Shown: positions 1 to 60,630 of the stretch, piece by piece
How positions within the stretch are numbered: position 1 is the first letter of the stretch
How the letters are laid out: each line of letters starts with the position of its first letter
Source: Actinomycetota bacterium
GTDB taxonomy: Bacteria > Actinomycetota > Acidimicrobiia > Actinomarinales > Actinomarinaceae
Direction of reading: 5' to 3'
Length of the DNA stretch: 60,630 nucleotides
Assembly: GCA_027729925.1 (NCBI GenBank)
Contig: JAQCEB010000004.1
Coordinates: forward strand, 1 to 60,630
The notes under the pieces: generated by a model
Seen by the model: only the letters and a program-made list of their open reading frames with translations
Databases searched by the model: none
Told to the model about the DNA's origin: nothing
Made by a program: the position numbers and the translations under genes

Positions 1-600
1 CAAATAGTTAGTAGGAATTTACTACCTCCTGCTCCAGATATTTTGGATAATTGCATTTACTCAATAAACCTAGAAATCTTTCCTTACACAGCAAATGAAG
101 TTATTTGTAGTAGTGATTTAAATGGGTTTTCCAATGAATTTTATTGGTATGATGCTTTAATAATTGACAACAGCCAAGTCGCTATTAAGTACTGGGATAG
201 AAATTCAAATATTGAGAAAGAATTACTTATTGATATAGACACTGGAAAAATTATTACAGAGAATCCTAGTGAAAAATATTCTTACGATGAGCAAAATAAA
301 AATATTCTTGGTGAAATTTTAATAGATCCATGGCAATCTAGTAGTCAAACTAGAGAAGTTGCAATCTACTATCAATTAGGTTCAGAAATTATTGAAGTTT
401 ATAAATCAAAAGCTCCAACTAATTACTACTTCAATAATTTGAAATGGTCCCCAAATGGTGAAAATATAATTGCTAGTGATAGTGAGAATAACTTAATTTT
501 GTTCTCAAAATCTAAGCTTTTTAATCCACATAAATTAAATTTTTCTATAGAAAATATCGAAAATAAAGAATTCATAAGATTAATTGGATGGTCCAATTAA
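1..600 (+). CDS. Hypothetical protein, 5'-truncated; C-terminal part resembles a WD40/TolB-like beta-propeller
   Basis: Frame 1 is open from base 1 (QIVSRNLLPPAPDILDNC...) to TAA at 598-600. 'NLKWSPNGENIIAS' is a propeller-blade-like motif. Confidence 0.55.
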   Translation, partial: QIVSRNLLPPAPDILDNCIYSINLEIFPYTANEVICSSDLNGFSNEFYWYDALIIDNSQVAIKYWDRNSNIEKELLIDIDTGKIITENPSEKYSYDEQNKNILGEILIDPWQSSSQTREVAIYYQLGSEIIEVYKSKAPTNYYFNNLKWSPNGENIIASDSENNLILFSKSKLFNPHKLNFSIENIENKEFIRLIGWSN

Positions 601-1553
601 TTAAATTCTTTACTTGGTCTTACGCCTAACTCACTTATTACATGTGCTGCACTTTTATTAGCTATATGTACAGAATCCTCCATTGATAAACCTGATTGTA
701 ATCCGTACAAATAACCAGCCGCAAAGAAATCTCCCGCTCCAGTCTTATCAATTACATTTGTTTCCATTGCTGGAAAATAATATTTTTCACCTAATTCAAC
801 TACGACTGCACCTTTTGGCCCAAGTGTGCATATTAATTGATCAACATTAGAAAAGTTATCAACAAAAAAAGTTATTGCATTTTCGATATTGTCTTTTTGT
901 GTTAGGGAAATTAGTTCTTCTTCGTTTGTAAATACGTAGTTTATATTATTCTTAATCAGTTTAATAAAACTTTCTCTATGAGCCTCAACACAAAAAACGT
1001 CTGAGAGTGTTATTGCGTTTTTACCACCACTCTTAGTATTAATTTTTGAAGCATAGAGAAATGCTTCTTTACTGGATGGTTTATCCCAAAGATAACCTTC
1101 CATGTATAACAAATTAGATTTCTTTATAACTTCTTCAGAAATATCTTCTTTAGATAATAATTCTCCTGCACCTAAATATGTGTTCATAGTCCTTTCACCA
1201 TCAGGTGTAACGAAAATGGCACAAAGTCCGGTTTGTTTACTTCCATCTTCAAAAACTGTTAGATCAACTAGGCCAGATTCAGCCAAGCTTTTTTTAAACT
1301 GGATACCTAATTCATCATTAGAAATTTTACCTATGAAACCAGCTTCACCTCCAAGTTGAGCTACCCAATAGGCTGTATTTGCAGCTGAACCACCTGCTTC
1401 AAGGGTAGGTGTTTTCATATTAGCTTGGAGAAAATTAGACCTCTCTTTATCAATTAAAGTCATTCTTGCCTTATTTAATTGGAGTGATTCAATTACTTCA
1501 TCATCAACAAACTGCAATGAGTCAACCATTGCATTACCTATGCAAATTATCAT
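597..1553 (-). CDS. PfkB-family carbohydrate/nucleoside kinase, adenosine kinase-like
   Basis: GGSAAN substrate motif and DKTGAGDFFAAG anion-hole motif, 318 aa. Confidence 0.85.
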   Translation of the reverse strand: MIICIGNAMVDSLQFVDDEVIESLQLNKARMTLIDKERSNFLQANMKTPTLEAGGSAANTAYWVAQLGGEAGFIGKISNDELGIQFKKSLAESGLVDLTVFEDGSKQTGLCAIFVTPDGERTMNTYLGAGELLSKEDISEEVIKKSNLLYMEGYLWDKPSSKEAFLYASKINTKSGGKNAITLSDVFCVEAHRESFIKLIKNNINYVFTNEEELISLTQKDNIENAITFFVDNFSNVDQLICTLGPKGAVVVELGEKYYFPAMETNVIDKTGAGDFFAAGYLYGLQSGLSMEDSVHIANKSAAHVISELGVRPSKEFN

Positions 1554-1903
1554 TAGATTATTTGTCCAGATGAACCTTTGGAGTTAACAATGTTGTCCGT
1601 GACACTTAACAAAGCTTTCATACCACCATCTAAGTTTGAAACTTTAAAATCATTAGAAAGTAGGTAATTTGAAACTCTAGAAGAACGAGCTCCAGAACGA
1701 CAAACTATAATATAATCATTATCTTTAGAAAATTTACTTAAATTTTCTTCGATCGTACCCATTGAAATATGAGTTGCATCTCTGTGATGTCCTGCTTCCC
1801 ATTCATCATCTTCTCTAACATCTATCAACAAATATCCATTAGATATTAGGGTTTCAACTTCACTTGCGTCTACGGATGGAACTTTGTTAAAACCGAATAC
1901 CAC
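1553..1903 (-). CDS. Single-domain rhodanese (sulfurtransferase)
   Basis: LIDVREDDEWEAGH and active-site loop CRSGARS. Confidence 0.9.
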   Translation of the reverse strand: MVFGFNKVPSVDASEVETLISNGYLLIDVREDDEWEAGHHRDATHISMGTIEENLSKFSKDNDYIIVCRSGARSSRVSNYLLSNDFKVSNLDGGMKALLSVTDNIVNSKGSSGQII

Positions 1904-2726
1904 TTTGCCTCTGTTTCAATCTTTTGACTCTTTCTTCTGTTGGTGGATGAGTTGAAAATAGCTTTCCGATACTTTTACCTGAAAAAGATTTTAATGGATC
2001 CGAAATAAAAAGTTGACTAACAGCTGGATTAATATTCATAGGAATTTTTGAAAATTTATCTATTTTTTCTAGAGCAGATGCAAGCGCTAAAGGATTACCA
2101 GAGACTTCAGCACCTGTAGCATCAGCGCCAAATTCTCTAGTTCTAGAGATGGCCATTCTAATAATTATAGAAGCTATTGGAGCAGCAATAAATGCAAGAA
2201 GAGCAAAAGCTGGATGAATATTCCTATCTCTTCTTTCTCCAACACCCCAAAAAGCCATTCTTGACATAAATGATATTGCTGCTGCTAACATTGCTGCAAT
2301 ACTTGACACAAGAATGTCTCTATTTTTTATATGTGATAGTTCATGAGCCAATACTCCTTCAAGTTCATCTCTATTTAGTAGTTTCAAAATGCCAGTTGTA
2401 ACTGCTACTTTAGAATTTTTTGGATTTCTTCCAGTAGCAAATGCATTTGGCTGATCACTATTAATCACATACAATTCTGGCATTGGCATCTTTTCTTTTT
2501 GTGTTAAATAAAAAACTATATCCTTTACTTCTTGAAATTGACCATCCTGAATTTTTACTGCTCTTGTTGATTTTATTGCGAGAGAGCCACTGAAAAAATA
2601 CATAATGAAATTAAATAAAAAAGCAAAAATCAATGAAGAAAATAGATCAAAACCCAATAATGTAGCAGTAAAAAGCACAATCAAAGTTAAGAATGTTAAC
2701 AACATAGTGGTTTTAATAAAATTCAT
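1887..2726 (-). CDS. htpX: Zinc metalloprotease HtpX (M48)
   Basis: PNAFATG, HELSH zinc motif, REFGAD, FSTHPP, with TM segments. Confidence 0.95.
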   Translation of the reverse strand: MNFIKTTMLLTFLTLIVLFTATLLGFDLFSSLIFAFLFNFIMYFFSGSLAIKSTRAVKIQDGQFQEVKDIVFYLTQKEKMPMPELYVINSDQPNAFATGRNPKNSKVAVTTGILKLLNRDELEGVLAHELSHIKNRDILVSSIAAMLAAAISFMSRMAFWGVGERRDRNIHPAFALLAFIAAPIASIIIRMAISRTREFGADATGAEVSGNPLALASALEKIDKFSKIPMNINPAVSQLFISDPLKSFSGKSIGKLFSTHPPTEERVKRLKQRQSGIRF

Positions 2727-2750
2727 AATTCTATTTTAATTACTTTTTAT

Positions 2751-3776
2751 TTATACCTTTTTCGCATTGAGAACATAAAAACCTCCTAAGCCATTTAGAT
2801 TTAAAATAGTTTCTAATCCAAGAATCTTATCTTGAAGTTTTAGTTGCTCCAATCCTTCTGAGGAATTTTTCAAATTTTTTAAAGTTTTTAATAAAGTAAC
2901 TGCACCGCAACTTTCCAAAAATTTTTTTTGAGTGATGATAGAGGCTTTATATCCATATTTTATAAATAAATTTTGCAGTGCTGAAAAATTAATATCATAA
3001 GTTATATCAACTTCACCAAAATTTAATATTGGATCTCCTGCTAGGTGGTGGTTCTTGTATGTTCGTAATAATGACGTGTACTTTTTATTTATTCTCTCTT
3101 TTTGGAAATACCCGTAATCAAAAAACATAAAATTATTAGGTTGGAAATTTTTAATTAGCTTAATTATAAATTCTTGAATATTAGTTTGAACTTCAATTTC
3201 AAATTCTTCGCAACCAGAAATATTGTTAGATGTTAACCATTTTTTATTTTTGTCTCTAATTGAAAGAAGTTCATATCGAAAATTTTCATTTGAAATATCT
3301 ACACCTTTTTCGAACCATTTATTATTTTTATAAATTGCTATTGAACATGGTATGTTATCTAATATTTCATTCCCAAAAATTAAGTCTATTGTTTGATTTT
3401 TCAATTTGGAGGGAGAGTCGACAATTTGAATGCCAAGGTTTTGTAGTTCTTTTCTTGCAGTTGCAGACCTTTCCACAGCTAAAAGTCTACTCTTCTTTTC
3501 ATCAGTGAAATTTTTAATTAATGAACCTGTACCACTACCAAGCTCCAATAATGTACCTCTTATGTTATTTACTTCTATCCAATTTTCTATTAAATTACCA
3601 AAATACTCTGAAACTTCGGGTGAAGTTAAAAAATCTCCTGTTTTTTTTGATCGAGTTTTTTCATTATTGAAAAATCCATATTTAGAATATAATGACTCTT
3701 CCATAAATTGGTCAAAATATAACGATTTAGATTTATATTTTTCTATTAAGTATTTTTTTTTGTCTTTACCAATCAA
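2751..3776 (-). CDS. SAM-dependent methyltransferase, NDUFAF7/MidA family
   Basis: FDQFMEESLY, GDFLTSPEVS, ELGSGTG (SAM motif), NEILDNIP, DYG, DITYDINF. Starts 2 nt after the nuoN stop. Confidence 0.85.
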   Translation of the reverse strand: MIGKDKKKYLIEKYKSKSLYFDQFMEESLYSKYGFFNNEKTRSKKTGDFLTSPEVSEYFGNLIENWIEVNNIRGTLLELGSGTGSLIKNFTDEKKSRLLAVERSATARKELQNLGIQIVDSPSKLKNQTIDLIFGNEILDNIPCSIAIYKNNKWFEKGVDISNENFRYELLSIRDKNKKWLTSNNISGCEEFEIEVQTNIQEFIIKLIKNFQPNNFMFFDYGYFQKERINKKYTSLLRTYKNHHLAGDPILNFGEVDITYDINFSALQNLFIKYGYKASIITQKKFLESCGAVTLLKTLKNLKNSSEGLEQLKLQDKILGLETILNLNGLGGFYVLNAKKV

Positions 3777-3778
3777 AA

Positions 3779-5257
3779 TTAATTATTAAGAAAAGTAGAA
3801 GCTATATCACCTAGATTGCTAAATATTCCTGGAAAAATTCCCGACAATACTGTAATAAAAACTGTTATAAGACCAACAACCTTTATTGGATTTTCAATTA
3901 ACATATTTTTCTCAGAGTATTCTTGAACTTGTTCATCCATCCATATAATCTTTGAAATTCTTGCATAATAAACTAATGAAATTACAGCGTTAACTGCACC
4001 GACAATACCAAGAATGACGCCGATTGTTTGGCCAGAACCCAATAAGCTCCTAAATACAACAAACTTTGCAAACCAACCGCCAAGAGGGGGAACCCCAGCT
4101 AGAGAAAAAAAGAATAAAGTTGTTAATACGCCAATAAATGGTGAAGATTTTGCCACTCCTGACCATTTATATATGTCTTCAGATCCTGTAAATCTAATCA
4201 GAACCTGAACACATAAAAATGCCCCTAAATTCATAAATGCATAAATTATTAAGTAAGTTACACTTGCAAAAATTCCATCTTCATAATTTCCAGTGATACC
4301 TGAAACAGCTATTGGTGAAATAATGAATCCAGCTTGTGCAATTGAAGAGTAAGCTAGCAACCTCACAGGGTTACTTTGTTGAAGAGCAACCAAATTACCT
4401 AGTGTCATGGTCATACCAGCTACTAGAAATAAAATTATTCCCCAACTACTTCCTGAAATGCCGTAAACAGAAGTCATTAATAAAATAAGGGCCACGAATC
4501 CAGCAGCTTTTGAACTTACTGACAAATAAGCAGTAACAGGGAGTGGAGCTCCTTCGTAAGTATCAGGTGCCCATGAATGAAATGGAACAGTTGAAACTTT
4601 AAAACCTAATCCTGAAATTACCAATACTGCGCTTAATAGAACAACTGGAGAATTTTCCAAAGAGCTCGTCAAAATTTGTTTTGAAATCTCGTTAAATAAT
4701 AAATTTCCTGTTAATCCATATAGAAGAGAGAAACCATAAAGAATTAAAGAAGCAGATAGGACTCCAAGTAAAAAGAATTTAATAGCACCTTCATTTGATT
4801 TTCGATCACCTTTTTTCCATCCTGAAAGTAAAAACATTGGAGTTGAAGCTAATTCGATGCCGATAAAAATAGTCAATAAATCTCTGGACGAACAAATAAC
4901 TAAGGCACCGAGTAGAGAACTTAGTAATAAGAAATAGTATTCACCTTGATAGTATTTGTCACTCTCAATAAAATTAATCGACAATAAAAATGTTATGTAG
5001 GTAATAATTATGAACAAACCTTTTAATATGATTGAAAATTTATCAATAACATAACTGTCTTGGAATACGTATATAGCAGATGTGTAGCTTATCCAATGGA
5101 TTAACAAAGGTACTAGTGAAACTAAGGTTCCCAATAATGCAAATGCAGCAATTAGATATTTGGATTTACGTGGTAAAAGTAAATCTAAGAATATAGAAAT
5201 TACTAATGTAGCAATAATTACTAATTCTGTTGAGATTGCATAATAATTTATAGTAAT
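3779..5257 (-). CDS. nuoN: NADH-quinone oxidoreductase subunit N (11-subunit cluster), proposed ATT start
   Basis: FKVSTVPFHSWAPDTYEGAP, RLLAYSSIAQAG. The frame stays open 41 codons upstream of the track's TTG (ITINYYAISTELVII...) to ATT 5257, 6 nt after GGAGG. Confidence 0.9.
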   Translation of the reverse strand: MTINYYAISTELVIIATLVISIFLDLLLPRKSKYLIAAFALLGTLVSLVPLLIHWISYTSAIYVFQDSYVIDKFSIILKGLFIIITYITFLLSINFIESDKYYQGEYYFLLLSSLLGALVICSSRDLLTIFIGIELASTPMFLLSGWKKGDRKSNEGAIKFFLLGVLSASLILYGFSLLYGLTGNLLFNEISKQILTSSLENSPVVLLSAVLVISGLGFKVSTVPFHSWAPDTYEGAPLPVTAYLSVSSKAAGFVALILLMTSVYGISGSSWGIILFLVAGMTMTLGNLVALQQSNPVRLLAYSSIAQAGFIISPIAVSGITGNYEDGIFASVTYLIIYAFMNLGAFLCVQVLIRFTGSEDIYKWSGVAKSSPFIGVLTTLFFFSLAGVPPLGGWFAKFVVFRSLLGSGQTIGVILGIVGAVNAVISLVYYARISKIIWMDEQVQEYSEKNMLIENPIKVVGLITVFITVLSGIFPGIFSNLGDIASTFLNN

Positions 5258-5259
5258 TT

Positions 5260-6828
5260 TTAACCTCCAAAAGCTTTAAAAATTAAATCAACAACAGCAT
5301 CATTTGTAGCACCAAAAATTAACTTAGGAAATATTCCTATTAGAACAGTCAGAATTACTAGAGGAATCCATGCTGCTAATTCGTAATTGTCAGCGTCATG
5401 AAGCTCTTTATCTTTCCACTCGTCTGCAGGTTCACCTAAATTAACTCTCTGTAACATCCAAAGTAGGTACCCTGCTGTTAGTACTGTTCCTATTGCACCA
5501 GCAACCATTGATGACCTAAAGATTACAATATTCAAGCCTTGGAGTGGGTTATAAGCTCCAAGTAATGCCATAAATTCTCCCCAAAAACCTGCGAGTCCTG
5601 GTAAACCTAATGAAGCCATTGCAGTAAAACCAAGCAAGGCACCGGTTTTTGGAAGCAACTTCATATTGCCACCTAGTCGTCCCATATCTCTTGTATGGTA
5701 TGTGTGAGACATAGAGCCGGTTAAGAAAAATAGTAGTCCTGTTATTACTCCATGTGCCACCATTCCAATTATTGCTGCATTTATTCCAACTGATGTTAGT
5801 GAAGCTATTCCAAGCATTACAAAACCCATGTGACCTACAGAAGAAAATGCAATTAATCTTTTCAAATCAGTCTGTGCTAAGCAAGCAAGTGAACCATAAA
5901 TAATCCCTATTGCTGAAAGTATTGCTATTGCAGGAGCCCAAGCTTTTGCTTGCTCTGGAAGAATTGGAATAGCAATTCTTATAAAACCATATGACCCAAG
6001 TTTTAATAATATAGCAGCTAAAAGAACAGAGCCAACTGTAGGTGCAGCTGTATGTGCATCTGGTAACCAAGTATGTAGTGGCCACATTGGAACTTTAACT
6101 GCAAAACCTAAAAACAGAACAGCAAAAACTAGAGTGGCAAATGTTCCTGTAAAAGCACCTGTACTTCCAATTTCAATTAATTCAGGTATGCTAAATGTCT
6201 TATTCCCTCTATAGTACAAACCTAAAAATCCAAGCAACATAAATGCAGATCCAAATAAGGTAAATACAAAAAACTTAATGCTTGCATATAACCTTGTTTC
6301 AATTTCTTTTTTTAACCCAGAGACTGACCTAATAGTTTTATCACCCCAAATACCAATCATGAAATACATTGGCAAAAGAACTATTTCAAAAAATACAAAG
6401 AACAGAATTAAATCCAATGCTACAAAAGTTCCATTCATCCCAGTTTCAAGTACCAGAATCAAAGCAAGAAAACCTTTTGGACTTTTTGGTTCAGGTAAAT
6501 GCTCTAGAGAATATATTATTGCTAAAACTGAAATAAATGTTGAAAGCACCAATAGAGGAAGAGAAATTCCATCAATGCCAATTTCATAATTAGCATTTAT
6601 GCTTTCGATCCAAGTAGCTTTGCTTCCTAATTGAAGTTGTGATGCTTTAGAAAAATCAAACTCAAGTAAAACCAGAATGCTCAAAATAAAAGTTACCACT
6701 GAAGACAGTAAAGCAACTCCTTTTATTACACTTTCGTATGGTTTAGGTATGAATAAAATTAAAAGTGCACTTATAATTGGCAAGAAAACAACCGCACTTA
6801 ATCCCAAACCGTTTGATAATATTTCCAC
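5260..6828 (-). CDS. nuoM: NADH-quinone oxidoreductase subunit M (11-subunit cluster)
   Basis: FEIVLLPMY, AVKVPMWPLHTWLPDAH, KRLIAFSSVGHMG. Confidence 0.95.
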   Translation of the reverse strand: MEILSNGLGLSAVVFLPIISALLILFIPKPYESVIKGVALLSSVVTFILSILVLLEFDFSKASQLQLGSKATWIESINANYEIGIDGISLPLLVLSTFISVLAIIYSLEHLPEPKSPKGFLALILVLETGMNGTFVALDLILFFVFFEIVLLPMYFMIGIWGDKTIRSVSGLKKEIETRLYASIKFFVFTLFGSAFMLLGFLGLYYRGNKTFSIPELIEIGSTGAFTGTFATLVFAVLFLGFAVKVPMWPLHTWLPDAHTAAPTVGSVLLAAILLKLGSYGFIRIAIPILPEQAKAWAPAIAILSAIGIIYGSLACLAQTDLKRLIAFSSVGHMGFVMLGIASLTSVGINAAIIGMVAHGVITGLLFFLTGSMSHTYHTRDMGRLGGNMKLLPKTGALLGFTAMASLGLPGLAGFWGEFMALLGAYNPLQGLNIVIFRSSMVAGAIGTVLTAGYLLWMLQRVNLGEPADEWKDKELHDADNYELAAWIPLVILTVLIGIFPKLIFGATNDAVVDLIFKAFGG

Positions 6829-6837
6829 TTTTTCCTC

Positions 6838-8838
6838 CTAAATAATAAACAGAATTAACAAACTAATTGTTACAACACCAGCTAAAAACAACATTAAATA
6901 TTGTTGGGTTTTGCCTGTTTGTAATAATTTAACTTTTCCACCAAAGCTGTCAGTGCTGGTAGAAGAGGCATTTAAAAACTTATCAATACCTTTTTGATCA
7001 AAATTATTATAGACAATTTGACCAAGAAAAGAAGCAGCTAAACCAAATGAATTAATAATTCGATCTAAAAAATTCGTATTAATTCTATCAACAGCATTTG
7101 CAATTGTTAATTTAGTTGGATTAATTAAATACTTGAAATAGAAATGATCTAAGTAATATTTATTTTCTAGAACAGTCCAAATTGGCTCTACTTTAATTAA
7201 TTTGTCACCTTTATCAGCAGATCCCTGAAGTTGATAAACAAAATAACCTAAACCTATTCCGAGTAAGCCAGCAATTAATCCAGAAAACAGAGCTGTGTAA
7301 TCAAAACTTTCAGGATGATATTCATTAATTTTATTTGCTCTTGTTGTTACCCATGTAGTAAAGCCTGTATACACCCCTGGAATGTTTACCCAACCTGCTC
7401 CAATTGCAAATACTGCAAGAAACATTAATGGGACAGTCATCATTTTATCTGACTCATGTGGATGACCGTGGCCTCTATACTCACCCAAGAATGTTAATGC
7501 TACTGCTCTAGTCATATAGAAAGCCGTAACAAAAGCGCCAATAATTGAGATAACTAAAAAAGTAGTTTCACCTTCATGATTGAGTGATGCTAAAATCTCA
7601 TCTTTTGAAAAGAATCCTGCAAACGGTGGTAAGCCAGCTAGAGCTACTGTCCCAATTATAAAAGTTATAAAGGTTCTAGGCATATATTTTCTTAAACCAC
7701 CCATCTCTAACATACTATTTGTGTGGACAGCATGAATAACTGATCCTGCTCCTAAAAATAAAAGTGCTTTAAAAAAAGCATGAGTCCATAAATGAAAAAG
7801 TGATGCTGTATAAGCTCCAGATCCTATTGCAGCAACCATATAGCCTAACTGACTAACAGTCGAATATGCTAAAACTTTTTTTAAATCATCCTGAACAACT
7901 GCAATAAGTCCAGCTGTTATTAAAGTAATTACTCCAAATAACATAACTATGTCCAACGCTTCATGAGCCATGGCTTCGTAAAAAGGAAACATTCTTGCAA
8001 GTAAATAAACACCTGCTGTTACCATTGTTGCTGCATGCATCAGAGCTGAAACAGGAGTTGGACCTGCCATGGCATCTGGCAACCAAACATGTAATGGAAA
8101 TTGAGCACTTTTACCCATAGCACCAATAAACAATAAAACGCCTGCGACAAACGCAACATTTTTAATATCTTCGTAATCGTGAGTTGATTGATAGAGTATT
8201 TCTGAAATTCTTAATGTCCCAGTATTTAAAGCTAAAATTATGATTCCAATCATTAATCCTATATCAGCTATTTTGTTTGTTATAAAAGCTTTCATTGCAG
8301 CAGATGAGTTGTCTTTAGTCTCCCAATAATGACCTATAAGCAAATATGAACAAACTCCAACTAATTCCCAACCAATAAGAATTTGAATTAATGTAGGTGA
8401 AGATACAAGAACTAACATGCTTCCAGCAAACAAAGTAAGAGAAGTAAAGAAAAACGTATATCTAACTTCACCTTTCATATAATTTGTTGCATAAATAAAT
8501 ACCAAAAGTGCAACAGTGCCAACAACAAAGTACATCATAATTGAAAGTCCATCAACAACCCATCCAAATTCAATATCAAAAGTTCCAATATTGCCAACTA
8601 CAATAAAAAATTCATTTACTATGCCTTCTGTAATGTGTTTATAAAGTAGTGCAGAGCTATAGAAAAAAATTGATCCTATTGTTGCTAAAGCAATTTCTGC
8701 ACCTTTATAAGGTAGTTTTTTTCCAAAGAAAGTAATGATTAAAGCTGAAATAAATGGAAGCACTACTAATATCCAAGCATATTCTGCAAAGACACCGCCA
8801 TCACCATACGAAAGTTTAGATTCAGCTAGAAGGTTCAC
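6838..8838 (-). CDS. nuoL: NADH-quinone oxidoreductase subunit L (11-subunit cluster)
   Basis: GKSAQFPLHVWLPDAMAGPTPVSALMHAATMV, HAFFKALLFL. Confidence 0.95.
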   Translation of the reverse strand: MNLLAESKLSYGDGGVFAEYAWILVVLPFISALIITFFGKKLPYKGAEIALATIGSIFFYSSALLYKHITEGIVNEFFIVVGNIGTFDIEFGWVVDGLSIMMYFVVGTVALLVFIYATNYMKGEVRYTFFFTSLTLFAGSMLVLVSSPTLIQILIGWELVGVCSYLLIGHYWETKDNSSAAMKAFITNKIADIGLMIGIIILALNTGTLRISEILYQSTHDYEDIKNVAFVAGVLLFIGAMGKSAQFPLHVWLPDAMAGPTPVSALMHAATMVTAGVYLLARMFPFYEAMAHEALDIVMLFGVITLITAGLIAVVQDDLKKVLAYSTVSQLGYMVAAIGSGAYTASLFHLWTHAFFKALLFLGAGSVIHAVHTNSMLEMGGLRKYMPRTFITFIIGTVALAGLPPFAGFFSKDEILASLNHEGETTFLVISIIGAFVTAFYMTRAVALTFLGEYRGHGHPHESDKMMTVPLMFLAVFAIGAGWVNIPGVYTGFTTWVTTRANKINEYHPESFDYTALFSGLIAGLLGIGLGYFVYQLQGSADKGDKLIKVEPIWTVLENKYYLDHFYFKYLINPTKLTIANAVDRINTNFLDRIINSFGLAASFLGQIVYNNFDQKGIDKFLNASSTSTDSFGGKVKLLQTGKTQQYLMLFLAGVVTISLLILFII

Positions 8839-8846
8839 TTATTTTC

Positions 8847-9152
8847 CTACCATTTCATTAAATCAAATTCATTAATATTAGCTGTTTGTCTGTTTCTAAA
8901 AAGCATCAAGACTATAGCAAGCCCTATCCCAACTTCAGCAGCTGCAATAGTAATAATGAAAATAGAAAATATCTGTCCACCCATCATTGTGTCTGACAAC
9001 ATAGCATCGAATAAAACAAAATTTATATTTACAGAATTAAGAATCAGTTCGATTGATAAAAGAACCATAACTGCATTTCTTCGAACTAAGATTCCATAAA
9101 TTCCAAGTGAAAAAAGTGCGGCAGCAACAATTAATACAGGTTGAACTATCAT
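8847..9152 (-). CDS. nuoK: NADH-quinone oxidoreductase subunit K (11-subunit cluster)
   Basis: SIELILNSVN, AAAEVGIGLAIV, 101 aa. Confidence 0.95.
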   Translation of the reverse strand: MIVQPVLIVAAALFSLGIYGILVRRNAVMVLLSIELILNSVNINFVLFDAMLSDTMMGGQIFSIFIITIAAAEVGIGLAIVLMLFRNRQTANINEFDLMKW

Positions 9153-9667
9153 ATTTGGTCTTCGTTAATTAGAGCATCGTCTTTTCTGGCAAGTGTTATA
9201 CCTCCTATAAGTGCAGCAAGTAAAACAAACGAAACTATTTCAAATGGAAAAACAAATCTTGTTAATAAAATTTCACCCAACAATTGTGTGGAAGATGCCT
9301 GATCTATTGTAATCTCACCACTAAATCCACTAATTAAAATAAAAGAAAAAAGTAGGAAAATTGCAAAAGCTAATATAGCACCTGCTTTTTTGTTTTTATC
9401 ATTATCTAATTCAGCATTCTTACCAAGTGGAGCTCTCGTTATCATAATTCCGAATAAAAAGAGAACTATTACTGCACCTATGTATACAAGTATTAATACT
9501 AGGGCGACAAACTCAGCAGAAAGTAGTAAGAATAATGTTGCAGTTAGCGCAAGTGTAAATACTAATGAAACTGCGGCGTGAATAACATTTGTTGTGGTTA
9601 CTACTCTTAATGCTGTTGAAAGTAGCAACAGTAGAACAAAATAAGTGACTATTTCATAAATTTCCAT
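9149..9667 (-). CDS. nuoJ: NADH-quinone oxidoreductase subunit J (11-subunit cluster)
   Basis: LVYIGAVIVLFLFGIM, FPFEIVSFVLLAALIG. Confidence 0.93.
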   Translation of the reverse strand: MEIYEIVTYFVLLLLLSTALRVVTTTNVIHAAVSLVFTLALTATLFLLLSAEFVALVLILVYIGAVIVLFLFGIMITRAPLGKNAELDNDKNKKAGAILAFAIFLLFSFILISGFSGEITIDQASSTQLLGEILLTRFVFPFEIVSFVLLAALIGGITLARKDDALINEDQI

Positions 9668-9669
9668 TA

Positions 9670-10155
9670 TTAATTCTCTAGACCTTCTGGTTCAGGAACT
9701 GTTTTTAACCATTCATCGAGCCTTGCTTTATTATGAAGCATATCACCCATATTAAATTCAGAATACTCATATTCGGGTGACCAAAATAAAGCATCGAATG
9801 GACATACTTCAACACAAATTCCACAGTACATACATAATGCATAATCAATATCAAACCTATCAAGCACTGCACGACTTCTTTGTCTTCCACCGGGAGTGGA
9901 AGGTGGCTGTAATTCTTTGTGACCTTCAATGTAGATACACCAATCAGGACATTGTCTAGCGCATAGCATACAACTAGTGCATGCTTCTTGATCTAATGCA
10001 ATCACTCCTCTAGCTCTTGGGGCTACTTTTTCCTTTTCGAATGGATAATTGACATTTGGATTTGAATGAAATGGTGATAATGTTTTAAACATATTTACTA
10101 TCACAATTTTCATGCCAATTATAAAGCCAGGAATTTTTGGTCTAAAGGTTTTCAT
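9670..10155 (-). CDS. nuoI: NADH-quinone oxidoreductase subunit I (11-subunit cluster)
   Basis: Two CxxCxxCxxxCP motifs. Start moved to ATG 10155, which overlaps the nuoH TAA. Confidence 0.93.
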
Positions 10156-11126
10156 TACAACACCACTTTCAATACTGCAGTTATTAGTATATTTAATAAT
10201 GAAGCAGGTATTAAGAATTTCCAAGCAAGGTTTTGCAATTGATCTTCCCTAAATCTAGGAAACGACCACCTAACAGCAACCAATATAAACCCTAATATTA
10301 GAGTTTTTGTAATTAGTGATATTGGTCCGTATATATTGACCCACTCAGTTGGAATGAAAGGTAAGTGATATCCTCCAAGAAACAAAGTAGAAGCTACTGC
10401 ACATAAAACAAACATGCTCATGTATTCTGAAATGTAAAATATTAAAAATCTTATACCTGAATATTCAGTCATAAAACCCATTGTTAGTTCAGATTCACCA
10501 ATTGGCATATCAAATGGAACTCTCATCATTTCTGCTGTAGCTGCAATCATAAAAATTAGAAAAGCAACTATTTGCCCACTAAATGCAAAAGGTACTCCCC
10601 ATTCAATTTGTTTTTCAACAATTCCAACTAGAGACATTGTTTCAGCTTGAATAACGACTCCAACAACAGCCAAAATTAAAGGGAGCTCGTATGCAATTAA
10701 TTGGCCAGCAGCCCTTAACCCTCCCATGAGAGAGTATTTGTTAGCGGATGACCAGCCAGCTGTTAAAACTCCAATAGTTGAGAGTGAGCTAATTGCTAAT
10801 GCAAAAAATACTCCAAGTTCTAAATCAACAACAACCAAAGTTGGGCTTAATGGGACAACGGCAAAAAGAGAAACTGCTGAAACAACTACATACGCTGGTG
10901 CCCATTTAAATACTGGCCTATCGACATCAGTTGGAATAATGTCTTCTTTCTGAACAAATTTAAGAATTTCAGCTAAAGGAAATATAAATCCCCTTAAACC
11001 TACATGTAAAGGACCTGGACGCCTTTGCATCCATGAAGCTCCCTTAACATCCATTATGGTAAAAATTACTGCACCATTTAATGCAGCTAAAGCAACAAAT
11101 CCTACTTTGATTAATACATCTGTCAT
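10155..11126 (-). CDS. nuoH: NADH-quinone oxidoreductase subunit H (11-subunit cluster, divergent motifs)
   Basis: [41 protein letters not shown]. Confidence 0.93.
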
Positions 11127-12316
11127 CTATCAACATCTCCTAATACAAAGTCAAGACTACCCATTATTGCAATCAAATCTGGTAAAAGTGCTCCTTCCAG
11201 CATTACTGGAAGAATTGAAACATTGCTAAAAGAAGCTGTTCTAACTTTTAATCTATAAGGTCCTAATCCCCCTTCGGATACAATGTAATAACCCATCTCA
11301 CCTTTTGGATTTTCTGCTCTTACATAAGTTCTTCCTGCAGGAACTTTTATAACTTTTGGAACTTTTGCCTGTAAAGGACCTGAGGGCATATCATCTATTG
11401 CTTGTAAAACAATTTTTGCTGACTCAACCATTTCTCTAGTTCTTACATCCCAACGATCATAGCAATCACCGTTTTGCCCAATTGGTATTTCAAATTCAAA
11501 TTTTTCATAAGGTAGATAGTCAGTTTGAGTTCTTAGATCTGATTTTACCCCTGAAGCTCTAAGAATTGGACCCGATACACCATATGCTTCTGCTGTTTCT
11601 TTTGAAAGAACGCCTACATTCTTAGTTCTCTTATGAAAAACTTCATTTCCTCCAATTAAATTTTGAAATTTATCAGCTGCTTCTATTACTTTTTCCATAG
11701 CTAACTTAGTATCTCTATAAAAACCAACTGGTAAATCTTGGATATTCTTTTTTGTTGTTGGACCAGAACCAGCAGCAGGTTTAACGCCACCAATTCTATT
11801 GAAGTTTGGATGGAATCTCCCTCCAGTTACAGACTCAATAAGATCTAAGACTCTTTCTCTATCTTCCATTGCATAAAAAATTGGAGTTAATGCGCCAACT
11901 TCTAGCGCGTAAGCACCATTGAATACAAAGTGGGAACAAATCCTTGCCATTTCAGTAAGAATTAATCTAATTTGCTTTGCTCTTTCTGGTGCTTCAATCT
12001 CCATCAGTCTTTCTGTGCCGGCTATAAATGGAATCTCATTAGAAAATCCTGCAACCCAATCAATCCTATTAACTAATGTTGTTATTTGAGGATAAGTTCT
12101 TACTTCGGCAAGCTTTTCATACCCTCTATGCATATACCCCAATACAGGCTCTACGTTGTATACTTTTTCTCCGTCAACTTTTGCAACTAATCTGAGAACT
12201 CCATGAGTAGATGGATGCTGCGGACCAATATTTAAAGTCATATCCTCAGTTTCAATTTCAACTGATACAGAGGCTTCAGAAATACTTTGAAAATTACGAG
12301 GATCTATTGTGTTCAA
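11123..12316 (-). CDS. nuoD: NADH-quinone oxidoreductase subunit D (11-subunit cluster)
   Basis: NIGPQHPSTHGVLRL, GYMHRGYEK, C-terminal GDVDR. No hydrogenase CxxC Ni ligands. Confidence 0.95.
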   Translation of the reverse strand: MNTIDPRNFQSISEASVSVEIETEDMTLNIGPQHPSTHGVLRLVAKVDGEKVYNVEPVLGYMHRGYEKLAEVRTYPQITTLVNRIDWVAGFSNEIPFIAGTERLMEIEAPERAKQIRLILTEMARICSHFVFNGAYALEVGALTPIFYAMEDRERVLDLIESVTGGRFHPNFNRIGGVKPAAGSGPTTKKNIQDLPVGFYRDTKLAMEKVIEAADKFQNLIGGNEVFHKRTKNVGVLSKETAEAYGVSGPILRASGVKSDLRTQTDYLPYEKFEFEIPIGQNGDCYDRWDVRTREMVESAKIVLQAIDDMPSGPLQAKVPKVIKVPAGRTYVRAENPKGEMGYYIVSEGGLGPYRLKVRTASFSNVSILPVMLEGALLPDLIAIMGSLDFVLGDVDR

Positions 12317-12318
12317 AA

Positions 12319-12855
12319 TTAAGAATTCTCCTCATCAAAACCTTCAGGCATGCCTTCTACGTCTACATCTCCAGGCCAAGGTTTAACTTCACGACTTATT
12401 AATTCAAATGATTTAAGCATTGGATTACCTTCGTATCCATCTGGAAGATACAATTTTGTTAGATTAGGATGGCCTTCAAAAGTAATACCAAACATTTCAT
12501 AAGCTTCTCTTTCATGCCAATTAGCTCCAACAAATACATTAACTAGAGTTGAAATTGATGGATTTAGTTTAGAGATAAATGTTGAAATTGTAACTAGATT
12601 TGAACTATTAACACTAGAAAGGCAACTCATGATTTCAAATGAGGGATTAACAACTTCTTTAGGTTTATCTCCCACAGAAACTTCATTATCCCAATCTATT
12701 GCTGAAAGCCATGAGAAAAATTTAAGATCAAATTTATCACGAAGAATTTCATGTGTAGATATCCAATTTTCAACATTTACTTTTATTAAAATAGTCTCAA
12801 ACTCATATGAGACATCATTGAAATCTTCTTTAAGTTGATTTAAAAAATCTTCCAT
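12319..12855 (-). CDS. nuoC: NADH-quinone oxidoreductase subunit C (11-subunit cluster)
   Basis: ANWHEREAYEMFGITFEGHP. Start set at ATG 12855. Confidence 0.92.
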   Translation of the reverse strand: MEDFLNQLKEDFNDVSYEFETILIKVNVENWISTHEILRDKFDLKFFSWLSAIDWDNEVSVGDKPKEVVNPSFEIMSCLSSVNSSNLVTISTFISKLNPSISTLVNVFVGANWHEREAYEMFGITFEGHPNLTKLYLPDGYEGNPMLKSFELISREVKPWPGDVDVEGMPEGFDEENS

Positions 12856-12856
12856 G

Positions 12857-13354
12857 TTATAAAGGTTCAACTTGCTTTTCGACCCACTTAGATTTCATAT
12901 CTTCTCCTTTGATTTTTTTCTGAAGAAGTATGATACCTTCCTGTAATGCCTCAGGTCTTGGAGGGCAACCAGGAACATAAACATCTACTGGAATAAGTTG
13001 ATCTACTCCTTTAGTTACCGAATATGAGTCCCAATAAGGACCACCACTATTTGAACAAGAGCCCATTGAAATTACATACTTAGGTTCAGGCATTTGATCA
13101 TATAATCTTTTCACTGAAGGTGCCATCTTGTCAGTAACAGTTCCGGCAACAATCATTAAATCTGCTTGTCTCGGAGAAGCTGGAAGTGGAATAATTCCAA
13201 GTCTCATAAAGTCATGCCTTGGGCCGCTAACAGCCATTACTTCTATAGCACAACATGCTAAACCAAATTGAAAATACCATAATGAATATGCTCTAGCCCA
13301 GTTAAATATAGATGAGATAGGCTTTGGTAAACCAAACTTGTCAACTACTCCCAC
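12857..13354 (-). CDS. nuoB: NADH-quinone oxidoreductase subunit B (11-subunit cluster)
   Basis: [26 protein letters not shown] (N2 ligands). Confidence 0.95.
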
Positions 13355-13710
13355 TTTAAAACATCCTTCCTAATTGCATAAATTAATCCGATAAGCAATA
13401 TAAAGATAAATATAAACATTTCAATTAATCCAAAATATCCGAGTTTTTCAAGATTAATTGCCCAGGGGAAAATGAATACTGCTTCAACATCAAAAATAAC
13501 AAATAATAGTCCAAAAATATAATACCTGACATAAGTTTGACTCCATCCTGAACCAACTGGATCTACTCCACATTCATATGTAGTAAGTTTTTCTGCGTAC
13601 GGTTTATTCGGTCTTAATACGGACGCAAGTCCAACTAAAAGCATCATAAAAAATAATCCGAACGAGAGTACCGCTCCCACAGTTACATAATTCTGAAAAT
13701 AAGAAATCAT
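13345..13710 (-). CDS. nuoA: NADH-quinone oxidoreductase subunit A (11-subunit cluster)
   Basis: [19 protein letters not shown]. Confidence 0.95.
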
Positions 13711-13716
13711 ACTTTT

Positions 13717-13722
13717 ACTTTA
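13717..13722 (-). promoter_or_regulatory. Putative -10 hexamer TAAAGT for a leaderless nuoA transcript
   Basis: TANNNT exactly 6 nt upstream of ATG 13710, no SD. Confidence 0.45.
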
Positions 13723-13789
13723 GTCCAGCCTCTAAAAAGTTTAGTTTTTTCTAAAACTTCGGAGAAATTATTTGTAAGATTTTTTATAA

Positions 13790-14878
13790 GTGAAAACACA
13801 AAAATTTTTAATTGAACCAAACCTAGTAGATCTGTCTAAAACAGTAATTAACACTGTTTTGGGAAAGAAATTTTACGAACTTCGATTTAATAACTTGTTA
13901 GACGAAAAAATAAACGATGCTGAATCTATTAATTTTATTTTAGCTGATGGTTTAGGTTTCAAAAACTTACAGGAAACTGACAGTTGGCTAAATTCGAATA
14001 TATCTAAAAGCATTTTTACAACCTTCCCATCCTCTACAAATGTAGCATTAAGTTCACTTACATTGGCTAATAATCCTGGGAAGACTGGGATTATAGGTTA
14101 TTTTATGTTCGATAAAAAATACAATCATTTAATCAATGCTCTTGTATGGAATTCTGAAAATACTAATTTAATTAAAAACGAATTTTATAAAAAGCAAAAA
14201 ACAATTTGGAGCACACTAAACGAATCAAAAATTTTCTATAACATTTTTCAACCAAAAAATTTAGTTGGTACAACATTATCCAATTTCATCTATTTTTCTG
14301 AAAAAGTAACAGGTTATCTAGACAATAAAGAATTAATTGAATTAATGTCAGATTCACTATTTTTAGAAAATAGATTTAATTTTATTTATTATCCAAAAAT
14401 TGATGTAGCAGCTCATTTGTATGGTGTAGGTAGTAAAGAGTGGTCAAGAGAAATATTTGAATTTGAAAAATTGATAAATATTTTAAATACTTCAACAAAT
14501 AAAAAATCTTATACGGTTGTAACATCTGATCACGGTTTGGTAAATATTACTAAAAATAATAAATTTGAAATTCAGTACTCTGAAGATATAAAAATTTATG
14601 GGGATCAAAGATCTGTTTTTATAAATGGAGAAAAAAATAAAATTAATAGAGCATTCAAAAATGTACCCGGAGAATTAATAAATAAAGCAGAGTTGAAAGA
14701 ATATTTTGAAATATCTGAAGATAATTTTATAGAGAGAATATTTCCTGATTTTTGTTTTCTCCTGAAAGATTCATCAATTGTTATTCCAAAACACTTGAAA
14801 GCTCCATTAATTGGGTACCATGGTGGATTGTCTGATTCAGAAATATTAATACCGATTATTGAAATATCCAATTATTAG
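13790..14878 (+). CDS. Alkaline phosphatase superfamily protein (nucleotide pyrophosphatase/phosphodiesterase type)
   Basis: ADGLG, TTFPSSTNVA, DVAAH, TSDHG, GYHGG metal and nucleophile motifs. Confidence 0.85.
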   Translation: MKTQKFLIEPNLVDLSKTVINTVLGKKFYELRFNNLLDEKINDAESINFILADGLGFKNLQETDSWLNSNISKSIFTTFPSSTNVALSSLTLANNPGKTGIIGYFMFDKKYNHLINALVWNSENTNLIKNEFYKKQKTIWSTLNESKIFYNIFQPKNLVGTTLSNFIYFSEKVTGYLDNKELIELMSDSLFLENRFNFIYYPKIDVAAHLYGVGSKEWSREIFEFEKLINILNTSTNKKSYTVVTSDHGLVNITKNNKFEIQYSEDIKIYGDQRSVFINGEKNKINRAFKNVPGELINKAELKEYFEISEDNFIERIFPDFCFLLKDSSIVIPKHLKAPLIGYHGGLSDSEILIPIIEISNY

Positions 14879-14903
14879 TTCCTTGGATATGCAAAAATTG
14901 AGT

Positions 14904-15695
14904 ATGAAAAAATTATCACTAGGTATATTTATTATTTTCCTAATAAGTTGTAGTAATGCAAATGAAAATTCAGTCCAGTATGAAGAACCATTTTTTGGCG
15001 GTGCAACTGCTGATATGGTACAAGAATCAAAAGCTATAAGTTCAGAATACAATCTTTCGCAGGGTGATTATATTATAAAAACAGGTTATGCAAGTACGGA
15101 TGTATCTACTAATAAATTTCAATCAGTAATAAACGACGTTGAAGGTTTAGTTAAGTTTTATGATGGTTACATTTCCAATACTTATTTATCAACAAATTAT
15201 CAAGGACTAAAAAGCTACAGTATAACAAGCAACATCCCATCAGATAATTTTGATAATTTTATAAATGATATTGAAAGTATTTCTGAATTTACAAATATTA
15301 ATTTAAATGCTAATGATGTCACTACATACGTATTAGATATTGATTCAAGATTAAATTCTCTTTATGAAGAAAAATATGCTTTAGAAAGTATTCGAGAAGA
15401 AGCAACAACAACTGCTGATAAGCTTCAGGTTCAATCACAATTACGATATATCAATCAAGATATAGAGATGTTGGAGGCTCAAAAGGAATATTACGAGAAA
15501 GCAACATCTTACTCCAGTCTGTCATTAGAAATAAGAGAAGGTTCTGGAGTTTCTTTATTTTCTTGGAATTATTATGTACAGAGAGCACTTTCATGGGTTG
15601 AAGAAATAATTGGAATTACAGTTTCGGTCTCAATCATATTAATTCCATTATTAACTCTATTCATAATTTTCAAGAAAATTAGATCAAAAAAATAG
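14904..15695 (+). CDS. DUF4349-like lipoprotein with C-terminal membrane helix
   Basis: MKKLSLGIFIIFLISC lipobox, IIKTG, DVTTYVLDIDSRL, coiled coil, YSSLSLEI, C-terminal TM plus KKIRSKK. Confidence 0.7.
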   Translation: MKKLSLGIFIIFLISCSNANENSVQYEEPFFGGATADMVQESKAISSEYNLSQGDYIIKTGYASTDVSTNKFQSVINDVEGLVKFYDGYISNTYLSTNYQGLKSYSITSNIPSDNFDNFINDIESISEFTNINLNANDVTTYVLDIDSRLNSLYEEKYALESIREEATTTADKLQVQSQLRYINQDIEMLEAQKEYYEKATSYSSLSLEIREGSGVSLFSWNYYVQRALSWVEEIIGITVSVSIILIPLLTLFIIFKKIRSKK

Positions 15696-15766
15696 TGGCA
15701 CTGTCCTATATAGGGTTAGCTTTAATTATTTTATTAATTATTTTATTTGGCAAAAAAATAAAATAA
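15695..15766 (+). CDS. Putative 23-aa membrane micropeptide MALSYIGLALIILLIILFGKKIK
   Basis: GTG overlaps the upstream TAG (TAGTG). One hydrophobic helix plus basic tail. Fills the gap to 1 nt before the heliorhodopsin stop. Confidence 0.4.
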   Translation: MALSYIGLALIILLIILFGKKIK

Positions 15767-15767
15767 T

Positions 15768-16571
15768 CTAATTAGGTTGGTAGGTCCCGAAAAATACTTG
15801 CCAAGCTAAGCAAGTTTTTGCTAGTAGACTAAGCCAGATATATGCTCTCTCTCCATATAAATAATCACTCCATTTTCCAACTTTTTTATATTGGAGAATC
15901 ATATTTATTGAAAAAGTATTAAAGAATAAAAATATACTAACAAAAATCCATACTACAAACTGTGGTACACCTTGTGGGTTTGAGTCAGTTGCTACACCAT
16001 CTCCAATAAGATTTATAAAAATAAAAATCCAAGGAGCAACTCCAACTAAACAACCCATGATGTAGCTTGTCCAATCTACTTTTTCAGTATATTGATTATG
16101 TACTTCCATCATCCATCCAAACCAACACATTGCAGCATTCATAAAAAATATGCCTGCTAAAGCCCAGATATCATATATTCCTACCAAAAGTGCAATCAAC
16201 ACAATCATCACTGAAGCACTTATTGAATATTCAATCCACCTAACTTTGTTAATACCTTTAGATAAGTCTTCTTTATATTTCGAAAAGAAAGGTCCTGAAA
16301 TTAGATAGTGTGCAACTGCAGAAGCTAATAAAAAAGTTGCAACTGCTGGACCAAAATTTGTAACTTCTCTCCACACTTCAAGTTCTGGTACTAATGCAAA
16401 GCTTGCTGGGTCTGAAGGATTACCTTGGGCTTTAAGCTGTGTCAAAGTTATGGGTACTACAAAATCTGAATTTACTACGGTTCCTAACCAAAACAACGCA
16501 GCACCTTGAATCAGATGGAATGTGCCCATAATTATATTGAATCTTTTTAGTTTTTTTATTTTTTGCTCCAC
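15768..16571 (-). CDS. Heliorhodopsin
   Basis: TFHLIQG and AVAHYL histidines, RWIEYSISAS counterion motif, retinal Lys in LSLLAKT, long loop after helix 1. Confidence 0.93.
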   Translation of the reverse strand: MEQKIKKLKRFNIIMGTFHLIQGAALFWLGTVVNSDFVVPITLTQLKAQGNPSDPASFALVPELEVWREVTNFGPAVATFLLASAVAHYLISGPFFSKYKEDLSKGINKVRWIEYSISASVMIVLIALLVGIYDIWALAGIFFMNAAMCWFGWMMEVHNQYTEKVDWTSYIMGCLVGVAPWIFIFINLIGDGVATDSNPQGVPQFVVWIFVSIFLFFNTFSINMILQYKKVGKWSDYLYGERAYIWLSLLAKTCLAWQVFFGTYQPN

Positions 16572-16623
16572 AAGAATCCTTTTTTTTCCTATTCTTATTT
16601 TAAATTTTATTTACATTAATTAT

Positions 16624-16818
16624 ATGGAAAAAAATCAAATTTACTCTGAAATTGAATCTTTAATGGTTGAACTTGAGGTTTTAATTAAATCATTAGCTAA
16701 TTCAAGAGAGTATATAGCTGAAGAAGACTACCAAAGAGCTCAATTTAAACTTTCCGAAATTGAAATTGAATTACAATCTGTTGCAGGGAGAGTTGCTTTT
16801 ATAAAATCAAATATTTGA
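16624..16818 (+). CDS. Hypothetical 64-aa acidic helical protein
   Basis: ATG 16624 with TACATT 6 nt upstream. Heptad-like amphipathic sequence MEKNQIYSEIESLMVELEVL... Confidence 0.55.
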   Translation: MEKNQIYSEIESLMVELEVLIKSLANSREYIAEEDYQRAQFKLSEIEIELQSVAGRVAFIKSNI

Positions 16819-17832
16819 TTTAAATGTATTAATTTCACTAATTTGAATACTGATCCTATCTCCTAATTCAAATTCATTGTTTGGAGTAGTTCTTGCTTTA
16901 AAAGTTTCACCTTTTGAATTTTTAAAAAAAACTAATTGATCATGTCCATAAAAATTGCATTCTTTTACTACATATTTTCCTTTTTTGTCATGATTTAAAG
17001 AAATACATTCTGGGCGAATGGCTACATCTACTGCACCAGTTAAATTAGTGTCGAAAGTACCAAGTGGTGTTTCTAACTTACCTAAATTTGCAAATCCTTT
17101 TACTAGGTTTGGATCACCAATTGATTCTGCAACAACTTTATTAACAGGATGAAGATATATTTCTTGTGGGGTTGAGCTTTGGATAATTTTCCCACTATCT
17201 AAAATACTAACAAAATCACAAATCGATAAAGCTTCTTCTTGATCGTGAGTTACTAAAATTGTTGTTGTTTTTGTACTTCTTAGTAAGTCAACTATTTCTT
17301 CTCTAATTTCTCTTGCCATTTGGGCGTCTAAACTTGAAAATGGTTCATCAAGAAGTAAAACATCAGGCTTGGGAGCTAATGCACGTGCTATAGCAACCCT
17401 CTGTTGTTCACCACCAGAAAGTTGTGAGGGCTTTTTTGAAACTAAATTTTGTAAATTACAAATATTTATTACTTCATCAAGGCGTCCATCTTTAATCTGA
17501 GATTTATTTAAACCAAATGAAATGTTTTTTTGAACGTTTAAATGAGGGAAAAGTGCAAAGTTTTGAAATACCATACCAATATTCCTTTTTTCTGGTTGGG
17601 TCCACATTTTATCGTCAACTATTTTCTTACCCCTCATTTCAATTGAACCACTATCAGGTTTTTCAAAACCTGCTAACAACCTCAAAACTGTTGTTTTACC
17701 AGAACCTGACTTACCTAATATTCCATAAATAGATCCCTTCCAAACATCAAGATTGAAATCATCTAGGATTTGATCTGAATTGTAAGATTTTTCAATATTT
17801 CTAGCTCTAATTAATAAGTTATCAAATGTCAT
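16807..17832 (-). CDS. fbpC: Fe3+ ABC transporter ATP-binding protein
   Basis: GKSGSGKT, LSGGEQQRVAIARAL, LLLDEPF, TOBE-like tail, downstream of the permease. Confidence 0.8.
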   Translation of the reverse strand: MTFDNLLIRARNIEKSYNSDQILDDFNLDVWKGSIYGILGKSGSGKTTVLRLLAGFEKPDSGSIEMRGKKIVDDKMWTQPEKRNIGMVFQNFALFPHLNVQKNISFGLNKSQIKDGRLDEVINICNLQNLVSKKPSQLSGGEQQRVAIARALAPKPDVLLLDEPFSSLDAQMAREIREEIVDLLRSTKTTTILVTHDQEEALSICDFVSILDSGKIIQSSTPQEIYLHPVNKVVAESIGDPNLVKGFANLGKLETPLGTFDTNLTGAVDVAIRPECISLNHDKKGKYVVKECNFYGHDQLVFFKNSKGETFKARTTPNNEFELGDRISIQISEINTFKSNI

Positions 17833-19390
17833 TTTTACTTCTTAAATTTCTTGTACTTAAAATATAAGTAGGAATCGCGCTTATTGCCAACAAAATTATT
17901 GATGAAAAAGCAGCATCTGTAAATTGACCTTCAATTGAAAAAGACCAAATATCAATAGCAAGAGTTTTAAAACCTGTAGGTCTAAGCAGTAAAGTTTGTG
18001 GGAGCTCTTTAATAGTTGAAAGGAATACTAAAGCTGATCCTGAAAGAATACCGTTTCGAATCATTGGAAATGTAACTTTATAAAAAGTTTTTAGCCTGCT
18101 AAATCCAAGAACAGAACTAGCTTCTAAAAAACTATTACTTATTTGATAAGTCGATGCCCTACCAGCGCCTATAGCTTGAGGCAAAAACACTATTAGGTAT
18201 GAAAAAATTAAAAGTGTAAAAGATTGGTAAAGCCTAGGAACAAATTTTAAAGAGATAAATAGTAAAGAAATACCAATTGTTATGTGTGGTAATCCGTAAA
18301 GTGTGAGAATAATTTTTTCTAGAATTTTATTGAAATTTGACTTGTACTGAGTAAAAGCAACAGTAATTGGTATTGCGATAAAAAAAGCAAGCATACCAGT
18401 TGTCAATGAAACAAAAATTGAACCAAAGATACCTTTATAAACCAATTCAATATTCAAACCACTATTTAATCCATTTTTTAGCCAATAGAACAAAACTAAA
18501 ATTGGCAAAATTAAACTAAAAAACACTACTAGAACAAAATAAGTGTATGTAATAAATAATTTAAATTTATTTAACTCCTTCTTTTTAATGTTTTTTGAAC
18601 GAGAGGAGTTTTGTATCTGATTTGAAACGTCCGAATTTCGTTGTATAAAAGATAATAAAAATGAAGTTAGTAGTAATAACGTGGAATATAAATATACTGC
18701 ATCCCCTGTTATATCAATTTCATAGTACGTATAAATTACTTTGGTCAAAGTACTGTATTTCATTATTGAAACAGCCCCAAAATCTGATAAAACATATAAA
18801 CCAACTAACAATGCGGAGTAAGTTATAGGTTGCTTCAATCGAGGTAAGATAACTCTTGTAAAAAGTTTTACTTTTGATGAACCAAGAGACTTTGCTGCCT
18901 CCTCAATATTATTGTCTAAATTAGAAATAGTATTAAAACAAATCAGTAGTACATAAGGATAAGTAAATAATGATAAGACTATCAAACTACCTATATATCC
19001 ACTTATTCCTGAAATTTCTCGTATTCCAAAATTAGTCAAAAAATTTACAGCTAATCCTTTAGGTGAAAATGCTGATGCATATGTTAATGCACCAATATAA
19101 GATGGGAAAACTAAGGGTAAAATTAATAGTGCTAAAATTATTTTTGACCCTTTAATTTTAAATCTTGAAATTATTAGAGAGGAAGACAAGCCTAAAATCA
19201 GGCTTATTATTACCACACCAACAACTAATGAAAAAGTTTTAAAAAACAATTCATAGAAATCCCAAATTTCAATAAATTGAAGAAGATTATTGTTTATGTT
19301 TAAAGTCTCAAAAAATAGATAAAAAATTGGACTTATGAAAGCTACAACTATAAAAACATTTAAACTTGATAAAAATTTAGGAATTTTCAC
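17822..19390 (-). CDS. fbpB: Fe3+ ABC transporter permease
   Basis: Duplicated permease with EEAAKSLG and LEASSVLG EAA loops, DFGAV, KELPQTLLLRP. Confidence 0.85.
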   Translation of the reverse strand: MKIPKFLSSLNVFIVVAFISPIFYLFFETLNINNNLLQFIEIWDFYELFFKTFSLVVGVVIISLILGLSSSLIISRFKIKGSKIILALLILPLVFPSYIGALTYASAFSPKGLAVNFLTNFGIREISGISGYIGSLIVLSLFTYPYVLLICFNTISNLDNNIEEAAKSLGSSKVKLFTRVILPRLKQPITYSALLVGLYVLSDFGAVSIMKYSTLTKVIYTYYEIDITGDAVYLYSTLLLLTSFLLSFIQRNSDVSNQIQNSSRSKNIKKKELNKFKLFITYTYFVLVVFFSLILPILVLFYWLKNGLNSGLNIELVYKGIFGSIFVSLTTGMLAFFIAIPITVAFTQYKSNFNKILEKIILTLYGLPHITIGISLLFISLKFVPRLYQSFTLLIFSYLIVFLPQAIGAGRASTYQISNSFLEASSVLGFSRLKTFYKVTFPMIRNGILSGSALVFLSTIKELPQTLLLRPTGFKTLAIDIWSFSIEGQFTDAAFSSIILLAISAIPTYILSTRNLRSKNDI

Positions 19391-19448
19391 ACAATTTAGA
19401 GTATCTATTAAATAAATTTATTTAAAGATAAAATATTTATGAACAGAT

Positions 19449-20477
19449 TTAATAACCAGCTTTAGAAATCAACTCGACTGCTTTTGTCTGTAATTTTGAT
19501 AATTCAAGCCATTGATTTGGTTCAAGGTTTAGAAAACTATTTATTTCTGGAAGTTGATTATTTTGATTAACAATATCTATAACAGGAAACTCAAATAAAT
19601 TATTGGTTATTAATTCTTGGGTATTTGAATTTAATAAAAATTCAATAAATATAGTGGCGTTTTCTTGATTTTTGCTTGTTTTAAGTACTCCAATTCCTGA
19701 AGGCATAACTAAGCTGCCGCAACCTGACTTAAAATAATAATTTTTTACATTGCTGGTTTGATTTTCGCTTTTGTACCTAAGGGTATAGTAGTGATTTACT
19801 AGACCAAATTTTATTTCATCATTATCTATGGCATTAATTTGTGTTGAATTATTTGGATACTCAATATATCCCTGATCATGAATATTCTTTAGCCAGGTGT
19901 TAGTTTTTTCTTCACCGTCAAAATATATCATACATGAAACCATTGTTATAAAAGATGAGTTAGTAGGAGCTAAACCTATTTTATTTTTGTATTTAGGATT
20001 TATAAGTTCGTATAAGTCTATTGGTAATTCTTCTTGTTGGGTTGAAGTGGAATTATAGCCTAAAGTTCTAACTCTTATTGATGTTGGAATCCAATAATTA
20101 TTAAACTGATAATTTGAATTTAAACTCCTTTGCATTATTTCATTGGGTAATTGGGTAAAAAGATTTTGTTCAGCTACTTTTTCCAAATTTATTGGATCTT
20201 GAGAAAAAAATAAATCTGCTGGACTGTTATTTCCTTCTAAAATTATCGTGTTTGCTAGTTCTGTGCTATTTGCATACCTTACATCAACCTGGATGCCGGT
20301 TTCTTCTGTGAAGTCTTTTATTATTTCATCAACAATACTTTCTGACCTACCGCTATAAATTACTAGATTATTCCCTTGATCATTATTTGGAAATGTACAG
20401 GCAATTAAAGTAAAAGTTAAAATAAAAAAATTGTTAAAAATAAAAAGTTTAAAATTTCTGTTTTTTAATCTGAACAA
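19449..20477 (-). CDS. fbpA: Fe3+ ABC transporter substrate-binding lipoprotein
   Basis: Lipobox TLIAC, LVIYSGR, GNNSPADLF, GLVNHYY tandem-Tyr iron motif. Confidence 0.85.
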   Translation of the reverse strand: MFRLKNRNFKLFIFNNFFILTFTLIACTFPNNDQGNNLVIYSGRSESIVDEIIKDFTEETGIQVDVRYANSTELANTIILEGNNSPADLFFSQDPINLEKVAEQNLFTQLPNEIMQRSLNSNYQFNNYWIPTSIRVRTLGYNSTSTQQEELPIDLYELINPKYKNKIGLAPTNSSFITMVSCMIYFDGEEKTNTWLKNIHDQGYIEYPNNSTQINAIDNDEIKFGLVNHYYTLRYKSENQTSNVKNYYFKSGCGSLVMPSGIGVLKTSKNQENATIFIEFLLNSNTQELITNNLFEFPVIDIVNQNNQLPEINSFLNLEPNQWLELSKLQTKAVELISKAGY

Positions 20478-20491
20478 TCAATAACTCTTTT

Positions 20492-20620
20492 TTATTTATT
20501 AGTGTTTTGTAAATTTTTTTTATTTGATTTATTAAAAAAAGAAATTGGATTAGCTAAAGCTTTACCGCCATTTTTAACAAACCACATAAAACCAGCTAGT
20601 AAATATGCATACGGACACAT
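20492..20620 (-). CDS. Putative 42-aa leaderless small ORF upstream of fbpA
   Basis: MCPYAYLLAGFMWFVKNGGKALANPISFFNKSNKKNLQNTNK. Consensus TATAAT 6 nt before ATG, stop 14 nt before the fbpA start. Confidence 0.45.
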   Translation of the reverse strand: MCPYAYLLAGFMWFVKNGGKALANPISFFNKSNKKNLQNTNK

Positions 20621-20720
20621 ATTAAAATTATACATTTAATAAATATTAGGAGTTAATTAATTTACTTAAATATGCTTTAAAGAAAATTCTCATATAGCTC
20701 AAATCAATTATTGTTGTGAT

Positions 20721-21203
20721 ATGAGTGGTTTTATAAATGAAATTGCAAGTGAAACTATCTATATTTTAAGCGGAGCAGTATTTCTCTTTGTCATTTTATA
20801 TAAATTTTTTCCAAAATTATTTTTAAAAATTCATAAACCTTTATTTTTCATAATTGGCATTATTTCTCTTTCATTAGGTTATATAGGTATTGTTGTTCCT
20901 GGATTACCAACTACAGTATTCATTTTGATATCAGCATGGGCATTTTCAAAATGTTCTGATCGTTTTACCTATTGGCTCGAAAATCATAAATTGTTTGGTC
21001 AAATGATAAACAATTGGAAACTTTATAAAGGGTTGTCAAGAAAAGCTAAAAAAGTTGCGATTCTTACAATTATTCCGACATTTGGAATAACAATTTATCT
21101 GGTATTTAACTTATTTGGTGATATAGTTTTTGGATTATTTGGACTAATGTTGTGTTTTTGGCTTGTAACTAGACCAGAGCCACCTTTGAACCAAAATAAT
21201 TAA
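20721..21203 (+). CDS. YbaN/DUF454-family membrane protein
   Basis: GIVVPGLPTTVFILISAWAFSKCS, WLENHKLFG. Confidence 0.85.
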   Translation: MSGFINEIASETIYILSGAVFLFVILYKFFPKLFLKIHKPLFFIIGIISLSLGYIGIVVPGLPTTVFILISAWAFSKCSDRFTYWLENHKLFGQMINNWKLYKGLSRKAKKVAILTIIPTFGITIYLVFNLFGDIVFGLFGLMLCFWLVTRPEPPLNQNN

Positions 21204-21204
21204 A

Positions 21205-21807
21205 TTAATTTGCTTCCGGTATTTGATATCCAATTGGTGAAACTTTATCTAATTCAAATATATCTCTAGCTTGAGCTTCGTAATTAAGGCCAATAGAAAT
21301 CTGTTCACCCTCTGTAACTCTGTTTCCGTTTTCGTCTAATCTGGCATTCATGATAGCTTTTTTACCCGATTTACAAATTGTTTTTATTTCTGATAACTCA
21401 TCAGCCCAAGCTAATAAGTAAACACTTCCGGGGAATGGTTCACCTCTAAAATCAGATCGGAGACCATAACACAGAACTGGAATTTTTAATTTATCAACTA
21501 CAAGTGAAAGTTGTAAAACTTGTTTTGGACTTAAAAATTGTGCTTCATCAACTAAAACACATGATATTTTATCTCTTTGATTTTCATGGGCTGTCCAAAC
21601 ATATAAATCATCAGATTCTGTAAATATTTCACACTCTCTGTTAAGACCTATCCTAGATGTAATTTGTCCTTCACCATATCTATCATCTAGTTTTGGGGTA
21701 AAAAGTAGTGTTCTCATATTTCGTTCTTCATAATTATGAGCCGACTGTAATAAAGTTGTACTTTTACCAGCATTCATTGCAGAATAATAAAAATAAAGTT
21801 TAGCCAT
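21205..21807 (-). CDS. tdk: Thymidine kinase
   Basis: [26 protein letters not shown]. Confidence 0.95.
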
Positions 21808-21839
21808 TTATTTAATATTAACCTTAAAAATTTTTGTTT

Positions 21840-22835
21840 TTAAATTTCAGCAACAATTCTTCCAATTGACTTTCTAGTACCTATCAATTCTAAGTTATCA
21901 ACAATTTCTTCAAACTTAATTACTTTATAAACAGGTTCAATTTCTTTATTTAAATACTGATTAAAAATTAGTTCTAACCTATCAGATAGATAATTTTTAT
22001 TATTTGATTCAAAATCAATCATAAACACTCCCATCACTGTGATATTTTTAACTAATAGATAACTCAGTAATTGTGATGGAATATTGCCACTTGCAAAACC
22101 GACAATTAGAGCCTTGCCTTCTGATTTTAAAAGCTTAATTCCGCTCTCGTACATCTCACCACCAACTTGATCGTAAAAAATGTCTACCGGTCTTTTTCCA
22201 AACTTTTGTTCCACTATTTCTTTAATATTTTCTTTTTGATAATTAATAACAAGGTCTGGGTTAAATTTATTTATAAACTCTTTTTTTACATCACTACCAA
22301 CTGCTGCTATAACTTTTGCACCATAATTTTTTGCTAGTTGTACCGCAGAAATTCCAACACCACCAGCAGCTGCATTAATTAAAACTAAATCATTTTTTTT
22401 AATCTCCGCTCTTCTTACAAGCGCAAAATCAGATGTTAAATAAGACATTAAAATAGCTGCACCTGCATTGAAACTAATTTTTTCAGGTAAGAAATAAGTC
22501 AAATTTTCTGATGAAATACAATACTCACCAAAACTTCCATAACGACCTGATCGAAATACTGTTGTAGCTCCAACAACTCTATCACCTACTTTAAATTTGC
22601 TTTGCGACGAAACTTTCTTTACAACACCAGCAGCTTCAAAGCCAGGAACAAATGGAGTTTTAGGGTTTGATTGATAAAGACCACTCGCAAGGAGTAAGTC
22701 AGCAAAATTTAAAGTAGTTGATTTAGTTTCAATTAATATCTCGCCTTCTTGAATTTCAGGAATATCTATTTCTGCAATTTGTAGTTTATCAAATGAAGTT
22801 ACTTGATTTTGTATCCAAGCTTTGTAGGTTGACAT
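21840..22835 (-). CDS. NADPH:quinone oxidoreductase (MDR/zeta-crystallin family)
   Basis: LNFADLL, PFVPGFEAAG, AAAGGVG, GFASG. Confidence 0.85.
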   Translation of the reverse strand: MSTYKAWIQNQVTSFDKLQIAEIDIPEIQEGEILIETKSTTLNFADLLLASGLYQSNPKTPFVPGFEAAGVVKKVSSQSKFKVGDRVVGATTVFRSGRYGSFGEYCISSENLTYFLPEKISFNAGAAILMSYLTSDFALVRRAEIKKNDLVLINAAAGGVGISAVQLAKNYGAKVIAAVGSDVKKEFINKFNPDLVINYQKENIKEIVEQKFGKRPVDIFYDQVGGEMYESGIKLLKSEGKALIVGFASGNIPSQLLSYLLVKNITVMGVFMIDFESNNKNYLSDRLELIFNQYLNKEIEPVYKVIKFEEIVDNLELIGTRKSIGRIVAEI

Positions 22836-22876
22836 ATAGATAATTTTAATAATTTAGATTATGCTATGCTTTTTTT

Positions 22877-23266
22877 ATGTATGAATTTCTAAAGCTTTTA
22901 CACCTAATTTCTGCATCAGTCTGGTTAGGTGGAATGATATTAATGGGAGCGTTTGTTCCAGTAGTTAGAAAGATTGATGATACTGGTATGACATTAAAAG
23001 CACTCGCATCTAGATTTGGCCAAATTGGTTGGGGAGTTTATTTTCTTGCCTTATTTAGTGGTATTGGTATGTTTTTAATTGCCTGGGGGTCATCTGATCT
23101 AAACATCTATTTTCATATAAAAATGACATTATTTGTTCTTGCTGGATTGCTTACTTTTATACATTCAAAAGCTGGAAAATTACAACCTAAATTTAGAGGG
23201 ATGATTCAGGGTTTAATTTTACTTTGTACTATTGGGATTTTTTATTCCGCAATAATGTTTTCATGA
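22877..23266 (+). CDS. Four-helix membrane protein, CopD/DUF4149-like
   Basis: LHLISASVWLGG, RFGQIGW, FHIKMTL. Confidence 0.55.
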   Translation: MYEFLKLLHLISASVWLGGMILMGAFVPVVRKIDDTGMTLKALASRFGQIGWGVYFLALFSGIGMFLIAWGSSDLNIYFHIKMTLFVLAGLLTFIHSKAGKLQPKFRGMIQGLILLCTIGIFYSAIMFS

Positions 23267-23797
23267 CAAGTTTTTAATATCCTCAATATCAGATTCCTGT
23301 ATAACTCCCACTCCTCTGAAAATTATTTCATTTGAATCTTTTTTAATTACAAACCAATAAATATCTTTCTCGTCTGGAATTTCTAATGCCTCCCTTAAGC
23401 TTTCTTTATTAAGATAAACTGTTATAGTTCGATTTCTTACGTAATCATCTTTTATAGCTGCTCTCATAGTTCCGTCCAGATACATCTGTCCGAGTTTTGT
23501 GAACTCTGCAATTGTTGGGACTTCTATGATATTAAAATCTTGCTCAAGTTGATGTTTTTCAAGAATTCGAATCGACTCATCAACTATTGGCTGGTGCCAC
23601 TGTTGGAAGGCTAAGATTGCTATTAAGTTTTTATCAACAAAATCATCTGGTACAGATTTTTTTACTTTGTTTAAGTTCTTACCTTGTATAGTTGGGAAAG
23701 AATTTGATTCAAAATTTTCCACTATTTGACCTCTATATGATATTACTAAAAGTATTGTAGGTACACTAAGCAGGGCCAAGTATTTTTTCAAGTTCAT
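23261..23797 (-). CDS. Thioredoxin-fold protein resembling the ATP10 family, N-terminal anchor
   Basis: FPTIQGKNL, PDDF, LAFQQWHQPIVD, LDGTMRAAI, ITVYLNK. Confidence 0.55.
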   Translation of the reverse strand: MNLKKYLALLSVPTILLVISYRGQIVENFESNSFPTIQGKNLNKVKKSVPDDFVDKNLIAILAFQQWHQPIVDESIRILEKHQLEQDFNIIEVPTIAEFTKLGQMYLDGTMRAAIKDDYVRNRTITVYLNKESLREALEIPDEKDIYWFVIKKDSNEIIFRGVGVIQESDIEDIKNLS

Positions 23798-24194
23798 AAA
23801 TGTTTTCCATTAAATTATTAAATTGCTTATTAAAAAACGGACCGATAATTTTAAAAATGCCTTTAAATTTTACATCTACAGTATAAGTAAGCTCTGTACC
23901 TTTATTATTGGCCGATAAAAAAATTGTATCAGTTATAACAAAATTTCTATTTCTTGATTGAAGAGATGCTCGTAATGGCGGACCCCATTCTATAACTTCA
24001 TAATTCAAATTTATTTCTCTTTCATTGAATTTTGTCTTAACTTCAAATATTGAGCCTGACCTCAGAGGTTCTTTACTAGTTAAAGTAGCTTCATCGTGAG
24101 GGTTCCATTTATGCAAATTTCTAAAGTCTGCAACAAAATTAAAAGTATTTTGAATATCACTTTTTACAGTAATTGTTTTTGAGAATGTAGCCAT
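23766..24194 (-). CDS. SRPBCC (START/polyketide cyclase-like) protein
   Basis: FNFVADFRNLHKWNP, GTELTY pattern, C-terminal helix. Confidence 0.75.
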   Translation of the reverse strand: MATFSKTITVKSDIQNTFNFVADFRNLHKWNPHDEATLTSKEPLRSGSIFEVKTKFNEREINLNYEVIEWGPPLRASLQSRNRNFVITDTIFLSANNKGTELTYTVDVKFKGIFKIIGPFFNKQFNNLMENIYELEKILGPA

Positions 24195-24231
24195 GAAACT
24201 ATTTTAAGGCTTTTAAAAACTTTAAATAAAT

Positions 24232-25053
24232 CTATTTAAGATTTAAAGATCTTTTTGTATAACCAATATATCCAATAACTAAAAAAAGTAATATTTTGGA
24301 AATAACTAAGGACATATCTAATAAATTAAGACCATTTTGGTATGGATTTCCATACGCCCCAAATGATGAAATATTTTCATGTATCCACTCAAATATCTTA
24401 TTGCTACTGCTCAACATATTTGAAAGCCATTCTACTGCTAGTAGTCCCATACCAAAATTCCAAGCATTTCCAGATTTGCCAGTGTACATTGCAATTGAAT
24501 ACCCTAATACTCCAAATGAAATACCACCTAAACTACTTTGTAATCCTGCTTTCATCATTGGTAAATATTCTAAGTTTTGAGACAAGTTCATAAACGCCAT
24601 TGGAATATACATTATATGAAACCAAATTTGAGAAATAATAATTCCAAAAACAACAGCTACAAGTGAATGAATATAGTAAATTTGTTTTCTATTTAGGGGT
24701 AAAGATGCAACAAATTCGAATGTTCCCTCTTCTTCAGATTTTGCCCCCATTTTATTTAAAAGTACAATAGTTGCAATCGCAATTAGCAGTGGAACAAATA
24801 AATTCATTAAATACGTTGTAATTATTCCCTCAAGGGTAAACACATTTTCCCAATCTGAAATACCTAAAATATTTAACATTGTATCGTTTTCAGCAAGACT
24901 ACTTAAACCATCTCTTTTTGTATAAATCAGGTTCTCAAAACTTTGATTAGAGAATGCAAGTGGAACTATTGTAAAGTAAATTGCCGGAGCTAATATCCAA
25001 GTCATAATTAACTTTTTAGGTACTTTAATAAAATAATTTAAATAACTAATCAT
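24232..25053 (-). CDS. ABC-2 type exporter permease
   Basis: Six TM helices, EEEGTFEFVASLPLNR. Confidence 0.8.
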   Translation of the reverse strand: MISYLNYFIKVPKKLIMTWILAPAIYFTIVPLAFSNQSFENLIYTKRDGLSSLAENDTMLNILGISDWENVFTLEGIITTYLMNLFVPLLIAIATIVLLNKMGAKSEEEGTFEFVASLPLNRKQIYYIHSLVAVVFGIIISQIWFHIMYIPMAFMNLSQNLEYLPMMKAGLQSSLGGISFGVLGYSIAMYTGKSGNAWNFGMGLLAVEWLSNMLSSSNKIFEWIHENISSFGAYGNPYQNGLNLLDMSLVISKILLFLVIGYIGYTKRSLNLK

Positions 25054-25765
25054 TTTTTACATTCCTATCATAAAATTTGAAAAATGCATCTTCAATGCTG
25101 ATATTTTGCATTTTTGAGTTTTCTACAAAAGTTGTAAGTTGTTCATCATAGATTTTCGAACCATTTTTTAATACTGCCATTGAAGTTGTTATTTTTTCAA
25201 TCTCAGAAATTATATGAGAGGATAACAAAATTGAAACGCCTTCATTCGAAAATTCTGAAATTACCTCAAAAAAAGTTCTTTGATGAAAAGGGTCTAATCC
25301 TGAAGTTGGTTCATCTAAAACTAAAGCTTTTGGTTTATGGAGTAGTGATAATATTAAGGCAGTTTTTTGGCGATTACCTTTAGATTGTTCTTTTATTTGT
25401 TGAGTTATATCAAGTTCAAATCTATCACTAAGTTCAATTGCATAATCAATAGTGGAACTTCTCATTTTTGAGCTTAATTTAAATAATTCTTTGGAGGAAA
25501 TATTTTGTGGTAACTGTGGATCGCCTGGCAAATACCCAATGATTGCTTTTGCTTCTGCTGAATTATGTAGTGTATTAATTCCATTTACAGTCATATTGCC
25601 ACTAGTAGGCAGTAAAAATCCCATGAAGCTTCTCATGATAGTAGATTTACCAGAACCATTTGGACCAAGTAATCCTTTAACCTCACCAGATTTGATTGTG
25701 AGATTTATATCACTGACCCCTTTACCATTTTTGTAAAGCATTGTTAGGTCTTTAATTTCAATCAT
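25046..25765 (-). CDS. ABC exporter ATP-binding protein
   Basis: GPNGSGKST, SKGNRQK, LDEPTSGLDP, SSH. Confidence 0.9.
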   Translation of the reverse strand: MIEIKDLTMLYKNGKGVSDINLTIKSGEVKGLLGPNGSGKSTIMRSFMGFLLPTSGNMTVNGINTLHNSAEAKAIIGYLPGDPQLPQNISSKELFKLSSKMRSSTIDYAIELSDRFELDITQQIKEQSKGNRQKTALILSLLHKPKALVLDEPTSGLDPFHQRTFFEVISEFSNEGVSILLSSHIISEIEKITTSMAVLKNGSKIYDEQLTTFVENSKMQNISIEDAFFKFYDRNVKND

Positions 25766-25783
25766 ATTTTTAATATAATTAAT

Positions 25784-25915
25784 CTATTCTTTATTTTCTT
25801 TTCTTTGCTTACTTCTTAACCATGTTAGTAGTAAAGCTGGTACAAGGAAATATAGTAATTCGTCCCATCCACCTTGATGCTGAAACGTGGGTGGTGGAAT
25901 ATATTTAATTAACAT
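25784..25915 (-). CDS. Unannotated 43-aa single-pass membrane protein coupled to nuoN
   Basis: MLIKYIPPPTFQHQGGWDELLYFLVPALLLTWLRSKQRKENKE. ATG overlaps the nuoN TAA (TAATG). TM helix plus basic tail. Confidence 0.7.
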   Translation of the reverse strand: MLIKYIPPPTFQHQGGWDELLYFLVPALLLTWLRSKQRKENKE

Positions 25916-27387
25916 TAAATATAATTTTCTACGACCCAGCGAGTTAGATTTATCAGTACATTTGGAAGAATACCTAGTAACAAAGTTACTACTGCAAGTA
26001 AACCAACTGAAACTTTGTCTGAAGTCGAAATATCAATTTTTGATAAAGGATTTTCATTTTTTTCAATTGATGCAATCCAAATTGGTCTTAAGTAAAAATA
26101 AAATCCAACAACAGTAGATAGCATCAAAACAACAACAAGTAAATATTTTTCATATGACCATAAATTAGTTATGAGTATGAATTTTGATACAAAACCACTT
26201 GTTAATGGCATTCCAGCTAAACCAAACATAAAAATAGAAAAACTAATAGTTAGAAATTTATTATTCAAAAACAATCCAGATAGTTCACCTATTTCAAAAT
26301 TTGAGGTAAGTTGCCCTTTAATAATTGAAAATATAGAAAATATTCCAAGAAGCTGAACAATATATGAAAACAAATAAAATAAAGACGCGCTTATTCCAAA
26401 CACACCTGAAACCATTCCAGATAAAATAAAACCTGATTGAATAACTCCACTATAAGCAATAAGACGTTTTAAATCCGTTTGGTTAGTAGCAAATAATGCA
26501 CCTAATAATGCTGATAAAAGTACAACGATAGTAAAAAATAATTCGAACTTATCTAGAATAAAACGAATTGAAATAGCTGAAATTCGAGCTAACACTATAA
26601 AAGATGCCGCCTTAGCAGTAGTTGCCATATAACCCACAAAACCTGTTGGTGAACCTTGATAAACATCTGGTGCCCAAGCTTGAAATGGCGCTGCAGCTAC
26701 TTTGAACAGTAATCCGACAATTATAAAAATCATTCCAATTAAAGTTGTTAAAGGTACATTTTGTGCGCCAATAAAATTTATTGCAATACTTGTTTCATAT
26801 ACACCACTAATTGAAAGCGATACATACAATAGTGCAACACCATAGATTAATACGCATGAAGCTAGTGAACCTAATAGAAAATACTTTAATGAAGCTTCAT
26901 TGCTTAATTTGTCTCCTCGATTTAGTCCAGCAAGTGCATAAAGGCTTATTGATCCAATCTCCAATCCAATAAAAAGCATTATAAAATTTTCGGAATCGAT
27001 CATAAGCAAAAATCCAGAAGCAGACATTAAAATAAGAATTATTGCCTCTGTGGTTTTACCTTCAAGGCTTGCAGATGTCTTCCAAAATGAATTAAATGTG
27101 AACAATAAAATTAAGCCAATTAAGACATTTCCAAATAATGAGAACTCATCTAATAATATTTTTTCAGAAAAATATGATGAAACTCCGTCTGTTAAATACA
27201 AACCAAATTTAAGAAATATAAAAAAGTTTGTTAACAAAATCCCTAAAAAAGTAATTAATTTTTTCAAAACATCTGATGATGGAATAGTGATTGTAAAAAA
27301 AAGTAAAATTAGCGCAGTTAATACTAAAACAACTGTTGGAGATATCACTATAAAATTAAAACCTATTATTTCAGATATAGATATCAT
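25915..27387 (-). CDS. nuoN: NADH-quinone oxidoreductase subunit N (14-subunit cluster)
   Basis: EASLKYFLLG, FKVAAAPFQAWAPDVYQGSP. Confidence 0.95.
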   Translation of the reverse strand: MISISEIIGFNFIVISPTVVLVLTALILLFFTITIPSSDVLKKLITFLGILLTNFFIFLKFGLYLTDGVSSYFSEKILLDEFSLFGNVLIGLILLFTFNSFWKTSASLEGKTTEAIILILMSASGFLLMIDSENFIMLFIGLEIGSISLYALAGLNRGDKLSNEASLKYFLLGSLASCVLIYGVALLYVSLSISGVYETSIAINFIGAQNVPLTTLIGMIFIIVGLLFKVAAAPFQAWAPDVYQGSPTGFVGYMATTAKAASFIVLARISAISIRFILDKFELFFTIVVLLSALLGALFATNQTDLKRLIAYSGVIQSGFILSGMVSGVFGISASLFYLFSYIVQLLGIFSIFSIIKGQLTSNFEIGELSGLFLNNKFLTISFSIFMFGLAGMPLTSGFVSKFILITNLWSYEKYLLVVVLMLSTVVGFYFYLRPIWIASIEKNENPLSKIDISTSDKVSVGLLAVVTLLLGILPNVLINLTRWVVENYI

Positions 27388-28871
27388 TTACCACCCACAA
27401 AATAAAATATTAACTCACTTAAATATTCTGACTCCTCAGAAACTAAATTTTCTAATTTACCAGGAAATATTCCAATTAATAACATAAGAATTAGCAGAGG
27501 CATTACAGAAATAATTTCCCTGTAGTTTAAATCTAATAAAGTGTTATTTTCTTCATTTACTATAGTTCCAGTAAACATTCTTTGGTAAGCCCAAAGCATA
27601 TAAATAGCAGCAAGAACTACGCCAAATGCAGAAATGATAGATAAAACTTTAAAAGCTTCAAAGCTGCCCATTAAAATTTTAAATTCACCTACGAAACCAT
27701 TAAGTCCAGGTAAACCTATTGAAGCAAATGAAGTAAAAAGGAATATCCCTGCATAAAGTGGCATTCTTAACTTTAAACCACCAAAGTCACTTATTTTTCT
27801 TGTATGTCTTCTGTCATATATAAAACCAACAAGCATAAATAATGCGCCAGAAGTAATCCCATGGTTAACCATTTGAATTATTGCACCTTCAATACTTAAA
27901 TATGCACCAGCTGAAATACCAAGCATTACAAATCCCATATGACTAACTGAAGAATATGCAATTAGTTTCTTAATATCTATTTGTGCAATAGCTACAATAG
28001 CTCCATAAATAATTCCCACTACAGACAAACAAGCTATTAAAAATCTAAACTGTATAAATCCTTCGGTAAAGAAGGGTATTGACACACGAAGTATTCCGTA
28101 TGCTCCAACTTTTAACAAAACTCCAGCAAGTAAGATACTTCCCGCTGTTGGAGCTTCAACGTGAGCATCTGGTAACCAAGTATGTAGTGGGAATAATGGT
28201 ACTTTTATTAAAAATCCTATAGTGAATAATGCAAAAAGAACTTTCGATTGTGATGAACTAAAACTTAATTGGGATAAGGTATTGTAATCCAAAGCTAGTC
28301 TGCCATTAACTGAATAACTTAATAGGCCTGTGTAAATAGTTCCTATAAATATAAAAATAGAACCGAATACTGTATAAATTATAAATTTTATAGTTGCATA
28401 GCGTCTATTTTCACCTCCCCATATACCCATAAGAAAGTACATAGGAATTAATATTGCTTCAAAAAAAATAAAAAGAGAAACTAAGTCTCCACTAATGAAA
28501 ACTCCATTAATTGCAAAATGGAGAGTTAAAATTGATCCAATAAATCCTTTACTCTGAGAATGACTATCAGAGACAGAAAGTATTGAAACGGTGACTAGTA
28601 ATGCACTTAATACAAGTAGTAAAATTGACATTCCAGACAATCCAAAATTTAAATCTAATCCATAAAGACTGATCCATTCAAATGAAGCGTAAGTTTTAAA
28701 ATTACCTGTAAGTTTTGAATCAAAAAGTAAATAGACAGCTTGTGTTAGTGAAATTAAAGTAAACAAAATACTTACAGGTCTGAAAAGTTCAACTCTATTT
28801 TTTGGAATAATGAAAATAAAGAATGATCCAAAAAGTGGAACTAATAACAATGAAAAGATTACAGCATTCAT
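27384..28871 (-). CDS. nuoM: NADH-quinone oxidoreductase subunit M
   Basis: FEAILIPMY, IKVPLFPLHTWLPDAHVEAP. Confidence 0.95.
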   Translation of the reverse strand: MNAVIFSLLLVPLFGSFFIFIIPKNRVELFRPVSILFTLISLTQAVYLLFDSKLTGNFKTYASFEWISLYGLDLNFGLSGMSILLLVLSALLVTVSILSVSDSHSQSKGFIGSILTLHFAINGVFISGDLVSLFIFFEAILIPMYFLMGIWGGENRRYATIKFIIYTVFGSIFIFIGTIYTGLLSYSVNGRLALDYNTLSQLSFSSSQSKVLFALFTIGFLIKVPLFPLHTWLPDAHVEAPTAGSILLAGVLLKVGAYGILRVSIPFFTEGFIQFRFLIACLSVVGIIYGAIVAIAQIDIKKLIAYSSVSHMGFVMLGISAGAYLSIEGAIIQMVNHGITSGALFMLVGFIYDRRHTRKISDFGGLKLRMPLYAGIFLFTSFASIGLPGLNGFVGEFKILMGSFEAFKVLSIISAFGVVLAAIYMLWAYQRMFTGTIVNEENNTLLDLNYREIISVMPLLILMLLIGIFPGKLENLVSEESEYLSELIFYFVGGK

Positions 28872-30772
28872 TAATTACCTACCAAAGGTGTAACAATAAA
28901 CACTGCTACTAAAATAATTAAGAAAAATCCGAAGTATAAAACATAATTTCTCACTAAACCTGTCTGTGATGAAGAGGTTATTTTTGCAGATTTACTAAAT
29001 GAATTAGCAACAAGATTCACTGTTCCATCAATTAAAATACTATCAATTATTACAGCTACCCTTTTTGAAAACAGCTTAGCTCCAGCAACAAAAATAACAT
29101 TTCCAATTTTATTTAGATATAGAACATTAAATGATGCTTCTTTGATGAATTTTATCAGTTTTTTGAATCCGTCATTATTGAATAACTTACTCTGCAAAAT
29201 ATTTTGACTGAAAATTAAATAAGCTAAGAATAAACCAGCAAAACCTGCTCCAATAGAAATCAAAGCAAGAACAACTAATGTTAATCCTTCAGGTAGATGA
29301 GTTATCTCAACTTCTTCTAATGTAATGTGTAAAAGCTTTTCTACGCCATGAAAGAAAGGTGTATTTACAAATCCAATAAAAATTGAAAATATTCCAAGAA
29401 CAACTAAAGGAACTTTCATGTTTCTTGGTGCATCATGAATATCTTCAATAGTTTTACTTGGCTCAGAATTAAATATCAATAACCAGTGTCTACCCATATA
29501 AAATGCTGTTAAAACGGCAGCAAATAATGTAAGTGCCCAAAAGCCTAAATATATTCCACCTTTAGAGAATATCGATGCAAGTATTTCATCTTTAGACCAA
29601 AAACCAGCTAAAGGTGGTATACCTGAAATGGCTAGTGTTCCTATACCCATCATTCCTGCAGTTAGAGGCATTTTCTTTCTTAAGCCTCCCATATTTCTAA
29701 TATCTTGTTCATGATGAAGTGCTTCAATTACCGCACCAGCTCCAAGGAACAACAAAGCTTTAAAGAAAGCATGGGTAAGTAAATGGAATACTGCTGCTAC
29801 ATATGCGCCAACACCGATAGCAATAAACATAAAGCCTAGTTGGGAAATAGTTGAATAAGCTAATACTTTTTTAATATCATATTGATTAATTGCTGAAAAA
29901 GCAGATATTAAAGCTGTTAACAAACCAATAACTAAAACAACGAAACTTGTGGTTTCGGAATATTGTAATAGAGGTGATATTCTCACGAGCATAAATACAC
30001 CAGCTGTAACCATTGTTGCAGCATGAATTAATGCACTAGCAGGAGTTGGTCCTTCCATCGCATCTGGTAACCAACTAAATAAAGGAAACTGTGCTGATTT
30101 ACCAAATGCTCCCAGAATCAAAAAAAGGGTAATAACTGTAATAGTGTTTACTGGTATTTCGTTAGCTCTATGCAACACCTCCTGAAAATCAAAGCTCTTA
30201 AAAGTATTTAAGATAAACATGAGACCAACTAAAAAACCAAAATCTCCAATTCTGTTTAATATAAAGGCTTTATTTCCAGCTTTTGAAGCAGATGTCTTAC
30301 TTGACCAGAATGAGATTAACAAGTAAGAACTTAAACCTACCAGCTCCCAACCTAGAAACATAATTAAAAAATTTGATGACATAACAAGAACTAACATTGA
30401 AAAAACGAAAAAATTAAAATAAACAAAATATTTCCTATAATTTTCATCTTTACTCATATAAGAAGTTGAAAATTGTTGGATGAAAATCGATAAACCACTA
30501 ACTAATAAAAGCATTAGTGCGGATAAGCCATCAAGTGTAAAACTAAAATCTATCTTTGGTGATTCTGTCCACTGGTAAAGCACGACCGAGTATGATTCAA
30601 ATTTTTCAATTGTAAAAGTTATAAAAATGAAACTTGTAATTAAAAATGATATGACACTACTTGATAAAGTAAAAATATTTACAATTGATTCTTTAATTAA
30701 ATTTCTTTGAGTAAATAGAAAAATTGCTGTCACCAGAGGAAGGAATACCGGTACTAAAACTAAATTTTCCAT
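28871..30772 (-). CDS. nuoL: NADH-quinone oxidoreductase subunit L
   Basis: GKSAQFPLFSWLPDAMEGPTP, THAFFKALLFL. Confidence 0.95.
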   Translation of the reverse strand: MENLVLVPVFLPLVTAIFLFTQRNLIKESIVNIFTLSSSVISFLITSFIFITFTIEKFESYSVVLYQWTESPKIDFSFTLDGLSALMLLLVSGLSIFIQQFSTSYMSKDENYRKYFVYFNFFVFSMLVLVMSSNFLIMFLGWELVGLSSYLLISFWSSKTSASKAGNKAFILNRIGDFGFLVGLMFILNTFKSFDFQEVLHRANEIPVNTITVITLFLILGAFGKSAQFPLFSWLPDAMEGPTPASALIHAATMVTAGVFMLVRISPLLQYSETTSFVVLVIGLLTALISAFSAINQYDIKKVLAYSTISQLGFMFIAIGVGAYVAAVFHLLTHAFFKALLFLGAGAVIEALHHEQDIRNMGGLRKKMPLTAGMMGIGTLAISGIPPLAGFWSKDEILASIFSKGGIYLGFWALTLFAAVLTAFYMGRHWLLIFNSEPSKTIEDIHDAPRNMKVPLVVLGIFSIFIGFVNTPFFHGVEKLLHITLEEVEITHLPEGLTLVVLALISIGAGFAGLFLAYLIFSQNILQSKLFNNDGFKKLIKFIKEASFNVLYLNKIGNVIFVAGAKLFSKRVAVIIDSILIDGTVNLVANSFSKSAKITSSSQTGLVRNYVLYFGFFLIILVAVFIVTPLVGN

Positions 30773-31081
30773 TTAACCTCTAGATAAATTTAAAACATCA
30801 ACTGATGCTGATGACTGTTTCCTGAAAATTGAAACTATAATTGCTAATCCAACTACAACTTCTGCAGCGGCTACAACAAGTACGAAAAATACAGCAACTT
30901 GACCATCAATAGTTCCAAAATGTTTGGAAGCAGCAATAAAAGTTAAATTTACAGCATTAAGCATTAATTCGATGCACATAAACATAATTAAGGCATTTCT
31001 TCTAATCATCATGCCAAAAAAACCTATTGAAAAAAGTACAGCTGCAAGGCTTAGATACCAATCTGTTGTTACTTCAAACAT
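30773..31081 (-). CDS. nuoK: NADH-quinone oxidoreductase subunit K
   Basis: [21 protein letters not shown]. Start set at ATG 31081. Confidence 0.95.
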
Positions 31082-31601
31082 GCTGCTTCCTTTTTTTTGT
31101 ATCATACGCTAGAGCAATCGCTGCTGTTGTTGCGACAATTAATAAAATTGAGATGATTTCAAATGGTAATATCCAAGCAGTAAAAAGAGTTCCAGCAATT
31201 AATTGCGGGGTTCCTTCTATATCAAATTGAACAGCTTCAAACCACAAATCCCAAGTAAAGTTTGAATTTATAGCAACATAGATAAGTAAGGAAATTAAAA
31301 CTAGTAACACACCTGAAACTAAAAGTGTTTGACCTTTTATTGATTCTTTAGATTGTTCCTTTTTGTCTACTCCTATCATCATAATTACAAATAAAAAAAG
31401 TGTCATTACTGCTCCTGCGTATACAAGCATCTGAACCATTGCAACGAAAGTTGCATTTAAAGTTATATAAATTATTGCAAGGGAAATCAAAGTCAAAACC
31501 AAGCCCATAGCATTATGTACAGGATTTTGAGCAAAAATTACTATTAATGCTCCAATCAAGACAAGAGAAGCTGGTACAAGAAAGAGCAAAAATTCAACCA
31601 T
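31074..31601 (-). CDS. nuoJ: NADH-quinone oxidoreductase subunit J
   Basis: [29 protein letters not shown]. Confidence 0.95.
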
Positions 31602-32216
31602 TTATTCCTCTTCTAAATGCTGGCCCTTTTCGGGTTCTTTTTTACCATAACCTAAAGATCCAGACCAATTAATTACATTTTGGTAATTTGGATTACCATT
31701 AGATGAAGTTGCCCTCATCCAGCCATCAAAGTTTTGAAGATCTTTTTCGTTTGTTAAATTAGTTTTCTCCTCATGTGACCTAGGCTTACCCGAATCGTCT
31801 ACCACTAATACTGATTTATCAAAAATAGCATCAGCCCTATTTGTTACACTCATTTCAAATAGAGAACTCATGGTTATTGCTTCTGTAGGACATGCTTCAA
31901 CACAAAGTGCGCAATATATACAACGCAACATATTTATCTCATAGATAAATCCATATCTCTCTCCAGGGCTTACTGGATTATCTTCAGGGTTTTCTTCTCC
32001 TCTTACATATATACATTGTGCTGGACAGACTCCTGCGCATAGTTCGCAACCTATGCATTTTTCCATTCCATCTTCATAACGATTTAAAACATGTCTGCCA
32101 TGAAACCTTTGAGGTTTTTCTCTAAATTGTTTTGGATATTTATCTGTAACAGATTTTTTAAATAATTCTTTAAAAGTAACCTTAAGACCCTTAAACAAGC
32201 CAAAATTTTCACTCAT
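31602..32216 (-). CDS. nuoI: NADH-quinone oxidoreductase subunit I
   Basis: CIGCELCAGVCP and CIYCALCVEACP. Confidence 0.95.
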   Translation of the reverse strand: MSENFGLFKGLKVTFKELFKKSVTDKYPKQFREKPQRFHGRHVLNRYEDGMEKCIGCELCAGVCPAQCIYVRGEENPEDNPVSPGERYGFIYEINMLRCIYCALCVEACPTEAITMSSLFEMSVTNRADAIFDKSVLVVDDSGKPRSHEEKTNLTNEKDLQNFDGWMRATSSNGNPNYQNVINWSGSLGYGKKEPEKGQHLEEE

Positions 32217-32219
32217 AAT

Positions 32220-33317
32220 TTATCTCCATGGCAAACCAAATTCTCTTAAACCTAAAACAATTGCAGAAAGAATTAACCAAACTAAAGAAGCAGGAATTAA
32301 TCTCTTCCATCCTAGTTCCATAAGTTGATCGTATCTTAACCTAGGCAAAGTTGCTCTAATCCAAACAAAAATAAATAATAATAGAAATGTTTTAATTCCT
32401 AGCCAAATAATTGGCATAATCGCAGAGATAAAAGGTGGTAGTATGTTTTCAAAAGTAGGTCCAAGCCAACCTCCAAGAAAAAATGTTGCAGTGATTGCAC
32501 ACATGTTAAACATATTTATGTATTCAGCTAAAAAAAACATTGCAAATCTAAACCCGGAATATTCAGTATGAAATCCTCCTACCAACTCTTGTTCTGCCTC
32601 TACAAGGTCAAATGGTGCCCTATTAACTTCAGCTACAGCAGCAATAAAGAATATAACAAAAGCTACAAATTGAGGAAATATATTCCATTTTGGAATAAAA
32701 GAAACAATATTATTTAAAAAAGGAATTGCACTTGATAAATTTCCAGATTGACTCTGCACAATATCCACTAAAGAAAGTGAACCAGAATACAAAATTACAG
32801 GAACTAGTGATAGGCCCATAGCTGCTTCATAGGAAATCATTTGAGCTGAAGCTCTTACTCCACCAAGTAATGGATACTTGGAACCAGATGACCAGCCTGC
32901 TAGAACAACACTGTAAACAGCAATTGATGAAAGAGCTAAAAAGTAAAGCACACCAACATTTAAATCTGCACCCACAAGCTCAAGCTCAAATTGAGTACTA
33001 TTAAAAAGAAAATTAATTTTTGGACCCAATGGAATTACCATAAAAATTAAAAAAGATGGAACTAGTGAAATAATTGGTGCTAAAAGGTACATCGCTCTAT
33101 CTGCTTTAAAAGGAAGAATCTGTTCCTTCAATAAAAGTTTTATTGCATCAGCGACAGTTTGAAGTAGTCCAAATGGACCAGCTCTATCTGGACCAACTCT
33201 TGATTGCATCCCTGCAACTAATTTCCTTTCAAACCAGATTAAAAATATTGTATTAGTTAATAAAACTCCTAAAACAATAGAAGATTTAATTAACGCAAGA
33301 ATTAATTCATTGGACAC
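32220..33317 (-). CDS. nuoH: NADH-quinone oxidoreductase subunit H
   Basis: ERKLVAGMQSRVGP, AEVNRAPFDLVEAEQELV. Start set at GTG 33317. Confidence 0.95.
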   Translation of the reverse strand: MSNELILALIKSSIVLGVLLTNTIFLIWFERKLVAGMQSRVGPDRAGPFGLLQTVADAIKLLLKEQILPFKADRAMYLLAPIISLVPSFLIFMVIPLGPKINFLFNSTQFELELVGADLNVGVLYFLALSSIAVYSVVLAGWSSGSKYPLLGGVRASAQMISYEAAMGLSLVPVILYSGSLSLVDIVQSQSGNLSSAIPFLNNIVSFIPKWNIFPQFVAFVIFFIAAVAEVNRAPFDLVEAEQELVGGFHTEYSGFRFAMFFLAEYINMFNMCAITATFFLGGWLGPTFENILPPFISAIMPIIWLGIKTFLLLFIFVWIRATLPRLRYDQLMELGWKRLIPASLVWLILSAIVLGLREFGLPWR

Positions 33318-35622
33318 TAAGAATATCCTCATTACTAATATTTGAAATATTAATTTTTTCTGCAAAATTATATTTAACAAAATTTCTTCTATTAATTGGA
33401 AAATAGATTAAACCATCTGGAATATTTTCATTAATTATCAACTCAGATGATAGTTTTAAACCATTCTGTTCTATGTAACATTTTCCAGCTTCTAAATCTA
33501 AAGTTTTTATTGTAGATAAGTTAGCTTGTATATATTTTTTTGATCCAAGAATTGATATTGATTGAGAATTTCTTTGAGTAACTGAATCGCCGTAAAGTTT
33601 TCTTCCAACATAATAGAGAGATTTATCTTCAATAAAAAAAGTGCAATTTATATTAACTTCCTTACCAGAAATTATTCCATCAAAATTACTTGGTTTGTCT
33701 AACTCGTCAAAAGTAATTTTATTGACTTGATTAAAGTTATTTTCTGCAACTTTTGTATTCAATTCATGAACTGATAAAAAATCAGTGCTTTTTCCAAGAC
33801 TACTGAGTAAATTAGATAGAAATTCATTTTCACTTAGTGCTTTTCCTGGAGAAGGAGTAATTTTATTAATTTTTGAAGATCTAAATTCAATGTTAGTAAA
33901 AGTACCTTCTTTTTCAGAAACTGTTGAATTCATTGGAACAACATAATTAGCTAGTTCATTTGTTTGATGTATAAACAAATCTAATGAAACTATACAATTA
34001 ATTTTTTCAAGAATACTAGTAATTTTATTTGTTAAAACAGATGATCCAATTGGATCAGCACCAACTATAAATAGAACTTCGGGTAAGTCTTCTTCAAAAT
34101 CTTTACAAAGATCAGGCAAACCTTTGACACTATCTAAATTTTGAAAAGCTCCAAAGGAATTTCCTTTAGAAAATGAATTTAAAAGGCTTAAGTTTGAATT
34201 TTCATTTAGAAAACTAACTAATAGGTCTAAAGATTTCTTGTTTTGATAGGGAGAAGACTTTCCAATAATTGCAGTAACATTTTTTCCAATTACAGCATCT
34301 TTAAGATTTTTTAGATTTTCTGGTTGGACTTTTAATTCGAAATTCTCATCAATAATATCACTCGAATAAAAATCTGAAGCTATATCTTTTAAAGTTGAGT
34401 TATTGTGTCCAAGAATAATTAACTTTGTTCCATTTTTGACAGCCTGTCTAACCCTTAGGTACAATATCGGTAAATTTTCCTTAATATCTTCAGACCAAAT
34501 AACGATTGTGTCAGCTGTATCAAGATTGTTAAAAGTAGCCAATGAAATATTCTTTTCGAAATATCCATTAAAAAGATAGTCATCGGAAAGATAAAAATCT
34601 GACTTACTTTTAGAAATAAGAGCTGAAAATTCATTAAACGCAGCATACTCTTCATTAGTTAAATTTGTACCCAATAGAAACTTGACTTTGTTTTCGTTAT
34701 TCAAAATTTTATTTTTTAACTTATTAATTAAATCTTTGTTTGAAATAATTTCAAATTTTTCATTAACCTTCTCAAGACTTTCCTTTAGTCGAGATTGGTT
34801 ATTTAAAAATTCAAAATTATATCTTCCTTTATCGCATAACCATCCTTGATTTACTGAATCATTATCAACACCAAGTATTCTGAGCATTTTATTTTGAGAA
34901 GCATTAAGTTCAACAGTACAACCAACTGTACAACCATTACAAGTAGATGTAGTTGCTTTAAGATCCCATGGTCTTGCTTTAAATCTATAGGAAGTAGAAG
35001 TAAGTGCACCTACCGGACAGATTTGAACAGTATTTCCAGAAAAATAAGACCTGAATGGTTCGTTAGGAAATGTATTTACTTCAGTTTTATTACCTCTTTG
35101 AACAAATTCAATTAGAGGGTCCCCCGAAATTTCATCAGAAAATCTTGTACACCTAGCACATAAAATACATCTTTCTCTGTCTAGTAAAATGATTTCAGAG
35201 ATAGAAATTGGTTTTTCAAAATGTCTTTTTTCTTCGACAAATCTACTTTCCCCAGGACCATAAGAAACAGTCTGATCTTGAAGAGGACATTCTCCAGCTT
35301 TATCACAAATGGGACAATCAAGAGGGTGATTAATTAGGAGAAATTCAAGAACGCCTTCTTGAGCTTTTTTCACAACTTCAGATTCTGTGTCTACAACAAG
35401 ATTAGGAGTTACTTTTGTAGTACATGAAGGAACTAAAGCTTTACCTCTTGGTGTATCTACTTCAACTAGACACATTCTGCACATGCCAACTGGATCTAGT
35501 CTTTTATGCCAACAAAATCTTGGAATATGTATTCCCGAATCTTCACAAGCTTCAATTAATAACTTATTATTATCTGCCTGAATCTCAATACCGTTAACGT
35601 TAATTTTTACCATTTCATTCAT
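33307..35622 (-). CDS. nuoG: NADH-quinone oxidoreductase subunit G
   Basis: CWH..CRMC..C (N1b), HPLDCPICDKAGEC (N5), CILCARC..CP (N4), CNGCTVGC..C (N7). Confidence 0.95.
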   Translation of the reverse strand: MNEMVKINVNGIEIQADNNKLLIEACEDSGIHIPRFCWHKRLDPVGMCRMCLVEVDTPRGKALVPSCTTKVTPNLVVDTESEVVKKAQEGVLEFLLINHPLDCPICDKAGECPLQDQTVSYGPGESRFVEEKRHFEKPISISEIILLDRERCILCARCTRFSDEISGDPLIEFVQRGNKTEVNTFPNEPFRSYFSGNTVQICPVGALTSTSYRFKARPWDLKATTSTCNGCTVGCTVELNASQNKMLRILGVDNDSVNQGWLCDKGRYNFEFLNNQSRLKESLEKVNEKFEIISNKDLINKLKNKILNNENKVKFLLGTNLTNEEYAAFNEFSALISKSKSDFYLSDDYLFNGYFEKNISLATFNNLDTADTIVIWSEDIKENLPILYLRVRQAVKNGTKLIILGHNNSTLKDIASDFYSSDIIDENFELKVQPENLKNLKDAVIGKNVTAIIGKSSPYQNKKSLDLLVSFLNENSNLSLLNSFSKGNSFGAFQNLDSVKGLPDLCKDFEEDLPEVLFIVGADPIGSSVLTNKITSILEKINCIVSLDLFIHQTNELANYVVPMNSTVSEKEGTFTNIEFRSSKINKITPSPGKALSENEFLSNLLSSLGKSTDFLSVHELNTKVAENNFNQVNKITFDELDKPSNFDGIISGKEVNINCTFFIEDKSLYYVGRKLYGDSVTQRNSQSISILGSKKYIQANLSTIKTLDLEAGKCYIEQNGLKLSSELIINENIPDGLIYFPINRRNFVKYNFAEKINISNISNEDILSVQ

Positions 35623-36908
35623 AAAAGAACCTTTGTTGGAATCATATTTTCAACTTCTTCTCTAAAATTTTTCATTAAAGAGGTAATTGGAGAAACCGCA
35701 GATGGCCCAAGAGGACATATAGTTGTCATTTTTGGTGGCCATGAAAGACCCGGTGAAATATTATCACATACATCTAACAAAAGTTCTAAATCAGAAGATC
35801 TTCCTCTTCCTGAAGCAACTCTGTCTAAAATCATTTCCAGCCATGTAGTTCCTTCCCTACATGGAGTGCACTGTCCGCAGGACTCATGAGCAAAAAAGCT
35901 GACTATACTTTTAGCTGCATTTACTAGATTTGTATCTTCATCCATCATTACTACTGCTCCTGAACCTAACATAGAATTATTTTTTGCAACATCGTCAATC
36001 GTCATTTTTATCTCAAGTTGTTCTCCGGTTAACCAAGGTGCTGAAGCACCACCTGGAATAAAAGCTTTAATTTTCTTATTATTTCTTACACCTTCACCTA
36101 ATGTTTCTACAAATTCTCCAAAACTACTTCCCATTTCAATTTCGTAATTTCCAGGTTTGTTTATATGCCCAGATAGACTAAAAATACGTGTACCTGTTGA
36201 ACCTTCTACACCTAGTTTGTTATATTCGGCACCAGTGTTTTCGACTATCCAGGGAACTGAAGATATAGTTTCGACATTATTTACTAGTGTTGGTTTCATG
36301 TAAAGTCCTTTAACAGCTGGATAAAAAGGTGGTTTTAACCTAGGTTCACCCCTCCGACCTTCTAATGAATTTAAAAGAGCAGTTTCTTCACCACAAATAT
36401 ATGCACCAGCTCCTAAATGAACAACAATATCTAAATTCATATTTGTTCCGAATATTTTCTTTCCAAGATAACCTTTGGAGTAAGCTTGCTCAACTGCATT
36501 TTGGACTCTTCTTGCGGGCTTAGCATATTCACCTCTAATATATATGAATGCCTTATCAATATTTGCAGCAAAACATGTTATTATCATTCCCTCAATTAAT
36601 TGATGGGGGTCTCTTTCTAATAAAATTCGGTCTTTAAAAGTTCCTGGCTCTGATTCGTCAGCATTTATTACTAAATATTTTTCTTTATCTTCAACTAACA
36701 TTCCCCATTTAGTGCCTGTAGGAAATCCTGCACCACCTCTTCCTTTTATGTTGGAGTCCTGAATTTCTTTTAAAACTTCTTCCGGTGAACTTTTGGATAA
36801 TGTTTTTTTTGCAACTTTGTACCCATTTGACTTTTCATAAATATCAATCAAATGACTATCTGATGGGAAGTCTCTCATTCTTTTTGTAAGCAAAACTGTC
36901 TCTTTCAC
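35619..36908 (-). CDS. nuoF: NADH-quinone oxidoreductase subunit F
   Basis: GRGGAGFP, NADESEPGTFKD, GAYICGEETALL, CGQCTPCREG. Confidence 0.97.
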   Translation of the reverse strand: MKETVLLTKRMRDFPSDSHLIDIYEKSNGYKVAKKTLSKSSPEEVLKEIQDSNIKGRGGAGFPTGTKWGMLVEDKEKYLVINADESEPGTFKDRILLERDPHQLIEGMIITCFAANIDKAFIYIRGEYAKPARRVQNAVEQAYSKGYLGKKIFGTNMNLDIVVHLGAGAYICGEETALLNSLEGRRGEPRLKPPFYPAVKGLYMKPTLVNNVETISSVPWIVENTGAEYNKLGVEGSTGTRIFSLSGHINKPGNYEIEMGSSFGEFVETLGEGVRNNKKIKAFIPGGASAPWLTGEQLEIKMTIDDVAKNNSMLGSGAVVMMDEDTNLVNAAKSIVSFFAHESCGQCTPCREGTTWLEMILDRVASGRGRSSDLELLLDVCDNISPGLSWPPKMTTICPLGPSAVSPITSLMKNFREEVENMIPTKVLL

Positions 36909-37519
36909 TTTGACTCACCTACTGTATTAAAGTTTTGAAAACCAGGAACTGAGGCAATAGTTCCAGAATTGTCTTTAATTCCCCACTCAAAAGACCTTGT
37001 TCCACCAAATTTTTCTTGTAATATGTCAGCAACAATAACTTTTGGTTGATTTTCCTTAAGCCAATTAAAAAGACTTTCTGTACTCTCTGGGGTCATACCT
37101 TCAACCGTTTCATAGTTAATTTGAATTGCTGGAGCACCACCACATGCCCCAATACATTCAACTTTTTCAAATGTAAATATTCCCTCTTCGTCAGTTTCAT
37201 TATTATTTAATCCTGTAATTTCCTGTACTTTTTTAATTACATCGGAAGAATTGCTAATTTCACATGAAATAGACTTACAAACACTAATTAAATATTTCCC
37301 TGTTGGTTCCTGCTTATACATTGAATAAAATGTAGAAACTGACTTCACCTGAACTTCAGTTATTCCTATTAGCTCACTAATGACCTCAATAGAATCATCG
37401 GAAATGTATCCATCTTTACTTTGAGCTAAATGCAGAAGTGGTCCTAAAGCAGACCTTTTTTGCGGATATTGCTTAATAATTTTATTCGCTTGATTTATTA
37501 GTTTTTTATCCCAACTCAC
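36905..37519 (-). CDS. nuoE: NADH-quinone oxidoreductase subunit E
   Basis: VCKSISC and ECIGACG (N1a ligands). Confidence 0.95.
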   Translation of the reverse strand: MSWDKKLINQANKIIKQYPQKRSALGPLLHLAQSKDGYISDDSIEVISELIGITEVQVKSVSTFYSMYKQEPTGKYLISVCKSISCEISNSSDVIKKVQEITGLNNNETDEEGIFTFEKVECIGACGGAPAIQINYETVEGMTPESTESLFNWLKENQPKVIVADILQEKFGGTRSFEWGIKDNSGTIASVPGFQNFNTVGESK

Positions 37520-38892
37520 CTATCAACGTCTCCAATTACTGGATCCAATGAAGCAATTGCAGCAACTGCGTCAGCTATTGGACTATCTGTCATAATTATT
37601 GGCAAACCTTGTAAATTACAAAACGATGGTCCTCTAACATGCATTCTATATGGTTTTGCAGTTCCATCAGATACTATATAGCATCCTAATTCACCTCTTG
37701 GAGATTCTATTGCAACATAGGCATCACCTTCTGGTACCTTGAAACCTTCTGTGTATATCTTAAAATGATGAATTAATGCTTCCATTGATTCATCTAACCG
37801 TTTCCTTGGTGGCGGAGTAATTTTCTTATCTTGAATTTTATATGGACCTTTTGGCATTTGATACATTACCTGTTCAACAATTTTTAAGCTTTCAAATATT
37901 TCTAATACTTTTATTCTCCATCTAGCAAATACATCACCCTCACTTAAAACAGGTACATCAAAATTAAATTTTTCAATTCCAGAGTATGGTTGAGACTTTC
38001 TCAAATCCCAATCGAATCCACTTGCACGTAAACTTGGACCCGTTATCCCATAAGCAAAGCATTCTTCTGTTGTTAATATTCCAACATTTTGTAATCTACC
38101 TTTCCAAATGGGGTTGTCTAAAAGCATATCATCGTAGTCTTTTAATTTTTCGGGTATTAATTGAATAATATCTTCAATATCCTTCTGCCAACCATCAGGT
38201 AAATCAGCAGCTACACCCCCCGGACGAATATAATTATGGTTCATTCTTAAACCTGTTGTTTTTTCAAAAAAGTTTAATATATGCTCTCTTTCTCTAAACC
38301 CAAAAATCATCATAGAGAGTGCTCCAATATCCATACCTCCAGTTGCTAGTGCAACTAAATGTGATGAAATTCTATTTAATTCTGTCATAAGAATTCTTAT
38401 TGCTTTGGCTCTATCTGGTACCTCAATACCTATCAATTTTTCAGTAGTTAGAGAAAAAACAAGTTCATTAAATAAGGGGGATAAATAATCCATTCTTGTT
38501 GTGTTTGTTGGACCTTGAAAATAATTCAGTTCTTCACCAGTTTTTTCCATACCAGTATGAAGATACCCAATAACTGGCTTAACTCTTCTAACAATCTCAC
38601 CTTCCAACTCGGCTTGTAATCTTAAAACTCCATGAGTTGAAGGATGTTGTGGGCCCATATTAATTATCATTCTTTCATCATCAGAAGAGTCTTCATCAAC
38701 AACAAAATCATCAATAATCTCTGTACCTGTTTGAATTTTTACTTTTTTTTCATCTTCTACTTCAAGCATTTTTTGTGAACCTTCATCAGTTGATGAAATA
38801 CTCCATCCGCCTTCTTCGGAGTTTGTAGCCCAAAACTCAAATTTCTTTTTTAAAGCTTTTAAGTTATATCTATTAATTTTTTTACTTTTCAA
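37516..38892 (-). CDS. nuoD: NADH-quinone oxidoreductase subunit D (14-subunit cluster), start uncertain
   Basis: NMGPQHPSTHGVLRL, GYLHTGMEK, RMDY, GDVDR. Long N-terminal arm. Confidence 0.95.
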   Translation of the reverse strand: MKSKKINRYNLKALKKKFEFWATNSEEGGWSISSTDEGSQKMLEVEDEKKVKIQTGTEIIDDFVVDEDSSDDERMIINMGPQHPSTHGVLRLQAELEGEIVRRVKPVIGYLHTGMEKTGEELNYFQGPTNTTRMDYLSPLFNELVFSLTTEKLIGIEVPDRAKAIRILMTELNRISSHLVALATGGMDIGALSMMIFGFREREHILNFFEKTTGLRMNHNYIRPGGVAADLPDGWQKDIEDIIQLIPEKLKDYDDMLLDNPIWKGRLQNVGILTTEECFAYGITGPSLRASGFDWDLRKSQPYSGIEKFNFDVPVLSEGDVFARWRIKVLEIFESLKIVEQVMYQMPKGPYKIQDKKITPPPRKRLDESMEALIHHFKIYTEGFKVPEGDAYVAIESPRGELGCYIVSDGTAKPYRMHVRGPSFCNLQGLPIIMTDSPIADAVAAIASLDPVIGDVDR

Positions 38893-39306
38893 CTAATCAA
38901 CCTTTGGTGCATTTTTAAACTGAACAGGAATTCTTCCTGATCCGTAGTTTTTTCTTAAAGGATGTCCAATCCAGTCATCTGGCATTAGTATTCTGGTCAT
39001 GTCTGGATGATTTTCAAACTCAATACCAAACATATCAAATACTTCTCTTTCGTAAAAATTAGCTCCCGGATAAAGATCAGTTATGGTCGGAATGGATAAA
39101 TTTTCATCATTTATTATTACTTTTACTGTTTTTCTTAAATTTTTTGAAACTGATAAAAATTGAACTACTAATTCAAAACGCGGTTCTCTTTTTCTAAACC
39201 AATCGACCGCTGTTAAGTCGACCATCATTTGAAATCCATCTTTTTTAATATTTGTAATTGTTTCTTTATAGTCTTCAGAACTAATAGTGATTACTTCTGT
39301 GTTCAT
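38893..39306 (-). CDS. nuoC: NADH-quinone oxidoreductase subunit C
   Basis: [28 protein letters not shown]. Confidence 0.95.
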
Positions 39307-39764
39307 CTGTTAATTTCACCGTCCATAATTTTTTGATGTAATGTTAAAATTCCATGCATAAGAGATTGTGGACCAGGGGGGCATCCAGGTACATATATGT
39401 CGACTGGAACTATATGATCAACACCTTGGACTAAAGCATAATTGTTAAACATCCCTCCCGTTGAGGAGCAAGCTCCCATTGCTATAACCCACTTAGGGTC
39501 TGCCATTTGATCATACACTTGTCTTAATACTGGAGCCATTTTCTGTGAAACTCTGCCAGCAACAATCATTAAATCAGCTTGTCGCGGTGATGCTCTAAAA
39601 ACTTCCATTCCATATCTAGCTAAATCATACTTAGCACTACCTGCTGCCATCATTTCAATTGCACAGCATGCCAAACCAAAAGTAACTGGCCACATAGATT
39701 GAGTTCTTGACCAACGGACTGCTTTATCGATAGTTGTAGTAAGGATATTGTCTGGAGTAAACAT
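39303..39764 (-). CDS. nuoB: NADH-quinone oxidoreductase subunit B
   Basis: [25 protein letters not shown]. Confidence 0.97.
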
Positions 39765-40168
39765 TAAGCAACTTCCTTAAAAACATTTTTTTCAAAATAT
39801 CTTTCACGGCGAGGTAAATTCCAATCTAAAACACCTTTTTTCCAAACATAATAAAGAGTTTCTAAAACAAAAAAAGTAAATATAGAGATGGCCAAAATGC
39901 CATACCACCCAAGATTATTAAAACTTGTTGCCCAAGCAAACAAGAATATTATTTCAATGTCAAATACAATATACAACATTGCAACCATATAAAACTTTAC
40001 TGGAAACCTTTGAGAAGTCTCTGTCTCAGGAAAAATTCCACATTCATAAGGAGCTAATTTTTCTGCAGTGGCATTTTTAGGAGATAGCAAATATGAAACA
40101 CCAAGAGAGGCAAGGGCAAAACCCAAAGCTACTATCAACATTATCAAAATTGGAAGCCAGCTTAGCAA
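39764..40168 (-). CDS. nuoA: NADH-quinone oxidoreductase subunit A
   Basis: [21 protein letters not shown] start with GGAGGA SD. Confidence 0.95.
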
Positions 40169-40186
40169 CTTCTATCCTCCCTTTAT

Positions 40187-40204
40187 TTGTGAAATTTTTC
40201 ACAA
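40187..40204. promoter_or_regulatory. Rex operator upstream of the 14-subunit nuo operon
   Basis: TTGTGAA-ATTT-TTCACAA, a perfect match to the Rex consensus TTGTGAAnnnnTTCACAA, 18 nt upstream of nuoA and about 1.4 kb from rex. Confidence 0.9.
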
Positions 40205-40252
40205 AGTATATTTATATTTTACTACTTTTATTTTGTTAAATTAATGAGGCTA

Positions 40253-41515
40253 TTAGTTTTTTGCCATTATTTTTAATATTTTTTGGGGGATTATAAATTT
40301 TATAACTAATTTTGATACCTCTGAAAGAGTTAAGTGAGCTTCATCAAACAAAAGCTCTACTACAAAATCGATAGTGTCCTGATCATTTGAGGCTACATTT
40401 AAAAGTCTCTTTGTCATGAAAGGTATTTGTAAAATTAATCTAGCTAATGTACAACTTAAAAAATGTTTATTAAATCTTTTATTAAATTCTCTGTAGTAGT
40501 TTGATATGCCTTGATTAATATTTTCAGAATTTATCTTATCGAATGTATTTTGAGCAAGTAAATAACCAGCCTCCATACCATAGAAGATTCCCTCCCCACT
40601 CATTGGGTTAATCATTGAACTAGCATCCCCAATAAGCGCGATTCGATTTGGCTTAGAGACTTTTGGTCTAAAAGAAGCAAATGGTAATAAATACGATTTC
40701 TTTAACCTTACATTTTCAACAATTACACCTCTTTTTTCAAGTTGTCCGACAAAATTATTTAATAGAGAATCTAAATCTAAATTGTCTTTTTTAAAAATGT
40801 TCAGAGGAACACCAATTCCAATGTTTAACATGTTATCCCTACTAGGAAATGCCCATGCGTATCCTTTTTCAGCTGAAACATTTATTTCAAACATCAAAGT
40901 TCTTTCCTTAAAAATATCTAAATAGTTTGGGCTATCAATATAAGCTCGTATTGCAATAGCTTTATGTTTATCAGTATTGCTTTTAAGTTTCATATTTTTT
41001 CTTACTCTAGAATTAGCCCCATCGGCACCAATTAATAATTTGGTTTTTACAGAAAGTTGTTTTTCTTCAGTTTTAAAATTCACAACAACAAAATCATTTT
41101 CTATTTCAAAATTCATAAAACTATAATTTTCAAATACATCAACTTGAAGGTTTTTTGCTTTATCTAGTATTCGATTGTCTAATTCATATCTTGGTATTAC
41201 ATATACAACTGAATCTGCTTTGTTTTTTACTTGAGGTATATAATTTTGTATTCCAACATTATCTGGTCCAAATAATGTTGTTGAGACAACTTGTGGTTCA
41301 TTTTCTAAAATATCAGCATTACCGAATCTTTTTAGAGCATTAATAACACCTGGCCCAATAGCATCTCCACAAGATTTATCTCTGGGAAATTTAGCTTTAT
41401 CGAAAATAGCAATTTTTAAACTTGGATTTAGATTTTTATATGAAATTGCTGCATTTGAACCAGCTGGACCGCCTCCAACAATTATTACATCATAATTTTC
41501 AAATTTATGAACCAT
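40253..41515 (-). CDS. Geranylgeranyl reductase-family flavoprotein, MenJ-like menaquinone side-chain reductase
   Basis: GGGPAGS, FPRDKSCGD, GADG, GYAWAFP, IGDASS..NPMSGEGI. Position just upstream of nuoA is typical of actinobacterial MenJ. Confidence 0.8.
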   Translation of the reverse strand: MVHKFENYDVIIVGGGPAGSNAAISYKNLNPSLKIAIFDKAKFPRDKSCGDAIGPGVINALKRFGNADILENEPQVVSTTLFGPDNVGIQNYIPQVKNKADSVVYVIPRYELDNRILDKAKNLQVDVFENYSFMNFEIENDFVVVNFKTEEKQLSVKTKLLIGADGANSRVRKNMKLKSNTDKHKAIAIRAYIDSPNYLDIFKERTLMFEINVSAEKGYAWAFPSRDNMLNIGIGVPLNIFKKDNLDLDSLLNNFVGQLEKRGVIVENVRLKKSYLLPFASFRPKVSKPNRIALIGDASSMINPMSGEGIFYGMEAGYLLAQNTFDKINSENINQGISNYYREFNKRFNKHFLSCTLARLILQIPFMTKRLLNVASNDQDTIDFVVELLFDEAHLTLSEVSKLVIKFIIPQKILKIMAKN

Positions 41516-41624
41516 GATATTTAACATACATGTAAAAAGTAATAATAAGAAACCATATAGCTGGGTTATAAATTATTTCATTTCGATTACTTGTAATTTA
41601 GATAGCTTATTAGATTGTGCATTA

Positions 41625-42269
41625 GTGAAAGAAAATAAAAAAATACCACCAGCAACAGTAAAAAGATTGCCTTTATATTTGCAGTGTTTAGACCAATTAA
41701 ACAAAGATGCAATTGGAGTGTCATCAAAAACTTTAGCTGATTTAGCTAAAGTTAATGATGCTCAAGTTAGAAGAGATTTATCTTATCTAGGTACATTGGG
41801 TACAAGAGGTGTTGGTTATGATATACAAACTCTCAGAAATCAAATTCAACTTGAATTAGGTTTAGTAGAAGGCTGGAGTGCCGTAATCGTGGGTGTTGGA
41901 AATCTTGGTTCTGCTTTAGCTCATTATGGTGGATTTAGAGATAAAGGCTTTGGTATTGTTGGACTTTTTGATTCTGATAATAAAAAAATAAATAATCAAG
42001 TAGCTGGTCTAGTAGTTAAGCCTCTTTCCTCATTGGAAGAGTATTGCAAAAAATATAATGTGGCAATTGGAATTATTGCAACTCCAAGCAGGTTTGCTCA
42101 AGATGTTGCAGATCATCTAATATCATGCGGCGTTAGGTCAATTTTAAACTTTGCTCCAGTTTTGTTAAAGAACTCTCCTGAAGTACAAATCAGATCTGTA
42201 GATCTTTCACAAGAATTACAGATTCTAAGTTATTACCTAGACAGGCCAGTGTTAAAAGCTGTAGAGTAA
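41625..42269 (+). CDS. rex: Redox-sensing transcriptional repressor Rex
   Basis: IPPATVKRLPLYL, VRRDLSYLG..GTRGVGY, VGVGNLGSAL, ILNFAP. Start set at GTG 41625. Confidence 0.95.
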   Translation: MKENKKIPPATVKRLPLYLQCLDQLNKDAIGVSSKTLADLAKVNDAQVRRDLSYLGTLGTRGVGYDIQTLRNQIQLELGLVEGWSAVIVGVGNLGSALAHYGGFRDKGFGIVGLFDSDNKKINNQVAGLVVKPLSSLEEYCKKYNVAIGIIATPSRFAQDVADHLISCGVRSILNFAPVLLKNSPEVQIRSVDLSQELQILSYYLDRPVLKAVE

Positions 42270-43549
42270 GATTTTCTTTGAAAATAGTATCCTAGAGTAG
42301 CCCTACTAACCAAACTTAAATCTAATGCAATCCATAAAGTTATTAGCTTATCGTTTCTAACTAAAAGTAATGTACATAAGATGAAACCTACAAAAGATGA
42401 AAAAATAGTTATTAAAGCAAAATTTTTTGTTTGATCGAGTCCAAGTAAAACACCGTCCCACAAAAATGCGAAACTTCCAATTAATAAACTAAATGAAAAT
42501 AAAAATCTTATATCAATAGTTATATATTCTATTAAATTATTTTTATCAAAGATTCCGACCATCTGTTTTAAAAATAAAAAACTTGAAATAAACAAACTTA
42601 TTGAAATTTTCATTGTTAACTTAATTAGCTCTTTCTGTAACTCTGAATTTTGGTAACTAACCTTTTTTGAAATTAGTTCTGCAACTAAAGCTTGTGATGC
42701 AATAGCAATTGCATCAACAAAAATATATCCAAATGACCAGAACTGTAATAATAAATGCTGTAATGCTATTTCTTGCATTGACATTAGAGATGCTTTATTT
42801 CTTAAAAATGCCATAAATAATGTTAAAAAAAGTGATCTTACCAGTATCAAAACTCCAATTTGGAAAAATTTCTTTTTTAGAAACTTTTTTTCAATTAGCT
42901 CATTTGTTTTTTCAAGTTTTTTTTGATATTTGTTTAATTGAAAACTTGAAAATATCGCAGCAAAAATAAATGATACAGTTGATGCAAAACCAATACCTGC
43001 AACTCCAAAATTAAAAATTATTCCAAATAAAAAACTAAAAATTATGTTTAGTACCGAAACAATTAAAGCGCTATAAAAAGTTACATTCGGTACTTTCAAT
43101 CCCCTTAAAACTGCTGTCGAATGCATATTCAATAAATAAAAAGGTATTCCTATACATCTAAAAATAAGATAACTTTTTGAAAGTGAAAAAATAGAATTTG
43201 AGGGATTAAATATAGAAATAATAAAATTACTAGAGTAAACAAGTACAAAAATTGAAGCGAAACCTAGTAAAACAGAAACATTTCTCCCAAATTTTATAAA
43301 ATATTTTAAATTATTTATTTCACCCTTTGTTTTTAAATTAGAAACAAAGGGTGTTGTGCCGTAAGCAAGAAAAATAAAAATCCATACAAATACAAAATAA
43401 ATTGTCTCTGAGATTCCTATTGCTGATAATGTTTGCAAACCTATTAAACTTGCAATTTTTGAATCTATCAACCCAACAATTGGTTCTAGTACTAACCATA
43501 AAAAAACTGGATATGAGTTGACCCAAATTTCCCGTTGAGTTTTATTCAT
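42233..43549 (-). CDS. MATE-family (DinF-like) efflux transporter
   Basis: EPIVGLID, DAIAIASQALV, about 12 TM helices. 3' end overlaps rex convergently by 37 nt. Confidence 0.85.
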   Translation of the reverse strand: MNKTQREIWVNSYPVFLWLVLEPIVGLIDSKIASLIGLQTLSAIGISETIYFVFVWIFIFLAYGTTPFVSNLKTKGEINNLKYFIKFGRNVSVLLGFASIFVLVYSSNFIISIFNPSNSIFSLSKSYLIFRCIGIPFYLLNMHSTAVLRGLKVPNVTFYSALIVSVLNIIFSFLFGIIFNFGVAGIGFASTVSFIFAAIFSSFQLNKYQKKLEKTNELIEKKFLKKKFFQIGVLILVRSLFLTLFMAFLRNKASLMSMQEIALQHLLLQFWSFGYIFVDAIAIASQALVAELISKKVSYQNSELQKELIKLTMKISISLFISSFLFLKQMVGIFDKNNLIEYITIDIRFLFSFSLLIGSFAFLWDGVLLGLDQTKNFALITIFSSFVGFILCTLLLVRNDKLITLWIALDLSLVSRATLGYYFQRKSYSTAFNTGLSR

Positions 43550-43844
43550 TTAAAAAATCTTTAGATTTAAGAATCCCCCACTGCAGAATTGAATTTAAAG
43601 CATCTTCTCCAAGATCTTGGGGTGTCAAAATCACACTTGAGTTTAATTCTTGTTTCAAAAAAGAATTAATTATCTGGGTAGGTGTTTTGTTTTGTTTAGA
43701 GAATTCTTTTTCTAATTCCTTATTTAATTCGGACTTTAAATTGTTTAATTGCATTTCATTAAATTCAAATTTATTTTTTATAAGAAATGAATTTAATCCA
43801 TTAGTGAGAGTATTTATAAATTGCTCCAAGTTAATACCAATCAT
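43542..43844 (-). CDS. Hypothetical protein, 100 aa
   Basis: Coupled by overlaps to both neighbours. No motif recognised. Confidence 0.6.
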   Translation of the reverse strand: MIGINLEQFINTLTNGLNSFLIKNKFEFNEMQLNNLKSELNKELEKEFSKQNKTPTQIINSFLKQELNSSVILTPQDLGEDALNSILQWGILKSKDFLNE

Positions 43845-44851
43845 GATGTAAATATTTGAACAATAATTAGCCCTAAAGGCCCCGAAACAACTCCAATTCC
43901 AACTCTTCTATATTCATTATCTAAAATTGTATTTCTGTGTGATTCGGAATTCATTAGACTTTCATGGCCAGATCTTACAGAAGAAGCAATTGCTAAGTTT
44001 TCGCCAACCGTTTTAAAAGGAAATCCTATTGATGCAACTCTATCACTAGCATTCTCACCATTTAAAGGGTTTTGATGGCAAAAGAAACCATTTGTATACA
44101 TCTCAAAAGCATATTTTAAAGCAACTTCAGATAAATTTTGATTTAACTCTAATGCATCAACGTCTTGGTTTTCCCTTTCAAAAGCAATTAAATTGTAATA
44201 TTCAATTTCAATATTTTTTTCTTCCTTTAAATTAGATAGTTTATAAATTGGCAACTCAAGGCAACCCTCATCATCAACAACAACTGTGGATTTTCCTGTT
44301 AATTCATTTATTCTTGAAACTACTTTTAGTAAATCTGTTCCTATTACAACTTCTAAGGTTTGCTGTGGAGCTCCTTCAGGGTTTGTATAAAATGAAACCA
44401 ATTTTGAGTCATTTAACGAATTTTTAACAAAGTTAGGTAAAGGCAAAGCGCTACTTGAGGTAAAAATTAAAGTTAAAACTAGATTACTTACAAGTATTGA
44501 AACTAAAGATCCTAGTAGCTTACTTCCTAAGTCATTTTTTTTAATTCTATTTATTAATATGTTGTTTAAATAAGATGAGATAGTTAATGTTGATGCAAAC
44601 ACAATTACACCACCGAAGATTTCTGATATTTGTAGATTAGAATTTAACCAACTGCTTATGTAATTACCAAAAACTTCTGAGTATCTAAAACTTAATGCAA
44701 CAGCTAAAAGAAGGGAAAAAAGATAATATAATTGAACAATTGCTCCCTTTTTCCATCCTTTAAATATAAAATATAAAATAAAAATATATAAAGTTATATC
44801 CAGATATTGTTGTTCTGAAAGAAATACTAAAATATTTTCTAAATTTTCCAT
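43841..44851 (-). CDS. CvpA (colicin V production) membrane domain fused to a CAP/SCP domain
   Basis: N-terminal KGWKKGAIVQL with 4 TM helices. C-terminal FFCH, VGENLA, LMNSESHRNTIL, RVGIGV. Confidence 0.8.
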   Translation of the reverse strand: MENLENILVFLSEQQYLDITLYIFILYFIFKGWKKGAIVQLYYLFSLLLAVALSFRYSEVFGNYISSWLNSNLQISEIFGGVIVFASTLTISSYLNNILINRIKKNDLGSKLLGSLVSILVSNLVLTLIFTSSSALPLPNFVKNSLNDSKLVSFYTNPEGAPQQTLEVVIGTDLLKVVSRINELTGKSTVVVDDEGCLELPIYKLSNLKEEKNIEIEYYNLIAFERENQDVDALELNQNLSEVALKYAFEMYTNGFFCHQNPLNGENASDRVASIGFPFKTVGENLAIASSVRSGHESLMNSESHRNTILDNEYRRVGIGVVSGPLGLIIVQIFTS

Positions 44852-44926
44852 AATTATTAATTTAATTTATAAAAATAATTCATTCTGCTATTGAAGAGTA
44901 CTAAAAATACGCTATTGTTGAATAAT

Positions 44927-44951
44927 AATTCCTACTAATTTAGTAGGAATT
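44927..44951. promoter_or_regulatory. Perfect 12-1-12 inverted repeat (operator or 5'-UTR hairpin) before the ABC binding-protein gene
   Basis: AATTCCTACTAA-T-TTAGTAGGAATT, between a putative TTGAAG/TATTGT promoter (44891-44918) and the GAAAGGA SD. Confidence 0.6.
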
Positions 44952-44982
44952 TTTAATTTCAGTAACTGAAAGGAAATTATAT

Positions 44983-46269
44983 ATGAAGAATCGCAAAGCT
45001 TTAGCTTTGATTGCGATTTTAGCTTTAGTAGCTGCAGCCTGTGGAAGCGCTGATGAAGTTGTAGAAGAAGAGGTTGTTGTAACAACTGAAGCTCCTGCAA
45101 CAACGGAAGCACCTGCTGAAACAACTGCACCTTCAAGCGATCCTCTAGTTTTGGCATCTTTAATGCCTTTATCAGGAGATCTTGCTTCACTAGGACCTGG
45201 TATTGCACTAGGTGCTGCAATTGCTGTAGAGCAAATCAATGCTGCTGGCGGGATTAATGGTCAACCAGTCGTACTTATTGAAGGCGATAGTGGTTGTGAT
45301 GGAGCTGTTGCTCTTACGAGTTTAAATGATGCAATTGCACAAGGTGCGCAAGGTGTTATGGGTGCTGCATGTAGTGGTACTTCTTTGGCTATCTTGGATA
45401 CAGCAATTGCTGCTCAAGTTGTAATGGTTTCTCCATCAAATACAAGCCCTCAGTTCACAACAACTGATACAAAGGGTTTTTATGCAAGAACCGCTCCATC
45501 AGACTTACTACAAGGTGATGTATTAGCATCATTGTTAGTTGATGACGGAGTTCAAACAGTCTCTATTATTTCTAGAGCAGACTCATATGGTAGAGGTTTA
45601 GCTGAAGCTACTGCTGCTGCGTTTGAAGCAGCTGGTGGTACTGTTAAAACTATTGTTTACCATGCAACAGATGCATCAGAATTTACATCTGAAGTAACTG
45701 CTGTAGGTAAAGGTGCACCAGATGCAATTGTTGGAATACTTTTTCCAGAAACTGGTTGCGGTGTGCTACAACCTGCTTTTGAACAAGGATTACTTGATAT
45801 TCCTTGGTACATGACTGATGGTGTTAAAGATGCTGGACTTGCATCATTATGTGGTCTTGGGACTGCTCTTGATGGATTTAAAGGTACCGCACCAGGATCT
45901 GCTGCAGGTGAAGCATTAGAAGCTTTTAAGGTTGCTTATGCTGCTGCAAGTGCAGATGGTTCAGATAACTTTATATTTGCACCACAAGCATACGATGCTG
46001 TTATGTTAATGGCAATATCAGCTGCTGCTAATGGAGTAACTGGGCCAGAAATTGCTGCTGGATTAGCTGCTGCTTCATCAGGTGGTACAAAATGTATCGG
46101 TGTTGAATGTATAGCGCTAGCTGCTGCTGGTGAAGATGTTGACTATGTTGGTGCATCAGGCGAAATCGAATTAGATGAGAATGGTGACCCAACTGCTTCT
46201 ACATATGATATTTGGACAACTGAGGGTGATAATAACCCTGTCTTAAGATCTGTAGACTTTGGTTCTTAA
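44983..46269 (+). CDS. Amino-acid ABC transporter substrate-binding lipoprotein (LivK/LivJ-like fold)
   Basis: Lipobox VAAAC, Thr/Glu/Ala/Pro linker, LMPLSG, INAAGGING, GAACSG, YARTAPSD, YDAV. Confidence 0.85.
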   Translation: MKNRKALALIAILALVAAACGSADEVVEEEVVVTTEAPATTEAPAETTAPSSDPLVLASLMPLSGDLASLGPGIALGAAIAVEQINAAGGINGQPVVLIEGDSGCDGAVALTSLNDAIAQGAQGVMGAACSGTSLAILDTAIAAQVVMVSPSNTSPQFTTTDTKGFYARTAPSDLLQGDVLASLLVDDGVQTVSIISRADSYGRGLAEATAAAFEAAGGTVKTIVYHATDASEFTSEVTAVGKGAPDAIVGILFPETGCGVLQPAFEQGLLDIPWYMTDGVKDAGLASLCGLGTALDGFKGTAPGSAAGEALEAFKVAYAAASADGSDNFIFAPQAYDAVMLMAISAAANGVTGPEIAAGLAAASSGGTKCIGVECIALAAAGEDVDYVGASGEIELDENGDPTASTYDIWTTEGDNNPVLRSVDFGS

Positions 46270-46288
46270 CAAGAGCTAATTTAAAGTT

Positions 46289-46322
46289 AAAAAAAAGGGC
46301 CTGCTCAGCAGGCCTTTTTTTT
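46289..46322. terminator. Bidirectional intrinsic terminator
   Basis: A8-G-GGCCTGC-TCA-GCAGGCC-T8 between convergent genes. Confidence 0.9.
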
Positions 46323-47040
46323 ATAACTTACCTAAATACAAATCTATAACTTTTGGATCAGACAATAATTCTTCACCTTTTCCATGATAAGCATTTCTTC
46401 CCTGGTCAAGGACATATCCCCTATTTGAAAATTTAAGAGCTCTTTTTGCATTTTGTTCAACTAATAGAATCGCAACTCCTGCTAAATTTATATTTTTTAT
46501 AGTTTCAAATACATCATTTATAGCAACTGGTGACAATCCAGCTGAAGGTTCATCTAATAATAAAATTTTAGGAGAAGTTACAAGAGCTCTTGAGAGAGCT
46601 AATATTTGCCTTTGGCCTCCTGATAGGTTCCCGGCTTTGTCTTTTCTTCTTTCTTTCAACATCGGGAATTGGCTAAAAATTTCTGTAATTTTATTTTTTT
46701 TATTGTTAATTGACCATGAACCAATTTCTAAATTTTCCTCAATTGTTAAAGAAGGAAAAACATTTGCTACTTGTGGAACATACCCTACTCCTTCAATTGC
46801 AATTTTATGAGTTGGAATATTGGTCTTCTCAATCCCATTTAAGAAAAACCTTCCACCACTAATTTTAATTAATCCCATTACTGCTTTTAGTAAAGTTGAT
46901 TTGCCAGCTCCATTTGGTCCAATTATCGAGACTATTTCTGCTTCATTCACAACTAAATCAACACCTTGCAAAATATTTAATCCTTTAACGTATCCTGCTG
47001 CTAATCCGTTGCATTCAAGTATCGGACTATTCATTTTCAC
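46321..47040 (-). CDS. livF: Branched-chain amino acid ABC ATPase
   Basis: GPNGAGKST, LSGGQRQILAL, LDEPSAGLSP, LLVEQNA. Confidence 0.88.
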   Translation of the reverse strand: MKMNSPILECNGLAAGYVKGLNILQGVDLVVNEAEIVSIIGPNGAGKSTLLKAVMGLIKISGGRFFLNGIEKTNIPTHKIAIEGVGYVPQVANVFPSLTIEENLEIGSWSINNKKNKITEIFSQFPMLKERRKDKAGNLSGGQRQILALSRALVTSPKILLLDEPSAGLSPVAINDVFETIKNINLAGVAILLVEQNAKRALKFSNRGYVLDQGRNAYHGKGEELLSDPKVIDLYLGKL

Positions 47041-47797
47041 TACCTAAATATGCTTCAATGACTTTTTTGTTACTTCTAATTTCTGAGGGGTTACCTTCAG
47101 CTATTAGTGAGCCCTCTGCAAGAACTACGATTCGATCTGATATCTTCATTACTGCTTCGATGTTGTGTTCAACCATTATTATCGTTATACCTTGTTGAGA
47201 AAGCTTGAGAATTAAGCTAAGAATTTCTTCAGCTAATTTTGGATTAACCCCAGCTAAAGGTTCATCAAGCAATAAAACATCAGGATTATTAATAATTGAT
47301 CTAGCCAACTCCAATAATTTTTTTTGACCTCCAGACAATTCTCTTGCGTATGAGTTTGCCATATGTTTAATATTCAGTTCTTCCATTACTTTATAAGCTC
47401 TATTTTGTAATTCTTTTTCATAATTTCTTTGAGTTGGAGGATTTAGAAATGACTTTAAAAAAGAATCATTTTTTACAGAAGAACCTGAAAATAATAGATT
47501 TTCTAAAACAGTCATTCTGTCAAAGACTTTTGTTAATTGAAAAGTCCTCACCATACCAAAACGAGCAATTTTATGTGGTTGAATGTTTGTTATTTCCTTA
47601 CCATTAAAGAATATTTCTCCTGAATCAGAATTTTGAAAACCAGATATTAAATCAAAAAACGTAGTCTTTCCTGCTCCATTTGGACCAATAATTGAGGTAA
47701 GTTGATTTTTTTGAAAAGTTAGCAGATCAATACTTACAGCTTTCAGCCCACCGAATGATTTAGATAAGTTTTTTACTTCAAGCAAATTATTTGACAT
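47027..47797 (-). CDS. livG: Branched-chain amino acid ABC ATPase
   Basis: FGGLKAV, GPNGAGKTT, VRTFQ, LDEPLAGVNP, VIEAYLG. Confidence 0.9.
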   Translation of the reverse strand: MSNNLLEVKNLSKSFGGLKAVSIDLLTFQKNQLTSIIGPNGAGKTTFFDLISGFQNSDSGEIFFNGKEITNIQPHKIARFGMVRTFQLTKVFDRMTVLENLLFSGSSVKNDSFLKSFLNPPTQRNYEKELQNRAYKVMEELNIKHMANSYARELSGGQKKLLELARSIINNPDVLLLDEPLAGVNPKLAEEILSLILKLSQQGITIIMVEHNIEAVMKISDRIVVLAEGSLIAEGNPSEIRSNKKVIEAYLGSENE

Positions 47798-48842
47798 TTA
47801 ATAATAACTCTTCCTTTTTACCCAGAAGACCACTTGGTCTAAAAATCATCAAGAACATTATCAAAAGCCCTACAAGTACGAATCTGACTCCAGCTATTTG
47901 TTGTCCATTTGCATTTTCAAATAAAAGAACTGCGAATCTGTCAGTTTCTGAAATAATTACCCAAAATATTATAGATCCAAAAACAGGACCCATTAAGCTT
48001 CCTACACCACCTAAAATCATTATTGCCCAAACATAGAAAGTCAGCAAAGGAACAAAAGTTGTGGTTTGTAGTGAACCATAGTTAAATGCTAAGAGTACTC
48101 CTGACAAACCAGCTATTCCTGCACCAAGCATAAAACTCTGTAGCTTTAACCAAACTGCATTTTTTCCCATGGCTCTAACGGCATCTTCATCTTCTCTCAC
48201 TGCTCGTAGTGCTCTACCCCATGGTGAATTATTAAGTCTTTTTAGCAACAATAAAACAACAAATATTAAAATCCAAGCTAAAGTTCCCACCCATGCTTGA
48301 GCAGGTGAAAATTCAAAGTTAGTTAATAAATTGTCAATAAAATCAGGTCTATAATTCTGCAGAGAATCAGAAAATGAAATAATTCCATAAACTCCACCTG
48401 TAATTGACTCCAAATCTCTAACTAGTAATCTAAATATTTCCGCTGCAGCAATTGTAACAATTGCAAGATAATCTCCTCTTAATCTTATAGCTGGTAAACC
48501 AAGCAATAGTCCAAATAGTGCAGCAGCAATAACTCCAACTATTAAAGCAATTATTAATGGAAGTCCATTAGTAGAGAACTCCCCTTCCCTTCCAGCAGCA
48601 TGAGGAATTAATAGTATTGTTACATAAGCACCAACTCCCATAAATGAAGCATGGCCAAAATTTAATAAACCTGTCCATCCAAAGTGTACGTTTAGACCAA
48701 TAGCACTCAATCCATAAATACCTGCAAATGTTAATAGATTTAATAAAATTCTTTCAGAACCTTCAGTGTTTAATGCAAATACTAGATAAATCGAAAATAC
48801 AGTAAGTACCAAAGTAGTTATAAATTTATAATTTATATTCAA
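47787..48842 (-). CDS. livM: Branched-chain amino acid ABC permease
   Basis: GLLNFGHASF, RLRGDYLAIVT, AVREDEDA. Confidence 0.88.
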   Translation of the reverse strand: MNINYKFITTLVLTVFSIYLVFALNTEGSERILLNLLTFAGIYGLSAIGLNVHFGWTGLLNFGHASFMGVGAYVTILLIPHAAGREGEFSTNGLPLIIALIVGVIAAALFGLLLGLPAIRLRGDYLAIVTIAAAEIFRLLVRDLESITGGVYGIISFSDSLQNYRPDFIDNLLTNFEFSPAQAWVGTLAWILIFVVLLLLKRLNNSPWGRALRAVREDEDAVRAMGKNAVWLKLQSFMLGAGIAGLSGVLLAFNYGSLQTTTFVPLLTFYVWAIMILGGVGSLMGPVFGSIIFWVIISETDRFAVLLFENANGQQIAGVRFVLVGLLIMFLMIFRPSGLLGKKEELLLNVK

Positions 48843-49756
48843 GAAATTCTCTCTTTCTTACCAAAAATTCCTTGGGGTCTAAACAATAAAATTAATATCA
48901 TTATTGCAAGAGCTACAGCATTCTTTGCTTCAACATGGCCTTCCATAAAAGGAAGACCAACTGATATTTGCACTAAAACACCAATAAGAAAACCGCCGAC
49001 CATTGCACCGAAAGAAGTTCCGATTCCTCCTAATACCGTTCCAGCGAAAATTAAAAGTAAAATTAAAAAACCCATATTCCACCTAACATCATTAATAATT
49101 GCTTGGAATATGCCAGCTAACCCAGCAAGCATACTAGAGAAGACCCACGTAATAAAAATAATATAGTCTGAGTTAACACCAGAAATATTTGCTAACTCTT
49201 CAGAATCCCTTACAGCTCTCATTGCTTTTCCTAATTTAGTGTAAGAAAGTATCAAGCCAACTGTAATCATTACAACTACTGCCACTATTAACACTTTGAA
49301 ATTACGAGGTGTCATATCAAAAAATAAGTAAGTTTCTCTTCTTTGAAGTTCTAGTGGAAAATTTTGTACTTTACCTGTTGCAAACAATAAATATATGTGT
49401 CTAACAAAAATTGAAAGGCCGATCGTCACTACTAAAACGGCTATATTTCCTACACTATTTCTTCTTAATGGTCTAAAAAGCATTAACTCTAATAAACCTC
49501 CAAATATGCCACATAGTATGACAGCAAAAACTGCCGAAATTACAAAATTCATACCCAGTGGAGAAAACCTATCTAGAAATAAAACTCTTGAATCTACAGA
49601 TCCAGAAAAAAATAGTGTCAAAATTGCACCTAAAGCAATAATTTCACCATGGGCGAAATTTACAATCCTCGTTACACCATATAACAGCGATAGAGCAACT
49701 GCGGCAACAGAAATTATAACACCTAATAGTAAACCATTACCTAGCTGATCAATCAT
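48839..49756 (-). CDS. livH: Branched-chain amino acid ABC permease
   Basis: IVNFAHGE, LGKAMRAV, FRPQGIFG. Confidence 0.88.
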   Translation of the reverse strand: MIDQLGNGLLLGVIISVAAVALSLLYGVTRIVNFAHGEIIALGAILTLFFSGSVDSRVLFLDRFSPLGMNFVISAVFAVILCGIFGGLLELMLFRPLRRNSVGNIAVLVVTIGLSIFVRHIYLLFATGKVQNFPLELQRRETYLFFDMTPRNFKVLIVAVVVMITVGLILSYTKLGKAMRAVRDSEELANISGVNSDYIIFITWVFSSMLAGLAGIFQAIINDVRWNMGFLILLLIFAGTVLGGIGTSFGAMVGGFLIGVLVQISVGLPFMEGHVEAKNAVALAIMILILLFRPQGIFGKKERIS

Positions 49757-50613
49757 TCGTTTCCTTTTTTTAAATTTATAAACTCTACTTGAGAACCATC
49801 TTCTACAATTATTTTAGTTTTATAAACCTCATCAGTTTGATTTAAAAAACCTATTGTAGCATTTATCCAATCTGAAGGCACTAGAGCATTGCCAATGATT
49901 ACTACTGGTAAATTTTCTGATACATAAACTTTATAACTCCCAGATAAAGTTACTTCATCAACAACTAAACTTTCACCAAAAATTATTTCTCCCGTACCAG
50001 TGATTTTAGAATTTGATAAATTTACATTGTTTAAATCAAATTTAGACTCGAATGAAAGCACTTCTAACTTCCAATTGTTTTGATTGCCTAAGTTTATATT
50101 CCAACCTGAAACTTGAAGTAAACGTGATGTTTCAATTTCTTGAATTAGTATAGCTCTTGGGTTACCAACTAAAGTTTCTATAACCTGAGGGTAACCAATT
50201 TTTCCTGGACGATTAATAATATCAACTGAATATCCTGTGTTGTTATAGAAACTTAAAAATACACTTCCATCGGTATCGATATTAACTAAATATTCAGAAT
50301 CCAAATTTAATTCATTAACTTCAATTTGAGAATCTATTGAATAAGTAGTTAAAAAATCTAATTTTAAAAAAAAAGCTATAGGGAAAAATATTAATACAAC
50401 AACTAAATAGCTGTATAAATAACTAACAGTTTTTTCAAATCTATTTTTTTTGGAAAAATAGAATGCTCCAAATAAAGGTAAAAGTGTCAAAGGAAAGTAA
50501 TCAAGGTAGTCATAAATAATTGATGGACGTAATAAACCTATAAAATATAAAAATATTTGAATTGAAATTAAAAAGAAAATAATTACTTTGATTGAATTTT
50601 CATACCTAATCAC
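49753..50613 (-). CDS. Hypothetical membrane protein: 3 N-terminal TM helices plus beta-rich domain
   Basis: 286-aa ORF with GTG start 4 nt after the tRNA, overlapping the livH start. Confidence 0.65.
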   Translation of the reverse strand: MIRYENSIKVIIFFLISIQIFLYFIGLLRPSIIYDYLDYFPLTLLPLFGAFYFSKKNRFEKTVSYLYSYLVVVLIFFPIAFFLKLDFLTTYSIDSQIEVNELNLDSEYLVNIDTDGSVFLSFYNNTGYSVDIINRPGKIGYPQVIETLVGNPRAILIQEIETSRLLQVSGWNINLGNQNNWKLEVLSFESKFDLNNVNLSNSKITGTGEIIFGESLVVDEVTLSGSYKVYVSENLPVVIIGNALVPSDWINATIGFLNQTDEVYKTKIIVEDGSQVEFINLKKGNE

Positions 50614-50617
50614 TGAG

Positions 50618-50690
50618 AGCCGGAGAGGGGAGTCGAACCCCTGACCTGCCGATTACAAGTCGGCTGCTCTGGCCACTGAGCTACTCCGGC
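50618..50690 (-). tRNA. tRNA-Thr(UGU), CCA not encoded
   Basis: Acceptor GCCGGAG/CTCCGGC, D-arm TAGCTCAGTGGCCAGAGC, anticodon arm GCCGA-CTTGTAA-TCGGC, T-arm AGGGG-TTCGACT-CCCCT. Confidence 0.97.
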
Positions 50691-50700
50691 GAACATTAAA

Positions 50701-50709
50701 ATATTAGCA
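50701..50709 (-). promoter_or_regulatory. Putative extended -10 promoter (TGcTAATAT) for tRNA-Thr
   Basis: TGnTANNNT 10 nt upstream of the tRNA 5' G. Confidence 0.45.
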
Positions 50710-50723
50710 AAGAGATGCCTGAA

Positions 50724-51458
50724 TTAAGAATCTTTTTTAAAAAATTGGTACATTGCAATTGCTGCAGACACCGAAGCGTTTAGCGATTCTATATTTTTAT
50801 TCATTTCAATAGAATGTATGAAATCTAATTTATTCTTTACTTCTGTGCTTAACCCCTTCTCTTCGGAACCAAGAAATAAGGATACTTTTTGAGTATTGAT
50901 ATTATTTAAACTTTCCGAAGAATTTGATTGCATATCTAAACCAATAGTCCAAAAATCTAACTTCTTTAATTGTTTAATTAATGTAAATATTGAATTATAA
51001 AAAACTATATCAATATATTCAATTCCCCCTGAAGACATAGAAAAAGTTTTCTCATTTATTTGAACAGATCGTTTTTTTGGGATACAAATTATTTTAAAAT
51101 CAAAAGCTGCCGCACTCCTTATTATTGCTCCAACGTTATTAGTGTCTTGCAAATGATCTAAAACCAAAACTTTACTACTTCTTAAATTTTCTATTTCAGA
51201 TTCTTTAAAAGTTTTTTTTTCTTTACAAATTGCTACAACTGAATGTCTAGGATGAAATTTCCATTCATGCTTATTTACAATAAATTTAATTTCTATCTTG
51301 TTTTTTTCAGCTTTTGAAATAAGTTCTTTTAATTTTTTTGAATTTGAAGATTGATAATTTAAAACAACTAAGCTTTTAACTCTATTTGTTTCAAATGCAG
51401 CAGTAACTGCATTTACTCCTTCAACTAGAGCGCCAATACCACTCAATAGTTTCTCCAT
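50724..51458 (-). CDS. rlmB: 23S rRNA 2'-O-methyltransferase (SPOUT/TrmH family)
   Basis: LDHLQDTNNVGAIIRSA, GSEEKG, ESLNASVSAAI. Follows cysS. Confidence 0.85.
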   Translation of the reverse strand: MEKLLSGIGALVEGVNAVTAAFETNRVKSLVVLNYQSSNSKKLKELISKAEKNKIEIKFIVNKHEWKFHPRHSVVAICKEKKTFKESEIENLRSSKVLVLDHLQDTNNVGAIIRSAAAFDFKIICIPKKRSVQINEKTFSMSSGGIEYIDIVFYNSIFTLIKQLKKLDFWTIGLDMQSNSSESLNNINTQKVSLFLGSEEKGLSTEVKNKLDFIHSIEMNKNIESLNASVSAAIAMYQFFKKDS

Positions 51459-52812
51459 CTAAGATATTTATACCTAGGTTATAAATATCTTCCCTCATAG
51501 TGTCTGCAGCTTTAAAGTTTTTATCTTTTCTGTATGTTTCTCTTAAATGAATAAATTTCTCCATAGCAAGATTTAGGTTTTCAAAATCTATTTGGTATTT
51601 TTTAAAAAATTCAATTAATTTATCTTGATCAATTTTTAAAGTAAAATTTAATTCAAAGCCTAATAATTTAAAAATAAATTTTATAGTTTGTTTAATATTT
51701 TTCTGATCATTTTTACTTTTTTCTCCTAATTTATTGATAGTTGTAAAAATTTCACCAAGTAATTTTGGGGTGTTTAAATCATCATTCATACAATCATAAA
51801 ATATTCTCATAGTATCTTCATTTGAATTTACAGGATCTACCTCTTGCAATAATTCTTGTAATCGTATTAGAGTAGTTTTCGCTTCAATTAATAAATCTTC
51901 GGAAAATTCTTGAGGTTTTCTGTAATGTGAGCGCAAATAAAAAAATCTAATTAGTTCTCCGCCATAATCATCGATATATTGATTTAGTAATTTAATATTT
52001 CCTTCTGATTTAGACATTTTTTGACCAGATAAATTAACCATTCCGTTATGCATCCAATATTTTACAAAAACTTCATCTTCATATGCTGATGAAGATTGGG
52101 CTAACTCATTTTCATGATGTGGAAAGATTAAATCATTACCACCACAATGAAAGTCTATTCCACTGGCGAATATATCTCTAATCATAGCTGAACATTCGAT
52201 ATGCCAACCCGGCCTACCTTTTCCCCAAGGAGTATTCCAAAATGGTTCTCCATCTTTAGCAAACTTCCATAATGCAAAATCTTCTGGCTTTTTTTTATCT
52301 TCCTTAACATCAATACGAGTACCTGACAATACTTCATCAGTTTTTCTTCCAGAAAGAGCAAAATAATCTGAATACTTTGCAACTTCAAAATAAACTCCAG
52401 AATTTGAAATATATGCATAACCTTTTTCAATCAACAATTCTATAAAACTTATAATTTGTTCTATTGATTCGGTTGCTCTTGGTTCAAATTCAGGATTTAA
52501 GCAATTAAGTTCACTATAAGCTTTATGGAAGTCAAAAATTACTTTTTCTGAAAGCTCTTTGGGAGAAATACCTTCGGCTTTAGATTTTTCAATTATTTTA
52601 TCGTCAATATCTGTTATATTTCTTACAAAAATTACTTTGTATTTTAAGTGCTTCAAGTATCTGACAAAGAAATCAAATACTACAGCTGAACGACCATGAC
52701 CTATATGAGGTGAAGATTGTACCGTTGGTCCACATAAATAAATTTTTATTTCATCTTTTTCGAAACTAGTTTCTTGAATTCGATTAATTAAAGAATTATA
52801 AACTTTAAGCAT
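51421..52812 (-). CDS. cysS: Cysteine--tRNA ligase
   Basis: CGPTV, HIGH, GRPGWHIECSAM, FPHHENE, KMSKS. Confidence 0.97.
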   Translation of the reverse strand: MLKVYNSLINRIQETSFEKDEIKIYLCGPTVQSSPHIGHGRSAVVFDFFVRYLKHLKYKVIFVRNITDIDDKIIEKSKAEGISPKELSEKVIFDFHKAYSELNCLNPEFEPRATESIEQIISFIELLIEKGYAYISNSGVYFEVAKYSDYFALSGRKTDEVLSGTRIDVKEDKKKPEDFALWKFAKDGEPFWNTPWGKGRPGWHIECSAMIRDIFASGIDFHCGGNDLIFPHHENELAQSSSAYEDEVFVKYWMHNGMVNLSGQKMSKSEGNIKLLNQYIDDYGGELIRFFYLRSHYRKPQEFSEDLLIEAKTTLIRLQELLQEVDPVNSNEDTMRIFYDCMNDDLNTPKLLGEIFTTINKLGEKSKNDQKNIKQTIKFIFKLLGFELNFTLKIDQDKLIEFFKKYQIDFENLNLAMEKFIHLRETYRKDKNFKAADTMREDIYNLGINILDGETIEWYWRSS

Positions 52813-53275
52813 TTTCAACCAAAATAGTTGTAAATGAAGCAGAAGCTACCGATGTTCCTATCAAACCCATTCCATCAAATGATTTTCCCTTTAGATTAAT
52901 TTTTGAATCATCAATATTTAATAGCCCAGCAATATTTTTTTCAATAAGTTCACGTTTAGATGAAATATTAATACTTTCAGAGAGTACTGTTATGTCAATA
53001 TTTCTAATTGAATATTTTTCATATTCAATTATTTCAAGAACTTTTTTAAGCATTTCACTGCTTTTAATATTTTTAGGGGTAGAAATGTCAGATGGGAAAT
53101 AGTATCCTAAATCTTTTTTTCCTAAAGCACCAAGTAAGGCATCTAGTAAGGAATGAAGAATAATATCCCCATCAGAGTGCGCTATAAAACCATCTCCAGC
53201 AAAACTGAGCCCTCCAAGAAAAAGTTTTCGTTCAGGGTGATGTTTATGAATATCAAAACCGTTTCCAACGAACAT
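52805..53275 (-). CDS. ispF: 2-C-methyl-D-erythritol 2,4-cyclodiphosphate synthase
   Basis: GFDIH, AHSDGDIILH, DALLGA, DLGYYFP. Confidence 0.93.
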   Translation of the reverse strand: MFVGNGFDIHKHHPERKLFLGGLSFAGDGFIAHSDGDIILHSLLDALLGALGKKDLGYYFPSDISTPKNIKSSEMLKKVLEIIEYEKYSIRNIDITVLSESINISSKRELIEKNIAGLLNIDDSKINLKGKSFDGMGLIGTSVASASFTTILVENA

Positions 53276-53303
53276 TATTACCTTTTTTAATGCTTTAGAT
53301 TAA

Positions 53304-53858
53304 TTATAAACCGTCGTCTGGATCTTCTTCTGGTAGGTATTGGCTAATTTTTTCTATAGCAGATTCTTCATCAATTTTTAAAGCACAAGCAATTTCACTA
53401 GCTAAAGTGACCTTAGCTTTTGCTAACATTCTTTTTAGAGCAGGGGAAATTCCTTTTTTATTTTGTGCAAATGTTAAGTCTCTTACAACCTCTGCTACTT
53501 GAATAATATCTCCAGAAGTCATTTTTTCAGTTAAAACTTTGTACCATCTGCTCCAATTAGAACCTGCTTCTTCTGGTTTTAGTTTAAAAATTGGGAAAAC
53601 TTTTGTTGAGACTGCATTCTTTGAAATCACTGGTCTAATTACTTCGTCTACTTTATCAGTTGGCACCATGACAACTAGCCCATCGGATAAAACTTCAATT
53701 TCAAAATATTCAATTCTTTTTGATTTTGTTTCACCTTCAAAAAAAACTTCAACATTTTTATTAACTTTTCTAACAACTTTTGCTGCACCGTGGTGAGGAT
53801 GTACAACAAATTGGTTCGGTTTATATTTATCAGTAGATTTTTTTGTTTTTGTAGCCAT
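53304..53858 (-). CDS. carD: CarD-family RNA polymerase-binding transcription factor
   Basis: VVHPHHGA, VMVP, NWSRWYK, GDIIQVAEVVRDL, LASEIA. Confidence 0.92.
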   Translation of the reverse strand: MATKTKKSTDKYKPNQFVVHPHHGAAKVVRKVNKNVEVFFEGETKSKRIEYFEIEVLSDGLVVMVPTDKVDEVIRPVISKNAVSTKVFPIFKLKPEEAGSNWSRWYKVLTEKMTSGDIIQVAEVVRDLTFAQNKKGISPALKRMLAKAKVTLASEIACALKIDEESAIEKISQYLPEEDPDDGL

Positions 53859-53890
53859 AGATGTCAACAATACTATAGATTAAGAACTAT

Positions 53891-54949
53891 TTAATGTCCA
53901 TTTAAATAAGAATATCCTATATTCTTCAATAAAGTATCGAAGTAGTCTCTAAGTTGTTGAGCTCTATTTCTACCAATTCCCTCAATTTCAAAAAGTTTTT
54001 CTGGACTTGCTGTTAATAACTTAGGTAAAGTTTTAAATTTTTGTACTATCGAGTCGTGTAATGTATCAGGTAAGTCAGGTAGTCTAGCTAATACTCTGTA
54101 TCCTTTTGCAACAGAAAGTGAATCTAGTGGGAGTTTTGAAAAGACTTGACCTAAATATTCAATAGTATTCAATTCTTCATAACTTAATTTAGATATCTCT
54201 TCATTAACTTTTGAAATATTTCTCAACTTTTGTGATATAAAGTGATCTTTGATTACCAAATTTAGAGTATTGTTAACGCCTGATTCTAATGAGTCAATTT
54301 GAATCATTATTAAACCAGCATCCTGGCCAAGTTTTGAAGCTTCGCTCCTTACTTGGGTTGCAAGTCTGGTTAAGAGCTCCCCCCTTTGTATTACTTCTAA
54401 AACATCCTGATTGCTTAATGAGTTTTCCATTTCCAATTCACTTAAGCTAGCTACAGTGTCATCAAACCTTCTTCTCATTCGATCTACTGACTGTAAAGAC
54501 TCATTAACTTTAGCTAAAATAGCACTTGATTCCTCTAATTCATATATTTCATTTCCAGTAAAGACTTTAATCAATGAAGTTTCTTCAGAAACTGCTACAA
54601 CAGTATGACTTGTAGCAGCTGATGTTCTTTCTGCGGTCCTATGTCTTGTTCCTGTTTGATGAGTCGGGATGTTGTCATTAGGATTCAGATGTACATTTGC
54701 TTTTAGAATTTTTGTAACATCTTGATTTACAATTATTGCTCCATCCATTTTTGCTAATTCGCTCAACATTTCTGGAGTAAAATTGCAATCTGTTAACTCT
54801 ACTCCTCCTGAAGAAATTTTATCAAGCTTTGATGATGTGCCAATAACAATTAGTGCACCAGCTTTTTTATCAGAAATTAAATCAACACCTAACCTAAGGG
54901 GCTGGCCAGGTAGCAAGTATTGTTTATTGTTATTAATTTTTGTACTCAT
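53891..54949 (-). CDS. disA: DNA integrity scanning diadenylate cyclase
   Basis: PGQPLRLG, ELAKMDGAI, TGTRHRTAER, VSEE, C-terminal HhH (EIEGIGRNRA). Confidence 0.95.
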   Translation of the reverse strand: MSTKINNNKQYLLPGQPLRLGVDLISDKKAGALIVIGTSSKLDKISSGGVELTDCNFTPEMLSELAKMDGAIIVNQDVTKILKANVHLNPNDNIPTHQTGTRHRTAERTSAATSHTVVAVSEETSLIKVFTGNEIYELEESSAILAKVNESLQSVDRMRRRFDDTVASLSELEMENSLSNQDVLEVIQRGELLTRLATQVRSEASKLGQDAGLIMIQIDSLESGVNNTLNLVIKDHFISQKLRNISKVNEEISKLSYEELNTIEYLGQVFSKLPLDSLSVAKGYRVLARLPDLPDTLHDSIVQKFKTLPKLLTASPEKLFEIEGIGRNRAQQLRDYFDTLLKNIGYSYLNGH

Positions 54950-55028
54950 TTAACTCTCTTTAATTGGAATAATATTTTTATTTGAATGTTACTGTATTAT
55001 TTTATAAATAAGATAAAAAGATGTCCAA

Positions 55029-55907
55029 ATGGAAAAATTAGTTTGTAAAGCTTGTCAGGCTGTTGTTGACTCTCAACTTGAGTTTTGCTCAAGTTGTGGT
55101 GAATGGTTAGGTCTACGACTTGGAGATGTTGGGGTTAGCCAGACTAGACAAGAACTACCTAAAGAAAAAAGAACAAGGATTCCTCAACTAAAATGCTCTA
55201 ACTGTAAAACATTAAATCCACCATCAATAAAATATTGCAACGACTGCGGACAGCTCCTAATAAAACCTCTTTCAAGTTACGGAGCAACAAGTTTACCAAC
55301 ACGAAAAGAAGTTCCTGGTATTAGAGCTGTTTTTTTTCTTGCAGTTGTGATCCCCCTTATTGCAGCCGCAAGTTACTATTACAATCAAAATATAGCTGAA
55401 GAAGTGATTGAAGAAGTTCAAATTGTTCAACAATCAACAACAACCAGTACTTCTACAACAGTTAAAAGCAACTTGCAAATTCAGTTTCCTTTTTCATGCT
55501 CTTCATCTAGTACATATGGTGAAGGTTGGACTTGTGAAAACCTATATGATAGAGAACCAACTTCTTGGCAAGATAAAGGTTTAGAGTGCCAAGATGCTAC
55601 GTTAGAGTTTTTGTTTGCGAAGGAAATTTATATCGAGTTTTTAACTTTTGAAAATTTAGATGATACAAAGTCTTTTACTAGAAATTTCAAAGCAAGGGAT
55701 ATCTTAATAACTTCAGATGAGTCAGAATTTTCTTTAGAAAAGGAGCTAGAAAATCAAAATTCTTCTACACAATGGATAGATTTAAACACTACTACTTCAA
55801 AAATAACTATTCAAATTCTAAGCGCTTTTCCTGGAGAGGAATTGAATGGTGCACCAGCTTTCACAGAGTGTGCAATTCAAGAAATTACTTTTTATGGAAG
55901 AGGTTAG
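55029..55907 (+). CDS. Double zinc-ribbon / TM / extracellular discoidin-like (glycan-binding-like) protein
   Basis: Two CxxC..CxxC pairs, TM at VFFLAVVIPLIAAASYYY, Thr/Ser linker, ENLYD..TSW, ITIQILSAFPG, AIQEITFYG. Confidence 0.65.
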   Translation: MEKLVCKACQAVVDSQLEFCSSCGEWLGLRLGDVGVSQTRQELPKEKRTRIPQLKCSNCKTLNPPSIKYCNDCGQLLIKPLSSYGATSLPTRKEVPGIRAVFFLAVVIPLIAAASYYYNQNIAEEVIEEVQIVQQSTTTSTSTTVKSNLQIQFPFSCSSSSTYGEGWTCENLYDREPTSWQDKGLECQDATLEFLFAKEIYIEFLTFENLDDTKSFTRNFKARDILITSDESEFSLEKELENQNSSTQWIDLNTTTSKITIQILSAFPGEELNGAPAFTECAIQEITFYGRG

Positions 55908-57127
55908 TTAAGTTCACCTTTTCTATAAGGTTGTCCAACTTTTTTTGGCATTCTTAATTTTTGACTAGCTGAAGAAAGAACAATCAAAGTTGTGATATGT
56001 GGTGTAAAGTATACAAACTCACTAGGTACAGTTTCTGAGTTTAAAAACCAGATTAAAAATCCTAAACACAACATAATTGAAATTGATGCACTTAAATATT
56101 TTTTTTCAATTATTTGCTTTATTGAAATAATTAATAATATTAATGAAATTAGTACCAACAAACCGTGTACTGCATCATCTGACCTTAGTTGGAGTGCATC
56201 AGCATAACCAAACAAACCTGATCCCATAAATATTCCTAAAGGCTTATAATTTCCAAAAATCATTGAGGCTAGTCCAATAAACCCTCTTCCAGCGGTTTGT
56301 CCTTCTCTATAGATACCTGAGCTTTCAAGAACTAAATAAGCACCTGCTAATCCTGCAAATCCACCTGAAATCATTACACCAATATATTTCATAAGATAAA
56401 CATTTACTCCTAAGGATTCACTTCCAGTGGGAAGCTCTCCAACACTTCTCATTTGTAAACCAAATGGAGTAGACCATAAAGTCCATGCTGCTATAGGAAT
56501 TAATGTAAGAGCAAAAATTGAAATATAAGACAAATTAGATGTTGCACCTAGTAGTAAACCAGCAAAATCAGACAAAAACGGTAAATCTAAATCTTGGAGA
56601 TATCCGAACAAGCTTGGCGTTTCTCCACCACCAGATAAATAAGGTAAAGTAAAATCACCAACTTCACCATCTATTCTTGGGGACTGAGTAGCGCTTTGAG
56701 TTGGTTGATCAGCATATGCTACAACATTTAGAAATCTAGCTACTCCAGCTGCAAGAATATTTATTGCTACACCAGAGACTATATGGTCAACTTGAAAAGT
56801 TACCGTTCCTACTGCATGTATTAATCCAAACATAGCTCCACCAATGATTCCGGCAAGAATTCCATACCAAGGTCCATACATCCAAGCAGCCCAAGCTCCA
56901 AACCATGTACCCATTATCATCATGCCCTCAAGACCGATATTTACAACGCCTGATCTTTCAGAAAACATTCCTCCAAGACCTGCAAGGCAAATTGGAATAG
57001 CAAGCCTAATTGCAGCACCAAAAGTTCCGCTTGTTGTTAATTGATCATACTTATCTACTTGTGCGATTACAGCAATAAATGCAATAGGTAGAAATATTAA
57101 ATAATTTTTTTTCAACGTTTTAAGCAT
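55904..57127 (-). CDS. Nucleoside/simple-sugar ABC permease (NupC-like)
   Basis: SERSGVVNIGLEG, VSGVAINIL, GRGFIGLASMIFG. Confidence 0.88.
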   Translation of the reverse strand: MLKTLKKNYLIFLPIAFIAVIAQVDKYDQLTTSGTFGAAIRLAIPICLAGLGGMFSERSGVVNIGLEGMMIMGTWFGAWAAWMYGPWYGILAGIIGGAMFGLIHAVGTVTFQVDHIVSGVAINILAAGVARFLNVVAYADQPTQSATQSPRIDGEVGDFTLPYLSGGGETPSLFGYLQDLDLPFLSDFAGLLLGATSNLSYISIFALTLIPIAAWTLWSTPFGLQMRSVGELPTGSESLGVNVYLMKYIGVMISGGFAGLAGAYLVLESSGIYREGQTAGRGFIGLASMIFGNYKPLGIFMGSGLFGYADALQLRSDDAVHGLLVLISLILLIISIKQIIEKKYLSASISIMLCLGFLIWFLNSETVPSEFVYFTPHITTLIVLSSASQKLRMPKKVGQPYRKGELN

Positions 57128-58205
57128 TTGATACCACTTTTGAAGCTTCCTTAATTTGTCTATTTGTTACATACCTCTTAACAACCTCGTATGCAACAAC
57201 CACTGATAAAACAATCACAGCTTGCATAATTTTTTCAATTTCTTTAGGAACATCATAAAGATCAAGAATCTGTGCAGATCTTTCTAAAAATGATAGTAAT
57301 ATTGCACCAAAAGCCATCCCAATTGGGTGATTTCTACCCAACAATGCAACTGTAATCCCGGCAAATCCAAGACCAGATGGGAAATCTGTTGTGTATTTAA
57401 AAAAGTATCCTGTCAGTGGTGCAATGCCAATTAGTCCGGCAAACCCTCCTGAAATCATCATTGCAAAAATTGTTAGCTTTCCTGGATTTGCGCCACTAAA
57501 CTTTGCAGCCATAGGACTCGATCCTGTAGCGCGCAAATCAAACCCTAGAGAAGTTTTCCAAACTATCCAATAATACAAAATTCCAACTAAAACAGCACCG
57601 ATTATAAAACCATGTAAATTTGGTAAATCTTCAATTCCTAAGAAAGCATTTAAAGATGGTATTCTTGCAGATTCTGGGAGCAAATCAGTCTGAGGTGCAG
57701 TAGTTGACAATTCAACCTTTTCAAAAAATATATTTGCAAGTAAGTAAGCAATTATACCTGTTCCAATGTAATTGAGCATTATTGTGGAAATGACTTCATG
57801 AACTCCTTTTTTAACTTTTAAATATCCAGCAATAGCAGCCCACAAAGCTGAAGATAAAATTGCTACAAATATGATTAAAGAAATGTGCAAAATAGAAGGC
57901 AAAGCTACTGCAGCACCTAAAGCAGCAGAAAGTAGTGAACCCATTAAATATTGTGATTCTACTCCGATATTGAATAAGCCCATTTTAAAACCAACAGCTA
58001 CAGCTACAGCAGAAATATAAAGAGGAACTGACCTGTTTAATATTGATACTATCGATTTTCCAGATTTTCCGTAGTCATACATAATCTTGAAAGTTTCTAT
58101 TGGATCTTCTCCAATTAAATAAAGCATTAATGTTGAAAGACCGAATGCAACAATTAACGCAAAAACAGGTGCGAGCAAAGAAGTAAACCTTAATGATAAT
58201 TTCAT
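57120..58205 (-). CDS. Nucleoside/simple-sugar ABC permease (NupB-like)
   Basis: GLFNIGVESQ, EVISTIMLNY, GFAGITVALLGRNHP. Confidence 0.88.
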   Translation of the reverse strand: MKLSLRFTSLLAPVFALIVAFGLSTLMLYLIGEDPIETFKIMYDYGKSGKSIVSILNRSVPLYISAVAVAVGFKMGLFNIGVESQYLMGSLLSAALGAAVALPSILHISLIIFVAILSSALWAAIAGYLKVKKGVHEVISTIMLNYIGTGIIAYLLANIFFEKVELSTTAPQTDLLPESARIPSLNAFLGIEDLPNLHGFIIGAVLVGILYYWIVWKTSLGFDLRATGSSPMAAKFSGANPGKLTIFAMMISGGFAGLIGIAPLTGYFFKYTTDFPSGLGFAGITVALLGRNHPIGMAFGAILLSFLERSAQILDLYDVPKEIEKIMQAVIVLSVVVAYEVVKRYVTNRQIKEASKVVSNA

Positions 58206-59713
58206 GATTTAAGTCCTGTCATATAACTACCTAAAATTTCTGGAGTTGCATCTTCAGGGTCTAACTCCTTGACAAAATTACCTTCGTAAATAACAAAGAT
58301 TCTATCAGATAACCCTATTAATTCATCTAAATCGGCTGAGATTAACAACACTCCCAAACCTTCATCCCTAGCATCCCTAAGCTTATTCCATATTAATGAC
58401 TGGGCACCAATATCAATTCCTCTAGTTGGCTGAGAAGCAATTAAAAGGCTGGGTTTATTTTCTATTTCTCTTCCAACAACAAACTTTTGTTGATTTCCTC
58501 CAGAAAGTGCTAGAGGGAGAGTTTCATTTCCTGGAGTTCGTACATCAAAATTTTTAATAACAACATTTGAGTTAACGGATGCTTGATTAAATTTAATATT
58601 ATAAAGCTTGGTCTTATATTTTGAAGAAGATTGCTTTCCAAGAATGACATTTTCGGATAGAGACATATCCATTAGTAAACCTTGTGATTGTCGATCTTCA
58701 GGTATAAAACTTAAGCCTTGTTCTCGTCTATCTCTTGTTGTTAGTTCATTTATATTATTTTCACCTAAAAATATTTCGCCACTCTCAATTTGAAAAACGC
58801 CTAAAATAGCTTCGGCTAGTTCACGTTGTCCATTGCCTTCAACTCCAGCTATGCCAACTATTTCTCCCTGATTAATTGAAAAATTAATATTCGAAAATGC
58901 TTTCCTTCCATTTTCTTCAACAGCATTAAAGTTATTTACAACAAGTGCTTTTTTTTCCATAGGATTTTTTTCTCTTTTTGGAGGTGTTGGAAGGTTTTGC
59001 CCAATCATCATTTCAGCTAAATCAGTTTTTGAAACTGAATTAGAATCTACGGTATCAATATGTCTGCCACCCCTCATAACTGATATCTCATCAGCTATTT
59101 CGAGTACTTCATCTAGTTTATGAGAAATAAAAATAATTGTTACTCCACTTTCTTTAAGGTTTTTGAGATTACTAAAAAGTTCTCTAACTTCTTGTGGAAC
59201 TAAAACAGCAGTTGGTTCATCTAAAATTAAAATTTTAGCACCTCTGAATAGAACTTTTATAATTTCAACTCTCTGCTTTTCGCCAACTCCTAATTCATCA
59301 ATCATAGAGTCTGTATTCAAAGGCATTGAATATTTGTTAGTTATTTCATTAATTTCATATTTATATTTACTTTTATTTAAAATTTTTAAAGAAGCTTTAT
59401 CCATTCCTAGAATTATGCTTTCTAAAACAGACAAATTATCAGCTAACATAAAATGTTGATGCACCATACCGATACCTTTAGCAATTGCGTCTTTTGGAGA
59501 TGAGAATTTAACTTCATTGTCAAATATCTTTATAGTTCCTGAATCTTGTTTTAGCATGCCATAAAGTATTTTCATTAGTGTTGATTTACCGGCACCGTTT
59601 TCACCAACAATTGCGTGTATAGTACCTTCTTTTATTTTTAAGTTGATATCATCATTAGCTTTAACACCAGGAAAAGATTTTGAAATTTTGGATAAATTAA
59701 TTGCTAATGTCAT
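58202..59713 (-). CDS. Nucleoside ABC ATPase, fused double domain (NupA-like)
   Basis: GENGAGKSTL, MVHQHFML, LDEPTAVL, GVEGNGQ, LSGGNQQK, QPTRGID. Confidence 0.9.
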   Translation of the reverse strand: MTLAINLSKISKSFPGVKANDDINLKIKEGTIHAIVGENGAGKSTLMKILYGMLKQDSGTIKIFDNEVKFSSPKDAIAKGIGMVHQHFMLADNLSVLESIILGMDKASLKILNKSKYKYEINEITNKYSMPLNTDSMIDELGVGEKQRVEIIKVLFRGAKILILDEPTAVLVPQEVRELFSNLKNLKESGVTIIFISHKLDEVLEIADEISVMRGGRHIDTVDSNSVSKTDLAEMMIGQNLPTPPKREKNPMEKKALVVNNFNAVEENGRKAFSNINFSINQGEIVGIAGVEGNGQRELAEAILGVFQIESGEIFLGENNINELTTRDRREQGLSFIPEDRQSQGLLMDMSLSENVILGKQSSSKYKTKLYNIKFNQASVNSNVVIKNFDVRTPGNETLPLALSGGNQQKFVVGREIENKPSLLIASQPTRGIDIGAQSLIWNKLRDARDEGLGVLLISADLDELIGLSDRIFVIYEGNFVKELDPEDATPEILGSYMTGLKS

Positions 59714-59741
59714 TTTTAATCTATTTTTTTATTTTAAAAGT

Positions 59742-59772
59742 AAAGTCCCAAGACTCAAAATCTTGGGACTTT
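59742..59772. terminator. Intercistronic stem-loop after the BMP lipoprotein gene
   Basis: AAAGTCCCAAGA-CTCAAAA-TCTTGGGACTTT, a 12-bp stem with T-rich tail on the minus strand. Confidence 0.8.
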
Positions 59773-59786
59773 TACTTTAAACTCTA

Positions 59787-60629
59787 TTACGGAGCAGCAG
59801 GTACTACAATTTCCCCACTTATAATTTGTGCTTTGTAAGCTTCAATATCAGATACGATATCGTCTATCCAACCACCTGTGGTAGAGTAGCCAACACCATC
59901 AACTGATAAATCAAATACTGTTACGCCACCGGCAAATGTGCCGTCAACGACTGCTTTGATTGTGTTATACACCGCAACATCAACTCTTTTAATCATTGAT
60001 GTAAGAATATATGGAGCGAGTTCTGAAGATACAGTTTTTGCTTGATCTGCATCAACACCAATTGCCCATACTTTTGTTCCAGTATTTTCTGAAACTTCTT
60101 TTGCAGCTTCAAATAAACCGTTACCAGCACCTCCAGCTGCATGATAAATAATATCTGCGCCTTCTTCATATTGTGCTAAAGCGATTTCTTTAGCTTTTGC
60201 AGCATCATTAAATCCTCCAAAGTCAGGTGGATAAGTTACATATTTTACATCCACTGTACATGATGGACAAGTTGCAGCAACACCTGCTACGAAACCTGCT
60301 TCGAATTTCTGAATTAATGGAAATTCAACTCCACCAATGAAACCAACTTTGTTTGTTGTTGTTTTTAATCCAGCAGCAACACCTACTAAATATGAACCTT
60401 GCTCTTCAGCAAAAACCATACCTGAAACGTTTGCAGGGTCAACAGCTGAGTCAATAATTCCAAAATATGTATTTGGATTTGCAGTTGCAACTTCAGTCAT
60501 AGCATCAGCAAACAAGAATCCAACACCAATAATAAGGTCTTTTCCTTGATCAGCTAATAATGAAAGAAGCTCAGGTCTATTCTCTCCACCTTCATTTGGT
60601 TCGAGATCAATTCCATCAACACCAAGCTC
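59787..60629 (-). CDS. BMP/PnrA-family nucleoside-binding lipoprotein, 5'-truncated by the window edge
   Basis: Frame open to the window end (ELGVDGIDLEP...IIGVGFLF). FAEEQGSYLVG, GADIIYHAAG, IGVDADQ, TSMIKRVD. Confidence 0.9.
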   Translation of the reverse strand, partial: ELGVDGIDLEPNEGGENRPELLSLLADQGKDLIIGVGFLFADAMTEVATANPNTYFGIIDSAVDPANVSGMVFAEEQGSYLVGVAAGLKTTTNKVGFIGGVEFPLIQKFEAGFVAGVAATCPSCTVDVKYVTYPPDFGGFNDAAKAKEIALAQYEEGADIIYHAAGGAGNGLFEAAKEVSENTGTKVWAIGVDADQAKTVSSELAPYILTSMIKRVDVAVYNTIKAVVDGTFAGGVTVFDLSVDGVGYSTTGGWIDDIVSDIEAYKAQIISGEIVVPAAP

Positions 60630-60630
60630 A

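Follow-up and report, generated by a model that had tools for sequence, protein, structure and literature searches.

The MidA/NDUFAF7-family protein encoded directly behind an NADH-module-less nuo operon of Actinomarina is probably a maturation methylase that acts on Arg64 of NuoD1, the NuoD subunit of the same operon, with the act, the site and the timing modelled on mitochondrial and Paracoccus precedents. A functional association between MidA and NuoD is supported by indirect, genomic evidence of three kinds, namely their gene neighbourhood in two architectures, their co-loss and their phyletic correlation. Compared with the literature, this places a known kind of enzyme in a new lineage and next to a new partner complex.

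The window, i.e. the whole analysed stretch of 60,630 nucleotides, is AT-rich (GC about 0.27-0.36) and derives from a 0.92 Mb genome that is 88% complete. An earlier reading, made from the sequence only, had placed the host among the actinobacteria, and it indeed belongs to the class Acidimicrobiia. Both nuo operons of the window lie on the minus strand and were delimited from open reading frames with Pfam and NCBIfam models. Operon 1 (3779..13710) consists of the 11 genes nuoA-B-C-D-H-I-J-K-L-M-N without nuoEFG, while operon 2 (25915..40168) contains the full 14-gene nuo set. The midA gene (2751..3776, minus strand), coding for a SAM-dependent methyltransferase of 341 aa recognised by PF02636, starts with a TTG codon at 3774-3776 and thus, as previously claimed, 2 nt after nuoN1, whose stop codon (TAA) occupies 3779-3781. 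It is followed on the same strand, after 24 nt, by a gene for an M48 (HtpX-like) peptidase (1887..2726, PF01435), and then by a rhodanese gene (1553..1903) overlapping a PfkB kinase gene (597..1553), both identified with Pfam. A promoter/terminator scan was uninformative, showing no terminator-like site at the nuoN-midA junction and 51 promoter-like sites, versus 67 expected from shuffled sequence. Because the junction has no terminator and promoter-like matches stay below the shuffled expectation, the simplest reading is that nuo11-midA-M48-rhodanese-PfkB would be expressed as one long transcription unit. The rhodanese and PfkB genes at its tail are conserved in Actinomarina only; the M48 peptidase gene trails midA, or else nuoN of the NADH-module-less operon, throughout Actinomycetota.

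Membership of the gene product in the NDUFAF7/MidA family, also asserted by the sequence-only reading, was borne out by both profile and fold comparisons. The protein scores 93.8 bits with PF02636 (Methyltransf_28; cut-off 23.3), covering profile positions 6-242 of 249, and midA is the only PF02636 locus in a scan of the whole 0.92 Mb genome; none of the NCBIfam models matched it at E<=0.001. Sequence matches in the PDB were 4f3n, 5ztz (Dictyostelium MidA) and 1zkd. An AlphaFold2 model, calculated from an alignment of 46 Acidimicrobiia sequences, reached a pLDDT of 92 and a pTM of 0.90. The top six Foldseek matches of this model are all MidA/COG1565 structures (5zu0, 5ztz, 4g67, two chains of 1zkd, and 4f3n), with E from 7e-21 to 6e-18 and TM of 0.73-0.80, whereas the next fold follows only at E 6e-7 and TM 0.39, and generic methyltransferases at E about 1e-6 and TM <=0.43. 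The predicted structure thus has the MidA-specific fold, with a 7-beta-strand SAM methyltransferase core and the N- and C-terminal elements of the family.

The assessment of catalytic residues in MidA relied solely on conservation and on alignments with PDB sequences. The SAM-binding motif I, L77-ELGSGTGSL-86 (3519..3548, minus strand), has the form ExGxGxG (E78-L-G-S-G-T-G84). Its residues G82, G84 and L86 are invariant in the 46 Acidimicrobiia MidA sequences, and E78 and G80 nearly so in a separate alignment of 16 MidA sequences. The family signature GDFxTSPE (G47-DFLTSPE-54; 3615..3638, minus strand) is invariant or nearly so in both alignments and corresponds to GDF(I/V)T(A/S)PE in both Dictyostelium MidA and 4f3n; the only loop modelled with low confidence (residues 43-54) contains it. 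The motifs NExxDNxP, DYG, RTYxxHH and DIT are likewise invariant or nearly so among the 46 sequences.

The residue proposed to be methylated is the arginine of the HRGxE motif, which in mammals, yeasts and Paracoccus denitrificans is symmetrically dimethylated and lies about 3.7-4 Å from the Fe-S cluster N2 (PMC8042128, PMC3750175). The responsible methylase is NDUFAF7 (PMC3829151, PMC9006661), and the dimethylated arginine of the Yarrowia HRGXE motif is R121 (PMC8042128). In E. coli, an organism without midA, the HRGxE arginine is unmethylated, and in Thermus the site is occupied by a threonine, while Nqo6-R83 fills the space of NDUFS2-R121 (PMC8042128, PMC3750175).

The two NuoD proteins of the window differ at exactly this residue. 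NuoD1, the proposed MidA substrate, is encoded at 11123..12316 (minus strand; PF00346 and NuoD models) and reads ...EPVLGYMHRGYEK around the site, with the motif residues H63-R64-G65-Y66-E67. The codon of Arg64 in GYMH-R-GYEK is AGA (12125..12127). In contrast, NuoD2 of the 14-gene operon (37516..38892, minus strand; Pfam/NCBIfam) has Thr113, codon ACT (38554..38556), in GYLH-T-GMEK and hence no arginine to methylate; reading of both codons confirmed the contrast on which the original proposal had been built. NuoD1 R64 corresponds to R121 of Yarrowia NUCM (query 24-324 versus chain 81-368), provided that residues 24-64 align ungapped. By this comparison, NuoD1 carries an arginine at the position of Yarrowia R121 and bovine R85, and NuoD2 does not.

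The NuoB subunits are swapped in the opposite sense. NuoB1 has Thr72 (codon ACT, 13139..13141, minus strand) in VAG-T, at the mitochondrial-type position, while NuoB2 has Arg71 (codon AGA, 39552..39554, minus strand) in VAG-R. The latter aligns with position 83 of Nqo6 from T. thermophilus, since the match to 2fug_6 pairs segments of equal length (query 5-148, chain 17-160) at an offset of +12. NuoD2 T113 together with NuoB2 R71 reproduces the Thermus-type N2 site of Nqo4 Thr plus Nqo6 Arg83. Because NuoB1 and NuoB2 are exchanged inversely to NuoD1 and NuoD2, both known solutions for an arginine near N2 are encoded in one cell: judged by these residues, the 11-subunit enzyme is 'mitochondrial' (NuoD-Arg/NuoB-Thr) and the 14-subunit enzyme is 'Thermus' (NuoD-Thr/NuoB-Arg).

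This division is maintained within the Acidimicrobiia. PF02636 was found in 39 of 41 relatives and in all 16 genera (16/16), the two relatives without it being single-cell or MAG assemblies of 69-78% completeness; a spurious open reading frame of AT-rich DNA was ruled out, since the frame is intact in those 39. Exactly two NuoD paralogues each are present in 21 genomes of 16 genera. All readable copies of the D1-type have GYMHRG[YK]EK, and the partner NuoB, wherever captured, has VAGT (once VSGT); all readable D2-type copies have GYLHTGMEK, and 20/20 of their NuoB proteins have VAGR. As it recurs in every relative examined, the HRG/HTG pattern is not due to chance. The nuoN1-midA adjacency holds for all Actinomarina loci with enough flanking sequence and, according to tblastn on loci and to coordinates, also for most other Acidimicrobiia families.

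To place these observations in the phylum, 251 Actinomycetota genomes were sampled, and NuoD proteins matching NuoD1 at E <= 1e-100 were counted as D1-like. Only two complete Acidimicrobiia of this sample, G204 and G256 (both 99% complete), have no PF02636 gene. Their single NuoD carries GYLHTGMEK and their single NuoB VAGR, so that these two genomes lack midA along with the entire 11-subunit complex and keep the 14-subunit one. In G243, midA is accompanied, as far as could be found, by a D1-type NuoD alone. These genomes bear on the suggestion that MidA serves both complexes, for instance by methylating NuoB2 Arg71 of the 14-subunit enzyme. The NuoD and NuoB arginines fill the same space next to N2 (PMC8042128), and nearly all midA-containing Acidimicrobiia have both complexes, as this suggestion would have it. 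However, genomes with only the HTG/AGR pair do without midA, not only G204 and G256 but also most of the 122 midA-lacking genomes that have no D1-like NuoD. Furthermore, G243 apparently retains midA with the D1-type alone, and in none of the loci examined did midA neighbour the 14-gene operon. A role of midA for the 14-subunit complex was rejected on the co-loss pattern, and a shared role in both complexes appears very improbable to us.

Across the phylum, 84 of the 251 genomes contain PF02636. D1-like NuoD occurs in 75/84 genomes with midA compared with 45/167 without it (naive Fisher p 4e-22, uncorrected for phylogeny); as this test ignores shared ancestry, only the direction of the association is trustworthy. 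When the motifs were read directly, an H-R NuoD was found in 81/84 midA-containing genomes, so that the co-occurrence of MidA with the HRG rather than the HTG type, which had been put forward as a check of the proposal, does extend over Actinomycetota. D1-like NuoD proteins fetched from midA-containing genomes kept the arginine in 40/40 cases, as YMHR[GA] or once as YLHRS, and the divergent single NuoD of four genomes (G059, G072, G069, G124) has H-R-G. Among the three genomes with midA and no H-R NuoD, two are about 70% complete, while G113 is 98% complete and has HTG only. A strict DNA pattern, P-x-[ILM]-G-x-x-H-R-G-x-E-K, was also run over the 251 genomes and proved specific, with 1 control match; it was rejected for counting, however, as it failed to detect HRG genes that had been verified, among them copies with Ser-Ala, Met-Cys or Val-Val ahead of Gly, and also HRA variants, which is why the motifs were read directly.

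Several lineages have the same NuoD without the enzyme. Families f21, f22 and f59 and parts of f23 and f25 possess D1-like NuoD and no midA, with HRG wherever the strict pattern found it, and in this they resemble E. coli. The modification is therefore not obligatory for the 11-subunit complex. The proposal of an arginine methylase for the EFG-less complex is supported by gene order, co-loss and correlation in the sampled genomes, but 'dedicated' is not absolute, because these families would have their NuoD arginine in the state of the unmethylated E. coli residue.

The same lineages, in which the complex can evidently form without MidA, fit the idea that MidA is mainly a non-catalytic chaperone or assembly factor binding NuoD1, with methylation dispensable or lost. 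Its fast divergence within the genus (40-52% identity, compared with 68-77% for NuoN1) would be in line with such a role. On the other hand, motif I, GDFxTSPE, NExxDN, DYG, RTY and DIT are conserved as expected of an active enzyme, and the target arginine persists in every D1-like NuoD read in midA-containing genomes. We thus regard a mainly chaperone-like function as quite unlikely and favour a methylase.

The position of midA relative to nuo genes was compared over the phylum by coordinates, and for 40 of the 84 genomes' midA genes the distance to the D1-like nuoD is at most 15 kb. Outside Acidimicrobiia, the nuoD-midA distance is often 0.2-8 kb. In 20 such loci (4-20 kb each), another nuo gene was seen in 1/20, as a nuoC-like match upstream (L172). 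The relocated pair is usually oriented tail-to-tail, and its D1-like nuoD keeps the arginine in families f29, f34, f49 and f53 and in five further families. Flanking genes are common only within a family subgroup, and the most distant contexts share only nuoD and midA. Genomes with a relocated pair usually have a second, B1-type NuoB elsewhere, and in 5/5 genomes fetched (f29, f34, f49, f53) the operon around it reads nuoA-B-C-H-I-J-K-L-M-N plus M48, without nuoD. This arrangement agrees with the published description of Streptomyces nuo2, whose genes are contiguous 'with the exception of nuoD2' (PMC3765725, PMC8388888).

Four arrangements can thereby be distinguished: nuo11-midA-M48; an intact nuo11 with a midA-M48 pair elsewhere, e.g. 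in G191; nuo10 without nuoD followed by M48, with the nuoD/midA pair elsewhere; and an intact nuo11 with a lone midA elsewhere (family f16). That the relocated nuoD sits by midA, while M48 stays after nuoN, is as expected of an enzyme and its substrate.

The arrangements also help to weigh the alternative that MidA is an active methyltransferase with another main substrate (protein, DNA or RNA), its place after nuoN reflecting the packing of a streamlined genome. In Actinomarinales the median intergenic distance is about 2 bp (PMC7771536), and hence adjacency in one genome says little; besides, some genomes (G191, G126) have midA apart from the nuo genes. A report that ascribes DNA methylation to Wolbachia MidA, based on sparse m4C/m6A signals in E. 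coli, points the same way, but its own authors called the result preliminary. Against this alternative, large genomes that are not streamlined also show the linkage, which takes two forms, midA being placed either behind nuoN or next to an orphan nuoD, and midA shows the co-loss and the strong phyletic association described above. Another main substrate is therefore considered unlikely.

If NuoD1 is the substrate, MidA-dependent methylation of the NuoD arginine may be an ancient property of the actinomycetotal complex I without NADH module, with nuoD and midA as an enzyme-substrate pair that survived the break-up of the operon and with only the NuoD-Arg/NuoB-Thr design recruiting MidA. This reading appears to us about as likely as not.

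The following course of events would be consistent with these data. The NADH-module-less nuo operon would be expressed with midA as its 12th gene, and the midA product would bind SAM and newly made NuoD1, either free or early in assembly, before NuoD1 docks onto NuoB1. MidA would then methylate Arg64, the probable product being symmetrically dimethylated arginine as in mitochondria and Paracoccus, and the methylated NuoD1 would join NuoB1 and NuoC1, thereby building the N2 and quinone module. NuoD2, in contrast, is predicted not to be a MidA substrate because of the threonine at the position equivalent to Arg64, and the 14-subunit complex may meet the same structural need through NuoB2 R71.

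In comparison with mitochondrial NDUFAF7 and Dictyostelium MidA, Actinomarina MidA belongs to the same Pfam family and shares the fold (TM about 0.79 to 5zu0) and the signature motifs, although it is only about 20% identical and shorter (341 aa versus about 400). The bacterial homologues 1zkd (alpha-proteobacterial) and 4f3n/4g67 (Burkholderia) have the same fold. The proposed target is the same HRGxE arginine near N2 on which NDUFAF7 acts in NDUFS2 (Arg85; Yarrowia R121). Unlike NDUFAF7, the predicted Actinomarina enzyme has its gene in one operon with that of the presumed substrate and would serve a complex without an NADH module, in a Gram-positive lineage. Nqo4 of Paracoccus denitrificans likewise belongs to a bacterial complex I with HRG, where the arginine is known to be dimethylated; that complex, however, is the canonical 14-subunit NADH-oxidising enzyme, whereas in Actinomarina the canonical enzyme is the one without the arginine. 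For proteobacterial canonical complex I, we know of no report of midA inside the nuo operon. NuoD2 and NuoB2 have the same HTG plus VAGR pair as Nqo4 and Nqo6 of Thermus thermophilus, but in the Actinomarina genome this design coexists with the arginine type, one per complex. The 11-gene operon and Streptomyces nuo2 (PMC3765725, PMC8388888) are both second, N-module-less nuo clusters; in the Streptomyces-sized genomes sampled the separated nuoD adjoins a PF02636 gene, while in Actinomarina nuoD has kept its place within the operon and midA comes after nuoN. EFG-less complexes occur in cyanobacteria and haloarchaea as well, and control genomes suggest that these groups likewise have a PF02636 gene.

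Neither the name nor the position of the gene is new, as Bulzu et al. 2021 (bioRxiv 10.1101/2021.02.01.429150), in the part describing the context of heliorhodopsin cluster C11 of Ca. Actinomarina, list the unit as HeR, nuoABCDHIJKLMN, NDUFAF7 (K18164/PF02636), htpX, pspE and adenosine kinase. NDUFAF7, htpX and pspE are regarded there as accessory assembly components, but the target arginine, the swap in NuoB, the co-loss and the orphan nuoD-midA pair are not analysed in this part of the preprint. The two nuo clusters of Actinomarinales had been described by Lopez-Perez et al. 2020, who do not refer to the methyltransferase. The literature searched contained no mention of the HRG/HTG contrast, the reciprocal exchange in NuoB, the joint loss of midA and the 11-subunit complex, or the orphan nuoD-midA pair. 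The function of bacterial MidA homologues has so far been inferred only in silico (PMC12455994, 2025). An alpha-proteobacterial or proteobacterial origin of the NDUFAF7-type enzyme is put forward in a review and in the title of a structural study (Shahul Hameed et al. 2018, Cell Rep), and the distribution of midA in Actinomycetota calls the published 'proteobacterial origin' of the arginine methylation into question. If the proposal holds, methylation would be no proteobacterial or mitochondrial speciality, and one cell would run both N2-arginine designs, with midA dependence restricted to the NuoD-Arg/NuoB-Thr design.

The role of dimethyl-arginine near N2 is debated between assembly and tuning of the cluster. 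Actinobacteria offer a natural control in this respect, having two complexes per cell and the target arginine in only one. In cultivable relatives with Streptomyces-type genomes, the compact nuoD-midA pair could be deleted while leaving the essential NADH-oxidising enzyme untouched. The main value of the present system would thus be that of a clean, testable bacterial case for a debated modification of complex I.

A minor observation concerns the start codon of midA. Many public calls of midA orthologues measure 314-324 aa and begin at the internal M25 (ATG 3702-3704; 317 aa in the present gene). Residues 4-24 are conserved and form a confident helix and strand in the model, and for this reason the long TTG form is preferred; the M25-start calls are probably truncated, often 24 residues too short.

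The NuoB paralogues of the window differ in a way that mirrors the Arg/Thr difference between the NuoD paralogues. NuoB1 (12857-13354), from the nuo operon lacking the NADH module, carries Thr72 (codon 13139-13141), whereas NuoB2 (39303-39764), from the 14-gene operon, has Arg71 (codon 39552-39554), which amounts to a reciprocal Thr/Arg swap. By position mapping, R71 of NuoB2 corresponds to R83 of Thermus Nqo6. The swap is kept in all Acidimicrobiia copies with a readable motif. A further difference lies in the quinone site. NuoD1 reads VNRIDWVAG (11880-12075) and its NuoD2 counterpart RMDY, so that the quinone-site Tyr is replaced by Trp in NuoD1. Judging from this substitution, the second complex may bind a different acceptor, or its Q site may work differently.

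Outside Acidimicrobiia, the second type of nuo operon consists of nuoA-B-C-H-I-J-K-L-M-N followed by an M48 peptidase gene, without nuoD (loci L177-L181). The missing NuoD1-type gene is found in other Actinomycetota as an orphan adjoining midA (L157-L176), mostly in tail-to-tail orientation, and there it retains the Arg proposed as the target of MidA. In the window, the gene for the M48 (HtpX-like) peptidase occupies 1887-2726. Across the phylum, this gene lies behind midA or behind nuoN of the NADH-module-less operon (L177-L181, L184 and many of L039-L100), and when nuoD and midA relocate, it remains with the membrane-arm genes. A possible role for the peptidase is proteolysis in the quality control or maturation of the NADH-module-less complex.

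The only clean exception to the rule that midA implies an H-R NuoD is genome G113 (family f16, L194; 98% complete), in which midA is present, yet the only NuoD is of the HTG type and NuoB carries VAGR. A gap in the assembly, or a second complex lost only recently, may explain this pattern. In a set of 14 named control genomes, only Caulobacter vibrioides, Synechococcus elongatus and Haloferax volcanii have a match to PF02636. Since the latter two possess complex-I-like enzymes without NuoEFG, this hints that the link between PF02636 and module-less complexes reaches beyond Actinomycetota.

Public gene calls for the MidA family in Actinomarina mostly give proteins of 314-324 aa beginning at the internal Met25. 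Residues 4-24 are, however, conserved and confidently folded, which indicates that midA starts at the TTG at 3776 (region 3702-3776). This codon lies 2 nt past the nuoN stop, and no Shine-Dalgarno sequence is visible for it. In two Actinomarina assemblies, midA is broken into two adjacent frames (L038, 10001-10991; G024, contig C8, 24527-25142), which may be due to a sequencing error or mark a pseudogene. Separately, at L069, L075, L077 and L094, four loci of Acidimicrobiia in which no nuo genes precede midA, NuoF-like (40-43% identity) and NuoG-like (28-29%) genes lie approximately 2-5 kb upstream of midA and may belong to a formate dehydrogenase or a hydrogenase diaphorase module.

Follow-up and report, generated by a model that had tools for sequence, protein, structure and literature searches.

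Eleven consecutive minus-strand genes, nuoA-B-C-D-H-I-J-K-L-M-N, occupy positions 3779-13710 of the 60,630-nucleotide stretch of DNA analysed here (the window), from the very small marine actinobacterium Candidatus Actinomarina, and would encode an autonomous, proton-pumping complex I-like enzyme of eleven subunits, Nuo2. We tentatively propose, with slightly less than even confidence, that Nuo2 is a ferredoxin:menaquinone proton pump which re-oxidises the ferredoxin of the TCA cycle, whereby donor, acceptor and direction of electron flow are inferred. Hereby, the evidence favours ferredoxin as feed over both coenzyme F420 and borrowed NADH subunits. The genes, assigned with Pfam and NCBIfam models, are:

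13345-13710, minus strand: nuoA2 (PF00507, E 1e-35; FDVE motif present)
12857-13354, minus strand: nuoB2, carrier of cluster N2 (PF01058; NF005012, 233 bits, above cut-off; motifs CCAIE, GSCS, GCPP)
12319-12870, minus strand: nuoC2 (PF00329, E 1e-30)
11123-12316, minus strand: nuoD2 (PF00346)
10155-11126, minus strand: nuoH2 (PF00146, E 3e-96; ATGA overlap with nuoD2)
9670-10155, minus strand: nuoI2 (TIGR01971 and Fer4; two 4Fe-4S motifs)
9149-9667, minus strand: nuoJ2 (PF00499)
8847-9152, minus strand: nuoK2 (PF00420; both membrane Glu present)
6838-8838, minus strand: nuoL2, antiporter-like with a long C-terminal helix region (NF005141, 617 bits, above cut-off)
5260-6828, minus strand: nuoM2 (TIGR01972, 539 bits)
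3779-5257, minus strand: nuoN2 (PF00361)

These assignments bear out the gene order given in an earlier note on this DNA, and the junction sequence likewise bears out the direct overlap of nuoD2 and nuoH2 described there, so that nuoEFG are truly absent between the two genes and were not overlooked. The open reading frame listed for nuoI2 extends to 10224; its ATG at 10155 shares bases with the stop codon of nuoH. For nuoN2, the sequence context makes the ATT at 5257, six bases past a GGAGG, the most likely start rather than the TTG at 5134: the frame runs without a stop as far as 5257, this stretch aligns with NuoN1, and the ATT is conserved in six Actinomarina sequences, the window included.

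All four cysteine ligands of N2 are present in NuoB2, as are all eight cysteines of NuoI2. NuoL2, NuoM2 and NuoN2 hold the glutamate of TM5 and the Lys/Glu residues of TM7, TM8 and TM12 (with the Glu, Lys, His, Lys and Lys-Asp motifs in NuoL2 and the Glu, Lys, Lys and Glu motifs in NuoM2), and the two glutamates of NuoK2 and the motifs of NuoA2, NuoH2 and NuoJ2 are present as well. The previous claim that all Fe-S ligands and antiporter motifs are intact thus stands, with one exception to an unqualified "all motifs": in the quinone pocket of NuoD2, Tyr87 is replaced by Trp and Asp139 by Glu, with His38 and Arg64 unchanged (T. thermophilus numbering; the alignment to Nqo4 is gap-free over the pocket positions). 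Tyr87 is the quinone-binding, proton-donating residue, and its replacement makes even ordinary quinone reduction by Nuo2 uncertain. Solely on account of this pocket, an acceptor other than the known one is possible; against this stands that menaquinones are the only quinones known to be used in Actinomycetota.

The cluster lies 12.2 kb from a complete complex I operon, which is preceded by a putative control element:

25915-40168, minus strand: nuoA1-N1, complete 14-gene operon
36905-37519, minus strand: nuoE1, within this operon
35619-36908, minus strand: nuoF1, within this operon
33307-35622, minus strand: nuoG1, within this operon
40187-40204, no strand assigned: perfect Rex operator TTGTGAA-N4-TTCACAA, just upstream of nuoA1
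41514-42269: rex (NF003992, 276 bits, above cut-off)

The paralogues of the two sets share 30-52% identity, in line with the strong divergence noted before. Two observations that the earlier note had regarded as contrary to a distinct, selected enzyme were not made. No second nuoEFG was found in the 915-kb, 88%-complete assembly, and exactly one NuoF copy is present in each of 13 Actinomarina genomes, one of them a single contig. Nor is selection relaxed: compared to four other Actinomarina genomes, dN/dS of nuo2 is 0.01-0.17, as low as for the 14-gene set, and in the three more distant of these comparisons NuoL2 and NuoM2 are conserved at least as well as NuoL1 and NuoM1. Such strong purifying selection implies a selected function.

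Relationships within the phylum are informative as to whether this function involves NADH. On sequence grounds, the Actinomarina cluster is an orthologue of the Streptomyces "nuo2" set, which turns the suggested link to that cluster into orthology, and belongs to an Actinomycetota Nuo2 family in which NuoB2 is 64-81% identical. In the tree NuoD2 is placed far from NuoD1, whereby the Trp clade has an SH-aLRT support of 98%; beyond the phylum, the top-scoring hits that could be given a name come from Chloroflexota and archaea, and among the NCBIfam models NF008974, a NuoD model of 366 residues, fits it best. The phylogeny thereby assigns NuoD2 to the EFG-less type, of non-NADH-type ancestry. In one uncultured Actinomycetota family, a nuo2-type NuoB (70-74% identity) occurs in 17 of 20 genomes and NuoF in only five; twelve of the 20 carry nuo2 with neither NuoF nor a nuo1-type NuoB, and seven of these twelve are at least 90% complete. 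One nuo2-only genome, G258, has all eleven genes and htpX on a 131-kb contig, with Arg64, Trp87 and Glu139 present. The Nuo2 family can thus do without NuoEFG.

These genomes weigh against a hybrid isoenzyme, in which the eleven Nuo2 subunits would combine with the nuo1-encoded NuoEFG into a second NADH:menaquinone oxidoreductase that differs from the first in its quinone site and membrane arm. Such sharing would agree with the nearly constant co-occurrence of nuo2 and nuo1 in an evenly drawn sample of the phylum (nuo2 in about 111 of 251 genomes, all but one also with NuoF or a second NuoB), with the position of nuo2 directly 3' of nuo1 in many Acidimicrobiia, and with the two-isozyme reading for Syntrophobacter (PMC4453560) and the "hybrid machinery" considered for Streptomyces (PMC9239103). 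However, the EFG-less type of NuoD2 speaks against it, and so does regulation: the perfect Rex operator precedes nuoA1 in four other Actinomarina genomes as well (five in all), whereas none precedes nuoA2 in the same five, and nuo2 is hence predicted to escape the NADH-sensing Rex control placed on the 14-gene operon and thus on nuoEFG. Moreover, comparison of 44 nuo2 loci with NuoI1 revealed an inter-motif loop of 37 residues in NuoI2 with a conserved basic cluster GG[RK]xRxR, whereas the NuoI1 loop is shorter and acidic; this family-specific loop may be a docking patch for the donor. Taken together, we consider the hybrid quite unlikely. Purifying selection, the lack of an own NuoEFG, the NuoEFG-free relatives and the missing Rex operator favour a non-NADH electron route, distinct and selected as postulated earlier, although neither F420H2, then named among the possible donors, nor the implied novelty withstood the analysis described below.

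To account for the electron source we inventoried candidate donors in Actinomarina genomes. KorA/POR_N is encoded in 12 of 13 genomes (TIGR03710, 661 bits, above cut-off), and the KorAB homologue presumably acts on a 2-oxoacid. The E1 component of 2-oxoglutarate dehydrogenase and flavodoxin were each found in none of nine genomes; one small acidic ferredoxin of the Fer4_15 family is conserved (81 residues, pI 4.05). A crude motif scan of the 88%-complete assembly revealed no FprA-like ferredoxin:NADP reductase. A Rieske/cytochrome b cluster is present, whereas complex III has been reported missing (PMC7771536). According to our proposal, the KorAB-type 2-oxoacid:ferredoxin oxidoreductase, standing in for the missing 2-oxoglutarate dehydrogenase, would reduce a ferredoxin which is probably the single acidic, single-cluster Fer4_15 protein of the genome. 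Reduced ferredoxin would pass electrons into the exposed NuoI subunit and via N6a, N6b and N2 on to menaquinone, with protons pumped through NuoL, M, N, H, A, J and K. As the reduced ferredoxin would come from a TCA-cycle step, Nuo2 would complete that cycle while also conserving the additional energy carried by the low-potential electrons. Ferredoxin is also the donor of cyanobacterial NDH-1 and the proposed donor of the 11-subunit enzyme of Desulfitobacterium (PMC11238625). KorAB cannot, however, be the universal electron source of the family, because two Acidimicrobiia genomes (G014, G019) hold nuo2 and lack a POR_N-type enzyme.

The published proposal for Ca. Actinomarinales, an F420H2:menaquinone oxidoreductase like archaeal Fpo/Fqo, is highly improbable in our view. 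Actinomarinales are reported F420 makers, and the identity of the cluster to M. mazei Fpo reaches 35% (PMC7771536), yet this value does not exceed the general level of similarity among all complex I relatives. Every Fpo model of NCBIfam falls far short of its cut-off and is outscored by the Nuo models. The input subunit FpoF/FqoF/FrhB (PF04432) is encoded in none of 13 Actinomarina genomes, a single-contig one included; the same search was positive in Methanosarcina and in other Acidimicrobiia, where six of eight genomes encode a protein joining 4Fe-4S and FrhB domains.

Reverse flow, in which the proton motive force, generated partly by a proton-pumping rhodopsin, drives electrons from menaquinol to ferredoxin, for example for 2-oxoglutarate synthesis by KorAB, seems very unlikely. 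KorAB-type enzymes are reversible, the inventory of the minimal genome, with its crude reductase scan, revealed nothing else that would obviously reduce or oxidise ferredoxin, and the cluster adjoins a heliorhodopsin gene in all Actinomarina loci. The replaced proton-donating Tyr of NuoD2 would hereby reflect a Trp87/Glu139 site tuned to quinol oxidation, but soil Streptomyces, which are not phototrophic, have this altered pocket too. The argument is purely inferential, and an aerobic, heterotrophic lifestyle with an oxidative TCA cycle has been described for the organism (PMC7771536).

Somewhat more weight, though still on the unlikely side, is due to an unrecognised donor, i.e. a dehydrogenase docking on NuoI/NuoD or a lineage-specific small subunit, perhaps with an acceptor other than menaquinone. 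The unusual Trp87/Glu139 pocket and the nuo2 genomes without POR_N enzymes would suit it, and outside cyanobacteria no bacterial 11-subunit enzyme has an established donor (PMC11238625). On the other hand, no conserved candidate adjoins nuo2 in Actinomarina, other Acidimicrobiia, Streptomyces or G258, where the neighbours are maturation and iron or haem uptake genes. As previously stated, no donor gene lies in the window either, all other sizeable open reading frames scanned being transporters, housekeeping genes or without Pfam match. The genes around nuo2 are:

15768-16571, minus strand: heliorhodopsin, between the two nuo clusters (PF18761, E 9e-90)
2751-3776, minus strand: NDUFAF7/MidA-like methyltransferase, two bases past nuoN2 (PF02636, 93.8 bits)
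1887-2726, minus strand: htpX, membrane zinc protease, co-directional with nuo2 (PF01435; NF002826, 293 bits)
1553-1903, minus strand: rhodanese-domain protein, overlapping htpX and pfkB (PF00581)
597-1553, minus strand: PfkB-family (adenosine) kinase, with which the co-directional string ends (PF00294)

This downstream string is conserved in five Actinomarina loci (L001, L003-L006), and htpX also lies 3' of nuoN2 in Streptomyces, a Nitriliruptoraceae MAG and G258. The methyltransferase has 4f3n (COG1565) and 5ztz (an NDUFAF7 homologue) as relatives in the PDB. Of 35 orphan nuoD2 genes in other Actinomycetota, 30 have an NDUFAF7-like gene at a distance of no more than 3 kb; the gene is thus linked to nuo2 or nuoD2 across the phylum. 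In mitochondria, NDUFAF7 methylates the arginine corresponding to Arg64 of NuoD. Arg64 of NuoD2 is most likely the target here, and the methyltransferase, HtpX and the rhodanese are probably maturation or quality-control factors.

The pairing of an 11-gene with a 14-gene nuo cluster in Ca. Actinomarina and the question of its donor were published in 2020 and 2021 (Lopez-Perez et al., PMC7771536; Bulzu et al., bioRxiv 10.1101/2021.02.01.429150), as was the heliorhodopsin gene between the clusters (PMC7771536). New here is the evidence for ferredoxin over F420 or borrowed NADH subunits as feed of Nuo2, along with the orthology to Streptomyces nuo2, Trp87/Glu139 of NuoD2, the phylum-wide NDUFAF7-like linkage, the Rex operator solely before the 14-gene operon, the nuo2-only genomes without NuoF, and the presence of a KorAB-type enzyme and one acidic ferredoxin but not of FpoF/FrhB, 2-oxoglutarate dehydrogenase or flavodoxin.

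The published Actinomarinales locus is this very locus in the same genus, with no structural difference: the heliorhodopsin gene and an Fe3+ ABC transporter likewise lie between the two nuo clusters, and the EFG-less cluster is followed by NDUFAF7, htpX, rhodanese and adenosine kinase genes; the papers propose an F420 donor, for which the input subunit is absent here. Streptomyces nuo2, whose function is called unclear in the literature (PMC9239103 among sources), shares Arg64, Trp87 and Glu139 of NuoD2, htpX 3' of nuoN2 and the lack of nuoEFG. It consists of a nuoA2, B2, H2-N2 operon and a separate nuoD2 (SCO4599-4608), and in Streptomyces, Actinoplanes and Aeromicrobium nuoD2 has left the operon and lies beside an NDUFAF7-like gene, whereas Actinomarina and other Acidimicrobiia have the eleven genes in one uninterrupted row. 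Cyanobacterial and chloroplast NDH-1, a ferredoxin:plastoquinone oxidoreductase, has the same eleven core subunits without NuoEFG; its donor docks near NdhI, and among relatives of solved structure NdhH ranks second for NuoD2 (309 bits). Unlike Nuo2, NDH-1 keeps Tyr87 and has its own extra subunits NdhL-Q, S and V, the NdhH and NdhI NCBIfam models fall far below their cut-offs on Nuo2, and Nuo2 would deliver its electrons to menaquinone. Archaeal Fpo/Fqo also shares eleven homologous subunits and lacks NuoEFG, but needs FpoF/FqoF, and its Fpo models stay below cut-off on Nuo2. The 11-subunit enzymes of Firmicutes and Chloroflexota (Desulfitobacterium hafniense, Bacillus cereus), whose donor is thought to be ferredoxin (PMC11238625), share the gene order, and NuoD2 groups with a broad EFG-less set that includes them (NF008974; best named hits beyond the Actinomycetota). 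Tyr87 is retained by most representatives in this region of the tree, and identity to NuoD2 does not exceed 50%. Unlike these enzymes, that of Actinomarina is found in an aerobe and alongside a full complex I.

The second complex I-like cluster (nuo2) consists of 11 packed genes, assigned by Pfam and NCBIfam models as nuoA, B, C, D, H, I, J, K, L, M and N, and shares the window (G+C of about 31%) with a complete nuo operon (nuo1):

3779-13710, minus strand: nuo2, one operon running from 13710 to 3779, core order A-B-C-D-H-I-J-K-L-M-N
25915-40168, minus strand: nuo1, complete nuoA-N operon with nuoE, nuoF and nuoG

Both the family assignments and the ATGA overlap at the nuoD2/nuoH2 junction agree with the earlier note, which had described an 11-gene order without nuoEFG. 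Since nuoD2 and nuoH2 overlap directly, the nuo2 operon genuinely lacks nuoE, F and G. A second nuoEFG elsewhere in the genome, named in that note as evidence against its reading, was looked for and not found: tblastn detects a single E, F, G set and none dedicated to nuo2, and NuoF occurs exactly once in each of 13 Actinomarina genomes, a single-contig genome included. The high divergence claimed between the two clusters is borne out by identities of 30-52% between nuo1 and nuo2 proteins. With paralogues this dissimilar, and NuoD1 and NuoD2 placed in distant clades, nuo2 can be ruled out as a recent duplicate of nuo1. The most likely start of nuoI2 is the ATG at 10155, and that of nuoN2 an ATT at 5257, 6 bases past a GGAGG that overlaps the end of nuoM2; the latter arrangement is conserved in six Actinomarina sequences, the window included. 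A promoter and terminator scan over positions 1-17000 of this AT-rich DNA returned fewer promoter-like sites than shuffled sequences did.

The paired clusters, whose novelty the earlier note had implied, were published in 2020 and 2021. Lopez-Perez et al. 2020 (PMC7771536) described two nuo clusters flanking a heliorhodopsin gene, one of them without EFG, and suggested F420 as donor. Bulzu et al. 2021 (bioRxiv 10.1101/2021.02.01.429150) reported a conserved string of Fe3+ ABC transporter, heliorhodopsin, 11-subunit nuo, NDUFAF7, htpX, pspE and adenosine kinase, which is reproduced in five further Actinomarina loci. As these two papers describe the arrangement, the finding as originally written was already known, although the observation was correct and the claim of a distinct electron route, with its donor left open, is reasonable. 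What is added here is the orthology to Streptomyces nuo2, the absence of the F420H2-oxidising input subunit FpoF, lineages with nuo2 alone, a TCA cycle running on the 2-oxoacid:ferredoxin oxidoreductase KorAB alone, and control by Rex confined to nuo1. With these points, the donor question becomes a specific, testable hypothesis.

All ligands of the clusters N2, N6a and N6b and all charged pump residues are present in the nuo2 proteins. These comprise the four N2 cysteines of NuoB2, both CxxCxxCxxxCP motifs of NuoI2, the TM5 Glu and the TM7, TM8 and TM12 Lys/Glu residues of NuoL2, NuoM2 and NuoN2, both Glu residues of NuoK2 and the motifs of NuoA, H and J. The initial description of intact Fe-S ligands and antiporter motifs thus holds, while the quinone pocket departs from the canonical form. 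In a gap-free alignment with T. thermophilus Nqo4, NuoD2 retains His38, while Tyr87 is replaced by Trp and Asp139 by Glu, so that the canonical head-group set (His38 and Tyr87, with Asp139) is incomplete; NuoD1 carries the canonical residues at these positions. Relaxed selection, another objection foreseen at the outset, was not found: the nuo2 genes show dN/dS values of 0.01-0.17 against four other Actinomarina genomes, no higher than those of nuo1, with synonymous sites near saturation in most of these comparisons. In the three more distant of these comparisons, NuoL2 and NuoM2 are even better conserved than their nuo1 counterparts. As a separate observation, nuoK1-nuoN1 (25915-31105) differ from genome G008 (loci L101-L103) by a synonymous divergence of only 0.12-0.18, compared to 0.43-0.64 for the rest of both nuo clusters, a pattern that points to a tract of recent recombination between populations.

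The Trp-type NuoD proteins form a single clade (98% SH-aLRT) far from NuoD1 in a tree of 124 representatives, and the columns of the NuoD2 signature (HRG.EK, NR.DW and the Glu139 equivalent) are invariant in our alignment A1. A scan with the pattern L[AV]NR[HI]DW, covering one genome per species, yielded at least 598 NuoD2 relatives. Among the best 80 of these, all are Actinomycetota by record title except two labelled 'uncultured bacterium' and one Acidobacteriota MAG; they range from Actinomarina through other Acidimicrobiia to Streptomyces, Actinoplanes, Actinomadura and Aeromicrobium. Marine metagenomes are very rich in NuoD2 homologues of 80-96% identity, and those with names belong to Ca. 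Actinomarina or Acidimicrobiia. NuoB scores are bimodal across 251 Actinomycetota genomes. The NuoB2 of the window is of the nuo2 type, with identities of ~64-81% within this family (72-74% to Actinoplanes and Aeromicrobium) compared to ~52-60% for nuo1-type NuoB. In Acidimicrobiia the 11 nuo2 genes are contiguous and often lie right behind nuo1. In Streptomyces, Actinoplanes, Aeromicrobium and one uncultured Actinomycetota genome, the operon reads A2-B2-C2-H2...N2 without D, and a Trp-type nuoD2 is found elsewhere (genes of high-GC loci were called with a GC3-filtered caller). This separation had already been remarked on in the Streptomyces literature, where the function of nuo2 is called unclear. 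Based on the shared Trp-type NuoD2, the spread of the family and the gene layout, sequence comparison identifies the window cluster as the orthologue of Streptomyces nuo2. Hence, the donor question becomes answerable in a genetically tractable organism.

The neighbourhood of nuo2 shares further traits with this family, namely a linked NDUFAF7-like methyltransferase gene and htpX, the latter lying 3' of nuoN2 from Actinomarina through to Streptomyces. The following features flank the operon in the window:

2 bases past nuoN2: gene of the NDUFAF7/MidA family (PF02636 and PDB relatives)
13790-14878, plus strand: gene of the type I phosphodiesterase/nucleotide pyrophosphatase family, divergent from nuoA2
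16807-20477: iron/haem uptake genes

An arginine of NuoD2 (Arg64) aligns, by an offset taken from the alignment, with position 118 in the NDUFS2 precursor, which we take to be the dimethylated arginine; NuoD1 has a Thr here. Where nuoD2 is an orphan and the nuo2 operon, lacking nuoD, lies elsewhere in the genome, an NDUFAF7-like gene is located within 3 kb of nuoD2 in 30 of 35 loci (among L041-L080, from Streptomyces, Actinoplanes, Aeromicrobium and others). From the genomic side, this linkage argues strongly for NuoD as the target of bacterial NDUFAF7 homologues, and it provides a bacterial model for the arginine methylation of mitochondrial complex I. Together, the NDUFAF7-like gene and htpX are most simply read as putative maturation factors, a role already suggested by Bulzu et al. 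2021 (bioRxiv 10.1101/2021.02.01.429150). In the surface ocean, few bacteria are as abundant or as streamlined as Ca. Actinomarina. With the putative maturation genes counted in, nuo2 takes up ~1.5% of its genome, which implies that the complex is central to energy conservation in these cells. Outside Actinomarina, the phosphodiesterase gene is found at the same place in many Acidimicrobiia loci of the range L007-L025. Iron or haem uptake genes also recur beside nuo2 (loci L007, L012, L013 and L021; ~21-25 kb on contig C55 of the uncultured Actinomycetota genome G258), as AfuABC in Acidimicrobiia and as FecCD/HtaA in G258, which has nuo2 only. A complex I-like enzyme with three Fe-S clusters has a far lower iron demand than the 14-subunit complex I, and in view of the recurring uptake genes an iron co-regulation of nuo2 is worth considering.

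In an even draw of 251 Actinomycetota genomes, nuo2-type NuoB is present in ~111, nearly all of which also have nuo1. Such near-constant coexistence would fit a hybrid enzyme in which the Nuo2 subunits borrow NuoEFG from nuo1. This coexistence is not constant, however. In the uncultured Actinomycetota family found via G258, nuo2-type NuoB occurs in 17 of 20 genomes and NuoF in only 5; 12 genomes carry nuo2 but neither NuoF nor nuo1-type NuoB, 7 of them being at least 90% complete. In G258 itself, the 11 nuo2 genes and htpX were read gene by gene on a 131-kb contig, with Arg64, Trp87 and Glu139 kept. Its nuo2 neighbours are a MenJ-like reductase, haem/iron uptake genes, a PIN-domain gene and htpX, with no donor gene among them. 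Regulation also separates the two clusters:

40187-40204: perfect Rex operator TTGTGAA-N4-TTCACAA, just upstream of nuoA1
41514-42269: rex, two genes away from the operator

The operator precedes nuoA1, with rex close by, in five Actinomarina genomes (the window and four others). Thus nuo1, the carrier of nuoEFG, has a Rex site, whereas no similar operator was seen before nuoA2. The 12 genomes with nuo2 alone imply that the Nuo2 family does not depend on NuoEFG; sharing with nuo1, which the earlier note had foreseen as an objection, is thus no requirement, and we regard a hybrid as improbable.

A KorAB-type 2-oxoacid:acceptor oxidoreductase (TIGR03710 over cut-off) is present in 12 of 13 Actinomarina genomes; neither a 2-oxoglutarate dehydrogenase E1 nor a flavodoxin was detected in any of nine. 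Actinomarina has one conserved small acidic ferredoxin (Fer4_15). In NuoI2, a loop specific to the family bears a conserved basic cluster; the corresponding loop of NuoI1 is shorter and acidic. The only other small Fe-S protein, of 148 residues with 2x[4Fe-4S], is an unlikely soluble donor, as its gene belongs to a Rieske/cytochrome b/cytochrome c cluster, whose complex it probably joins as a subunit. A crude scan for N-terminal GxGxxG motifs gave no FprA-like ferredoxin:NADP reductase, which is weak negative evidence; the matches were thioredoxin reductase-like, dihydrolipoamide dehydrogenase-like, SdhA-like and geranylgeranyl reductase proteins. The genes of the Rieske/cytochrome b complex are located as follows:

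contig C25 of the same genome, 1586-3731
locus L113, 3350-8313 (contig C1 of genome G008, ~997-1002 kb)

Their order is a 197-residue membrane protein, the 148-residue ferredoxin-like protein, cytochrome b6-like, subunit IV-like, Rieske and a dihaem cytochrome c; a ferredoxin-like extra subunit within a bc-type operon is unusual. Complex III was given as missing in Ca. Actinomarinales (PMC7771536), whereas this Rieske/cytochrome b complex is encoded here.

In Actinomarina, the oxidative TCA cycle would have to reduce ferredoxin at the KorAB step. No other obvious ferredoxin oxidase appears to be encoded in the genome, and strong selection maintains Nuo2 there as an autonomous, EFG-less complex I-like pump. 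Taken together, these considerations make a ferredoxin:menaquinone oxidoreductase the most economical explanation of Nuo2, one that we hold tentatively, with somewhat less than even confidence. Two points, among others, keep it there. A strict co-occurrence of KorAB and nuo2 is ruled out, as two Acidimicrobiia genomes (G014 and G019) have nuo2 without an enzyme of the POR_N type, both with an FrhB-like protein, and with Trp87 and Glu139 in the quinone pocket, the acceptor chemistry itself is in doubt. A partner or acceptor that escaped recognition would be an alternative, which we consider unlikely. That Nuo2 runs predominantly in reverse appears more doubtful still. More speculatively, the Nuo2 clade might be a mechanistically distinct complex I-like class, and more than a complex I stripped of EFG, defined by a remodelled acceptor pocket (Trp87 and Glu139), a dedicated NDUFAF7-type arginine methyltransferase for Arg64 of NuoD2 and a ferredoxin partner. 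In Actinomarina it would couple the KorAB-dependent TCA cycle to the membrane and might run reversibly, with rhodopsin-derived pmf yielding reduced ferredoxin for reductive carboxylation; we give this extended picture little probability.

[quoted passage not shown] The Fpo/Fqo enzymes need the F420H2-oxidising subunit FpoF/FqoF, whereas no member of its family (FrhB/FpoF, PF04432) was found in 13 Actinomarina genomes; the same search found it in 6 of 8 other Acidimicrobiia and in methanogen controls. The published F420 proposal is thus left without an input module in Actinomarina. Moreover, none of the Fpo models comes near its cut-off on the nuo2 subunits (FpoD 327, cut-off 600; FpoH 231, cut-off 475; FpoL 378, cut-off 1050), which makes an F420H2-dependent nuo2 enzyme very improbable indeed. 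Each of the eight larger Acidimicrobiia (G013-G020) has at least one of a 2-oxoacid:ferredoxin oxidoreductase (the only one of the two in G013 and G018) or an FrhB-domain protein (the only one in G014 and G019). The FrhB-domain proteins have ~370-620 residues; at least those of G014-G016 also carry a 4Fe-4S domain. Nuo2 donors may differ between lineages, eight genomes being too small a sample to conclude. For Actinomarina, with sharing of NuoEFG not required by the family, ferredoxin from the KorAB-dependent TCA cycle is a concrete and testable candidate donor. Models of cyanobacterial NDH-1 do not reach their cut-offs on the nuo2 proteins either (NdhH 342, cut-off 583; ndhI 55, cut-off 302). 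By the ferredoxin:menaquinone reading, Nuo2 would nevertheless resemble NDH-1 in being fed by ferredoxin, the donor also proposed for the Desulfitobacterium enzyme (PMC11238625).

What the first reader, a model, noticed from the sequence alone, without database searches (positions are those of the whole stretch)
11880..12075. Quinone-binding Tyr replaced by Trp (and Asp by Glu) in NuoD of the 11-subunit complex
Seen: 'VNRIDWVAG' (TGG at 12056-12058) replaces canonical 'RxDY', and 'YALEVGA' replaces 'xxDxGA'. The other NuoD has RMDY and MDIGA. The HPSTH histidines and NuoB N2 ligands are retained. Known: this Tyr and the His-Asp pair bind and protonate the quinone headgroup next to cluster N2. 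Inference: a remodelled acceptor site, meaning a different quinone or carrier or a reverse-direction bias. With the NuoH changes, this is the strongest sign that the complex is functionally distinct.
Basis: partly seen in the sequence, partly recalled or inferred. Interest (0 to 1): 0.7.

Follow-up and report, generated by a model that had tools for sequence, protein, structure and literature searches.

The report
Tryptophan-type quinone site, actinobacterial second complex I
The second, NADH-module-less respiratory complex I of this marine actinobacterium has tryptophan where every studied complex I has its quinone-binding tyrosine, and this is the conserved hallmark of a complex I variant found across Actinobacteria, which makes it a natural test of how complex I reduces quinone.

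Summary
In NuoD of the 11-gene nuo operon (11123-12316, minus strand), Trp87 (12056-12058) aligns without gaps with Thermus thermophilus Nqo4 Tyr87. Glu139 (11900-11902) aligns with Asp139. His34, His38 and the NuoB N2 cysteines are kept. The 14-gene operon's NuoD has Tyr and Asp.

This is not a peculiarity of this genome. Every orthologue I sampled has Trp: 120 close homologues, 39 of 39 across about 30 families of Acidimicrobiia, and 50 of 50 high-scoring hits across Actinomycetota. All 27 lower-scoring hits sampled have Tyr. In the tree the Trp type is one clade (SH-aLRT 100).

Other residues change with it:
- Asn83 and Phe390 (Thermus position 402) are clade-specific.
- A carboxylate always sits at 139, or at 135 when 139 is Gln.
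- In Acidimicrobiia, NuoH has lost one conserved loop Glu.

The operon appears in marine metatranscriptomes. All 60 Trp-type genomes tested also encode NuoF.

Best reading: a remodelled, aromatic-lined but still proton-coupled menaquinone site. This mechanism is inferred, not shown. A "different quinone" is not supported for the clade. A natural Tyr87Trp was noted in Streptomyces in 2015 and read as piericidin resistance. I found no report that the change is clade-wide.

The parts
11123..12316 (-). nuoD of the 11-gene (NuoEFG-less) operon, Trp-type NuoD, 397 aa
   Evidence: NCBIfam NF004739 scores 408.9 bits against a cut-off of 360. phmmer to Nqo4 gives E 2.2e-97.
12056..12058 (-). Trp87 codon (TGG), at the position of the quinone-ligand Tyr87 of Thermus Nqo4
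   Evidence: Gapless alignment. Sequence read. Invariant in all orthologues sampled.
11900..11902 (-). Glu139 codon (GAA), at the position of Asp139, the partner of His38
   Evidence: Within the Trp clade this position is Glu or Gln.
11912..11914 (-). Ala135 codon (Thermus Thr135 position). This position carries Asp or Glu in the relatives that have Gln139.
   Evidence: Covariation of positions 135 and 139: Ser/Ala with Glu in 56 sequences, Asp/Glu with Gln in 36, and no exceptions.
12203..12217 (-). His34 to His38 of the beta1-beta2 loop (HPSTH), retained
   Evidence: Invariant in alignment A1 and in the survey alignments.
12068..12070 (-). Asn83 codon. This is a clade-specific replacement of the canonical Asp in the (T/x)DRxDY motif.
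   Evidence: Asn in 98% of 92 Trp-type sequences and 1% of 92 Tyr-type sequences.
12125..12127 (-). Arg64 codon of HRG, the position of the methylated Arg of mitochondrial NDUFS2. It is invariant in alignment A1 and in the survey alignments.
   Evidence: The canonical paralogue has HTG. The link to the adjacent methyltransferase comes from an earlier finding and was not tested here.
11147..11152 (-). Asp389-Phe390 codons (Thermus Asp401-Pro402 positions)
   Evidence: Phe390 is present in 92 of 92 Trp-type sequences and 8% of Tyr-type sequences. Position 389 is Asp here but Tyr or Phe in most of the clade.
10155..11126 (-). nuoH of the same operon, with a remodelled quinone-channel lining
   Evidence: The first Glu of the canonical ExExE in the TMH5-6 loop (VEAEQEL in the Nuo14 paralogue) is Ile or Val in 72 of 73 Acidimicrobiia Trp-type NuoH sequences and Phe in one. 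The codon here is 10500-10502. The ER motif before the MQxRxGP stretch is lost: the Arg position is hydrophobic in all 73.
12857..13354 (-). nuoB of the same operon, with the cluster N2 ligands intact
   Evidence: [13 protein letters not shown] and VPGCPP are conserved in 71 Trp-type NuoB sequences.
3779..13710 (-). The whole nuoABCDHIJKLMN operon with no nuoEFG
   Evidence: The same gene order is found in the loci long enough to show it among 80 related loci, with two insertions noted separately. It is covered by metatranscriptome contigs.
37516..38892 (-). Comparator: nuoD of the complete 14-gene operon, with canonical Tyr and Asp
   Evidence: RMDY, MDIGA. TIGR01962 scores 539.8 bits against a cut-off of 459.

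Best explanation
Trp87 is not a lesion or a local oddity. It is the defining residue of an ancient actinobacterial clade of NuoD. This clade belongs to the N-module-less second complex I, called 'Nuo2/NuoD2' in Streptomyces.

In this clade the deep end of the quinone pocket is rebuilt. Tyr87 becomes Trp, Thermus position 402 becomes Phe, and position 83 changes from Asp to Asn. Position 401 becomes Tyr or Phe in most members but stays Asp in this window. The His34/His38 loop, cluster N2 and one carboxylate next to His38 (Glu139, or Asp/Glu135 with Gln139) are strictly kept.

Most likely mechanism (inferred):
- The enzyme still carries out proton-coupled menaquinone chemistry at this site.
- The indole of Trp87, backed by Phe390, acts as a hydrogen-bond donor and stacking face for the naphthoquinone ring. 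It cannot supply the proton that Tyr-OH supplies in canonical complex I.
- The protons would therefore come through the His38/carboxylate side and through water.
- By analogy with the Yarrowia Y144W and E. coli mutants, such a site should be poorly sensitive to piericidin- and rotenone-class inhibitors.

The complex works beside a canonical NADH-oxidising complex I in the same cell. Its electron donor is still unknown.
For: Shown:
- Positional equivalence of Trp87 and Glu139 with Nqo4 Tyr87 and Asp139.
- Invariance of Trp in homology-based samples that did not depend on the motif: 39 of 39 in the class and 50 of 50 in the phylum. All 27 lower-scoring actinobacterial NuoDs sampled have Tyr.
- The Trp clade is monophyletic, SH-aLRT 100.
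- Clade-specific partner residues Asn83 and Phe390, and Tyr, Phe or Asp at the 401 position.
- Perfect 135/139 carboxylate covariation, 92 of 92 sequences.
- The His loop and the N2 ligands are kept.
- The operon order ABCDHIJKLMN is conserved in the related loci long enough to show it.
- The operon is present in four metatranscriptomes, with the Trp codon unchanged. Contig depth is about 3 times that of the 14-gene operon in run X1.
- MenB is present in 108 of 115 non-Actinomarina Acidimicrobiia.

From the literature:
- Y144F/W/H mutants of Yarrowia keep inhibitor-sensitive Q1/Q2 reduction (PMC9120487).
- Mutations of this Tyr, including to Trp, severely reduce decylubiquinone activity and give strong inhibitor resistance (PMC4758237).

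From my own knowledge: Trp N-H ligation of quinone is known from complex II, and Trp stacking from the photosystem I A1 site.
Against: - No biochemical data exist for any Trp-type enzyme, so quinone reduction by it is not shown.
- I obtained no structural coordinates. The claim that Trp87 and Phe390 lie next to each other rests on the known Thermus geometry (both lie at the former NiFe site), not on a model of this protein.
- The canonical complex I of the same cells handles the same menaquinone with Tyr and Asp, so menaquinone alone does not explain Trp.
- NuoH has lost a conserved loop Glu and the ER motif. This could mean a more radical change of substrate or coupling.
- In this genus the menaquinone head-group pathway (MenB, MenD, MqnA) is absent, so the quinone actually present here is unknown.
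Confidence: 0.5

Rival explanations
1. Inhibitor resistance is the main selective reason. Tyr87Trp, with the change at position 401, makes the second complex I insensitive to quinone-site antibiotics such as piericidin. Actinobacteria themselves produce these. The second complex would then be a resistant backup enzyme.
For: - Degli Esposti 2015 (PMC4758237) reported Tyr87Trp plus a change at position 401 in NuoD of piericidin-producing Streptomyces. He tied it to mutants that are resistant to rotenone and other inhibitors.
- The residue pair he described matches the Trp-type signature found here.
- The clade is confined to Actinomycetota in my samples.
- It always accompanies a canonical complex I.
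Against: - The Trp type is not special to producers. It occurs in at least 150 of 401 sampled Actinomycetota genomes, including roughly 1 Mb open-ocean Actinomarina with no obvious exposure.
- Invariance over such depth, together with co-adapted residues and the carboxylate relocation, points to a catalytic role. Resistance may be a by-product.
Confidence: 0.15
2. The site is tuned for the reverse reaction or for a different partner. Either the complex oxidises menaquinol, using proton-motive force (in Actinomarina partly made by rhodopsin) to make a low-potential reductant, or it hands electrons to something other than a free quinone.
For: - There is no NADH module, and no conserved input gene lies next to the operon in 42 long loci.
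- No FpoF/FrhB homologue is found in this genome.
- NuoH has lost the ER motif and one loop Glu.
- Tyr to Trp arose independently in archaeal N-module-less systems. One of them (L174) has NuoB and NuoCD next to FrhB-like and HdrD-like genes with no membrane subunits in the 10.5 kb contig held.
- This genus lacks the menaquinone head-group pathway.
Against: - The His34/His38 loop and a neighbouring carboxylate are strictly conserved.
- NuoA, NuoH and the membrane arm are complete.
- Most hosts make menaquinone.
- A MenA-like and MenG-like gene pair is kept even in this genome.
- Nothing in the sequence indicates direction.
Confidence: 0.2
3. The 11 subunits borrow NuoEFG from the neighbouring 14-gene operon. 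The Trp type would then be a second NADH:menaquinone isozyme with an altered quinone site.
For: - 60 of 60 Trp-type genomes (41 genera) also encode NuoF.
- In many genomes NuoF lies about 13-28 kb from the Trp-type nuoD on the same contig. Antiporter-like genes of the canonical nuoL/M/N type lie directly upstream in 22 of 42 loci.
- Spero et al. [quoted passage not shown]
Against: - The nearest Tyr-type relative (P0125) sits in a stand-alone 11-gene operon.
- NuoD2 is not a recent copy of the canonical NuoD in the tree.
- I could run no test of the docking interface.
- This rival concerns the donor. It does not explain why Trp replaces Tyr.
Confidence: 0.15

Closest known systems
Canonical complex I NuoD / Nqo4 / 49-kDa (NDUFS2) subunit
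   Same: - Same fold family (PF00346; E 2.2e-97 to Thermus Nqo4).
- No NiFe cysteines.
- The His34/His38 loop is identical.
- The operon partners are NuoB, with all four N2 cysteines, and NuoH.
   Different: - Tyr87 is replaced by Trp and Asp139 by Glu.
- Asn83 and Phe390 replace the usual residues.
- About 24 residues present in Thermus (313-337) are missing.
- The operon has no nuoEFG.
Streptomyces 'nuo2' cluster with separate nuoD2 (PMC3765725, PMC8388888), and the Tyr87Trp noted in piericidin producers (Degli Esposti 2015, PMC4758237)
   Same: - It is a second, N-module-less set of nuo genes beside a complete nuoA-N.
- Large (7-10 Mb) actinobacterial genomes in my sample carry an orphan Trp-type nuoD with NRHDW and ELG motifs.
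- This matches the published description of a separate nuoD2.
   Different: - Here nuoD sits inside a complete, contiguous ABCDHIJKLMN operon that includes nuoC.
- The window keeps Asp at the 401 position where the Streptomyces-like sequences have Phe.
The 'truncated nuo paralog' of Candidatus Actinomarinales (Lopez-Perez et al. 2020, PMC7771536)
   Same: It is the same operon in the same organism group, lying next to the heliorhodopsin gene and the complete nuo operon.
   Different: - In the passages I retrieved, that paper does not mention the quinone site.
- It proposes coenzyme F420 as donor by analogy with Methanosarcina Fpo.
- I found no FpoF/FrhB homologue in this genome, and FpoD membership fails (327 bits against a cut-off of 600).
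Engineered Tyr to Trp mutants of the 49-kDa subunit (Yarrowia Y144W; E. coli NuoCD Tyr273 variants)
   Same: It is the same substitution at the same position.
   Different: - The mutants are single changes in a ubiquinone enzyme. They lose long-chain quinone activity.
- The natural variant carries co-adapted residues (Asn83, Phe390, Glu139) and has been kept across a phylum.
- It is therefore presumably fully functional.
Other 11-subunit complex I-like enzymes (cyanobacterial NDH-1, Desulfitobacterium Nuo11, Chlorobi)
   Same: - The subunit set is the same, there is no N-module, and the donor is unknown or is ferredoxin.
- NuoH here is most similar to cyanobacterial NdhA (E 2.6e-65).
   Different: - Cyanobacterial NdhH keeps the Tyr, and so does the nearest 11-gene-operon relative, P0125.
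- Membership of NdhH is not met (342 bits against a cut-off of 583).

Membership tests
Complex I NuoD / 49-kDa subunit (PF00346; NCBIfam NF004739) | Sequence membership above the curated threshold | tested here: met
   NF004739 scores 408.9 bits against a cut-off of 360. TIGR01962 (415.7 against 459) and NF008974 (435 against 522) are below their cut-offs. PF00346 is precomputed for all homologues.
Complex I NuoD / 49-kDa subunit (PF00346; NCBIfam NF004739) | Loss of the NiFe-ligand cysteines, and presence of the beta1-beta2 loop His pair (His34, His38) | tested here: met
   GPQHPSTHG aligns with Thermus residues 31-39. The former NiFe positions read RIDW and SLDFVLGD, with no Cys.
Complex I NuoD / 49-kDa subunit (PF00346; NCBIfam NF004739) | Quinone-ligand Tyr (Thermus Tyr87) | tested here: not met
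   Trp87. It is invariant in the clade.
Complex I NuoD / 49-kDa subunit (PF00346; NCBIfam NF004739) | Asp139 as partner of His38 | tested here: not met
   Glu139 here. Relatives have Glu139, or Gln139 with Asp/Glu135. A carboxylate is conserved, but it is not the Asp.
Complex I NuoD / 49-kDa subunit (PF00346; NCBIfam NF004739) | Operon partners with cluster N2 (NuoB CCxxE...C...CP), NuoH and the antiporter-like subunits | tested here: met
Actinobacterial Trp-type NuoD clade (NuoD2 of the N-module-less second complex I) | Placement inside the monophyletic Trp clade | tested here: met
   The clade has 21 rows and SH-aLRT support of 100. The window sequence nests with Acidimicrobiia orthologues (quick IQ-TREE search, no bootstrap).
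Actinobacterial Trp-type NuoD clade (NuoD2 of the N-module-less second complex I) | Signature residues Met62, Asn83, Trp87 and Phe390, plus a carboxylate at 139 or 135 | tested here: met
   All are present in P0001. Their frequencies in 92 Trp-type against 92 Tyr-type sequences are.
Actinobacterial Trp-type NuoD clade (NuoD2 of the N-module-less second complex I) | No nuoEFG in the operon, and a canonical nuoA-N elsewhere in the genome | tested here: met
   nuoD overlaps nuoH. The second operon lies at 25915-40168. Both paralogues are present in 143 of 151 class genomes, and NuoF in 60 of 60 Trp-type genomes.
F420H2 dehydrogenase (Fpo), FpoD | FpoD model score above cut-off, and an FpoF (FrhB-family) input subunit in the genome | tested here: not met
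   NF040602 scores 327 bits against a cut-off of 600. PF04432 has no hit in the 88%-complete genome.
Photosynthetic/cyanobacterial NDH-1, NdhH | NdhH model score above cut-off | tested here: not met
   NF005649 scores 342 bits against a cut-off of 583.
Functional quinone reductase site | Measured menaquinone reduction or menaquinol oxidation, and inhibitor sensitivity | not testable with these tools
   This needs enzyme assays or a structure with bound quinone.

The most novel reading that the evidence does not exclude
The Trp-type complex I is a fully coupled proton pump that works without the Tyr87 proton donor. In the Gln139 subclade it also works without the canonical His38-Asp139 pair. 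If so, the two residues placed at the centre of current models of quinone protonation and coupling would be replaceable. There would be a second, aromatic-caged solution for the quinone site, found across a phylum, possibly with different proton bookkeeping or a preferred reverse direction. It could be studied in culturable Streptomyces, Nocardioides and Ilumatobacter.
Probability: 0.3. Interest if true: 0.8.

Novelty: new variant of a known kind. Interest (0 to 1): 0.58.

Why it matters
Tyr87 (bovine Tyr108) and the His38-Asp139 pair are treated as the universal ligands and proton donors of the complex I quinone site. Most mechanistic models of coupling start from them.

A large, ancient and expressed clade replaces the Tyr with Trp, and moves or replaces the Asp. 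It keeps the His loop, cluster N2 and a complete pumping arm. That makes it a ready-made natural experiment, available in organisms that can be grown and genetically manipulated.

It also suggests a different reading of a published observation. The 'piericidin-resistance' Tyr87Trp of Streptomyces is probably the signature of the NuoD2 paralogue found across the phylum, rather than a trait of producer strains.

For marine ecology, the finding shows that one of the most abundant surface-ocean actinobacteria keeps and transcribes a non-canonical complex I. It does so while lacking the genes for the menaquinone head group.

Tried and rejected
1. Local oddity or sequencing error: rejected. The codon is conserved in all orthologues and is present in RNA contigs.
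2. Misalignment of Trp with Tyr: rejected. The alignment to Thermus Nqo4 has no gap across residues 19-178.
3. F420 input through FpoF, as suggested in PMC7771536: no FrhB-family gene in this genome, and the FpoD score is below its cut-off.
4. A conserved neighbouring gene as electron-input module. I clustered the flanking ORFs of 42 long loci. This gave only the tail of the canonical nuo operon, the NDUFAF7-like methyltransferase, a phosphodiesterase-family gene and antisense artefacts of high-GC DNA.
5. The first attempt to extract orthologues by longest ORF failed in high-GC genomes because antisense frames were longer. I redid it by k-mer match to the query.
6. Futalosine pathway as the menaquinone source: MqnA is absent in all 151 class genomes.
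7. The NuoB Arg to Lys change near N2 looked interesting. However, the canonical paralogue of the same genome has Gln there, so it does not discriminate.
8. Literature searches for Y144W, Y87W and Y273W found nothing relevant in the held library.
9. I did not run a structure prediction. The tool returns no coordinates, so it could not show where Trp87 points.
Full report
**Observation**

The window holds two nuo operons on the minus strand.
- One has 11 genes, nuoABCDHIJKLMN (13710 to 3779).
- The other is complete, with 14 genes (40168 to 25915).

NuoD of the 11-gene operon (11123-12316, 397 aa, P0001) matches Thermus thermophilus Nqo4 at E 2.2e-97. Residues 19-178 align without a gap, so the numbering is the same in both proteins.
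- His34 and His38 (GPQHPSTHG) are kept.
- RIDW87 stands on RMDY87.
- ALE139VGA stands on LLD139LGA.
- On the plus strand, 12056-12058 is CCA (TGG, Trp) and 11900-11902 is TTC (GAA, Glu).

The NuoD of the 14-gene operon has RMDY and MDIGA. NuoB of the 11-gene operon keeps all four cluster N2 cysteines.

**How far the Trp reaches**

- The 120 closest database homologues (80-96% identity, marine Actinomarina and relatives) all read RIDW and have Glu139.
- A homology search, not dependent on the motif, covered 151 genomes of the same class (Acidimicrobiia, 81 genera). It found a close orthologue plus a second, canonical NuoD in 143 of them.
- I took one orthologue from each of about 30 families. 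Of 40, one was a fragment lacking the site and 39 of 39 had Trp87.
- A profile of Trp-type sequences was run over 401 genomes of the phylum Actinomycetota. It gave at least 150 genomes with hits at E 5e-143 or better.
- All 50 hits sampled from that range, from about 20 further families, have Trp87 and Glu139. Gln139 occurs only within Acidimicrobiia.
- All 27 hits sampled from the lower range (E 1e-91 to 1e-125) have Tyr.
- So the Trp type is a discrete group, not a gradient.
- A maximum-likelihood tree of 127 NuoD sequences puts all actinobacterial Trp-type sequences in one clade with SH-aLRT 100. The canonical paralogue of this window lies far away in the tree.
- The nearest Tyr-type relative (P0125, 50% identity) sits in a stand-alone 11-gene operon. 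The Trp clade therefore belongs to the N-module-less lineage and is not a recent copy of the canonical gene.
- Trp also arose separately in a few archaeal sequences (Methanonatronarchaeales, Methanofastidiosia), again in systems without NuoEFG.

**What changes with it**

I compared 92 Trp-type with 92 Tyr-type sequences. Few columns separate them cleanly:
- Met62
- Asn83, where the canonical residue is Asp
- Trp87
- Lys179
- Asn336
- Tyr343
- Phe390, which is Thermus position 402

The neighbouring position 389 (Thermus Asp401) is Asp or Asn in 90 of 92 canonical sequences. In most of the Trp clade it is Tyr or Phe. It is Asp only in the Actinomarinales-like group, including this window.

Positions 86/87 and 401-404 both derive from the former NiFe site. 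They line the quinone chamber in Thermus (PMC4758237). So the deep end of the pocket has become markedly more aromatic.

Position 139 is Glu in 56 and Gln in 36 Trp-type sequences. Every Gln139 sequence has Asp or Glu at 135, one helix turn earlier. Every Glu139 sequence has Ser or Ala there. A carboxylate on that helix face has been kept throughout, even at the cost of moving it. Together with the invariant His loop, this argues that proton-coupled chemistry on the His side is retained.

In 73 NuoH sequences from Acidimicrobiia Trp-type operons:
- The first Glu of the canonical ExExE stretch of the TMH5-6 loop is Ile or Val in 72 and Phe in one.
- The Arg of the ER motif near the start of the protein is replaced by a hydrophobic residue in all.

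**Context**

- The gene order ABCDHIJKLMN is kept in the related loci long enough to show it, among 80 fetched. It is often followed by an NDUFAF7-like methyltransferase.
- In many loci, antiporter-like genes of the canonical nuoL/M/N type lie directly upstream.
- No other conserved neighbour could serve as an input module.
- All 60 Trp-type genomes tested (41 genera) also have NuoF, often on the same contig about 13-28 kb away. The Trp-type complex therefore always accompanies a canonical complex I.
- Genomes of 7-10 Mb carry the Trp-type nuoD as an orphan gene. This fits the published description of Streptomyces, where nuoD2 lies apart from the nuo2 cluster (PMC8388888, PMC3765725).
- Four metatranscriptomes hold contigs at 99% identity or more over nearly the whole 11-gene operon, including the unchanged Trp codon.
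- In run X1, mean contig depth is about 7.7 against 2.6 for the 14-gene operon. Contig depth is a poor measure of expression, and DNA carry-over cannot be excluded.

**The quinone question**

- MenB is present in 108 of 115 other Acidimicrobiia genomes, and MqnA in none of 151. The usual host of a Trp-type complex therefore makes menaquinone by the classical route and uses it with both complexes.
- This speaks against 'a different quinone' as the general reason for Trp.
- In the window's own genus the picture is odd. MenB is absent from 36 of 36 sampled genomes, and MenD is above its cut-off in 0 of 41.
- Yet a divergent MenA-like prenyltransferase with a 170-residue N-terminal extension, and a MenG/UbiE-like methyltransferase, sit side by side.
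- Either these cells salvage the head group or they prenylate something else. I could not decide between these.

**Mechanism**

What is shown:
- A conserved, co-adapted, transcribed variant site.
- Tyr-OH is replaced by an indole.
- The aromatic backing is increased.
- The His loop, cluster N2 and a neighbouring carboxylate are retained.

What is inferred:
- The site still binds and turns over menaquinone.
- Trp87 gives a hydrogen bond or a stacking face but no proton.
- Protons arrive from the His/carboxylate side and from water.

Supporting literature:
- Yarrowia Y144F/W/H mutants keep inhibitor-sensitive reduction of short quinones (PMC9120487).
- Mutations of this Tyr, including to Trp, strongly reduce decylubiquinone activity and confer inhibitor resistance (PMC4758237).

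Rivals, detailed in their own section, are:
- inhibitor resistance as the driver;
- a reverse or non-quinone role;
- borrowing of NuoEFG.

None is excluded. The last concerns the donor rather than the Trp.

**Comparison with what is known**

- The 11-gene operon of Actinomarinales was described in 2020 (PMC7771536).
- Eleven-subunit complexes in Actinobacteria have been known since 2011 (PMC3144371).
- The Streptomyces nuo2 set has been known since at least 2013.
- Degli Esposti (2015) reported Tyr87Trp, together with a change at 401, in NuoD of piericidin-producing Streptomyces. He called it unique or very rare and linked it to self-resistance.
- The pair of changes he lists is exactly the Trp-type signature. 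He probably looked at NuoD2. This is my inference.
- In the library I could search, I found no statement of the following: that Trp87 defines a clade across the phylum, that specific partner residues accompany it, or that the carboxylate is relocated.

**Verdict**

- It is a new variant of a known kind of enzyme, of moderate to high interest to people who work on complex I. It is testable in culturable actinomycetes.

Noticed in passing
Whole genome G000 and its genus; L121 (G000 contig C3:4119-4790 and flanks): The genus lacks the menaquinone head-group pathway. MenB is absent from 36 of 36 sampled genomes, MenD is above its cut-off in 0 of 41, and MqnA is absent from the whole class. MenB is present in 108 of 115 other Acidimicrobiia genomes. 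A divergent MenA-like prenyltransferase (517 aa, with an N-terminal extension) and a MenG/UbiE-like methyltransferase remain side by side. This suggests salvage of the head group or a different head group, in a cell that keeps two complex I operons.
   Followed up: partly
Trp-type NuoD positions 135 and 139 (window 11912-11914 and 11900-11902); relatives L081-L172: Covariation is perfect. Glu139 goes with Ser or Ala at 135 (56 sequences). Gln139 goes with Asp or Glu at 135 (36 sequences). The carboxylate next to His38 has been moved one helix turn in a well-supported subclade of Acidimicrobiia.
   Followed up: yes
Window 10155-11126 (nuoH), codon 209 at 10500-10502; 73 related NuoH sequences: In Trp-type NuoH of Acidimicrobiia, the first Glu of the canonical ExExE of the TMH5-6 loop is Ile or Val in 72 of 73 and Phe in one. 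The ER motif before MQxRxGP is lost: the Arg position is hydrophobic in all 73. The quinone-channel lining is more hydrophobic than in the canonical paralogue.
   Followed up: partly
for example G160:C73, G213:C1, G503:C1, G199:C1: In many genomes across the phylum, the complete nuo operon and the Trp-type 11-gene operon lie in tandem. NuoF sits about 13-28 kb from the Trp-type nuoD on the same contig. All 60 Trp-type genomes tested also have NuoF.
   Followed up: partly
L176:6860-11182 (contig of P0275): An orphan Trp-type nuoD, with Ser at position 139, lies about 2 kb from a Methyltransf_28 (NDUFAF7-like) gene. The neighbourhood is typical of Actinomycetes (folate genes, ftsH, hpt). This is a second kind of genomic link between this methyltransferase family and the Trp-type NuoD.
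   Followed up: no
L174:3956-10341 (Methanofastidiosia MAG): NuoB and a NuoCD fusion with Trp at the Tyr position are followed by a 552-aa polyferredoxin/FrhB-like protein and a 904-aa FAD-binding/CCG (HdrD-like) protein. No membrane subunits appear in the 10.5 kb contig held. It may be a soluble module without a quinone.
   Followed up: no
L173:4711-16134 (Methanonatronarchaeales MAG): This is an N-module-less operon: A, B, a CD fusion, H, I, a split J, K and four antiporter-like genes. Its NuoCD carries Trp at the Tyr position independently (DRMDW), with Asp139 kept.
   Followed up: no
L070 and L074 (Microthrixaceae and Acidimicrobiales MAGs): In two Trp-type operons, nuoI and the following genes lie about 3-6 kb further from nuoH than usual. 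Something is inserted between nuoH and nuoI, and I did not examine what.
   Followed up: no
Window 3700-13800 against 25900-40200, RNA runs X1-X4: Metatranscriptome contigs cover the 11-gene operon more completely and at higher word depth than the 14-gene operon (about 7.7 against 2.6 in X1). Some of the runs are labelled freshwater metagenome, although the organism is marine.
   Followed up: partly
Window 12857-13354 (nuoB), motif YSVTKGVDQ: The Arg that is hydroxylated in mammalian PSST (VVRG) is Lys in all 71 Trp-type NuoB sequences. It is Gln in the canonical NuoB of this genome, so the Arg is not conserved in either actinobacterial enzyme.
   Followed up: partly
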